The notes below the pieces were generated by a model. The model saw only the letters and a program-made list of their open reading frames with translations, ran no database searches and had not been told where the DNA came from. A stretch of DNA of 35,663 nucleotides from Kiritimatiellia bacterium. Lineage in GTDB: Bacteria > Verrucomicrobiota > Kiritimatiellia > SLAD01. The stretch is from positions 1 through 35,663 of the forward strand of contig SKLK01000186.1 in assembly GCA_007123265.1 (NCBI GenBank). Direction: 5' to 3'. Below, one piece after another: positions 1 to 35,663 of the stretch. A program made the position numbers and the translations under genes. Every line of letters begins with the position of its first letter. Position 1 is the stretch's first letter.

Positions 1-243
1 CAGCATGTCCTGCCCCGGGGCTTCCGGAAGGTCCGGCACTACGGTTTCCTCGCCCCGAACTTCGGCGTCTCGATCCAGCGCATCCGCGAGCTCATCTGCA
101 TGCTCTACGAAACGCTACGCGGATGGGCGCTGCGCGTGCCGGTTCATAAACCCTCCCGGCCCTTGACCTGCAAGGAGTGCGGCCACCGGTTGCGCTGGAT
201 GTGCTATATCCCGCGACAGCGGCCGCACCCGCTGCAAATCTAA
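1..243 (+). mobile_element. IS91-family (Y2, rolling-circle) transposase, 3' end only; the 5' part lies outside the window
   Basis: Frame 1 is open from base 1 and reads QHVLPRGFRKVRHYGFLAPNFGVSIQRIRELICMLYE...CKECGHRLRWMCYIPRQRPHPLQI, with stop TAA at 241-243. The HVLPxGFxKxRHYG block and Cys-containing tail resemble IS91/IS801/ISCR transposase C-termini. This is recognition from memory. Confidence 0.65.
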
Positions 244-341
244 CGGGGCGCATCATGCCCAAGCCCCGAACCGGGCTCCGCCGCCTGCTGCTTCAACATC
301 CGCAAGCCGCAGGCCCGCACCGGTCTGCCCACCCACCAAAA

Positions 342-386
342 AACCGCCTCTTTCCAGCCCCGCCAAGGCACTGGAAAGTGGCGGTT
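342..386. repeat. Imperfect inverted repeat about 100 nt downstream of the transposase stop; candidate IS91-type subterminal hairpin
   Basis: AACCGCC-T-CTTTCCAG (342-357) pairs with CTGGAAAG-T-GGCGGTT (371-386). That is 15 bp plus one T:T mismatch, with a 13-nt loop. Confidence 0.4.
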
Positions 387-537
387 CGGCCCATTCCGAC
401 CCGTTCAACCCGCGACCGAGGGGCCGCACCAGACGTCTCGACCTGTCCGCAGCCTCCCCCGCCGCGAACCTTTTCCCTATAGGGCGTTCGCCCAATCAGC
501 CGCCCTCTCCAAAACCAACCGCGGCTTCTTGAACCAG

Positions 538-592
538 GGATTAGTCACCGACCACTCGAAGACTCGTAGTCGGAACTAATCCTTGTTTTGTT
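538..592 (+). terminator. Hairpin plus T-rich run at the border between the GC-rich IS flank and the AT-richer islet
   Basis: GGATTAGT..CCGAC (538-552) pairs with GTCGG.ACTAATCC (569-582), followed by TTGTTTTGTT (583-592). The T-run is on the + strand only, so it would not terminate the minus-strand gene that ends at 599. Confidence 0.3.
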
Positions 593-598
593 CGCCAT

Positions 599-1519
599 TT
601 ATTCAGGCAAAATTCCATCCCACTCACCTTCTCGAATCACCTTTTCCTGCAAGAGCATGGGTTTTTCACTTGCAATGTCCACAAGTGCACCCGCAAAACG
701 CATAACCTTGTCGCGCACAAAGTCGACAAGTGAGCCTTCGGTTACAAAATCAATCAAGAACGATCCCTTGATTTTTTCCGAATCAAAATTACGCATTAAG
801 GATATATGGGGTACAGGTGTCGCAACTGGGTGGCTTTCACGTGAGTCTATATAGTAAAGCGGCCCCTTAACCACGACAACGGGAAAGAATAGTGCAACGT
901 GTCCCTTTGTATATTTCCGCATGTTGATTACAGATGTGCGCTCAGACGTGACAGCCTTGACAAGTGGATAAACCAGGGACTCATATACTCCGCCGTGATT
1001 TGCTTCTATTTTTTTACCGTTACGGCAAATGCGGCAAAACTGCACCGCCTTATCATCTCGACTATAGAAGTAGTGATGTCTAGAGAGATTCAAATGCCTC
1101 CAAGGAGGATCACACCATACTCGGCGCTGATTGGGCTCCGTACACGGCTGTTCCTTTTCATAATCATCGAACGGAAATACATATTCGAGGGGGACATGAT
1201 GCTTGTCTGCCTTGCTCTTATTGCGACCTATGAATACCAAGGGAGCAGTGCTGTTTTTGCACTCACATAATAGCTGAATCGCTATGGCTGTCCCAACTTC
1301 ACGATTCTGATAAGGCATTAAGAAGGCGTGTACATCCAATTCTCTGGACGTCCCTTGGTCCTGATCCCGAAATGCCCAATTCGTAGAAACAACAAAACCC
1401 TCATCTTCAAGTAGGGACGCGACCTCCTGCTCCATGAGATAGCCGGAGTTCGTGACCGATTCAATAATCTGCTCAGGTGTTAGCTCTTCTGTCATATCGT
1501 TATTTGGCGAACACGTCAC
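599..1519 (-). CDS. Hypothetical protein with an N-terminal PD-(D/E)xK (restriction-endonuclease-like) motif set; the ~200-aa C-terminal part is unrecognised
   Basis: The ORF has 306 codons, starting at GTG 1519, which is preceded by GAAGGTGAGCC. The first ATG at 1495 would give 298 aa. E32 (MEQEVASLL), D62 (SRELDVHAF) and E86-x-K88 (LLCECKNS) are in the order and spacing of PD-(D/E)xK cores. Hand counts of a few 60-nt lines give about 42-53% GC, against clearly above 60% in the core operon lines. Confidence 0.55.
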   Translation of the reverse strand: MTCSPNNDMTEELTPEQIIESVTNSGYLMEQEVASLLEDEGFVVSTNWAFRDQDQGTSRELDVHAFLMPYQNREVGTAIAIQLLCECKNSTAPLVFIGRNKSKADKHHVPLEYVFPFDDYEKEQPCTEPNQRRVWCDPPWRHLNLSRHHYFYSRDDKAVQFCRICRNGKKIEANHGGVYESLVYPLVKAVTSERTSVINMRKYTKGHVALFFPVVVVKGPLYYIDSRESHPVATPVPHISLMRNFDSEKIKGSFLIDFVTEGSLVDFVRDKVMRFAGALVDIASEKPMLLQEKVIREGEWDGILPE

Positions 1520-1568
1520 GGCTCACCTTCGGTTGGCCCGTCTGCGGGTCAACCGTAATGGTGCAGCC
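1520..1568 (-). other. Two-tier stem-loop in the conserved 64-nt tail 3' of PEP-CTERM gene A (copy A)
   Basis: Outer arms are GGCTCACC (1520-1527) and GGTGCAGCC (1560-1568, one bulge). Inner arms are CGGTTGGCCCG (1530-1540) and CGGGTCAACCG (1545-1555), with loop TCTG. No U-run follows on the transcribed strand. Confidence 0.45.
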
Positions 1569-1573
1569 GATTG

Positions 1574-2209
1574 TTAGCGGACATTTCTTGAATGTCGATT
1601 GAAAGACAGCAGGCCAAGCCCTCCTGCAAGAAGCAGCACGAGCGTGCTTGGTTCTGGAATGGCTCCCGCGATTATAGGCATGCCTGACGTTGATGCATAT
1701 GCCCACCCATGAATCTCCCCATAGGCGAAATCCTCCGCGACAAGAAGATTGATCCATCCGTAATGGATATTGCCATCGATAATGAACTCAATACCCATAT
1801 ACGCATGATGGCCACGAAAATTTCCTGAACTCCCGGAGGAGAGCCAGACACCAAGAGTGGAGAAATGATTATGATCTGCACCGAACCACATAAGACCATC
1901 TGCAAGGCTCATGCCAATTTCGTAATCGGGATAAAGCGGTTCTATAGGACCACCTATGTTAGGCGGAGGTGAAGGTGCAATAACATATCGGTTCTGGCCC
2001 TCTGAACGCAAACCAAGAAACGAGTCGTCCGAGCCAAACACGTAATCATAAACTCCACTGCCATCGATATCCAAGGGAACTTGAGTAGACCACATCCCTC
2101 CCGAAAACAGGGTAATAGGTTCATCAAGCCAATTGACGATGATGCTTGCAAAAGCTGGCGACAACGCCGCCAGCCACATGCAAAAAGCGTATAGACAGAC
2201 TCGGCGCAT
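1574..2209 (-). CDS. Small secreted PEP-CTERM-anchored protein, paralog A (intact)
   Basis: The signal-like N-terminus is MRRVCLYAFCMWLAALSPAFA. A Ca-binding/FG-GAP-like motif LDIDGSGVYDY is present. The C-terminus is IPEPSTLVLLLAGGLGLLSFNRHSRNVR, i.e. PEP motif + hydrophobic helix + basic tail. The ATG (2207-2209) overlaps the upstream peptidase stop as TAATG. The longer ORF to 2314 was rejected because it runs into the peptidase gene. Confidence 0.8.
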   Translation of the reverse strand: MRRVCLYAFCMWLAALSPAFASIIVNWLDEPITLFSGGMWSTQVPLDIDGSGVYDYVFGSDDSFLGLRSEGQNRYVIAPSPPPNIGGPIEPLYPDYEIGMSLADGLMWFGADHNHFSTLGVWLSSGSSGNFRGHHAYMGIEFIIDGNIHYGWINLLVAEDFAYGEIHGWAYASTSGMPIIAGAIPEPSTLVLLLAGGLGLLSFNRHSRNVR

Positions 2210-4686
2210 TATGGAGTTTCCCGCCTCAACCGCCAGAACCAAAGTTCCCCGTCCGTGTCCAGCAGAACCGCGTTCGTGACGGATTCCGTGACCACTTGGC
2301 CCACCGTATTCCAAGTCTGTGGTTCGTTCAAATCGGTCGTGGATTCCAAGAGAAGGTACGCGCCTGGATTGGATTCAAATGTCAGCAGGATTTCATCTCC
2401 CGAAGGTTCAATTTCTAACCGCGTCGAACGCGGTGGAATGGGAATGTCGCCGGACGAGATGACCGAGACCCATTGTGCCGTTGGCGAGGGGCCGCCGGAA
2501 TGCCCGCCCGCATTTGCAACCGTGATGAGATAATACCCAGCGTCCGGCTCGGCAATATAGACCTGTTCGACGTTGTTGCGGTCGTCGTATCCCGTGGTGG
2601 CCGGAGCCGAACGGGTCGCCTCGGTCTTGTTCGTAAGGTCGGGATCGAGTATCCAAGGCATCCATGTTTGAGTCTGCGCTTGGTTCTGGATGGTCAGGTC
2701 AAGGTTGTTGACCAACATCGGAGTTGGGTCATCGACAAGCAATGCTGTTGAGGGTTGGCCCGGAGGGTCGCTCCATGCAATGGTAACTTTTAACGGTTCC
2801 GATCCATCCGAATACACTTTCCATGAGATAGATTCGTGAACTCCTACAAACAACTCTTTTATGTGTGATCCACGACCATGAAATGCATCCAATTCAACTT
2901 GGCGAACAAGAGAAATGGCATTAAAGAGTCCCCACCCAGTAAGGAAGGAAGGGCCTGGATATCCGATATCATCCGCCGTATGTATGGCCAGTGCCTTGAG
3001 TGTTGAACCTCGCCACGCATCTACGTCTGAATCAAGAGATGGGAATAATTGACCTCTGCGTTGCAACATCAAGCCGATTCCAGCGGTAACAGCAGGTGCA
3101 GCAAGACTTGTGCCACTCAACGCCTGCAGATCGCTATCGTTGTCATGAAGAGGTGTTACAAGTCCAGGCATACCGCGGAGTGCAACATCCGCTTCACCCA
3201 CCGCGACAATATCGGGCTTGATCCGTCCGTCATCGGTAGGCCCCGCTGCGCTCCATGACGAAAGAGTGACAACCGAGTTCGTCGAATAACCCCACGTTAT
3301 TTGGTTGCCATCGGTGTGGAATACGTCGAGAACAGACCCCACAGTAAGCACATTTTTTGCTGTCCCGGGAGGGATGACGGTATCAAAACCATAAGTGGAC
3401 CCGTCGCCATTGCGCCAAAGGCGACTATTATAGGGTGGATTGATAACCGGCACCCAATTCGTACCGACAGGGATTAAGTAATTGACATTCGTGCCGGGTC
3501 CGACAAGGCGATCATTTCCTGCGGCGAAAATCAACAAGTGTCGCGCAGCTTCTATGGAAAGAAATAAATCGAGTTGAGTGCAGCCATATCCTGCGGTCAG
3601 ATCAGGCGAATATGCTCCAAATTTTGGTTCTTCAAGAATGAAAGGATCTCCCCACCAACTCCACACGCCAGGGACAGGTGTATTTGGCTGCCATCCAGAT
3701 GGATGGCCATAGGAGTGATTGGACAATCGTAACCCTGGGACATTTGCCTCTCCAGCAGCGGCATCGGATAATTCAGAGTAGAATTCGTTGATGTCGTAAG
3801 CATCGACATAAGCTTCATACGCCACACCTCGCGCGAGTTTTCCGGGTGCTAACCACGGCAATTCAACAACACCGCCAGCTGCCATTGTTCCGGCTACACC
3901 TGTTGCATGATAATCCGGCGAGATCGGATTATCGGGATTATTATCAACCTGAACAACTCTCCCTTGGAATTCGGAGTGCGATTCGCGAACAGCCCCGTCG
4001 ACTTCCCAGAGCCCAAGTGTCACACCCGCTCCCGTCAACTCTAGTCCAGTACTGCCAGCGGGCCAAGGTGTCGAGTTCGTGGGCCATAGCTGATCAGAAC
4101 CGATAGAAGCACCCGCAATCTGATTAAGGCTCCTCAACCATAATGGATGCCCATCAATTTCACCGACCAAAACAGCCGACCGTCCCCCACCAATGCTTAT
4201 GACACGGCTCGTGGTATGCTTTTGAGCTAGCGCTTCCAGCTGCGCTTCTATCAGGTGCTGTGTAGCTAAACGCTCATCGGCGATTGCAAGCAATCGCGCT
4301 TTCTCTTGACGCGCTATCTTTGTGCGATAATCTCGGGCTTCTTCATTGTTGGGGCGTACCAGTGTTCGTAGGTAGGGCTTTGCGGCATCGCCCCGCTGCT
4401 GCCAACGCGTCTCCGCTTTCAGGCGTGCGGCGGTGTCGCGCACGACAGCATAAGCGCGTTGCGCTGAATAGTCGATAAAGTCATCACGTCTAGGCGGATC
4501 GCCCGGCGGCGGGATACCCGCCTCTTCGTGTACTTTCGCAAGCCGCTCCCAAGCAGCCTGCGCCGATTGGTAGGCTTGTTCATCTGCGGATGACAGGGTG
4601 ATCCCGTCGCTTGCATGTGACCATGTACTTGCCAGTCCGACTAGAAGACAGACCAACCATATGACGCTTGCGGTATACTTTTGCAT
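2209..4686 (-). CDS. Secreted subtilisin-like serine peptidase (S8) with a P-domain-like C-terminal beta-sandwich region, paralog A (intact)
   Basis: Start was chosen at MQKYTASVIWLVCLLVGLASTWSHA (signal peptide, preceded by GAAAGGAAAGGG). S8 motifs appear in order: D in GLWEVDGAV, H in YHATGVAGT, oxyanion N in LSNHSYG, S in SGTSLAAPAVTAG. These are followed by WSDPPG...LVNNLDL...NNVEQVYI, as in proprotein-convertase P-domains. Confidence 0.85.
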   Translation of the reverse strand: MQKYTASVIWLVCLLVGLASTWSHASDGITLSSADEQAYQSAQAAWERLAKVHEEAGIPPPGDPPRRDDFIDYSAQRAYAVVRDTAARLKAETRWQQRGDAAKPYLRTLVRPNNEEARDYRTKIARQEKARLLAIADERLATQHLIEAQLEALAQKHTTSRVISIGGGRSAVLVGEIDGHPLWLRSLNQIAGASIGSDQLWPTNSTPWPAGSTGLELTGAGVTLGLWEVDGAVRESHSEFQGRVVQVDNNPDNPISPDYHATGVAGTMAAGGVVELPWLAPGKLARGVAYEAYVDAYDINEFYSELSDAAAGEANVPGLRLSNHSYGHPSGWQPNTPVPGVWSWWGDPFILEEPKFGAYSPDLTAGYGCTQLDLFLSIEAARHLLIFAAGNDRLVGPGTNVNYLIPVGTNWVPVINPPYNSRLWRNGDGSTYGFDTVIPPGTAKNVLTVGSVLDVFHTDGNQITWGYSTNSVVTLSSWSAAGPTDDGRIKPDIVAVGEADVALRGMPGLVTPLHDNDSDLQALSGTSLAAPAVTAGIGLMLQRRGQLFPSLDSDVDAWRGSTLKALAIHTADDIGYPGPSFLTGWGLFNAISLVRQVELDAFHGRGSHIKELFVGVHESISWKVYSDGSEPLKVTIAWSDPPGQPSTALLVDDPTPMLVNNLDLTIQNQAQTQTWMPWILDPDLTNKTEATRSAPATTGYDDRNNVEQVYIAEPDAGYYLITVANAGGHSGGPSPTAQWVSVISSGDIPIPPRSTRLEIEPSGDEILLTFESNPGAYLLLESTTDLNEPQTWNTVGQVVTESVTNAVLLDTDGELWFWRLRRETP

Positions 4687-4766
4687 TGCCCTTTCCTTTC
4701 TGCAGAGGATACACCAACGACCATCGCCAGTGTACCGGTTCCTTCTTCTTTCCGCTAACACGTCTC

Positions 4767-4815
4767 GGCTCACCTTCGGTTGACCCGTCTGCGGGTCAAC
4801 CGTAATGGTGCAGCC
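4767..4815 (-). other. Two-tier stem-loop in the conserved 64-nt tail 3' of PEP-CTERM gene B (copy B)
   Basis: Outer arms are GGCTCACC (4767-4774) and GGTGCAGCC (4807-4815). Inner arms form a perfect 11-bp stem, CGGTTGACCCG (4777-4787) with CGGGTCAACCG (4792-4802), and loop TCTG. Confidence 0.45.
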
Positions 4816-4820
4816 GATGG

Positions 4821-5465
4821 TTAGCGGATATTTCTGGATCGCGATTTGGCAAGCAACAGGCCAAGACCTCCCATAACAATCAGTAGCAGCGTGCTTGGTT
4901 CCGGGATTGCTCCGGCAAGTATACCCATACCGGGTGTGCTTTCATAAGCCCAACCATAAACGGTTATATGCGGGAGTGATGCGTCGCCCTCGACATCAAT
5001 CCATCCGTAATGCGTATCTTCGCCTATCTGGAATTCGATGCCAATGTAAGCACGGATACCCTAAAACTCACCAACTCGACCAGTGTCGTACTGTGTCATC
5101 AATGGCGCCCAGCTGGTGTGATTAAACCAGTCCATGCTGGCATCGCCGCTATCAGGCCCGATAAAAAAGCCCTCATTCAAAGCAGCAACAACCCCTCCGA
5201 TATTTGGGGGAGGGTCAGGAATGATCAAATAGCGGGTGATTCCCTCAGATCGAAAACCGGCTGAGGTGCTAAACTGATCGCCCCAAAAGGAAAAATCGGC
5301 CACACCATCGCCATCAATATCTACTGGCTGAGGAGTGAACGGATTCCACCAACCGCCCACTTCAATCGGTTGATCCAGCCATGTGACGATTATGCTACCC
5401 CGGCATACGAGAGTGCTGGCCATAATAACGGCAGAGATCACTAGAAAACGTGCCGGGGTACTCAC
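4821..5465 (-). pseudogene. PEP-CTERM protein paralog B, interrupted by an in-frame TAG (complement of 5061-5063)
   Basis: A GTG start (5463-5465) lies 2 nt after the peptidase-B stop and gives MSTPARFLVISAVIMASTLVCRG. The frame continues ...YDTGRVGEF*GIRAYIGIEFQIGEDTHYGWIDVEG...GAIPEPSTLLLIVMGGLGLLLAKSRSRNIR, with stop at 4821-4823. The span is 645 nt = 215 codons and codon 135 is TAG. The sequence is collinear with paralog A on both sides of the stop. Confidence 0.7.
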
Positions 5466-5467
5466 GG

Positions 5468-7093
5468 TTAGTCTCCCGTTTCCCGTCTGATTCGCCAGAA
5501 GCGTACTTCTTCGCCGGAATCGACAAACACCATGTTGGTATTGCCGACGGTGGTAAAGGCTCCATCGGCTTGCCATGCACCGGAGAGCAGATTCGTCGTC
5601 GATTCAAGCAACAGATATGCACCGGGATCGGATACTACTGTGATAAGATGTGTTCCATTGGTCGGCGTTTGCTCAAAATGAACAACTGCGGGGCTTAACG
5701 GCGTATCGCCGGACGTTGCAACGGAAACCCACTGATCCGAAGGGGTTTGGCCACCCGCTGTCCCCCCCTCATGGGCAAGAACAATGCGATAGAGTCCAGG
5801 AGTCGGATTGGCAATGTACACTTGCTCCACGTTATTGCGGTCATCTATGCCGGTGGTCGCATTCGCATTTCGATTGCTTTCCGATTGATTTATAAGGTCT
5901 GGATCAAGTACCCAAGGACGAAAGATTTGCATCCCATCTTCCGACTCAACCCAGAGATCAATATTATTAACCAGCATCGGTGTTGGATCGTCATGATATC
6001 CGGTCGGAATTCCCGGGGGATCGTTCCACGCTGTTGTAACTTTGAAGGGCGATCCATCCAAATCAACGAGCCATGAATTAGTGGCACCAACGGCCAGTTC
6101 CAGTTCTTTTAGATGAGTTCCGCGCCCGTCTTGAGCATCCAGTTCAACCTGCATGACTGCTGAAACCGCGTTGAACAGCCCCCATCCGCTCTGATAGTCA
6201 GGGCCGGGATTAAGAATGTCGTCAGCGGTATGGATGGCCAGCACCTTGAGAGTAGAACTGCGCCACGCATCAAGCGAAGGATCAAGATTCGGGAAAAGCT
6301 GGTTCCGACGCTGCAAACAAAGGCCGAGGCCTGCTGTGACAGATGGAGCGGCAAAACTTGTTCCCGAATAGTTGGTCGAATAATCACCTGTGTGGTCCGG
6401 GGTTACGATGCCATAAGAGCGTACTGCGGGATCGGCCCGTCCAACTGCAACAATATCCGGCTTAATACGACCGTCGTCGGTGGGACCACAACCGCTGAAC
6501 GAGGAAAGTGTAACCGTCGAGTTAGAGGAAAACCCCCACTGCGGATTGCCGCCGACATCGTGGTATACATCCAGAACCGAGCCGACGGTCAAAACATTTT
6601 TGCTGGTTCCCGGAGGCTTGACCGTATCGAACCCGTAAGTGTCACCATCACCAATACGCCAATCTTTGTCATTTGCTGGCGGGTTTAATACCAGATGCCA
6701 TGCCCCTGCTAATCTGTAGAAGTAAGATACCGGTTGTTGTGGCCCGAAGAATCGGTCATTCCCGGCGGAATACACAAGCAAATGTCGGAGCGCATTGGTT
6801 GATATAAAGCCGTCCAGTTGCGCGCTGCCCCAGCCATCGATAACATCCGGGAGATACAATCCACAAGTTGGGTCCTCATAGAACGCTGGATGCTGGCGCC
6901 ATACATACCACCAATTGTAGAAGGCGTTGGTATTACCTTCATACAAATAAACATCAATATAATCGATGTCCCATGCGGACGCTATTCCGTACGAATGATT
7001 GGAAATACGAAGGCCAGGACTGTTTGTCGTGTCGAGGGACGCGTCCGCAATTTCAGACTCAAAGAAGGTCGTCGTGAAAGCATCGACAGGCAA
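5468..7093 (-). pseudogene. S8 peptidase paralog B, 5'-truncated; it lacks the signal peptide, pro-region and catalytic Asp and His
   Basis: Similarity to paralog A begins at VDAFTTTFFESEIADASLDTTNSPGLRISNHSYG (compare AYVDAYDINEFYSELSDAAAGEANVPGLRLSNHSYG). SGTSFAAPSVTAG and the P-domain-like part are retained. An in-frame TGA lies 3 codons upstream of the TTG at 7093. Upstream DNA is repeat sequence and then the + strand gene at 7727, which leaves no room for the missing ~330 codons. Confidence 0.65.
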
Positions 7094-7210
7094 CAGGCGT
7101 CAGTCCCCGGATTTGGGTATAGTCGAAGAGGTCGTGGCGACTTGGCGAGAGAATAGAATGGGGCCAATTAGAAGCGGTAGGGACAGAGAAACCATTGTCC
7201 ACCCCCCAGG

Positions 7211-7618
7211 GCCGAGCTGGGGCTCGGCGTTCCCGGCGTGGTGGGAACGAGGAGATTGGGAGTGTGCAGGGAAGTCCAAAGCGGCGCGCAGCGCCGCAGT
7301 CCAAAGGGGCCGGACACGCGACTCAAAAAGCAGATGCGGGGCCGAGCGCAACACCGCGATCGGTCATGACTGGCGCGTGACCCACGCGACCCTTTTGGCC
7401 AACGCACACCACGAGAACCAAGCGCCTCTCAAAGGTCAGGCAGGAATGCCTGACCTACGGAGAGTCCGCCAATCAGCGTGGGCGGCCGACAACACAGCGT
7501 CACCTGTGAAAAACATGGATGCATGCCCGTTTGTAGTACCGCCTTTAGGCGGTCAGCTGTGTGGGACGCTATAAAACATGCCGAGCTGGGGCTCGGCGTT
7601 CCCGGGGTGGTGGGAGCG
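7211..7618. repeat. Mosaic of short GC-rich palindromic (REP-like) repeat units
   Basis: GCCGAGCTGGGGCTCGGCGTTCCCGG(C/G)GTGGTGGGA occurs at 7211-7249 and 7580-7618 and contains the hairpin GCCGAGC-TGGG-GCTCGGC. Other units are GCGGCGC-GCA-GCGCCGC flanked by TCCAAAG (7275-7307), a perfect hairpin AGGTCAGGCA-GGAA-TGCCTGACCT (7433-7456), and ACCGCC-TTTA-GGCGGT (7538-7553). Confidence 0.75.
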
Positions 7619-7726
7619 GAGAATTGAAAGAGCGAAGCTGGACCCACAGGGGGCGGTGATTAAGTTATTGCCGCCCCTTTCGATCTCCTTGCCCCCAGCC
7701 CGGCGCTTTTGTAGCATTTCAGGACG

Positions 7727-8509
7727 ATGACCTGCTTGACGTTGCATTCGCGCTTTGCCCGTTGCCAGAACTACATGGCCCCGGACCATTCGCTTCACAC
7801 GTTGGCCTTGCCGGAACTGGGCGCAGGCCCGGATCGCACCGTGATGCGACGCTTACCCGATCCGCCGCTACCGACGTTAAAAATGCGTGACGATCAGGTC
7901 GAACTCCCCGAACCTTGGCGTCGCGAGCGTTGCCCTACGACCTACGCACCGCACTTACCCGCGTTGACGCCCCCGACCACGCACAGGCTCCAACAGCTCT
8001 GGCAACGTCTCGAACCCCTGTTCCCGGTCGAGTGCCTGTCGCTCTCCCGACCCATTCCGCGAACGGGCGTTCATCGGCGTATGGCCGAGCAGATGGCGGC
8101 CGGTCGCGCGGCCCTGACGCGAGGCGATGACACGGAAGCGACCCGCTGCCTGCGAGGGCTGGGCATTGGCTTAACACCATCAGGAGATGATTTTCTCTGC
8201 GGCTTTCTGTATGCCTTGGGCCTTGCCCCCCCTGCAGCTCAGGCCCGCCGATCTTCCTTACTCCGACACAGCTTGGGTGACAATGTGCTGGTCAACCATT
8301 TCTTGCGCTTGGCCGCCGCCGGCCTGTATCACGAACACTTCAAGGCCTTTGTCATGGCGGTATGCAGCGGGACAGAGGGCGCAATGGAAGACACCTTCAA
8401 GCCGCTGCTTCAACAGGGCGCAACCTCCGGAGTAGATACCGTCGCAGGATTCTTTTGTGGTCTGGAAGCTTATGCGCGCAGTGAGGCTTCGGCGCGTCGC
8501 GCCGTTTGA
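7727..8509 (+). CDS. DUF2877 / YlbF(AllH)-like protein
   Basis: The ORF has 260 codons. The LRGLGIGLTPSGDDFLCGFLYAL block matches what I recall as the conserved GxGxGLTPxGDDxLxG motif of DUF2877. Support also comes from linkage to FdrA-like and DUF1116 genes, as in the E. coli fdrA-ylbE-ylbF cluster. The N-terminal ~90 aa are Pro-rich, so the true start is uncertain. Confidence 0.55.
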   Translation: MTCLTLHSRFARCQNYMAPDHSLHTLALPELGAGPDRTVMRRLPDPPLPTLKMRDDQVELPEPWRRERCPTTYAPHLPALTPPTTHRLQQLWQRLEPLFPVECLSLSRPIPRTGVHRRMAEQMAAGRAALTRGDDTEATRCLRGLGIGLTPSGDDFLCGFLYALGLAPPAAQARRSSLLRHSLGDNVLVNHFLRLAAAGLYHEHFKAFVMAVCSGTEGAMEDTFKPLLQQGATSGVDTVAGFFCGLEAYARSEASARRAV

Positions 8510-9783
8510 ATCAGGCGCTCGTCCTCCGCCCAGCCGCCGACCCACTGCACGCCGAGAGGTAGCCCTGCATCCGAGCGGTCCGGCAGGGGCACGGTCACCG
8601 TCGGCAACCCAGTATAACTCCACGGCAAATTCATCCGCGGATTACCCGTCGACGCGAGACCGTGCGGCGCCGGACCGGTGGCCGAGGGGGTCACCCACGC
8701 ACACAGCTCTTGCGACAGACGCTGCTGCTCAACGCGCTCACGCAACGTCAACTGGCCAGCTCGTGCCTCCGCCAACCGCTCCGCCGACACCGCTTCGCCC
8801 CGCTCAATCAACGCACGGCTGGCAGATTGATACTGCGCGGCACACGCTGCAAACCACGGTCGATGATAGGCTGCCATTTCCGCTGCGATTAGATCGTAAT
8901 GAAGCTCGACCCAATCGTCCCAATCCGGAAACAGATCGGTTTCGATCACGGTGTAACCCGCCGCCCGTAACGCGTCCAACCACGACTCAAATGCGCCCAC
9001 CATCACATTGTCGGCCTGAGCCAAAAACGCCCCCGTTGGTACGCCCACCCGCTTGGCCGCGGCCCCTGAATGAGCTGGCTCGATGTTGCCCCAGTCAGAC
9101 CACAGACACCGGGCCACGACGTCCACGTCGTCGAGTTTCGACACGAAAAAGCCGACATGATCCACAGAGGCTGAGAACGGCACGCACCCCGCAGTGGATA
9201 GGCGACCGTAGGTTGGCTTGAACCCGGTTACCCCGCAATAGGAAGCCGGCCGGGCGATGGAACCAATGGTTTGGGTGCCCAACGCCAAAGGACAATAGCC
9301 CGCCGCAACCGCGGCGGCGGAGCCGCTGGAGGAGCCCCCGGGTGTGTGTTCCAGATGATGCGGATTACGCGTCGGCCCGGGATCCGCAAAGGCGAACTCG
9401 GTGGCCACGGTCTTTCCCAGCATCAGCGCCCCGGCGGCGCGCAGCGCCTGAATCACCGGACCTTCATCCCCGGCAAACCAATGCGGCGGCAGAGCAGATC
9501 CGGCTCGCGTTTCGAAACCTGTCACGTGAAACAGGTCTTTCACCCCCATCAACACGCCAAACAGCGGCGGACGCGCGGCGGAGTCGGGATAGCGCGCCAG
9601 CAGGTCACGGGCTTCTGCTTCAAGTCGCTCACGCCGTCCCGGCTCCGGCAGGAGGGCGGCCACTTCGGGTTCGCAGGCGTCGACGTGATCGCATGTCGCG
9701 TTGATATAGTCGAGCAACCCACGCGTACCGTTCCGCAAATCATCCACCAGATCGCGAAGCGCAGGTAACGGCTGTCCCGGCAT
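8470..9783 (-). CDS. Amidase-signature family amidohydrolase
   Basis: The sequence shows GVLMGVKDLF (catalytic Lys region) and GGSSSGSAAAVAAGYCPLALGTQTIGSIRRP-type signature (here ...GSIARPASYCGVTGFKPTYGR). The start ATG overlaps the upstream gene's TGA. Confidence 0.85.
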   Translation of the reverse strand: MPGQPLPALRDLVDDLRNGTRGLLDYINATCDHVDACEPEVAALLPEPGRRERLEAEARDLLARYPDSAARPPLFGVLMGVKDLFHVTGFETRAGSALPPHWFAGDEGPVIQALRAAGALMLGKTVATEFAFADPGPTRNPHHLEHTPGGSSSGSAAAVAAGYCPLALGTQTIGSIARPASYCGVTGFKPTYGRLSTAGCVPFSASVDHVGFFVSKLDDVDVVARCLWSDWGNIEPAHSGAAAKRVGVPTGAFLAQADNVMVGAFESWLDALRAAGYTVIETDLFPDWDDWVELHYDLIAAEMAAYHRPWFAACAAQYQSASRALIERGEAVSAERLAEARAGQLTLRERVEQQRLSQELCAWVTPSATGPAPHGLASTGNPRMNLPWSYTGLPTVTVPLPDRSDAGLPLGVQWVGGWAEDERLIQTARRAEASLRA

Positions 9784-10979
9784 CAGCAGATGCCTTCTTC
9801 GCGGAGACGCGCCACTTGTTCAGCGCTGTAGCCCAACCATTCCCGCAGGATCGGTTCGGTATGCTCGCCAACCTCGGGCACCGCCCCGCGTGTGCCGGTC
9901 TCGGGCACATGGGTCATTTTGATCGGGTTGCCGGCGAGCTTGACGCCCGCCAAGTTGGGATCGTCCAAATCAACCACCATGTCCCGCGCCAGAATCTGTG
10001 GATCAGCCATCACGCGGCCGACATCATTAATGGGGGCACTGGGGATCTCCGCCGCATCCAGAATGGCCAGCCATTCCGCCACCGTCTTGGTCGCAAAAAC
10101 GTCTGTTAACCACTCATTCAGATCCTCGACATTCTCGCAACGATCCCGGTTGGTGACGAACCGGGGATCACCGGCCATCTCCGGCTGGCCGACGGCTTGG
10201 CAAAAGCGCTGCCACAAGACTTCATTTCCCACGCCGATGACCAAATACGCGTCGCTGGCGCGTACGGCTTGAAACGGGGTAATCGTGGGATGGCGATGCC
10301 CCAACGGTTGTGGCGAAGTGCCGTCCACCTGATAGCGAACCAGGGCATTTTCGAGCAGGGCCACCTGACAATCCAGCATGGCCACATCGATCTTTTGCCC
10401 CACGCCCGTCCGCTCGCGCGCGTACAACGCCGCGTTAATGCCGACCGCCGTAAACAAGGACGCCGCCAAATCGCCAAACGACAACCCCACGCGCGTCGGC
10501 TCGCTGTCGGGCCAGCCGGTAATGCTCATGACACCACCGCGCGCTTGCGCCAAAATATCGTAGGCTGGCCGCTTGCTGTCCGGGCCGGTATGCCCGAATC
10601 CGGAGGCGGCGGCATAAATCAACCGCGGATTGAGCGCTGCCAAGGCCTCATAGCCCAGCCCCAACTTCTCCATGGTACCGGGCCGATAGTTTTCAATCAG
10701 GACATCCGCCTCTTTGACCAACGCTTCGAGAATGGCCTTGCCCTCCGTCGATTTCAGGTTCAAGGACAAACTTTCCTTGCCTCGATTGACGCTGGCGAAA
10801 TACAAACTGATATCGCGCAGAAACGGCCCGAACGTACGGGAATCATCGCCGCTGCCCGGTCGCTCGATCTTGATGATCCGCGCGCCCAAGTCCTGCAACA
10901 CCATCGTACAATAGGGACCCGCGAGGACCCGCGTGAGATCCAATACTTTGACGTGGGCTAACGGCTTTTCCGCAGTCAT
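9783..10979 (-). CDS. Family III CoA-transferase (CaiB/BaiF/Frc type)
   Basis: The N-terminus LAHVKVLDLTRVLAGPYCTMVLQDLGARIIKIERPGSGDDSR and the AYDILAQARGGVMSITG block (catalytic Asp region) are typical of this family. Confidence 0.85.
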   Translation of the reverse strand: MTAEKPLAHVKVLDLTRVLAGPYCTMVLQDLGARIIKIERPGSGDDSRTFGPFLRDISLYFASVNRGKESLSLNLKSTEGKAILEALVKEADVLIENYRPGTMEKLGLGYEALAALNPRLIYAAASGFGHTGPDSKRPAYDILAQARGGVMSITGWPDSEPTRVGLSFGDLAASLFTAVGINAALYARERTGVGQKIDVAMLDCQVALLENALVRYQVDGTSPQPLGHRHPTITPFQAVRASDAYLVIGVGNEVLWQRFCQAVGQPEMAGDPRFVTNRDRCENVEDLNEWLTDVFATKTVAEWLAILDAAEIPSAPINDVGRVMADPQILARDMVVDLDDPNLAGVKLAGNPIKMTHVPETGTRGAVPEVGEHTEPILREWLGYSAEQVARLREEGIC

Positions 10980-11013
10980 GTAATCACACCTTCCTGTTCG
11001 GCACGCGCCGACA

Positions 11014-11829
11014 TTACGGCTCGATCGCGATCAATCGGCACATGGACGATTCCAGCTCGATGCCGCGCAAGGGGAACAGGCCGATCCACAAGCGCTTGTT
11101 ACTGACCTCGTTAATTTGGCCTCCGACATTTTCCGCGTGCACCAAGCCTTTTGGAAACAGCTTCAGATGCATCACTTGATAGTACTCCTCCAACGGGAAC
11201 AACTCGTCCCAGGACTTGCCATAGGTCGCCTGCATCTTCTGGTCGGCCGCCGCAAAGTCACGCGGATGCCAATTGCGAATGATCGTATTCATCGGGTGAT
11301 CGGCGCTGCCGCAATCCACACCAATCCATTTGATCTTCATATCGAGCGCCCACTCATGAAAGTCCGGGCTGGGACCGGGGTGCCGGACAAAGTAGCGCAG
11401 CTCATCGGACTCGGGCTGGTCCCACGCGAAGCGGTTGTAACCGGTATTGATCAGCAAGATATCGCCCGACTGAATATCGGCCCGCTTCATCAGCAGCTCG
11501 GGCGAATACAGATCGTAATCTTCGACATCCTCCGAGATATCCACGACTACTCCCGGTCCGTACCAATGGTCCAGCGGCATGTCCCCGATCGAGCGCCCCG
11601 ACGCATGGAAATGAATCTCCCCGTCGATGTGCGTACCCACATGGTTGCTGGTGGTGATGATCTGTCCATTGGCGCCCTGGCCTTGATGGGCTCCTGCGAG
11701 CCGTTTGAAGTATTGGATGCCCAACGGCATATAACTTGGCCATGGCGGCGTGTGCACGCTCAAGCGTTGCGTCAGGTCGTAGATCTTCGCTTGCCCCATC
11801 AACTCAATAAATTCGCTTATCTGCATCAC
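11014..11829 (-). CDS. Cyclase-family metal hydrolase (kynurenine formamidase / isatin hydrolase-like)
   Basis: NHVGTHIDGEIHF matches the HxGTHxDxPxH-type motif of the putative cyclase family. The length is 271 aa. Confidence 0.75.
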   Translation of the reverse strand: MMQISEFIELMGQAKIYDLTQRLSVHTPPWPSYMPLGIQYFKRLAGAHQGQGANGQIITTSNHVGTHIDGEIHFHASGRSIGDMPLDHWYGPGVVVDISEDVEDYDLYSPELLMKRADIQSGDILLINTGYNRFAWDQPESDELRYFVRHPGPSPDFHEWALDMKIKWIGVDCGSADHPMNTIIRNWHPRDFAAADQKMQATYGKSWDELFPLEEYYQVMHLKLFPKGLVHAENVGGQINEVSNKRLWIGLFPLRGIELESSMCRLIAIEP

Positions 11830-11853
11830 GGTCTCCCTTGGTTAGTCCTTTGC

Positions 11854-13257
11854 TTAATTAGTAGAAAAAGTGGCGGCTAAGCCTTCAACAGCGCGCACGA
11901 ACGGGTCCATCGGCGCCGTTACCACCCCGGCTCCGACCTGGCCGACGCCGGCTTTTTTGTGGGCCACGCCGGTATCGAGAAACGGAACGATTCCCCGCTC
12001 GACCACGCGCACGGCATTAATCCCGGTGGGCGTCCCGCGAAAGTCCAGTGCAGGGATTTGGAATACGCCGTTTTCGTCCAAGGCAATCTCGTACATTTCC
12101 AGTGTATAATGCAGCGCATCGCGGGCGGAGCCGCCGACGAACTGAACGATGGCCGGGGCTGCGGCAATCGCGAAACCGCCCAACCCGCCCGTCTCGGTGA
12201 TGGTGCTATCGCCAATGTCCGGATTCGCGTCGTCTTTGGTGTATCCGGCAAAGAATAGTGCGTCCGGAACCAACGAGGCGCCGGTAAACCATGCCGAGCC
12301 GGTGCCGGCCAATTGAATACCGAAATCCGTGCCGTTGCGGGCCATCGCCACGACCATGGAACTGTCGGTGATATCGCGTACCGGATCCAAGGAGGCTTTG
12401 CACGCGGGCATGGAGAGGTTGAGGAAGAAGTGATCATTGCCGTTGATGAACTCGATCACCTCCGCCACGGTATCGCGGTCCGGCACGGACCGCACCAGCG
12501 CCGGAGTCACGGCGCGCAGGAACAAGGAGGTGCCGGCCCGGTTGCGATTGTGCACTTCGTCGCCCATGTGCAAGGCCTGGGCAATCATGTTCTTGAGATC
12601 GATCCCGCCGGTGGCCCGAATCGCGGCTTGCAAAGCGGGATACAACGTGTCCGCCATCCATTTCAAGCGGGTGACGACCTCGGGCGCATAGGCGCCATAG
12701 CGAAGGACCTTGCCCAGTCCTTCGTTCTGGGTGCAAAAGGCGCGATTCCCATACGTCTTGTTTTCGACAACAAAGACCGGCATCGAAGCCGAAACCACCC
12801 CGGCCATGGGACCCACGGCCTGATGTTCATGACAAGGCGCGAAGCGATAGCGGCCACCGGCCAACAGGGCCTCAGCCGCTTCTGGCGTATCCGCACCGCC
12901 CTCATAGAGCACCGCACCGATCATCGCGCCGCGCATCGGCCCACACATACGGTCCCAGGTAATCGGCGGTCCAGCATGCAGTAGCAAGTCATCCGCCATG
13001 CCGGGGATCAGGTCGCGCGCCACCCCCATATCAATCAGCACCGGTTGCGCCTTTTGCAAGCGCGCCACCGCCTCCTGATTCGCCGCCTCGATTCGCTCCG
13101 TGTGCCGGGCGATCACGGCCAGAACCCCGGCGTCCACCGGCGCAGGCGGCCGCCATTCCACGTGCACACTGTCCCCGCCGGCGGCACGGATCGCGGCGTC
13201 AAAGGATTCGAGCCCGACATTAATGACCTTCAGTGGTTGCGCCTGCAGCAGGCTCAT
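11854..13257 (-). CDS. DUF1116 / YlbE(AllG)-like protein
   Basis: Start was chosen at MSLLQAQPLKVINVG, whose ATG overlaps the fdrA-like stop as ATGA. LLHAGPPITWDRMCGPMRGA...APCHEHQAVGPMAGVVSASMPVFVVENKTYGNRAFCTQNEGLGKVLRYGAY...GDSTITETGGLGGFA closely follows E. coli YlbE as I remember it. The 48-codon Arg/Gly-rich extension to 13401 was rejected. Confidence 0.8.
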   Translation of the reverse strand: MSLLQAQPLKVINVGLESFDAAIRAAGGDSVHVEWRPPAPVDAGVLAVIARHTERIEAANQEAVARLQKAQPVLIDMGVARDLIPGMADDLLLHAGPPITWDRMCGPMRGAMIGAVLYEGGADTPEAAEALLAGGRYRFAPCHEHQAVGPMAGVVSASMPVFVVENKTYGNRAFCTQNEGLGKVLRYGAYAPEVVTRLKWMADTLYPALQAAIRATGGIDLKNMIAQALHMGDEVHNRNRAGTSLFLRAVTPALVRSVPDRDTVAEVIEFINGNDHFFLNLSMPACKASLDPVRDITDSSMVVAMARNGTDFGIQLAGTGSAWFTGASLVPDALFFAGYTKDDANPDIGDSTITETGGLGGFAIAAAPAIVQFVGGSARDALHYTLEMYEIALDENGVFQIPALDFRGTPTGINAVRVVERGIVPFLDTGVAHKKAGVGQVGAGVVTAPMDPFVRAVEGLAATFSTN

Positions 13258-14789
13258 GCGCGCCCCCCTTCCTGTAACGCCGCCACCCATTCGCCCGCCC
13301 ACGCGGCGGCTGCGGCATTGGAAGGCGCGAGCACGCCACCCGCCGCCTCCAACGCGGTGACCACCGACTCGCGCCCCTGCGGATCGGCGTCGGTCCCACA
13401 AACATGAAACAAGAGCACAGGCGGATTCTCGCGTTGTGAAATTTGCTGAAACAGTGGGACCAATTCTGCGGCCGGTTCCGCATGTGATCCATAGCCCAAC
13501 ACCACATCCAACAAGATCACACCGGTCTCTGGATCGTCGGCCTCGGCCAACAGGCGGCGATTGCGCAAGGCGAAGTCGATCATCGGGTGCGCACGTCCGG
13601 CGGTAAACTCGTCGCCACCCAAATCAATAACCGTATGCCCCTGGCTATGATCCGGATCGTCGAGGGCCGTGGTCACATTGTTGCGCAGCGTCCCCAATTT
13701 CGGCGTCAGTAAATGCACCGTCTCCTGGGCAAAGGTGCCGCCACAAAACAAGCCGCGCAAATAACGGCGCGGCGGAGCGGGTAACTGCGGCGCCGGAATC
13801 GTTCGTCCGCTCAAAAGCGCCAACGCTTGGTCGGGCGTTTCGCCGTTACTCAAGGCCACGGCCAGATAGGCTGCGGCCTCCAGCGTCGCAGCGGGGATGG
13901 CGCCGGACGCCTCCACGACGGCGGGATCGCCACCGATAAAGATCGCGACGACCGGCTTGTCCATGGCCCGGACCCGTTCAGCCAGTGCCTTTAACACTTC
14001 ATCGTCCGGCGTCTTTGACACCAACACCAATACGTCCGTCCCCTCGTCCTCGCTCAACAGGTTCAGGGCCGCCAGAAAGGTACGTCCGCCGACGGCGGCC
14101 TTGATATCCCGGCCGCCGGTACCGATGGCATGCGAAACGCCGCCCCCTTGTTGATGAATCAGGCTGGTCACTTCCTGCAAGCCGGTACCGGAGGCGGCGA
14201 CCAAGCCGATCCGGCCGCGCCGCACGACATTGGCAAACCCCAGCGGCACACCACCGATGATGGCTGTGCCGCAATCGGGTCCCATACACAGCACGCCCTT
14301 TTCCGTGGCCCGTTGTTTACAGGCAATTTCCGCGTCGAGCGACACGTTATCGGAAAACAACATCACATGCAGCCCGGCTTCAATGGCCTGCATCGCTTCC
14401 GCCGCCGCATAGCGCCCGGCAATCGAGATCAGCGCCAACTGTGCATCGGGATGACTGGCTAGTGCGCCGGCCAGACTGCGCGGATGAAAGGCTGTGTCCG
14501 CACTCGCGGCCGCGGGCTTCTTTTTCAGCAACGCCTCCATCTCCGCTACGGCCGATTCGGCCTCGGCCTTTGACTCAGCGAGGACGCCCAGCGCGAGATC
14601 GGTATCGGTGGCCTCGGCCAAACCCGGCCAATCCATCCCGGAGGCGGCCAGAATACGTTTATTTTCGGCCGTCGCCATAATCGCCGCTGCATCCTTCACG
14701 CCCGGCAACTCCAGCGCTTGCTTGGCCACGCGCATGAGTGACACGGAATCAAAATATTTGCCGGTTATGATCTGGCCCGCTGTATCCAT
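13254..14789 (-). CDS. fdrA: FdrA(AllF)-like protein (succinyl-CoA-synthetase-alpha-like CoA-binding/ligase fold)
   Basis: Start was chosen at MDTAGQIITGKYFDSVSLMRVAKQ, by analogy with the FdrA N-terminus (..F.DSVSLM..). The protein also has IGGVPLGFANVV.RGRIGLVAASGTGLQEV and GTGGRD blocks. The extension to 14888 was rejected. Confidence 0.8.
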   Translation of the reverse strand: MDTAGQIITGKYFDSVSLMRVAKQALELPGVKDAAAIMATAENKRILAASGMDWPGLAEATDTDLALGVLAESKAEAESAVAEMEALLKKKPAAASADTAFHPRSLAGALASHPDAQLALISIAGRYAAAEAMQAIEAGLHVMLFSDNVSLDAEIACKQRATEKGVLCMGPDCGTAIIGGVPLGFANVVRRGRIGLVAASGTGLQEVTSLIHQQGGGVSHAIGTGGRDIKAAVGGRTFLAALNLLSEDEGTDVLVLVSKTPDDEVLKALAERVRAMDKPVVAIFIGGDPAVVEASGAIPAATLEAAAYLAVALSNGETPDQALALLSGRTIPAPQLPAPPRRYLRGLFCGGTFAQETVHLLTPKLGTLRNNVTTALDDPDHSQGHTVIDLGGDEFTAGRAHPMIDFALRNRRLLAEADDPETGVILLDVVLGYGSHAEPAAELVPLFQQISQRENPPVLLFHVCGTDADPQGRESVVTALEAAGGVLAPSNAAAAAWAGEWVAALQEGGRA

Positions 14790-14839
14790 TCGTCTAGTTC
14801 CATCCCCGCTGCGCTCTCGCGCCAATGCTCCCGTTCCGT

Positions 14840-17287
14840 TTATCCCTTGACCCCGTCGTGCTTTCGCAACTCCGGCGCCGACCGGCATGATCCGACCGGT
14901 GATTTGGTAATCCAGTTATCGATCGGCTCTTTGTTGTTGAGCGCTCGCCACACATCTTCGAAACGCATCGGCATATGGGTCAACTCCACACCAATCGCCT
15001 GCTGCAGGGCGTTGCCCAACGCCGAACAGACCGAAATCATGGAATGCTCGCCGACGCCGCGGGCGCCGTAGGGCCCGTCGATCTGCGCCGTTTCAACCAC
15101 CATTGCCTCCACCTCCAACGGCAAGTCCATGGCTGTTGGAATTTTGTTATCGGTGAACGAGGGATTCAGCAACCGGCCCTGTTCATCAAAGATATAGCCT
15201 TCACAAAAGGCCGTGCCCAAGCCTTGCACCATGCCACCAATCGCTTGCCCGCGCACGAGTCCGGTATTAATGGCTTTGCCGACATCGAAGGCCGAAGCGA
15301 TCTTCAAAATCGTGTATTCACCGGTTTCCGGATCGGCTTCCACCACCATGCCGTGCGCGCCGTAGGTCCAATCCAGCGCGGGCAACCCTTGCCCGGTCTC
15401 CTTATCGATGTGCCCCAATCCTTGGGCGATGTATTTGCCCACGCCGATCAAGGGCCCGCCGATTCCGTTGCCGTCCGGATAGGCATAGCCCACGGCGATA
15501 TCCTGGAACCGAATAAACCGCGACGGATGATGGCGAATGAAAATCTTGTCCTCGTCATGGTCCATATCGTGATCGGTGGCACGAAGAATTTGCGATGCGA
15601 CAGCGTAGGCGTTCTTGAGCAAGTCCTCCGCCGCCAAAATCGTGGCATTGCCGGAAAGCATCAACCCTTTGGAGGCCACAGTTTGCCAATCGTACGGGTC
15701 GCGATCGGTATCCGTCTCAAAGGCGACATGAATCTTTTCCAACGGAAACCTCAATCGCTCCGCCGCCAACTGCGCCAGCGAGGTGTAAGTGCCCTGCCCC
15801 ATATCCGTGAGCGACACGTTCAAGGTGACGGTGCCGTCCTGATTCATCTTCAACACCACAGAGGCGGCGGTAAACGGGGGCATCGCAGGCGCCTTTTGCA
15901 ACGCCGCCACGGCCTTGCCGATTTTCCGGCCCGTCGCCTTTTCACGGGCCGCCTCGTCCGGGGTCAACTGGCCGTATTGGATCGATTCGGCAACGGACTC
16001 AACACACTGGATGACATTACCCGTATGCGCTGTGATTTCCTCACCCGTAATGGTCAGGGAACCGGGGCGCAGTAGATTCTTGCGCCGGAATTCCAGCGGG
16101 TCCATGTCAATGGCGGACGCGACCAGTTCCATGTGCCGCTCGATGCCCCAATGGAACTCGACATGGCCGAAACCGCGGTAGGCGGTGCTGTAGGGTTTGT
16201 TCGTGTAAAGGGCGTAGGAATCCACCCAGCAATTGGGGATTTCGTACGGGCCGGAACCGGAATAGGAGGCGGCGCGTTGCACGTTCACCGCATAGTCGGC
16301 ATAGGCGCCTGCGTCCCAATACTGTGTCATTTGTTGGGCGACGATGCGGCCATCCGCCATCACACCGGTCTTGATGCGTTGTTGCAATCCGCTGCGACAA
16401 GGCAACAAGCTGAATTCCTCCTCGCGCGTGGCCTGCACGCGTACCGGGCGCCCGCCTGCTTTGCGTGACAACACCGCCACCAGCGGTTCCAATCCGATAC
16501 CCGCCTTGCCCCCGAAACCGCCACCGATATACGGCACCATCACCCGCACATTGCGGTGCGGGATCTTGAAGGCCACCGCAAAGAGATTCTTGACCGTGTG
16601 CGGCGACTGCGCCGCCGACCAAATCCGCACTTCATCGCCCGCACACCATTGGGCGATCGACACATGCGTCTCAATCGGGACATGCTGAACGGAGGGATTC
16701 GTGTAGAACCGTTCCACGACATAATCCGCCTCGGCCATCGCCTTTTCCATGTCGCCTTTGCGGATCTTGTTGTGATTGACGATATTTGTGCCGGGGCGGG
16801 GCGTGAAAGCCGGCTTGAAATAGTCGTAGCTGCCCAACTCCGGATGTACCAGCGGCGCGTCTTCCTTGATCGCGTCCAACGGATGCAACACCGGCGGCAA
16901 GACTTCGTACTCGACCTCAATCAACTCGACAGCCCGCTCAGCGATAACCAACGTATCCGCAGCCACCGCCGCCACCGCCTCGCCGTAATGGCGCACTTCG
17001 CCTTTGGCGAGAATATATTTGTCCACCACGTACAGGCCCAACCGATAATCCAATTCCTCGCCGGTCACGACTGCGCGCACACCGGGCAAGGCCGCCGCTC
17101 GCGAGGTGTCAATGCGCACAATCCGGGCGCGTGCGTGCGGGCTTTTCTTGATCCGGGCATGCAACATCCCAGGCATCACCATATCTCCGACATACGTCGC
17201 TTGACCGGTCAGTTTTACCGTAGATTCCAAGCGGGCCGGGTCGGTACCGACATATTTCAGTGTGGCCGGGTCAACCTGATCATACAT
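14840..17287 (-). CDS. Molybdopterin-binding large subunit of an XDH/aldehyde-oxidase/CoxL-family hydroxylase
   Basis: The protein is 815 aa. The N-terminus has the a/b-hammerhead pattern (KLTGQATYVGDMVMPGMLHARIKKSPHARARIVRID). The GGGFGGKAG motif is present. No CoxL-type VAYRCSFR loop was seen. Confidence 0.9.
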   Translation of the reverse strand: MYDQVDPATLKYVGTDPARLESTVKLTGQATYVGDMVMPGMLHARIKKSPHARARIVRIDTSRAAALPGVRAVVTGEELDYRLGLYVVDKYILAKGEVRHYGEAVAAVAADTLVIAERAVELIEVEYEVLPPVLHPLDAIKEDAPLVHPELGSYDYFKPAFTPRPGTNIVNHNKIRKGDMEKAMAEADYVVERFYTNPSVQHVPIETHVSIAQWCAGDEVRIWSAAQSPHTVKNLFAVAFKIPHRNVRVMVPYIGGGFGGKAGIGLEPLVAVLSRKAGGRPVRVQATREEEFSLLPCRSGLQQRIKTGVMADGRIVAQQMTQYWDAGAYADYAVNVQRAASYSGSGPYEIPNCWVDSYALYTNKPYSTAYRGFGHVEFHWGIERHMELVASAIDMDPLEFRRKNLLRPGSLTITGEEITAHTGNVIQCVESVAESIQYGQLTPDEAAREKATGRKIGKAVAALQKAPAMPPFTAASVVLKMNQDGTVTLNVSLTDMGQGTYTSLAQLAAERLRFPLEKIHVAFETDTDRDPYDWQTVASKGLMLSGNATILAAEDLLKNAYAVASQILRATDHDMDHDEDKIFIRHHPSRFIRFQDIAVGYAYPDGNGIGGPLIGVGKYIAQGLGHIDKETGQGLPALDWTYGAHGMVVEADPETGEYTILKIASAFDVGKAINTGLVRGQAIGGMVQGLGTAFCEGYIFDEQGRLLNPSFTDNKIPTAMDLPLEVEAMVVETAQIDGPYGARGVGEHSMISVCSALGNALQQAIGVELTHMPMRFEDVWRALNNKEPIDNWITKSPVGSCRSAPELRKHDGVKG

Positions 17288-17768
17288 GTTTCAGCGCCCC
17301 CTTCTGCGGCAATTGCCCCGTCACATCCAACACCGCCTCAATCACCTGCACGTAGCCGGTGCAGCGACAGAAGTTGCCTTCGATCCCCGCCTTGATCTCG
17401 TCCACCGAAGGCTTCGGGTTGCGGCGGAGCAGGTCCTGGATCGACATCAACAAGCCCGGCGTACAAAAACCGCATTGCGTCGCGTGGTGGCGGGCAAAGG
17501 CCGCTTGCAAATCGGATAGCGTGTTGCCGTCGGCCTGACCCTCAACCGTCTCGATCACGGCGCCATTTGCTTCCACCGCCAGCACCAAGCAAGCGTTCAC
17601 CGCTTTCCCGTTCAGGATCAGCGTACAGGCCCCACATTCTCCAGCGGCGCAGCCTTCCTTGGTCCCGGTCAAACCGAGGTCCTCACGCAAAAAGTGCAGC
17701 AGGGTCTTGTATTCGGTGGTCTCCCGCTCATAGACCTGTCCATTCACTGTCAGTTGCACCTGCATCAT
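17280..17768 (-). CDS. [2Fe-2S]-binding small subunit of the Mo hydroxylase
   Basis: Start MMQVQLTVNG overlaps the FAD-subunit stop as ATGA. The two cluster motifs GCAAGECGACTLILNG and QCGFCTPG...CRCTGY are present. There is an 8-nt overlap with the large-subunit start. Confidence 0.9.
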   Translation of the reverse strand: MMQVQLTVNGQVYERETTEYKTLLHFLREDLGLTGTKEGCAAGECGACTLILNGKAVNACLVLAVEANGAVIETVEGQADGNTLSDLQAAFARHHATQCGFCTPGLLMSIQDLLRRNPKPSVDEIKAGIEGNFCRCTGYVQVIEAVLDVTGQLPQKGALKHV

Positions 17769-18580
17769 ACCACCTCCTGCCAGAGCCGTCGCAGGTAGAC
17801 ACCCGCCATAAACAGTCGATAATCCCGTGTACAACGCACATCATCGATCGGATTGATCGCAGCCGACAGGGCCTCCTGCACGCTCGCCAGCGGTTCATCG
17901 GCAGCGAATTCACCGACATAGACCGGTGTCGGCGCCGCGGAACTGACGGCCACTCGAACGCGATCGCGTTGACGCCACAAAGCGACGCCGACGATGCCGA
18001 GGTCGTGACCTTGAATACGCTTCAACTTCTTATAGCCACCTTGACCATCGGCCGTTTCTGCGGGTACTAGAATACGGCTTACCAATTCACCTGGACGCAG
18101 AACAGTTTGCTTGGCTGCCACGAAGAATTCGCGGCATGAAACCTGACGCGCGCCATCCGCGGATTGGATTTCGATGGCGGCATCGAGGCATAGTAGCGGC
18201 GGGGCCAGATCAGCGCAGGGCGAGGCATTGACAATATTGCCGACCACCGTGGCCCGGTTCCGCACTTGATGCGAAGCCAGTTGATGGGCGCATTGCACCA
18301 GCAACGGATAATGCGCCTGCACCGCGTCATTTTCCATCAAGGCATTCACGGTCACCGCCGCACCAATCGACAGACCGGTTTCCGGCGTATAGGTGAGTGT
18401 ATCGATACCGGGCACCGCCTTAATATCGATCACATGCGTCGGCGCCATCAGGCCGGCACGGATGTTCACAAGCAGATCGGTACCCCCGGCCAATATACGG
18501 GCGTCGGCGCCAAGCTCAGCCAGCCCTGCCACTGCGTCCTGGAAGGACGATGCCAACCGGTATTGGAACACGTGGTTCAT
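17765..18580 (-). CDS. FAD-binding medium subunit of the Mo hydroxylase (CoxM/XdhB-like)
   Basis: ARILAGGTDLLVNIRAG and the ATVGGN-type motif (here ATVVGNIVNASP) are present. It is 271 aa and the first gene of the operon. Confidence 0.85.
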   Translation of the reverse strand: MNHVFQYRLASSFQDAVAGLAELGADARILAGGTDLLVNIRAGLMAPTHVIDIKAVPGIDTLTYTPETGLSIGAAVTVNALMENDAVQAHYPLLVQCAHQLASHQVRNRATVVGNIVNASPCADLAPPLLCLDAAIEIQSADGARQVSCREFFVAAKQTVLRPGELVSRILVPAETADGQGGYKKLKRIQGHDLGIVGVALWRQRDRVRVAVSSAAPTPVYVGEFAADEPLASVQEALSAAINPIDDVRCTRDYRLFMAGVYLRRLWQEVV

Positions 18581-18688
18581 ATTCCCCGCCTATCTCCGCT
18601 GATCCCACACCACCGCCAACACGACCAGGATCAATGTGGTGCGTGTTGGCCATCGTCGACTATAGCAAACGAACACAATTGATCTACG

Positions 18689-18736
18689 AAAAAAAGGGGT
18701 CAGCAAAAACGGGCGGGAAATTTAATTGGCTGACCC
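18689..18736 (-). terminator. Probable intrinsic terminator of the HEAT-repeat gene
   Basis: On the minus strand GGGTCAGC...GCTGACCC (18736-18729 / 18704-18697) is followed by a run of 7 T (complement of 18689-18695), 17 nt after the stop at 18753. The loop is large at 24 nt. Confidence 0.4.
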
Positions 18737-18752
18737 TTTTGATGATTTCTTG

Positions 18753-20600
18753 TCAAGGTTGCGAGGAAAGAGCTTCTTTCAGGCGGTGTAATGGCCAAGG
18801 CAGTGATCGGGGCAGAACGTGGCGACGCCCCGCCAGGTCACGGATAATATCTTGTGCAATCATTTCAGCGGCCGAAGGCAAAAGATGGCTTCGAATTTCT
18901 GTGCCGGAGGTACGCTTGAAATATCCCCTTCTTGATTGCGCGTAACGATAACGCTTAATTTGAGGACCACTTTCTATCACGAGGGTGATACGCAAACTGA
19001 CTTTAGCAGGGCGGCTAGGGTTGGCTTTGCCCAAGCCGAGCGCATTTTCAACCCGGGACCGAACTGTGTCCCAGTATCGGGTCTCAATCTCAACCGAACC
19101 TTCAAGACGAATGGCACCCTCCGCTTGCTTCGGCCCAACGAGCTTATACCCAGCGGCAATCAACGCGTCACTCAATGTGTCCAGAAAAGGCCCCTCCTGC
19201 GTTGCATGCATCATTTCAACATGTTGGTTGCCGCGCATATCGTCTTTCAAAGAAATATCGAAGGGCTGAAGCAATATACGCGGTCGATCGCGCAGCACCT
19301 GCTCCGCCCGCTCCCTATGCAAAAGAAGGCGATCGGGCACATTGTCGACTTCATTCGCCTCCACCAAAGCCAGCAATGCGGCGGCGACTCGATAACGAAC
19401 GACTGCTTGTGGATGCTCCAGTGCGCGGGCGATTTTTTCCGCCCCCGCAGCGCCAAGCCTCGTCAACGCCTCCGTGGCCGCATGATTCACCTCCGCGTCC
19501 CGGCTGGAAATCAAAACAGCAAAAAGCGCTTCGCACGCGCTCGGGTCACCAATCTTAGCCAAGGCCTCCGCTGCCAAGACCTGAACAGGTCCCCTGTCCC
19601 GACGAAGTATGGTCTGCATCGTTTTAACCGATGCCGGATCCCCACGATCGCCCAGCGCCCGAATCGATTCCTTTCGAGCTTCGGTGGCCCGCCATCGTCG
19701 GCGCGCCACTTGCTCCAAGTGCAGACGAGCCGCTGGATCGGTGATACGGCCAAGCGCAGCGGTTATCGCACCGAGCTCGCTGGTGAAGTCATCCTCCAGC
19801 ATTCCTTGCCGCGCAATCAAGGGTTCAATGGCACGCGGATCATCTAGTTCCGCTAATGCCGCAGCCGCCTCAATCCGGACACGCAACAGATCGTTATCGT
19901 CATCTTCAATGAGTTTGATAAGGGGGGGCACGGCGCGGGCATCACCAAGCCGCCCCAAGGCCTCGGCAGCCGCTTCGGCCGTTGCGCTGGCGCTGGCCCG
20001 TGTCTCGCTGGCTCCCATAAACCGCGTCGCCGATAAGGCACGGATCAGTGGCTCGACGGCATTGGAGGCGCCCGAGTTGCCCAGCGCCACGGCCGCCGCT
20101 CTGCGCGTTAGGTCCACCCCACCCCAACGGTCGTCTGGCAAGCGGAGAATGCGTATAAGCAAGGCCAGCACCCGTTCCTCGTATTCGTCGGCTATCGCCA
20201 ATTGTTCCAATGCCCAAAAATCTTGCGTGGACACCTGCCCGCGCAGCCGGACAATCCGTTGCAGCAACACGACCGGCTCCTCGACAGGCTGCCGCTCCTC
20301 CACTGCCGCCGTGGGAACCACATCCGATTCGAGCTCCCCGTTTACCGCCTCGACCGGCTCGGGTTCCGGTGCGCGTCCTGTTCGCTCTATGACGGTGACA
20401 TGTCCCTGCTCGAACGTGATGATTTTACCGGGATAAATCCACAAGGCACGGTCACCCATACGCATCTGGCCGCTTGGACTTCCGTACTGCTGCCGGATCG
20501 CCTCCTGATCAAGTCCGGTCAAATCGGCTGCGTTCTCCGCCAGACCCACAAGCGGGAATGCGATAGAGAAAAGACCCGCCACAATTTGGAACTTGCTCAT
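18753..20600 (-). CDS. Secreted HEAT-repeat (PBS-lyase-like) protein with unrecognised N- and C-terminal domains
   Basis: Start was chosen at MSKFQIVAGLFSIAFPLVGLAENA (signal peptide). Repeated ..ALG.LGD.RAV.PLI..L.D.. units occur, for example EALGRLGDARAVPPLIKLIEDDD, ALAELDDPRAIEPLI, ALGDRGDPASV and ALAKIGDPSACEAL. Confidence 0.7.
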   Translation of the reverse strand: MSKFQIVAGLFSIAFPLVGLAENAADLTGLDQEAIRQQYGSPSGQMRMGDRALWIYPGKIITFEQGHVTVIERTGRAPEPEPVEAVNGELESDVVPTAAVEERQPVEEPVVLLQRIVRLRGQVSTQDFWALEQLAIADEYEERVLALLIRILRLPDDRWGGVDLTRRAAAVALGNSGASNAVEPLIRALSATRFMGASETRASASATAEAAAEALGRLGDARAVPPLIKLIEDDDNDLLRVRIEAAAALAELDDPRAIEPLIARQGMLEDDFTSELGAITAALGRITDPAARLHLEQVARRRWRATEARKESIRALGDRGDPASVKTMQTILRRDRGPVQVLAAEALAKIGDPSACEALFAVLISSRDAEVNHAATEALTRLGAAGAEKIARALEHPQAVVRYRVAAALLALVEANEVDNVPDRLLLHRERAEQVLRDRPRILLQPFDISLKDDMRGNQHVEMMHATQEGPFLDTLSDALIAAGYKLVGPKQAEGAIRLEGSVEIETRYWDTVRSRVENALGLGKANPSRPAKVSLRITLVIESGPQIKRYRYAQSRRGYFKRTSGTEIRSHLLPSAAEMIAQDIIRDLAGRRHVLPRSLPWPLHRLKEALSSQP

Positions 20601-20811
20601 GGTCACGGACCGGGGTTCGCAGTCTATACTCGGGCTATGCATTGAGTATGGCCCGCGCGCCCCTCGCACGCAAGATTCTTGTCTACATTGCGCACTGGCG
20701 TGCAGATACACCGGTGTTTTGTTAAAATCGCAATGCGTGCTGAAAATCAAGCGGGATCACTCTGCCAGATCCGATATATCTGCGAAGAGCTATGGAAACT
20801 ATTTAATCCCC

Positions 20812-22764
20812 CTATTTAACCACGGCGCCGGTAGACAGGTTGCCGTCGACGGTGATCAAGCGCAGGCTTTCCCCCTTCGAGGCGGCCAATAACATGCCCT
20901 CCGATTTGATCCCGCGAATGGTTGCGGGTTTGAGGTTCGTGACCACGACAACGGTTTTGTCCAACAATTCTTCGGGGGTGTAATACAACGCAATCCCTGC
21001 GACCAATTGGCGGCGTTCGTCGCCGATGCGTACGTCGACCTTCAACAGCTTGTTGGTGCCTTCGATTCGCTCCGCCGCGACCACGCGGGCGGTTCGCAAT
21101 TGGACCTGCGCGAAGTATTCATAATCAATCACACCCGGCACCACCACGGGCGGTACGGCGGGAGCGGGGGTAGATGGTTGAGGGGTCGGTTCAGACATGG
21201 GTAACTCCTGTTCAATGGATGAAACTAAAGGTTTAATACGGGGAAACAGCACGCCGGGGTCGGCTACCGGCGCGCCGGCTTGCAGGACGCCGAATTGCGC
21301 CAAGCGCTGCATGTGCGGTTCGACCTGGTCCACCCCCAACGCCTCGCGCAACGCCGTCATGCGCTCGGGCATGACCGGAAACAGCAACGCGGAAATCACG
21401 CGCAAGGCTTCAGCGGCGGTGTACAGGACCGTATGCAGCGGCGCACGGTCCTCCTGTTTAGCCAAGGTCCACGGCTGCTTCAATTCCAAGTAGCGGTTGG
21501 TCGCACGCACGGCGGCCAACACCGACGCCAAGCCAGTGTCCAAGCGCAGCGTGTCAACCGACTGGTGGATGGCCTGCACCGCTTCTTGCACCGATGCCCA
21601 TACCGACGCCTCTTCTTCACCGGTCAAGGGATCTCCATCGACCGCAGGAATAACGCCGTCGGTGTTCTTACGGATCATCTTCGCGACGCGACTGAGCAGG
21701 TTGCCGAGGTCATTGGCGAGATCGGCATTGAACCGGCGGACAAAGGCTTCCTCGCTGAAACTGGCATCCTGCCCCAGGGTCATTTCGGCGATCAGAAAGT
21801 ATCGGAACGCGTCCACGCCGTAGCGATCGATCATCTCCATGGGATTGACGACGTTGCCAACGGATTTGCTCATCTTGCTCGCGCCGCTTAACCACCAGCC
21901 ATGGGCAAACACGGTTTGAGGCTGAGCGACGCCCATGGCTTTCAACATGGTAGGCCAGTACACCGTATGCGTGGTGAGGATGTCTTTGCCAATCAGATGG
22001 ATGGACGCCGGCCACCATTGATTAAACTTGGCCTCGTCACGCAGATACCCGACAGCGCTAATGTAATTGACCAAGGCATCAAACCACACATACGTCACAA
22101 ATTGATCGTCGAAGGGCAGCTCGATGCCCCAGCTCAACCGCGTCTTGGGCCGTGAGATGCAGAGGTCCATCAGCGGCTTGCGCAGAAAACCCAAGGTTTC
22201 GTTGCGCCGAAAATCGGGCTGGATGAACGAGGGATTTGCCTCAATATATTGGATCAACCACTCTTGGTAGCGGCTCATGCGGAAGAAGTAGTTGGCCTCT
22301 TTGATCCGGGTGAGGTTGGGATTGCTTTCACCGCCAGCCTCCTCGGCCTCACGTTCGGTGACAAAGGTTTCGCTGGAAACGTCATACCAGCCGTCGTATT
22401 CGGCCCGGTAGATTTCGTCCCGGGCATAGAGATCGGACAAGATATCCTGCACGACCTTTACATGGCGCGTTTCGGTGGTGCGGATAAAGTCGTCATGGGT
22501 AATATCCAGTTTGTCCCACAGCTCCTGAAACCGGACCACGGTCTGATCCGCCTGCTGTTGCGGGGTCATCCCGGCTTTATCCGCCGCCTGTTGCACCTTT
22601 TGTCCATGTTCATCGGTGCCGGTGAGAAAATAGGTGGGATGATCGAGCAATCGATGATAGCGGGCCAACACATCGGCCAGAATGGTTGTATAGGCGTGTC
22701 CGATATGCGGCCGATCATTTACATAATAGATCGGCGTTGTGATGTAAAAGGGGTTCGTTGACAT
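20812..22764 (-). CDS. metG: Methionine--tRNA ligase with a C-terminal tRNA-binding (Trbp111/EMAPII-like) domain
   Basis: Start is MSTNPFYITTPIYYVNDRPHIGHAYT (HIGH motif). KMSKSVGN is present. The C-terminal LRTARVVAAERIEGTNKLLKVDVRIG...VVVVTNLKP resembles the tRNA-binding domain. The 105-codon extension to 23079 runs through repeats and was rejected. Confidence 0.95.
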   Translation of the reverse strand: MSTNPFYITTPIYYVNDRPHIGHAYTTILADVLARYHRLLDHPTYFLTGTDEHGQKVQQAADKAGMTPQQQADQTVVRFQELWDKLDITHDDFIRTTETRHVKVVQDILSDLYARDEIYRAEYDGWYDVSSETFVTEREAEEAGGESNPNLTRIKEANYFFRMSRYQEWLIQYIEANPSFIQPDFRRNETLGFLRKPLMDLCISRPKTRLSWGIELPFDDQFVTYVWFDALVNYISAVGYLRDEAKFNQWWPASIHLIGKDILTTHTVYWPTMLKAMGVAQPQTVFAHGWWLSGASKMSKSVGNVVNPMEMIDRYGVDAFRYFLIAEMTLGQDASFSEEAFVRRFNADLANDLGNLLSRVAKMIRKNTDGVIPAVDGDPLTGEEEASVWASVQEAVQAIHQSVDTLRLDTGLASVLAAVRATNRYLELKQPWTLAKQEDRAPLHTVLYTAAEALRVISALLFPVMPERMTALREALGVDQVEPHMQRLAQFGVLQAGAPVADPGVLFPRIKPLVSSIEQELPMSEPTPQPSTPAPAVPPVVVPGVIDYEYFAQVQLRTARVVAAERIEGTNKLLKVDVRIGDERRQLVAGIALYYTPEELLDKTVVVVTNLKPATIRGIKSEGMLLAASKGESLRLITVDGNLSTGAVVK

Positions 22765-22843
22765 CTTTTCTTCCTGTGTGGCGTGAGCATAGTATGCCAC
22801 TCCGCAAAAGCAAAGGAAATCACCGACTGACCGGTCCCCACGC

Positions 22844-23122
22844 CCAGGGTCAATACGTTCTCCGCGCCACCTCTCTTTTGGAGAACCACTTGCACACAGT
22901 TTCCACCAATTTGGAGGGGCGAGCTCTGCGAGCCCGGAGGCCACACAGGACCTTCCATTTGCCGATGCCCAATCGCGGCGTCGCGGAGCTCCGCCCTCCA
23001 AGAGAACCACGTGCACACGGATTCCACCCATTTGGAGGGGCGAGCTCTGCGAGCCCGGAGGCCACACAGGACGTTCCATTTACCGATGCACAATCGCGGC
23101 GTCGCGGAGCTCCGCCCTCCAA
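22844..23122. repeat. Two tandem copies (period 121 nt) of a structured GC-rich repeat plus a shared ~37-nt leader, upstream of metG
   Basis: Unit 1 is about 22881-23001 and unit 2 about 23002-23122, nearly identical. Each carries the arms TTGGAGGGGCGAGCTC (e.g. 22911-22926) and GAGCTCCGCCCTCCAA (22986-23001), complementary at 14 of 16 positions. Each also has the 12-nt palindrome GCGGAGCTCCGC. A third copy lies at 35319-35474. Confidence 0.85.
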
Positions 23123-23185
23123 ATTGGGTACAAATCGTTAATTATAAATTCCTTGCGGAGAACTGAATGGCCCTGTCCCCGCGCC

Positions 23186-24547
23186 TCAGCGCGATGACTG
23201 CGGATGATGCCCGGCTGGGCGGATGTCCAGCGCCTTTAATCCCAGCAACACGTCCACCGCGCGTCGCAAGGTCGCATCGCCACGGATCCGGTTATACATC
23301 GCCACCTGGGCCCGCTCCTCTTCCAGCACCACCGTGCGTCCGGACCGGATGGATCGCGCAGGCGTACGTTCGTCGGCCGCGACACGCACATCGGGCGAGA
23401 CGCCGGTGCGCCCGGTATACATGGTTCCCTGCGCCGTCACCAGCCGACTGGCGGCCAGCATCCACTTTTGATCCGCATCCACCTGCACCGGCTCACGCAG
23501 CAGGAAATCACCGCGCGAGGTGCGTCCGAACAGCATGGCGCCGCGCACACTATCCTTTAAGATCGCCGCCAACACTTCGGCCGCGCCTCCGGTCTCCTCA
23601 TCCAGCAGGACCATGACCGGCATGCCCAAATAATAATCGTGTTGCGCATAGACGAGCTCGATATCTTGATCCAAGGCGTCGCGCAAGGCGTACAACAGGG
23701 TGCCCTCTTGGGCGAACCAGTCGGCTATTTGCTGGACCTCCTTTAGCGCTTCGCCATCGGCGCCCCGCAAATCCAACACCAATCCGTACAGCCCCCCCTT
23801 TGCCCACGTCGAAAGTTGATCCACCACGCGGCTACCGATCCCGTCGCGCAGGCGCTGAATGCGGAGATAGCCCAAGTCGAAGGGAAGTTTCTCCGCCGGC
23901 TTCAGATCCGGCAGCGTGTGGGCCACGCGCTCCAGTCGTTGGGTCGTGAGCATGCGCCCGTCATTGAAGCGGCGGGTGACCACTTCGACCACGCCCGGGC
24001 CATCGCTGACCAGCATGTTTTCAATCTGATGCAGGCCCAGCGCAGTCACGTCCTGAGCCGCTACACGTACTAACTCGTGGCCCACCCAATCAGGGACTTC
24101 CTCGGGTTCCGGGTCCGGATAAGCCGCTACGATGCGTACCGACTCATTGGTTAATCCGATATCGAAAGGCGCACGATAGACGGTGCCGGCGCGGCGCTGC
24201 GCCACCGCCTCGCGGGTGGCCTCTGTTAACGGTGTAGCCAGCGGGTCCATGGCCTGCAATACGGCGGTCAACGCCGCCTCATACGCCGTCCCGGCCTCAA
24301 TGGCAAAGCCCTGACGCTCCAATTGCTCAATCGCAGCCCCCAAATCGGCCGCCCACGCCGGCACAACCGACTTTTGCTCCACTGCCATTGGCGGCGCGAC
24401 TTCGTCGGCTCGCGCACAGGCGGTAGTTCCCCACCACCCCAACACCGCCGCCACAAGCAGCAGGCGGGCACCAGACGTAAGCTCTTCGTTGTTCATGTGG
24501 TTCCTCAATCTCTTATGCATTCGGTTCAGGCTTGCGCGCCCGCTCAT
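23186..24547 (-). CDS. S41 (C-terminal processing peptidase)-like protein, probably catalytically inactive
   Basis: The S41-like layout is LGYLRIQRL...GLVLDLRGADGE...MPVMVLLDEETGGAAEVLAAILKD...LFGRTSRGD. At the canonical positions G(S/T)ASASE and TFGKG, the Ser nucleophile aligns to Gly and the Lys to Arg (alignment by eye). The ATG at 24547 overlaps the DUF1573 gene stop as ATGA. Internal starts at 24520 or 24496 are possible. Confidence 0.6.
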   Translation of the reverse strand: MSGRASLNRMHKRLRNHMNNEELTSGARLLLVAAVLGWWGTTACARADEVAPPMAVEQKSVVPAWAADLGAAIEQLERQGFAIEAGTAYEAALTAVLQAMDPLATPLTEATREAVAQRRAGTVYRAPFDIGLTNESVRIVAAYPDPEPEEVPDWVGHELVRVAAQDVTALGLHQIENMLVSDGPGVVEVVTRRFNDGRMLTTQRLERVAHTLPDLKPAEKLPFDLGYLRIQRLRDGIGSRVVDQLSTWAKGGLYGLVLDLRGADGEALKEVQQIADWFAQEGTLLYALRDALDQDIELVYAQHDYYLGMPVMVLLDEETGGAAEVLAAILKDSVRGAMLFGRTSRGDFLLREPVQVDADQKWMLAASRLVTAQGTMYTGRTGVSPDVRVAADERTPARSIRSGRTVVLEEERAQVAMYNRIRGDATLRRAVDVLLGLKALDIRPAGHHPQSSR

Positions 24548-25533
24548 GTGCCCGGCTCCAGCACCTGAAACGGCACTTGTATTTCCGGCATTCCGTCGAT
24601 ATCCGTGCGAATGATCAGCGGTGTGCTCGCTAATGACGGGTCAGCGACGAGATTGGACAATTGAATCCGGTACCCGCGTTGCGGGATCGCCAGCACATTG
24701 ACCCGGACGGAATCCGATGGCGGGATCACTTCGGTAATTTCAAATGATTCGACGGCACCGCCACGAACCACGACATAGCGGGTAACCGGGCTGGGATTTT
24801 TTCCCATCAACGTGATCGTTGTCGGCGCCACCGTCAGCGCCCCGACGACATTCACATGAACCGGCACGTGCACGACTGGGAACCGTTCGTGCGACGTGCT
24901 CACGCGCAACACATCCTGTCGCGTCCCGGCTTGTGACGCAGGGCGAACCTTCACCGCCAACCGGTAGTGATGCGGCGCCAACTCCTGAATGCCCTCCAAT
25001 GAGAAGACATCGCTGCTAAACGCCGTATCGGTAATCTCAAAATCCTGACCGGGCAACCCTTGGATCTCGACCTCCCGGGTCGCTGATTGGCCCATGACCA
25101 CTTGATCAAAAAACAACCGCTGGGGCACCACCTGCATATGCCGCACCGCCTCACCCATCATCGTTAAACGGGTACGCGGCATGCGTGGGTCGTTGGTTTC
25201 AATGGTCAGATTGCTGCGTTGCCGGCCTTGGCGCCCGCGCAGGTTGTAGGTGGCCGTTATTTCCGCTGTTCCGCCCGGCTCGATTTCATGGGTGGACACA
25301 TGTCCCACCGTGCAGCCACAGGACGAACGGATATTCTCGATGCGCAATAGGGCGTCCCCTTCATTGTGGAGTACAAAGGTATGATCGATGGATTGATCAT
25401 TTGATTGAGGCCCGAAATCGAACACCGGTTCGGGCACCACCAGGCGGGGCTGCGGGGCGGCATGAACGGGCACACCTAGACCGGTTGCCAATACCACTCC
25501 GATTGCGGCTATGTATCGTATCGAATTCTTCAT
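24544..25533 (-). CDS. DUF1573 domain protein (secreted, multiple beta-sandwich repeats)
   Basis: The signal peptide is MKNSIRYIAAIGVVLATGLGVPVHA. FDFGPQSNDQSIDHTFVLHNEGDALLRIENIRSSCGCTV matches the DUF1573 hallmark (..F.F.N.G...L.I..V..SCGCT). Confidence 0.8.
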   Translation of the reverse strand: MKNSIRYIAAIGVVLATGLGVPVHAAPQPRLVVPEPVFDFGPQSNDQSIDHTFVLHNEGDALLRIENIRSSCGCTVGHVSTHEIEPGGTAEITATYNLRGRQGRQRSNLTIETNDPRMPRTRLTMMGEAVRHMQVVPQRLFFDQVVMGQSATREVEIQGLPGQDFEITDTAFSSDVFSLEGIQELAPHHYRLAVKVRPASQAGTRQDVLRVSTSHERFPVVHVPVHVNVVGALTVAPTTITLMGKNPSPVTRYVVVRGGAVESFEITEVIPPSDSVRVNVLAIPQRGYRIQLSNLVADPSLASTPLIIRTDIDGMPEIQVPFQVLEPGT

Positions 25534-25587
25534 TCTTCACCTCATGTCAGCGATTCAGCAGTGCGCCTCTGCGGTTGGCGCACCGAC

Positions 25588-26817
25588 TCAGGATCCGCTC
25601 TCGCTGGCGCGCTTAACCGGCGCATCGACCAGCAGCTGGTGCGCCTCCTGCAATCGCTTCGGTATGATGTCTCGAAAAGGACTCGCTGTCAAAACGGGAT
25701 CCCAATCGATCGTTGACGCATCCGCCGCATTCTTACCGCGGAACCAATGGCCACCTTGGCCGAGTAGATTATACCGCATCTTAGCCCATGGAATCAAATC
25801 CAGCGCCGTGCCGTAGGTCCAGAGGCGCAGGATTTCATGGACATTGATCTCGCCCGGCACCTCGTCACAATCCGGCACACCGTCCGGCCAATGGGCCACC
25901 CAATCCGCACCATGATACTCGACCAAGGCCTCTTGCAATCGATCCGCAATCTGCCTGCTAATGGATTCGCGGTCCGCCCAGTACCGCAATCCCTGTACAT
26001 GCTCATCGAAATCCGAGGGCCGGGCCGCGCCCAGACTAAGGGTGTGAACCGCGTCGCGGGACAGACAGAACAAATCATTGAACTGCATCGGCGTCAGCGG
26101 CTCGCACAAGCGCTTCATCCGCTCGCTGGGTTCATACAATTTTCCGCCTTTATCGTTCGGGCTAATAATGAATACGCCCAGGTCCCGGTTCTGTGCCGCT
26201 TCCACCGCCGGCCACGTGAAGGGATTCACGTAATACCAATGTAGATTAACGTAATCGAATTCATCCGACTCGATCGCGCGGACGATCACCTCCGTCCGGG
26301 CATGTGTGGAAAATCCCACATGCCGTACGCGACCGTCCCGCTGCAATTGCCGCACAGCGGGCAACATACCGTCCGGACGCAAGACCTGATCCAACAGCTC
26401 CGCGGTATTGATCCCGTGGATGCCCAACAGGTCCACGTAATCCAGTTGCAGGTTTTTCATTGAGGTATTGAACACGCGGAGCAGCTCTTCGCCGTTTTCC
26501 TTGGGACCAATTTTGGTCTGTACGATCAACTCTTCACGCGGCAACGATGGCAATATACGCCCCAATTGCCATTCCGAGCTGCCGTAGCCGCGGGCCGTCT
26601 CGATATGGTTGATGCCCAAGGCCAAGGCGCGGTGAATGCAGGCCTCCAGATTATCCTGCTGCTCACGCTTAATCTCGTCCGGCTTCAGATCGTCCCAGGA
26701 CTGCTGGTAGCGCATGCCCCCGCAGGAAAATACCGGCATCGCCAGCTCGGTGCGCCCGAACCGGCGGCGCGGCACCGGGATCGTATCCTTGGCGGCAGGT
26801 AAAGGATCAGGAATCAT
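25588..26817 (-). CDS. Aldo/keto reductase family oxidoreductase
   Basis: Start was chosen at [54 protein letters not shown] and LLGIHGIN blocks are present. The 126-codon extension to 27198 overlaps msrB in another frame and was rejected. With this start there is an 11-nt overlap with the msrB 3' end. Confidence 0.75.
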
Positions 26818-27373
26818 CACGGGCCGCTTCGGCCGGTTCAAACTGCAGCGCCGCCGAGTTGATGCAGTAGCGCAACCCGGTGGGCGGCGGACCATCCTCG
26901 AACACATGGCCGAGATGGGCGTCGCAACGAGGGCAGAGCACTTCCGTACGGCGCATAAAGAAACTGCGATCGACCTTCTCGGCCATATTTTCCGGCGCGA
27001 TGGGCTGCCAGAAGCTTGGCCAGCCGGTACCGGAATCGAACTTCGTGTCGGAGGCGAACAAGGCCAGATTGCATCCCACACAACGGTAGGTACCGGATTC
27101 TTTATGGTCGTTGTATTTTCCTGTGAACGGTCGCTCGGTGCCTTTTTTCCGGGCCACCTGATAGGCCTCGGGCGATAGCTGCTCGCGCCACTCCGCATCG
27201 GTTTTTTCCACGCGTTCCATGGTGATGTATCCCTTCTGGTTGGGCTCGAAAAGTTTCAGTTGGCTGGTTGGCGGCGACATGTCCGAGGCCGTCTCGCCGC
27301 GACAACCGGCCCCTACTCCGACGGCGACCAGTACAAGAATGCCTCCGATGATCGAGCGCGGCGTCATCAGCAT
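26807..27373 (-). CDS. msrB: Peptide-methionine (R)-S-oxide reductase MsrB, exported (probable lipoprotein)
   Basis: The N-terminus [24 protein letters not shown] is signal- and lipobox-like. [28 protein letters not shown] and [16 protein letters not shown]...RYCINS give the two CxxC pairs and the catalytic RYCIN motif. Confidence 0.9.
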
Positions 27374-27379
27374 CCGCCC

Positions 27380-27658
27380 TTACAGATTCGAGGCGGTTTG
27401 ATCCGGATTATGCTTAATCCGGTCCACGATGCGCTGGCGCGCTTCCTTTGGCAGGCACATGTCGGGGCTGGGCGTATCGCTCTGCTCATGGCTCAAGTAA
27501 TGTCGTGTCGTATCTTGCATTTGCATGATGAACCGATTGAAGGGTCCGCAGACCATGCAAAAAAATACATGCAAGCGCAGCCCGATACGTTTGCGCAATG
27601 GCAATTCCCAGTAGTTTACACTCGCGAGTGCTTCCGACACCTGTTTACACCGTAGCAT
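27380..27658 (-). CDS. Small soluble zinc-binding (ZAS-type) anti-sigma factor
   Basis: It is 92 aa with no hydrophobic segment. The residues are C4...H30-x3-C34-x2-C37 (LHVFFCMVCG). There is a 14-nt overlap with the ECF sigma gene 3' end. Confidence 0.7.
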   Translation of the reverse strand: MLRCKQVSEALASVNYWELPLRKRIGLRLHVFFCMVCGPFNRFIMQMQDTTRHYLSHEQSDTPSPDMCLPKEARQRIVDRIKHNPDQTASNL

Positions 27659-28247
27659 TTTGCTCTCTCAGCCCCTGATTACGTTTCAACCAATTCTTTT
27701 CCAGACACTTCTTCAGCGCGTTGCGCGCTCGATACAATATCACCCATAAATAGGTCGGCTCAACCCCAAGCTCCTTACAAACCTCCTCGGTTGATAGCCC
27801 TTCCAACTCTTTCAGGGTAAATGCAATATTCATGCGCTGGTCCAAATTCGCCAAACACGAGGAGAACACGTCCCAAAACTCCTTTTGCTCAAAGACCTTG
27901 CGGGGATTAAAATGCCATTTCGGCGGCTGCCATTGTGGAATCCCGGCACCTTTAAACAACAAGGAATCCTGGAGCCCCTCCATTTCCTCCACGTCTTCCA
28001 CTTTAACTTCCCGCGCCGATTTGCGCAGGTAGTCGATTAATTTATGGCGCAAGATACCCATCAACCACGACCGCTCCGAGGAACGTCCCTGATACCGTTC
28101 CTGCGCCTTCATCGCGGCGAGAAACGTCTCCTGCACAATATCCTCGGCCACCGCGTGGCTTTTCAGGCGGACATAGGCATAGCGAAACATCACGTCACCA
28201 TGCTCTTGCACCCACCGTTCCGGATCTATCCCCTCAACTGTCGTCAT
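27645..28247 (-). CDS. ECF (group IV) sigma-70 family RNA polymerase sigma factor
   Basis: Region 2 reads DVMFRYAYVRLKSHAVAEDIVQETFLAAMK...RSWLMGILRHKLIDYLRK. Region 4 reads LSTEEVCKELGVEPTYLWVILYRARNALKKCL. Confidence 0.9.
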   Translation of the reverse strand: MTTVEGIDPERWVQEHGDVMFRYAYVRLKSHAVAEDIVQETFLAAMKAQERYQGRSSERSWLMGILRHKLIDYLRKSAREVKVEDVEEMEGLQDSLLFKGAGIPQWQPPKWHFNPRKVFEQKEFWDVFSSCLANLDQRMNIAFTLKELEGLSTEEVCKELGVEPTYLWVILYRARNALKKCLEKNWLKRNQGLREQNATV

Positions 28248-28721
28248 CCAAGCTTCCCTTCTCTATCGTCGCTGCACCACAAAAGCAACGGAGCCTCGCG
28301 CCCGTAACCCGTCACAAAAGCCTACCGCCAACCCATGCATCAACGCCACCCTAAAAACAATCTAAACAAAAGAATACAAAAACCCTCACTCTTCGACATA
28401 AATGTAAATCAAGAGCTGCCTAGATACATTTTTGAACATAAGAATCGATCCATTAGGGCTTGCCGCACAAGGTTAAGCCAGTCGTTTTCCCAAAACGCAA
28501 AAGTGACTCCGGCGCAGCCCCACTTCCCCGTCATCACCTGATTCGCGCGCTATTCACAGGCTTTTGAGCGCCGCGAAAGTCTCGACCCAGCCACCTTCAG
28601 CCACCCCCAGGCGAAGCCCATTCGGCGGTTTCGGTTAACTTTCAAACAAACCGACGATAGTTGGCACGGCATTTGCTTGAACAAATTCGAAGAATTTAAA
28701 AGATATTGAGGAGATACGATC

Positions 28722-29378
28722 ATGATTATGAATAATGCGAAAGAAGCTGCGACAGGGCAAGGCCGGTTACCGGGCAGCGTAGAGATGATGCCGGACACGG
28801 GCACCTATGCAGTGCGCTGCTCCCGCGATCAAGCGGAGTTGGCCGGACTGATTGAATCCGGAACAGCCGAATATGTTTTAGTCGGTGCGATCATGCCGGT
28901 GCGGAGCGGACGCGAGCTTTGTCGACTGATGGGCGATGAATCGGGACAAATGAATTATCCGGTCATGGTATTGAGCCGCACCGGGAAAGAAAATCAGATT
29001 CCTGCCCCGCCCCCCACGACGCGGGTGATGGCCAGCGGTCCGTTGTCCGAAACTTTGAAGGAGCTGCTGGCGCCGGAGGCGGAGGAGCCGACGATCCAAT
29101 TGCGGGATTTACAAATTAATGTGGCTCGCCACGAAGTGAAGGTGAAAGATCAAATTGTCGACCTCACCGCCACTGAAATGCGCTTGCTCATGCTCTTGAC
29201 GCAGCGCGCCGGTTGGGCCCTGTCCCGCGACCAGATCATTGAGTTCATCCGGGGCAAAGGCTACGCCTGCACCGGGCGCTCGGTAGACGTTTTAATCGTT
29301 GGGCTGCGCCGCAAACTGGGCCCGGTCGGCAAGCGGATTCAAACCGTTCGCGGCATCGGCTACCGATACCGCGAATAG
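28722..29378 (+). CDS. OmpR/PhoB-type winged-helix DNA-binding regulator with a truncated, degenerate receiver domain
   Basis: GAGGAG lies 8 nt upstream of the ATG. The C-terminus LQINVARHEVKVKDQIVDLTATEMRLLMLLTQRAGWALSRDQII....GRSVDVLIVGLRRKL....IQTVRGIGYRY is a Trans_reg_C pattern. The N-terminus lacks the beta1 acidic pair. At the phospho-acceptor position, EYVLVGAIMPVRSG aligns with DLVLLDLMLPGMDG, so Asp is replaced by Gly. Confidence 0.75.
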   Translation: MIMNNAKEAATGQGRLPGSVEMMPDTGTYAVRCSRDQAELAGLIESGTAEYVLVGAIMPVRSGRELCRLMGDESGQMNYPVMVLSRTGKENQIPAPPPTTRVMASGPLSETLKELLAPEAEEPTIQLRDLQINVARHEVKVKDQIVDLTATEMRLLMLLTQRAGWALSRDQIIEFIRGKGYACTGRSVDVLIVGLRRKLGPVGKRIQTVRGIGYRYRE

Positions 29379-29397
29379 ATGCTCTTTCAAACCTTCT

Positions 29398-29450
29398 ACA
29401 CGCACACACAGACACACCACACACCACACACCACACACACAGACACACAC
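29398..29450. repeat. CA-rich, nearly G-free simple-sequence tract
   Basis: The tract is ACACGCACACACAGACACACCACACACCACACACCACACACACAGACACACAC. It starts 20 nt after the regulator stop codon and lies before the terminator hairpin. Confidence 0.8.
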
Positions 29451-29466
29451 TGCCGCCCGGCACCGA

Positions 29467-29507
29467 AAAGGCCCGACTTTGCAATGAAGTCGGGCCTTTT
29501 TATTTTC
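29467..29507 (+). terminator. Intrinsic terminator, potentially bidirectional, between the convergent regulator and comEC genes
   Basis: GGCCCGACTT (29470-29479) pairs with AAGTCGGGCC (29487-29496) around a 7-nt loop, followed by TTTTTATTTTC. AAAA precedes the stem, which gives a U-run on the opposite strand. Confidence 0.8.
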
Positions 29508-29613
29508 GGACTAGAGCATTTTGATTCATATTGTAGCCGGCGATTCAGACTCAACGCAATGCGCCATTTCGAGGACCCTTATCGGCGACGCGCTGATGGG
29601 CTCGTTTCCTGTT

Positions 29614-32109
29614 TCAGTGCCCCCACACCTCGTCACCCCAGGCGCTGCGCACCGCCCAGCGATCGCGCTGTCGGCCGCCCTGTATGCCGGACTGCAACTG
29701 GATGCGGACGGGGCCGGCGACATCGGTACGCAACCAGCCCTGCGGCGAGAGTGCCTGATCCAATCGCTCCGCTACAGCGGGATCCGGGTAGCCGTACCGA
29801 TTAAACCGGCTAACATCCAACACAACAACCTGCGGGCGCACGCGATCCAGCCACTCCGTTTGCGCGGTACCGGGAACCCCTTGATGACCAATCACCCAAA
29901 CGGTAGCGGCCGGATCCACCGGCCGCTCGATCAATGCCCGTTCAACGGCGTGGCCGCCAGCACCCGTCAACAGCACACTGTGATGGCCCCGGCTTACCCG
30001 CAGAACCAATGCGGCATCGGCCGCACGGCTCCATTGCCCCGCATCTTCGGGATGCAAAATCTCCCACGCCATACCGCCCGGCCATTCTCCCCATGCGCCT
30101 GCGGCGCGCAGGTGGCGGGGAATCCCTTGCGCATCGGCCGCCGCCAGCACAGCGTCATAGGGCGCGGACCGTGACGGAAAATCCGTATGCCATACCGAGC
30201 CCACCGGCAAGGCGGCCAGGATCGCTTCTGCCCCGGCTGCGTGGCCGGCTCCGGCGTGATCGAGGATAATGGTGTCGATCCGGTTCACCCCCTCGCGGCG
30301 CAAGGCCCGCAAGACGGCATCGGAGCGATAGGCGGGGCCGGCGCCATACAATACGCGCGCCGGTCCGCTACGAATCAAAACAGCGTGACCGTCTCCGGCC
30401 GGCAACAGCACGACCTCATCGACCTGTCTTTGTAGCGCCATCCAACCACCGATACCCGCCACAAGGATCAGGCCTATGGATAGCCACCGCCGTGTGCGTC
30501 GGGCAAATCCCAATGCCCCCAAAAACAGCAGGGCATACCACACCGCCAGCCACGAAAAACCGGGTGAACGGACATAGCGATAGGCCAATGGCCAATCGGA
30601 CAGCCATTCGATGGCTTGGATCAAGCCGGTCAGTATCCAGCGATTTGCATGATTAAATATTTCAGCCCCCACCGAGGTGACGGAGCCGGCAATCAAGGAC
30701 AGCAAGGCCGTCAACACGACCAGAAACGCCGCCGGAATAACCAGCAAATTGCCCACCAAAGCGATTGGCGAAAAGAGATTGAAGTACTGGGCGGTCAACG
30801 GTGCAGAAGACAACCAGGCGGCCACGGAAGCCGCGATCAAGCCGGTTAGCCAGAGGCCGATCACCCGTCCGGCCGACGGCGGTGTGCCGGGCGCTTGCAG
30901 TTGGTAGGAATCAATGGCCAGGCTCGCCCGTGCGGGTCCAGCCAGCAACGGATACAATCGAATCAGGCCCGCCACGATCACAAACGAGAAGATAAATCCG
31001 GGGGCGGTCAATTGAGCCGGTACGGCCAACAAGATCAAGAGCGCCGCAAACGCCCAAGCCGAGGGCGCGTCGGGTTGGCGATTAAACCACAGTGCGCCGC
31101 TGAATGCGAGGGCCATGGTGCAGGCGCGTATGGCGCTGGGCCGCAGGCCGGTGGCCACGGTGTAGAAGATCAATAACGGCGCTAGCCACAGCATCCAATG
31201 CATCCGCGGCACGCCCAGCGCCCGCATCAGCAGGATCAACAACCCCGCCAGCAAGCCGACGTGCAAACCGGAAATGGCAAAAATATGGAGTGTTCCTGTC
31301 CAAGCGAAAAGGGTTTGATGTGCAGGCGGCAACTGCTGACGATACCCCAGCAAGAGGGCCCGCAGAATGCCGACGTGATCGGGGAAATCCGCCAAGCCAA
31401 TCGCCAATCGTTCGGCCGCACGATGCCGTCCCGCATAACTCCAGTGTTTCAACCAGTGCCCGCCGTCCGCAGCCACCATACGGGACCAGTCCGATTCGGC
31501 CTGCATTCGGTACGGGGGCAGAAAGGCCCACGCCCAATCCCGGCGCTCGCGCACCTGCACGACGCCGGCCCATTCCCAGCGTTGCCCGTATGCGGGCGCG
31601 CGGTGGTCATCACCCAACGGGGCCCGCCAACGCACATCCATCCGTCCCCGCGCATGTTGCCACTCACCCAACCGATCGATCGCCTCTACGCGCACGGTCA
31701 TTCGCCAAGTGGGCGCCTGTTCCCCCTCAGCAACAAGGCGCACGGGATCATCAACGATCAGCCCGCGCACCAGCACCTGTTCCCGGGCCCGGTCCATCAA
31801 CCGATGCAGCTCCCGGGGTGACGGCGAATGAAGCGATAGGCCCGCATGGGCAGCGGCCAAGAATACGATGGTGGCCCAGAGGGCCGACACACCGGCGCGC
31901 GAGGCGCGGGCAAAAAAAGCGATGCACAAGCAGAGGGCTGCGAACGTCAAGCCCCACACCGGCGTGATGCCCCCGGAAAGGCCCAGTGCCGTTCCGGCAA
32001 CAACCATCAGTAGCACCCCCATCAGCGGGCGCCGGACGCGCGGGTGGGACGCCGATGACGACGGCGCATCCGCCGTCCGTAGCGCTAGTCTATCCCGCAA
32101 ACGAGCCAC
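29614..32109 (-). CDS. comEC: ComEC/Rec2-family DNA internalisation channel protein with a C-terminal metallo-beta-lactamase-like domain
   Basis: The protein is polytopic. The competence-domain hallmark FAWTGTLHIFAISGLHVGLLAGLL is present. The C-terminal VVLLPAGDGHAVLI...IDTIILDHAGAGHAAG aligns with the MBL blocks DVGQGDA and TH.H.DH.GG. An alternative start is at 32022. Confidence 0.85.
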   Translation of the reverse strand: MARLRDRLALRTADAPSSSASHPRVRRPLMGVLLMVVAGTALGLSGGITPVWGLTFAALCLCIAFFARASRAGVSALWATIVFLAAAHAGLSLHSPSPRELHRLMDRAREQVLVRGLIVDDPVRLVAEGEQAPTWRMTVRVEAIDRLGEWQHARGRMDVRWRAPLGDDHRAPAYGQRWEWAGVVQVRERRDWAWAFLPPYRMQAESDWSRMVAADGGHWLKHWSYAGRHRAAERLAIGLADFPDHVGILRALLLGYRQQLPPAHQTLFAWTGTLHIFAISGLHVGLLAGLLILLMRALGVPRMHWMLWLAPLLIFYTVATGLRPSAIRACTMALAFSGALWFNRQPDAPSAWAFAALLILLAVPAQLTAPGFIFSFVIVAGLIRLYPLLAGPARASLAIDSYQLQAPGTPPSAGRVIGLWLTGLIAASVAAWLSSAPLTAQYFNLFSPIALVGNLLVIPAAFLVVLTALLSLIAGSVTSVGAEIFNHANRWILTGLIQAIEWLSDWPLAYRYVRSPGFSWLAVWYALLFLGALGFARRTRRWLSIGLILVAGIGGWMALQRQVDEVVLLPAGDGHAVLIRSGPARVLYGAGPAYRSDAVLRALRREGVNRIDTIILDHAGAGHAAGAEAILAALPVGSVWHTDFPSRSAPYDAVLAAADAQGIPRHLRAAGAWGEWPGGMAWEILHPEDAGQWSRAADAALVLRVSRGHHSVLLTGAGGHAVERALIERPVDPAATVWVIGHQGVPGTAQTEWLDRVRPQVVVLDVSRFNRYGYPDPAVAERLDQALSPQGWLRTDVAGPVRIQLQSGIQGGRQRDRWAVRSAWGDEVWGH

Positions 32110-32923
32110 TGGAGCCCCAGCGGAAATGGAGGGGATGATGGCGACCGATCGTCAAGGCATTTGCAAGTGCGTGGTGAACGAATTGCTGCGCTTTGCGCAC
32201 GGCATCATGCATCAGCTCCTTGCGCGCCAGATACGCGCTGAGCGCGGCGGAAAACGTGCAGCCCGCGCCATGCGTCTGCGCCGCCTTCACGCGGGGCCCC
32301 TCAAAGATGTATTCCTCCCCTTCATCATAGAGGACATCGATCACTCGATCCATGGTTAGGTGCCCGCCCTTCACCACGCAGGCCACATCGAAGCGGTCGC
32401 CAATTTCCTGCGCCGCCGCGCGTAATTCGTCCACCGACGAGATGGAATGGCCGCACAAGATTTCCGCTTCATGCAGGTTTGGGGTGACGACCCGGGCTTG
32501 GGGCAGCAACTCCTTTTTTACGGCTTCAATCGCATCGGCCTGTAAGAGCCGGGCACCGGAAGCCGCCACCATGACCGGATCAACGACGAGAATCGGAATC
32601 CCTTCACGCAAGTCCTCCGCCGCCACCAACCGGACAATGTCCGCGGAATACAGCATTCCGGTCTTCGCGACAGCGACCGGAAAATGATCACATACCGCCT
32701 TAATTTGTTGCTCAATGATGGCGATGTCCACCGGCTGAATCCCTTGAACGCCATCCGGATTTTGCGCCGTCACACAGGTAATCGCCGAGGTACCAAACGT
32801 ACTCAACTCCGAGAACGTTTTGATGTCCGCTTGAATCCCGGCGCCGCCGCCACTATCCGAGCCGGCAATCGTTAACACCACAGGCCATTCGTGTTGCTTT
32901 GCATTATCGAGGTTGGTTTTCAT
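32090..32923 (-). CDS. thiD: Hydroxymethylpyrimidine / phosphomethylpyrimidine kinase
   Basis: VVLTIAGSDSGGGAGIQADIKTFSELSTFGTSAITCVTAQN and GAGCTFSAALSAYLA motifs are present. Confidence 0.9.
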   Translation of the reverse strand: MKTNLDNAKQHEWPVVLTIAGSDSGGGAGIQADIKTFSELSTFGTSAITCVTAQNPDGVQGIQPVDIAIIEQQIKAVCDHFPVAVAKTGMLYSADIVRLVAAEDLREGIPILVVDPVMVAASGARLLQADAIEAVKKELLPQARVVTPNLHEAEILCGHSISSVDELRAAAQEIGDRFDVACVVKGGHLTMDRVIDVLYDEGEEYIFEGPRVKAAQTHGAGCTFSAALSAYLARKELMHDAVRKAQQFVHHALANALTIGRHHPLHFRWGSSGSFAG

Positions 32924-33050
32924 GTACGATATAGTCCATCAGGGGCTTGGAAACTGTCAAGCTTCAGCGCAATCGAACTGGACAGTTGCCGAATATCCCT
33001 TAAGGTTCTCGATGGATTGAAATTAGCAGGCACAACGCCAAAAGGAGCGA

Positions 33051-33860
33051 ATGCACATGGATGACGCAGCACGGATCGGCCGTGATTTAGACGAAATACG
33101 CAAGCAGGCGCCACTGATTCACAACATCACGAATTATGTGGTTATGAACAATACGGCCAATGCGTTACTGGCGATCGGCGCCTCGCCGGTGATGGCCCAT
33201 GCGGAGGAGGAAGTCGAGCAAATGGTAGGTTATGCTGGCGCACTGGTCATCAATATTGGCACGCTTAGCCCGGCATGGATTCGGGCCATGCGTAAGGCCC
33301 AGGCTGTTGCGCACCGCAACGGTACGCCGGTAATCATCGATCCGGTCGGAGCGGGTGCCACCTCGTTACGAACCAATACAATGCGAGAGTTGATGCAGAC
33401 CTCAGCGCCAACAGTGATTCGTGGCAACGCATCGGAGATCATCGCCCTGCAGACCGATGTCGCCTCAACCAAGGGCGTGGACAGCCAGCATGCAGCGTCG
33501 GATGCCGAGGCCCACGCACGGGCGTTGTCCGCGCAAACGGGCGCAGTCGTCTGTGTCAGTGGCGCAACAGATCTGATTATCGCAGGCGACCGCACCTGGA
33601 CCATTCAAAACGGGCACCCACTGATGCCGCGTGTCACCGGGCTCGGCTGTACGGCTACGGCATTGATTGGTGCATTTTGCGCGGTCAATGCCAGCCCTGC
33701 CGAGGCCACGGCCCACGCGATGGCGGTGATGGGCATTGCCGGCGAAGTGGCCGGCGCGGACGCAAAAGGTCCCGGCACCCTGCAACTTCTTTTCCTGGAT
33801 GCGCTACACACCATCGATGCGACCACCATTGCGGCGCACCTGCAATGGACCTCGCCATGA
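33051..33860 (+). CDS. thiM: Hydroxyethylthiazole kinase
   Basis: APLIHNITNYVVMNNTANALLAIGASPVMA and VTGLGCTATALIGAF motifs are present. AAAGGAG lies upstream of the ATG. Confidence 0.9.
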   Translation: MHMDDAARIGRDLDEIRKQAPLIHNITNYVVMNNTANALLAIGASPVMAHAEEEVEQMVGYAGALVINIGTLSPAWIRAMRKAQAVAHRNGTPVIIDPVGAGATSLRTNTMRELMQTSAPTVIRGNASEIIALQTDVASTKGVDSQHAASDAEAHARALSAQTGAVVCVSGATDLIIAGDRTWTIQNGHPLMPRVTGLGCTATALIGAFCAVNASPAEATAHAMAVMGIAGEVAGADAKGPGTLQLLFLDALHTIDATTIAAHLQWTSP

Positions 33861-34498
33861 GAGCCGGCCTCGATTGGCGGCTTTATCTTGTCACCGATCG
33901 CGCCTTGGCCGGCGACCGGCCCTTGGAGCAGGTCGTCAAAGCGGCCGTGGCGGGGGGCGTCTCCATCGTGCAAGTACGGGAGAAGGATCTTCCCACCCGT
34001 GACCTGCTGACCGTTGCCCTCCGGGTCAAAGACGCCCTGACCGGCAGCCGGGTGCCACTGATCATCAATGACCGCGTCGATGTAGCCTTGGCATGCGGTG
34101 CGGACGGCGTCCATCTGGGTCAACAGGACCTGCCGGTGAGCGATGCCCGTCGCCTCCTCGGCCCGGACGCCATCATCGGCCTGTCGGTGGAGCATATGGA
34201 TCAGGTGCACATCGCGAATGAATGGGATGTCGATTATCTGGGGGTGAGCCCGATTTTTCCCACGGCAACGAAAACGGATACCGTCACCGCATGGGGCATC
34301 GAGGGATTGAAAGCGATCCGTCGCGTCAGCGCCAAGCCACTGATTGCGATTGGTGGTTTGAACCGTGACAATGCCGCGGAAATGATTCGCGCCGGGGCGG
34401 ATGGCGTCGCGGTGGTGTCCGCCATTTGCGCGGCCGCCGATCCTGCGACGGCGGCACGGGCGCTTCGGGACGCCATGCATCATGCCGACACAGATTAA
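33857..34498 (+). CDS. thiE: Thiamine-phosphate synthase
   Basis: The ATG overlaps the thiM stop as ATGA (an in-frame alternative is at 33845). LYLVTDR, IVQVREKD, LIINDRVDVALACGADGVHLGQQDLP, GVSPIFPTATK and IAIGGL motifs are present. Confidence 0.9.
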   Translation: MRAGLDWRLYLVTDRALAGDRPLEQVVKAAVAGGVSIVQVREKDLPTRDLLTVALRVKDALTGSRVPLIINDRVDVALACGADGVHLGQQDLPVSDARRLLGPDAIIGLSVEHMDQVHIANEWDVDYLGVSPIFPTATKTDTVTAWGIEGLKAIRRVSAKPLIAIGGLNRDNAAEMIRAGADGVAVVSAICAAADPATAARALRDAMHHADTD

Positions 34499-35253
34499 CT
34501 GCAAGAGGTAGAGCCGCGGCGGGCCTCGTAATCCGTGCGCAGCTTGTAGAAGACTTGGGTCGTCTGATCCATGATCTCCGCATCATACGGCCGCAGTCCA
34601 CCAATCAGGAGTTTCTTGGAGCCGGTACCTTGCTCCTGGCCGTCGTCCTGAATGACAAACTCCAGGTTGGCCTCGGCGCGCTTACCATCCACCGACATAC
34701 TGGCCCCGCCAAACGTAATGTCGGACCCGGCCACATCCAGTGATTGAAGCGAAAACCCCATACTATCATAGATCACCAAGGGACGTTCCGGATTGAACAT
34801 GACCCCATGTTTTTCCATTAAAGGTTTGAGGTAATGGGGAAAGTTGTGTCCCGAGAAAGCGACGTAGCGGCGTGAAAAATCGGCGATGGCGGCCGGATCC
34901 AGTGTGCGACGGCCTTCATGCGTCGCCTCCAGATACAGTTTACCGGCCCGATCGACGACATTAATCCGCCCATCGCCGGCCTCGACAAACTGTAACCGCG
35001 CCTGGCGTCCAACCATGTTATGGAAGCGGCAGAACATCGTCTGGTACAGCCCGAATCGCTCCAACAAAATCGCAAAAAGCATATCACCCGGCACACAAAA
35101 GCGGCGGGCGTCCTCGTCATGGATCGGATTGAAATCGCCGGCCACATCCTTTGCAAAGGCACTGGCTTGCTCCGGCGTAATCGCCACGCCCTCCTCCGAC
35201 TCGCTATAATACTGCTGCCAAATCATCTGCATAGGGGTTCCTAAACCGTTCAA
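34495..35253 (-). CDS. MaoC-dehydratase-like hot-dog fold protein of unknown function
   Basis: FAKDVAGDFNPIHDEDARRF matches the (S/A)GDxNPIH hydratase-type motif. The ORF has 252 codons, or about 245 if the start is MQMIWQQYY at 35232. The 3' ends of this gene and thiE overlap by 4 nt. Confidence 0.55.
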   Translation of the reverse strand: MNGLGTPMQMIWQQYYSESEEGVAITPEQASAFAKDVAGDFNPIHDEDARRFCVPGDMLFAILLERFGLYQTMFCRFHNMVGRQARLQFVEAGDGRINVVDRAGKLYLEATHEGRRTLDPAAIADFSRRYVAFSGHNFPHYLKPLMEKHGVMFNPERPLVIYDSMGFSLQSLDVAGSDITFGGASMSVDGKRAEANLEFVIQDDGQEQGTGSKKLLIGGLRPYDAEIMDQTTQVFYKLRTDYEARRGSTSCS

Positions 35254-35318
35254 CCGCTGAAGTATCAGCTAGCAAACCGCTTCTGTCCAGCATAACTACG
35301 ACAAGCAATGGCGCCAGA

Positions 35319-35474
35319 CCAGGGTCAACACGTTCTCCGCGCTACCTCTCTTTTGGAGAACCACGTGCACACGGATTCCACCCATTTGGAGGGGCGAGCT
35401 CTGCGAGCCCGGAGGCCACACAGGACTTTCCATTTGCCAATCCACTATTGCGGCGTCGCAGAGCGCCGCCCTCC
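35319..35474. repeat. Third copy of the 121-nt repeat family, including its ~37-nt leader
   Basis: CCAGGGTCAACACGTTCTCCGCGCTACCTCTCTTTTGGAGAACCACGTGCACACGGATTCCACCCATTTGGAGGGGCGAGCTCTGCGAGCCCGGAGGCCACACAGGAC... is nearly identical to 22844-23000. The right arm has diverged (GCAGAGCGCCGCCCTCC). Confidence 0.85.
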
Positions 35475-35540
35475 CCCTAGAAAGACAACGGGTGCTGATC
35501 CGAATGACCGTTCGCGGCAATTGAACGTGTCTGGCCATCA

Positions 35541-35597
35541 TCCAAAGCGGCGCTGAGCACGTGCATATGGACTTGCGGCGCTCGGCGCCGCTTTGGA
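35541..35597. repeat. Inverted repeat of the TCCAAAGCGGCGC family, related to 7274-7307
   Basis: TCCAAAGCGGCGC (35541-35553) and GCGCCGCTTTGGA (35585-35597) are perfect 13-nt arms. The inner hairpin is GCGGCGC-TCG-GCGCCGC (35575-35591). GGACTTGCGGCGCTCGGCGCCGCTTTGGAC resembles the reverse complement of 7274-7307. Confidence 0.7.
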
Positions 35598-35663
35598 CTT
35601 CCCTAGCGTTTCCACGCGAAGGTGGGGCGAATCCTCCGGATGAGCCGAGCAAAAGAAATGATC

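Follow-up and report, generated by a model that had tools for sequence, protein, structure and literature searches.

A conserved gene cluster of anaerobic bacteria that may encode an oxygen-independent oxidative pathway for pyrimidines

Introduction

The AllF, AllG and AllH proteins of Escherichia coli act, when purified, as an oxalurate/oxamate carbamoyltransferase (PMC11326118). The cyclase family of metal hydrolases includes the ring-opening isatin hydrolase as well as the dihydrophloroglucinol cyclohydrolase of anaerobes (PMC10470551). Relatives of both systems lie together with a molybdenum enzyme, an amidase and a CoA-transferase on a contig of a Kiritimatiellia bacterium, analysed here over its 35,663 nt (the window). 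A first-pass annotation had read these genes as a route from a cyclic ureide through oxalurate and oxamate to oxalate, and had considered the combination uncharacterised. The latter point stands as far as the literature searched shows: no description of the cluster was found there.

Results

Organization of the locus

All nine genes proved to be real, at the coordinates first annotated, and every family assignment, including DUF1116, DUF2877 and FdrA, was upheld by profile searches against Pfam and NCBIfam (Table 1). Four further contigs carry an identical cluster, and their genes, called independently, are concordant. The operon had been described as packed with stop-start overlaps. Such overlaps are present at four of its seven junctions: ATGA at FAD/2Fe-2S and at AllF/AllG, ATGTATGA at 2Fe-2S/Mo, and TGATG at CoA-transferase/amidase. 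The start of the 2Fe-2S gene, the ATG of which overlaps the stop of the FAD gene, was adopted from the sister-contig gene calls; similarly, the AllG ATG overlaps the AllF stop, the mechanical ORF of AllG reaching 13401. Short gaps separate AllG from the cyclase gene (27 nt) and the latter from the CoA-transferase gene (34 nt). Between the Mo and AllF genes, an AllF start at 14789 (511 aa) leaves some 48 nt, and one at 14888 (544 aa) produces a 49-nt overlap; the former start is the more probable. The DUF2877 gene (AllH) converges on the operon end, as annotated, the last 40 nt being common to the 3′-ends of AllH and the amidase gene. This convergent placement is repeated in a sister lineage (L002) and in the identical contigs.

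The flanking genes (subtilases, a HEAT-repeat protein and MetRS) are unrelated to the operon. Carbamate kinase, AllC and AllD had been reported missing; no homologue of any of them, or of AllE, was found within the window. Permease and decarboxylase genes were likewise absent from the window, and the links to such genes described below come from related loci. The leader contains a hairpin and a T-run downstream of the upstream HEAT-repeat gene, and about 100 untranslated nt with a GGAG Shine-Dalgarno sequence ahead of the FAD-subunit ATG. Since the leader matched no Rfam family and contained no promoter consensus above chance, a promoter at this site can only be presumed.

Table 1. Features of the locus in the window
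Feature	Coordinates	Strand	Length and evidence
Operon leader, intergenic	18581..18760	-	sequence read
FAD-binding subunit, xanthine-dehydrogenase-family Mo enzyme	17765..18580	-	271 aa; PF00941 (164 bits), PF03450
2Fe-2S subunit	17280..17768	-	162 aa; PF01799, PF00111
Mo (molybdopterin) subunit	14840..17287	-	815 aa; PF01315, PF02738, PF20256
AllF/FdrA-like subunit	13254..14888 (alternative start 14789)	-	NF004760, PF00549
AllG/DUF1116 subunit	11854..13257	-	467 aa; PF06545 (331 bits)
Cyclase-family metal hydrolase	11014..11826/9	-	270 aa; PF04199 (117 bits)
Family-III CoA-transferase	9783..10979	-	398 aa; PF02515 (CoA_transf_3; 437 bits)
Amidase-signature amidase	8470..9783	-	437 aa; PF01425 (226 bits)
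AllH/DUF2877 subunit	7727..8509	+	260 aa; PF11392 (72 bits)

The encoded enzymes

The FAD subunit, for which the sister-contig gene call is the same, scored under every NCBIfam equivalog cut-off, and the Mo subunit missed that for XdhA (511 bits against 780). Among solved structures, the Mo subunit is closest to the alpha subunit of 4-hydroxybenzoyl-CoA reductase (313 bits). The Mo subunit belongs to a 'Spirochaete-type' lineage, with 70–73% identity to the Spirochaete proteins and 42% to the mainstream Mo subunits of the cluster; despite this distance, both cluster-linked xanthine dehydrogenase (XDH) lineages have the active-site motifs GGGFGGKAGI, YRGFGHVE and GARGVGEHSM in common. The C6-H of uracil, an sp2 C-H beside a ring nitrogen, is a standard target of this enzyme family, and the Mo subunit is proposed as a candidate uracil/thymine C6-hydroxylase.

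At 453 bits, AllF exceeded the NF004760 cut-off of 433; its identity is 40% with E. coli AllF and 41% with YahF. AllG is 48% identical to its E. coli namesake and 44% to YahG, its identity to cluster-linked orthologues from other phyla being 60–78%; AllH shows 31% identity to E. coli AllH. The cyclase-family enzyme, whose gene is the signature of the cluster, is 70–90% identical across phyla, its metal motif (HVGTHIDGEIH) shows no variation in the family alignment, and Foldseek matches were limited to cyclase-family hydrolases. We propose it as a candidate ring-opening barbiturate amidohydrolase.

Malonamidase E2 (MAE2) is the top solved relative of the amidase (179 bits, E = 1e-51, nearly full length), followed by GatA (136 bits). 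The window protein has the MAE2-type motif GTQTIGSIARPA, and all the cluster amidases matched by motif search (41 of 53 hits) contain GTQT[IV]GSxxRPA, with an Arg at +3 from the motif Ser, as in the GTQTGGSVIRPA of MAE2. The score of the window amidase for the nearest NCBIfam equivalog, an unnamed amidase model (PRK08310), fell far short of the cut-off (188 bits against 391). The likeness to MAE2 suggests a candidate malonamidase. The CoA-transferase had been thought to be of the oxalate type. The oxalate enzyme YfdE is indeed its closest characterised relative (328 bits, 42% identity to the E. coli protein), ahead of SUGCT (304 bits) and Frc (34% identity), which counts against a role with malonate; however, its 377 bits with the YfdE equivalog model fell short of the cut-off, 522. 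It is proposed as a candidate malonate (or methylmalonate) CoA-transferase.

Recurrence of the cluster and linked genes

Conservation of the neighbourhood, which the first-pass annotation had singled out for checking, was borne out: three genome scans found the set of triad, cyclase and Mo enzyme again in about 230 distinct regions (149 + 81), from many anaerobic, mostly uncultured phyla. The first two scans yielded 118 regions (of 149) with AllG and the cyclase, 108 of these with XDH subunits too; in the third, the cyclase was present in 67 of 81 regions and the Mo subunit in 41. Where a cyclase region extended for at least 6 kb on both sides (56 regions), AllF and AllG were found in 53 and the Mo subunit in 50. 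The association of these genes is thus far above chance. Spirochaeta isovalerica (L257) is a cultured carrier, and has selenium-cofactor genes adjoining XDH. A YafV/omega-amidase-like CN-hydrolase takes the place of the amidase in Elusimicrobia, and in about 48 regions a module of a 'c10' protein, a thiolase and DUF35 replaces the CoA-transferase, a replacement for which the model proposed below gives no account.

Of the regions from the first two scans, 14 have an NCS2 permease gene within the cluster or beside it, as do 31 of those from the third. In Cloacimonadota and Spirochaetes loci, the orthologue contains the motif ENTGAVALTG, its leading Glu being that of UraA (ENIGVMAITR) and RutG; Gln takes this place in XanQ and UacT. 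Identity of the orthologue is 37–38% to UraA/RutG and 27–29% to UacT/XanQ, and its scores with the NCBIfam models for UraA, RutG and PbuX were 359, 299 and 223 bits, respectively. Acidobacteriota loci have a Gln-type permease, which counts against uracil as the substrate. PreA-like and dihydropyrimidinase genes border the cluster in two loci (L078 and L203), as does a PreA-like gene in S. isovalerica. Of the 81 third-scan loci, 10 encode a carbamate kinase inside the cluster or next to it; a related kinase (L174) reached the TIGR00746 cut-off. A YahJ-like amidohydrolase and a BMP-type nucleoside ABC transporter are added in some loci.

The malonate decarboxylase alpha subunit, MdcA (758 bits), adjoins the triad in three regions, and an MmdA-type carboxyltransferase lies beside or inside the cluster in seven loci; in L235 it separates the Mo gene from AllF. 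Where the ORFs of these MmdA-type loci were examined, they also included OAD-gamma, biotin-carrier and OAD-beta genes. These decarboxylase-linked regions are a small minority of the roughly 230, which counts against the pathway proposed below. Oxalyl-CoA decarboxylase (Oxc) had no match in 251 loci or in the window; AllD and AllE had none in the 251 loci, and no locus contained allantoin genes or barbiturase homologues.

Discussion

What the analysis establishes directly is which gene families are present, that their linkage is conserved, and which accessory genes are linked to them. Judging from sequence comparisons, we hold with moderate confidence that the operon encodes an O2-independent 'oxidative' pyrimidine pathway with energy-conserving phosphorolysis, leading from uracil or thymine to malonyl- or methylmalonyl-CoA. 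The FAD/2Fe-2S/Mo enzyme would hydroxylate C6 of uracil (thymine), with water as the oxygen source, and the resulting barbiturate (5-methylbarbiturate) would be opened to ureidomalonate (N-carbamoyl-malonamate) by the cyclase-family hydrolase, which would substitute for the unrelated barbiturase of aerobes. The triad would convert ureidomalonate and phosphate into carbamoyl phosphate and malonamate; ureidomalonate is the homologue, one carbon longer, of oxalurate, the only proven substrate of AllFGH. A carbamate kinase, in-cluster in some relatives and presumably encoded elsewhere in this genome, would make ATP from carbamoyl phosphate. The malonamidase-E2-like amidase would release malonate and NH3, the family-III CoA-transferase would form malonyl-CoA (methylmalonyl-CoA if from thymine), and a decarboxylase, of the Na+-pumping biotin-dependent type beside the cluster in some relatives, would yield acetyl-CoA (or propionyl-CoA). 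This enzyme logic, much of which (hydroxylation, ring opening, triad, amidase and CoA transfer) the first-pass annotation had already set out, is supported by the conserved synteny and by the swapping of single steps for non-homologous enzymes (the CN-hydrolase for the amidase-signature enzyme, MdcA for the family-III CoA-transferase).

The C2 series of that annotation, from a hydantoin- or parabanate-like ureide to oxalurate, then to oxamate plus carbamoyl phosphate, oxalate and oxalyl-CoA, is disfavoured. It agrees with the proven AllFGH substrate, the 40–48% identity of AllF and AllG to their E. coli counterparts, the YfdE-like CoA-transferase (YfdE being its top NCBIfam and PDB relative) and the action of isatin hydrolase on a five-membered alpha-keto-lactam. 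Nevertheless, a C3 carbon skeleton is more likely than a C2 one, because the amidase is MAE2-like, the linked permeases are of the uracil/RutG type, MdcA and the biotin-dependent MmdA-type decarboxylases of related loci point to malonyl/methylmalonyl units, Oxc, AllD and AllE are missing, and the YfdE cut-off was not reached. Further, there was no sign of a formyl-CoA transferase partner; HpxW, the named oxamate amidase, is a member of a different family; and the C5 atom of hydantoin is sp3-hybridised, which is atypical of the carbons attacked by the Mo enzyme family. The C2 series thus appears quite improbable. Somewhat less so, although still unlikely, is another N-heterocycle (cytosine or a modified uracil after deamination, a pyrimidinone, an environmental ureide) degraded to a C3–C4 dicarboxylate N-acylurea. 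Whatever speaks for Mo hydroxylation, for ring opening, for the triad and for an amide hydrolase fits it equally; the two XDH lineages, the YahJ-like and nucleoside-transporter genes, the Gln-type permease of Acidobacteriota, and a CoA-transferase that in NCBIfam resembles mesaconate, glutarate and oxalate enzymes to about the same degree would also agree with it. However, the commonest linked permease is UraA/RutG-like, genes of the reductive uracil pathway neighbour the cluster in three lineages, and the MAE2-like amidase, MdcA and MmdA suit the malonyl/methylmalonyl units expected from uracil and thymine.

Two further readings are both very improbable. The FdrA-like protein and its partners might form an ADP-forming acyl-CoA synthetase in a CoA-ester pathway for a (hetero)aromatic acid, the Mo enzyme acting on the CoA ester like 4-hydroxybenzoyl-CoA reductase or furoyl-CoA dehydrogenase. 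The solved relative of the Mo subunit, the succinyl-CoA-ligase-like domains of FdrA (still named 'acyl-CoA synthetase FdrA' in NCBIfam) and the CoA-transferase or thiolase of the cluster would accord with this, but the reductase likeness is family-level only (483 bits against an equivalog cut-off of 995), the triad is a carbamoyltransferase wherever tested, carbamate kinase accompanies 10 related loci, the linked genes include those for nucleobase permeases and small-amide hydrolases, and a hydratase/dehydrogenase set as for a CoA-ester pathway is not conserved. Alternatively, the Mo enzyme might be a xanthine dehydrogenase in anaerobic purine (xanthine/urate) fermentation, the cyclase and triad removing the ureido carbon from the pyrimidine ring of xanthine. 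XdhA, XdhB and XdhC are among the top NCBIfam matches of the three subunits, the permeases belong to the xanthine/uracil family, and purinolytic clostridia, like S. isovalerica, have selenium-cofactor genes beside XDH. Against this, every XDH equivalog cut-off was missed, and GGGFGGK is directly followed by Ala, at the position of the substrate-binding Glu of xanthine dehydrogenases (bovine numbering). The permease, with its uracil-type Glu motif, is nearer to UraA/RutG, no linked gene serves allantoin or other purine catabolism, and a purine route would leave the malonamidase-like amidase, the dicarboxylate CoA-transferase, MdcA and MmdA without a role.

The cluster is widespread among anaerobic bacteria and, as far as the literature searched shows, uncharacterised. 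If the pyrimidine pathway proposed here is correct, it would represent a new mode of pyrimidine fermentation, proceeding without oxygen.

Gene content of the operon and its flanks

The gene list drawn up in the first-pass annotation agreed exactly with the ORF listing and with profile searches against Pfam and NCBIfam (see table). FdrA/AllF, DUF1116/AllG and DUF2877/AllH are referred to below as the triad, and the FAD, 2Fe-2S (FeS) and molybdopterin (Mo) subunits together as XDH.

Genes of the operon and neighbouring features of the window, with the profile matches obtained
Feature	Position	Strand	Profile match or remark
FAD subunit	first gene of the run 18580 to 8470	-	PF00941
2Fe-2S subunit	second gene	-	PF01799 and PF00111
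Molybdopterin subunit	third gene	-	PF01315, PF02738, PF20256
FdrA/AllF	fourth gene	-	NF004760, 453 bits (cut-off 433)
AllG/DUF1116	fifth gene	-	PF06545, 331 bits
Cyclase-family protein	sixth gene	-	PF04199, 117 bits
Family-III CoA-transferase	seventh gene	-	PF02515, 437 bits
Amidase-signature (AS) amidase	eighth gene, end at 8470	-	PF01425
AllH/DUF2877	7727–8509	+	PF11392, 72 bits
PEP-CTERM-tagged protein	1574–2314		
S8 subtilase	2209–4773		
S8 subtilase	5468–7093		
HEAT/PBS-lyase-repeat protein	18753–20750		615–665 aa; between MetRS and the operon

The allH gene converges on the amidase gene, their 3′ ends overlapping by 40 nt. The packing by stop-start overlaps that had been read from the sequence was found at four of the seven junctions (ATGA, ATGTATGA, ATGA and TGATG); it did not hold between the AllG and cyclase genes (27-nt gap) or between the cyclase and CoA-transferase genes (34-nt gap), while at the Mo–AllF junction the choice of AllF start decides between a gap of about 48 nt and an overlap of 49 nt. 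An identical cluster was present on four other contigs, one of them from NCBI assembly GCA_007134275.1, and the gene calls there give shorter starts (FeS subunit, 162 aa; AllG, 467 or 478 aa; AllF, 511 or 544 aa). The nearest relatives in the genome scans were Kiritimatiellae MAGs labelled CSSed.

The flanking genes, coding for two subtilases, a PEP-CTERM protein, a HEAT-repeat protein, MetRS, ComEC and thiamine functions, are unrelated to the operon. Positions 599–7093, which hold the subtilase and PEP-CTERM genes and an unannotated 306-aa ORF, look like an exported-protease island beside it. A long-loop hairpin followed by a T-run lies directly after the HEAT/PBS-lyase-repeat gene, with no evident tie to the operon. 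An Rfam scan of the window gave no RNA family, and a scan of the window for promoters and terminators gave none above chance.

Conservation and rearrangement of the gene set

With the window AllG as query and one genome per species (scan 1), more than 585 relatives were found, and the best 80 loci were mapped with tblastn. These 80 came from Kiritimatiellia, Cloacimonadota, Elusimicrobiota, Ignavibacteriota, Bacteroidales, Verrucomicrobiota and other phyla, and almost all of them carried AllH-AllF-AllG-cyclase-FAD-FeS-Mo. The reciprocal scan with the cyclase (scan 2) gave 213 relatives, the best 80 of which showed the same gene set. After removal of duplicates, the best 80 loci of each scan made up 149 regions; AllG and the cyclase were both present in 118 of these, 108 of which also had XDH subunits. 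In the 56 regions where 6 kb or more flanked the cyclase on each side, AllF and AllG were found in 53 and the Mo subunit in 50. A third scan, for which AllG of a Spirochaete locus served as query, brought to light 81 loci that make up a second clade, again with this gene set and distributed over Spirochaetota, Thermotogota, Eisenbacteria, Acidobacteriota, Bipolaricaulota, Myxococcota, Alphaproteobacteria and Firmicutes. Since the gene set recurs in both clades, it represents a real and widely distributed gene cluster. Conservation of the neighbourhood, named in the first-pass annotation as a point to be checked, was thus borne out for the triad, cyclase and XDH over many phyla (149 plus 81 regions). 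At the species level, the genomes that carry the cluster number several hundred or more and belong to abundant uncultured lineages of sediments, digesters and groundwater. Two other recurrent neighbours, an ABC-2/gliding-type transporter upstream of the cluster in some Cloacimonadota and rimP-nusA-infB-truB beside the Elusimicrobia clusters, were judged to reflect coincidental synteny.

The commonest order in clade 1 was AllH-AllF-AllG-cyclase-XDH-(CoA-transferase-amidase). In the window and two Kiritimatiellae sister loci (L002 and L093) the order was XDH-AllF-AllG-cyclase-CoA-transferase-amidase, with AllH convergent. The window cyclase, AllG and AllF stand no further from the other clade-1 proteins than these do from one another (median identities of 75, 63 and 48%, respectively). 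With the mainstream Mo subunits, which have a median identity of 69% among themselves, the window Mo subunit shared only 42% identity; with Spirochaete proteins it shared 70–73%. XDH of the window type heads Spirochaete loci such as L175 and L176, arranged as XDH-permease-AllH-AllF-AllG-cyclase-CoA-transferase-amidase. The window operon (XDH at 14840–18580), which joins a Spirochaete-type XDH to a clade-1 cyclase, AllF and AllG in a rearranged order, is thus a mosaic of two clades. The motifs GGGFG[GS]KAG, YRGFG and GARGVGEH are common to both XDH lineages, which argues for their having one function.

The triad and its relation to E. coli AllFGH

All three OXTCase subunit families are present in the window, at 31–48% identity to E. 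coli AllF, AllG and AllH. The purified E. coli proteins interconvert oxalurate plus Pi and oxamate plus carbamoyl phosphate (PMC11326118). By analogy, the window triad is predicted to catalyse the same type of reaction, the phosphorolysis of an N-acylurea to carbamoyl phosphate and an amide. Unlike its E. coli counterpart, it is linked to a Mo hydroxylase, a cyclase-family hydrolase, an amidase and a CoA-transferase, and the substrate proposed for it, ureidomalonate, is one carbon longer than oxalurate. The context argues for this predicted activity on the C3 homologue of oxalurate.

In identity terms the window triad is equally distant from E. coli AllFGH and from its uncharacterised paralogues YahE/F/G (AllG, 48% to AllG vs 44% to YahG; AllF, 40% vs 41% to YahF; AllH, 31% vs 27% to YahE), and most related clusters have their genes in the H-F-G order, as in yahEFG. 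In E. coli K-12, yahE-yahF-yahG are followed by the carbamate-kinase-like yahI and the amidohydrolase gene yahJ (L082:2926–9508); yahE-yahJ may encode an analogous N-acylurea pathway. Residues 59–105 of the window AllG (window 13090–13250) resemble the C-terminal tail of E. coli AllF (residues 513–555; 38% identity). The N-terminal part of AllG thus matches the AllF tail, and the AllF/AllG polypeptide boundary therefore differs between lineages.

A homologue search of the window found no carbamate kinase, AllC, AllD or AllE. This confirmed the reported lack of a carbamate kinase and, as regards AllC and AllD, the reported lack of allB-, allC- and allD-type genes. AllD and AllE also gave no match in the 251 related loci. 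In contrast to the E. coli anaerobic allantoin pathway, the window thus has no allK, the carbamate kinase gene being embedded instead in 10 related clusters. None of the 149 regions of scans 1 and 2 (best 80 loci each) had it; all 10 cases were among the 81 scan-3 loci, found only with the Spirochaete AllG as seed, and six of the genes are embedded on the same strand (for instance in L202, L218, L222, L225 and L254). In nitrifier MAGs, allFGHK has been tied to biuret and triuret genes (PMC12625717).

The molybdenum enzyme and the cyclase-family hydrolase

The window XDH has the complete set of modules of the xanthine oxidase/dehydrogenase superfamily, namely the FAD domain, two [2Fe-2S] domains, the Mo-pterin domains and the catalytic Glu. 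It fell short of every equivalog cut-off, those of the XdhABC/PucCDE NCBIfam models included (Mo, 511 vs 780 bits; FeS, 164 vs 217; FAD, 165 vs 310), and the structure nearest to the Mo subunit is that of 4-hydroxybenzoyl-CoA reductase. The Mo subunit reads GGGFGGKAGI; the Ala after GGGFGGK stands where xanthine dehydrogenases have a substrate-binding Glu (Glu802 of bovine XDH, together with Arg880 and the catalytic Glu1261), whereas the Arg in YRGFG and the Glu in GVGEH are both retained. The missed cut-offs and the active-site Ala led us to reject xanthine dehydrogenase as the identity of this enzyme.

The cyclase is the most conserved protein of the cluster (70–90% identity across phyla), and its metal motif HVGTHIDGEIH was invariant in 29 homologues. 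The PF04199 fold and the HxGTHxDxxxH motif are shared with kynurenine formamidase, isatin hydrolase and dihydrophloroglucinol cyclohydrolase. However, identity to the solved PF04199 members is only 16–21%, the sequence match lies mainly in the N-terminal 100 residues, the protein is some 60 residues longer than kynurenine formamidase, and the equivalog for the latter, TIGR03035, was missed (53 bits vs a cut-off of 223). Judged by sequence, the window cyclase is a member of a subfamily of its own, one with more than 2500 clusters at 90% identity, all bearing generic names. Foldseek searches with an AlphaFold model, whose confidence is low near the metal site, retrieved only cyclase-family hydrolases, at 16–21% identity; they reconfirmed the family and gave no substrate information. 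Precedent for the opening of a lactam ring within PF04199 is provided by isatin hydrolase, which acts on isatin, while dihydrophloroglucinol cyclohydrolase, a Mn-dependent enzyme of anaerobes, opens a six-membered cyclic 1,3-dicarbonyl ring (PMC10470551).

At one related locus (L087:2–1390, contig-edge ORF P0013) two cyclase domains are fused in tandem, both sharing about 50% identity with the window cyclase, and genes for XDH, CoxG and a UraA-like permease come next; similar proteins of about 460 aa bear Chloroflexi and Syntrophobacteraceae names. At two others (L208:12465–18514 and L241:2356–7500) a YahJ-like amidohydrolase lies beside the cyclase. The same variant includes an ABC transporter of the BMP type, made up of a two-domain ATPase and two BPD_transp_2 permeases, as is found beside allFGHK in nitrifier MAGs.

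The amidase, the CoA-transferase and their replacements

The best solved relative of the window amidase is malonamidase E2 (MAE2) of Bradyrhizobium japonicum (PDB 1OCK; 179 bits, E = 1e-51, nearly full length), followed by GatA (136 bits). The window amidase contains the MAE2-type segment GTQTIGSIARPA, and GTQT[IV]GSxxRPA was also found in 41 cluster-linked amidases. In GTQTxGSxxRPA an Arg lies at +3 from the nucleophilic Ser, as in MAE2 (GTQTGGSVIRPA), where it binds the malonamate carboxylate. The match to MAE2, at 179 bits, is nevertheless only moderate and the genomic context differs; hydrolysis of malonamate by the window amidase is a prediction. The nearest NCBIfam equivalog is an unnamed amidase model, PRK08310 (188 bits vs a cut-off of 391).

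The CoA-transferase matched the dicarboxylate-type family-III enzymes YfdE (328 bits) and SUGCT (304 bits) best and over its full length. It is 42% identical to E. coli YfdE and missed the YfdE equivalog cut-off (377 vs 522 bits). As for oxalate-catabolic neighbours, oxc gave no match in the 251 loci and the window, and frc and yfdV were not among the neighbouring genes. Unlike in the YfdE system, elsewhere in the cluster family MdcA, a malonate CoA/ACP-transferase, stands where the window has its CoA-transferase; MdcA was found in three regions, two of Spirochaetota and one of Kiritimatiellia (L074). In the last, a CN-hydrolase gene and MdcA are divergent from GDH-AllH-AllF-AllG.

The CoA-transferase and AS amidase, as in the window, occurred in 44 and 41 regions, respectively, of scans 1 and 2, and in 21 and 22 of scan 3. 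About 48 regions had instead a protein of 205–270 aa (family c10) with an archaeal-type thiolase and a DUF35 protein, never alongside a family-III CoA-transferase. The c10 family (for example L031:16371–17066 and L090:3586–4353) has a mean column identity of 66% and is always followed by the thiolase and a DUF35/ChsH2-like protein. Searches of Pfam, NCBIfam and the PDB sequences with c10, its profile included, gave no match; a GNAT-like, malonyl-CoA-decarboxylase-like nature was a guess from the sequence pattern only and is not claimed. Elusimicrobia have a YafV/omega-amidase-like CN-hydrolase instead of the AS amidase. A Na+-translocating, biotin-dependent acyl-CoA decarboxylase was linked in seven loci (MmdA subfamily, 790 bits; OAD-gamma; biotin carrier; OAD-beta, 543 bits), its genes being inserted between the Mo and AllF genes in L235 and lying directly upstream of AllH in the Bacteroidales loci L106 and L130.

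An NCS2 permease was linked in 14 regions of scans 1 and 2 and in 31 of scan 3. That of Cloacimonadota and Spirochaetes has the NAT signature ENTGAVALTG, whose first Glu is as in E. coli UraA and RutG and is Gln in XanQ and UacT, and shows 37–38% identity to UraA/RutG vs 27–29% to UacT/XanQ; the permease of the Acidobacteriota cluster is of the Gln type. In L078 and L203 the cluster lies beside PreA-like and dihydropyrimidinase genes, and a PreA-like gene also borders it in the cultured Spirochaeta isovalerica, where the order is PreA-like / AllH, permease / XDH-AllF-AllG-cyclase-c10-thiolase-DUF35. GntR/FCD regulators were present in 13 loci, and Rnf and PFOR are neighbours of the cluster in L172. 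Directly downstream of the S. isovalerica cluster (L257:13220–20858) lie genes for SelD, a Se/S carrier, TusA/DsrE, a class-V aminotransferase, XdhC, MoeA and MOSC, a set that suggests a selenium-dependent molybdenum hydroxylase. In unrelated lineages a glutamate dehydrogenase gene directly adjoins the cluster (L020:16405–17766, on the same contig as L156, and L074:6414–7760), which is consistent with assimilation of the ammonia released.

A proposed route for pyrimidine bases and its alternatives

The gene families and their linkage are matters of observation. We consider it quite likely that the cluster degrades a cyclic ureide by way of an N-acylurea cleaved by the triad. The specific route, in which we infer every chemical step, is on balance probably an anaerobic version of the oxidative pyrimidine pathway acting on uracil or thymine. 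The first step would be a C6 hydroxylation of uracil (or thymine) that uses water and yields barbiturate (or 5-methylbarbiturate), the ring of which would be hydrolysed by the cyclase-family enzyme to ureidomalonate. Phosphorolysis by the triad would yield carbamoyl phosphate and malonamate; carbamate kinase would provide ATP, and the amidase malonate. The CoA-transferase (or MdcA) would form malonyl-CoA or methylmalonyl-CoA, and a decarboxylase would convert these to acetyl-CoA or propionyl-CoA.

The oxidative pathway is reportedly one of aerobic actinomycetes; Soong, Ogawa and Shimizu are said to have described uracil/thymine dehydrogenase (EC 1.17.99.4), barbiturase and ureidomalonase in Rhodococcus erythropolis, and the dehydrogenase is reported to be a three-subunit Mo/FAD/Fe-S protein. 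This is the subunit set of the window XDH, and the intermediates proposed here (uracil, barbiturate, ureidomalonate) and the end product malonate are likewise those of the aerobic pathway. The barbiturase of that pathway, however, belongs to the AtzD/TrzD family, and tblastn with AtzD gave no match in the 251 loci and the window (3.8 Mb in all); the cyclase-family enzyme would replace it here. Further, ureidomalonase frees urea hydrolytically, whereas the triad and the malonamidase-like amidase would free carbamoyl phosphate and NH3, conserving energy. The carriers of the cluster, in contrast to the aerobic actinomycetes, are anaerobes. The literature searched gave no sequence-linked report of EC 1.17.99.4. 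A retro-Claisen C–C opening of barbiturate, leading through acetylurea to acetamide, was also considered and set aside; it clashes with the carboxylate-binding type of the amidase, the dicarboxylate CoA-transferases and the decarboxylases.

The oxalurate/oxamate/oxalate series put forward in the first-pass annotation would retain the proven substrate of the triad and accords with the similarity of the CoA-transferase to YfdE. It is contradicted, however, by the types of the amidase and the permease, by the linked MdcA and MmdA-type decarboxylases and by the absence of Oxc and of the allantoin genes AllD and AllE from the 251 loci, and it would require Mo hydroxylation at an sp3 carbon; we regard it as improbable. 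Breakdown of some other pyrimidine-like heterocycle by the same enzyme logic has a small but appreciable likelihood, while a CoA-ester aromatic pathway and a purine fermentation both fit the gene set poorly and are most improbable.

Novelty and significance

That the combination is uncharacterised agreed with a search of the full-text literature (subscription journals being outside it), which returned no description of this cluster; the only related matches were the AllFGH papers and the nitrifier MAG study with allFGHK. The cluster is a new, coherent combination of known enzyme families. More tentatively, and with a likelihood a little short of even, it would be a complete new route of pyrimidine-base fermentation, widespread in uncultured anaerobes (the carriers include Cloacimonadota, Elusimicrobiota, Spirochaetota, Bacteroidales, Ignavibacteriota, Kiritimatiellia and Thermotogota), in which a new lineage of Mo hydroxylases oxidises uracil or thymine with water, a new cyclase-family hydrolase opens barbiturate, AllFGH-type enzymes act as general N-acylurea phosphorylases, and c10, the thiolase and DUF35 carry out new chemistry on the C3 fragment.

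To our knowledge, the reductive route is the only one known for anaerobic pyrimidine breakdown, and we know of the oxidative route from uracil through barbiturate to malonate only in aerobes, its first enzyme still being without a sequence. The cluster supplies testable candidates for an oxygen-independent oxidative route, for a second physiological substrate of the AllFGH carbamoyltransferase class and for a function new to the cyclase family, itself poorly understood; being directly testable in a cultured carrier, it is of high practical interest. If the proposal is true, the orphan uracil dehydrogenase EC 1.17.99.4 would gain a sequence, and AllFGH-type enzymes would let anaerobes make ATP from ureido groups. 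Annotation would also improve for the thousands of genes that at present carry the names 'cyclase', 'arylformamidase', 'xanthine dehydrogenase' or 'acyl-CoA synthetase FdrA'. For fermenters, the candidate energy gain from nucleobases would comprise ATP from carbamate kinase and a Na+ gradient from malonyl-CoA decarboxylase. Since several hundred species-level genomes carry the cluster, it bears on the recycling of nucleic-acid nitrogen and carbon in anoxic habitats.
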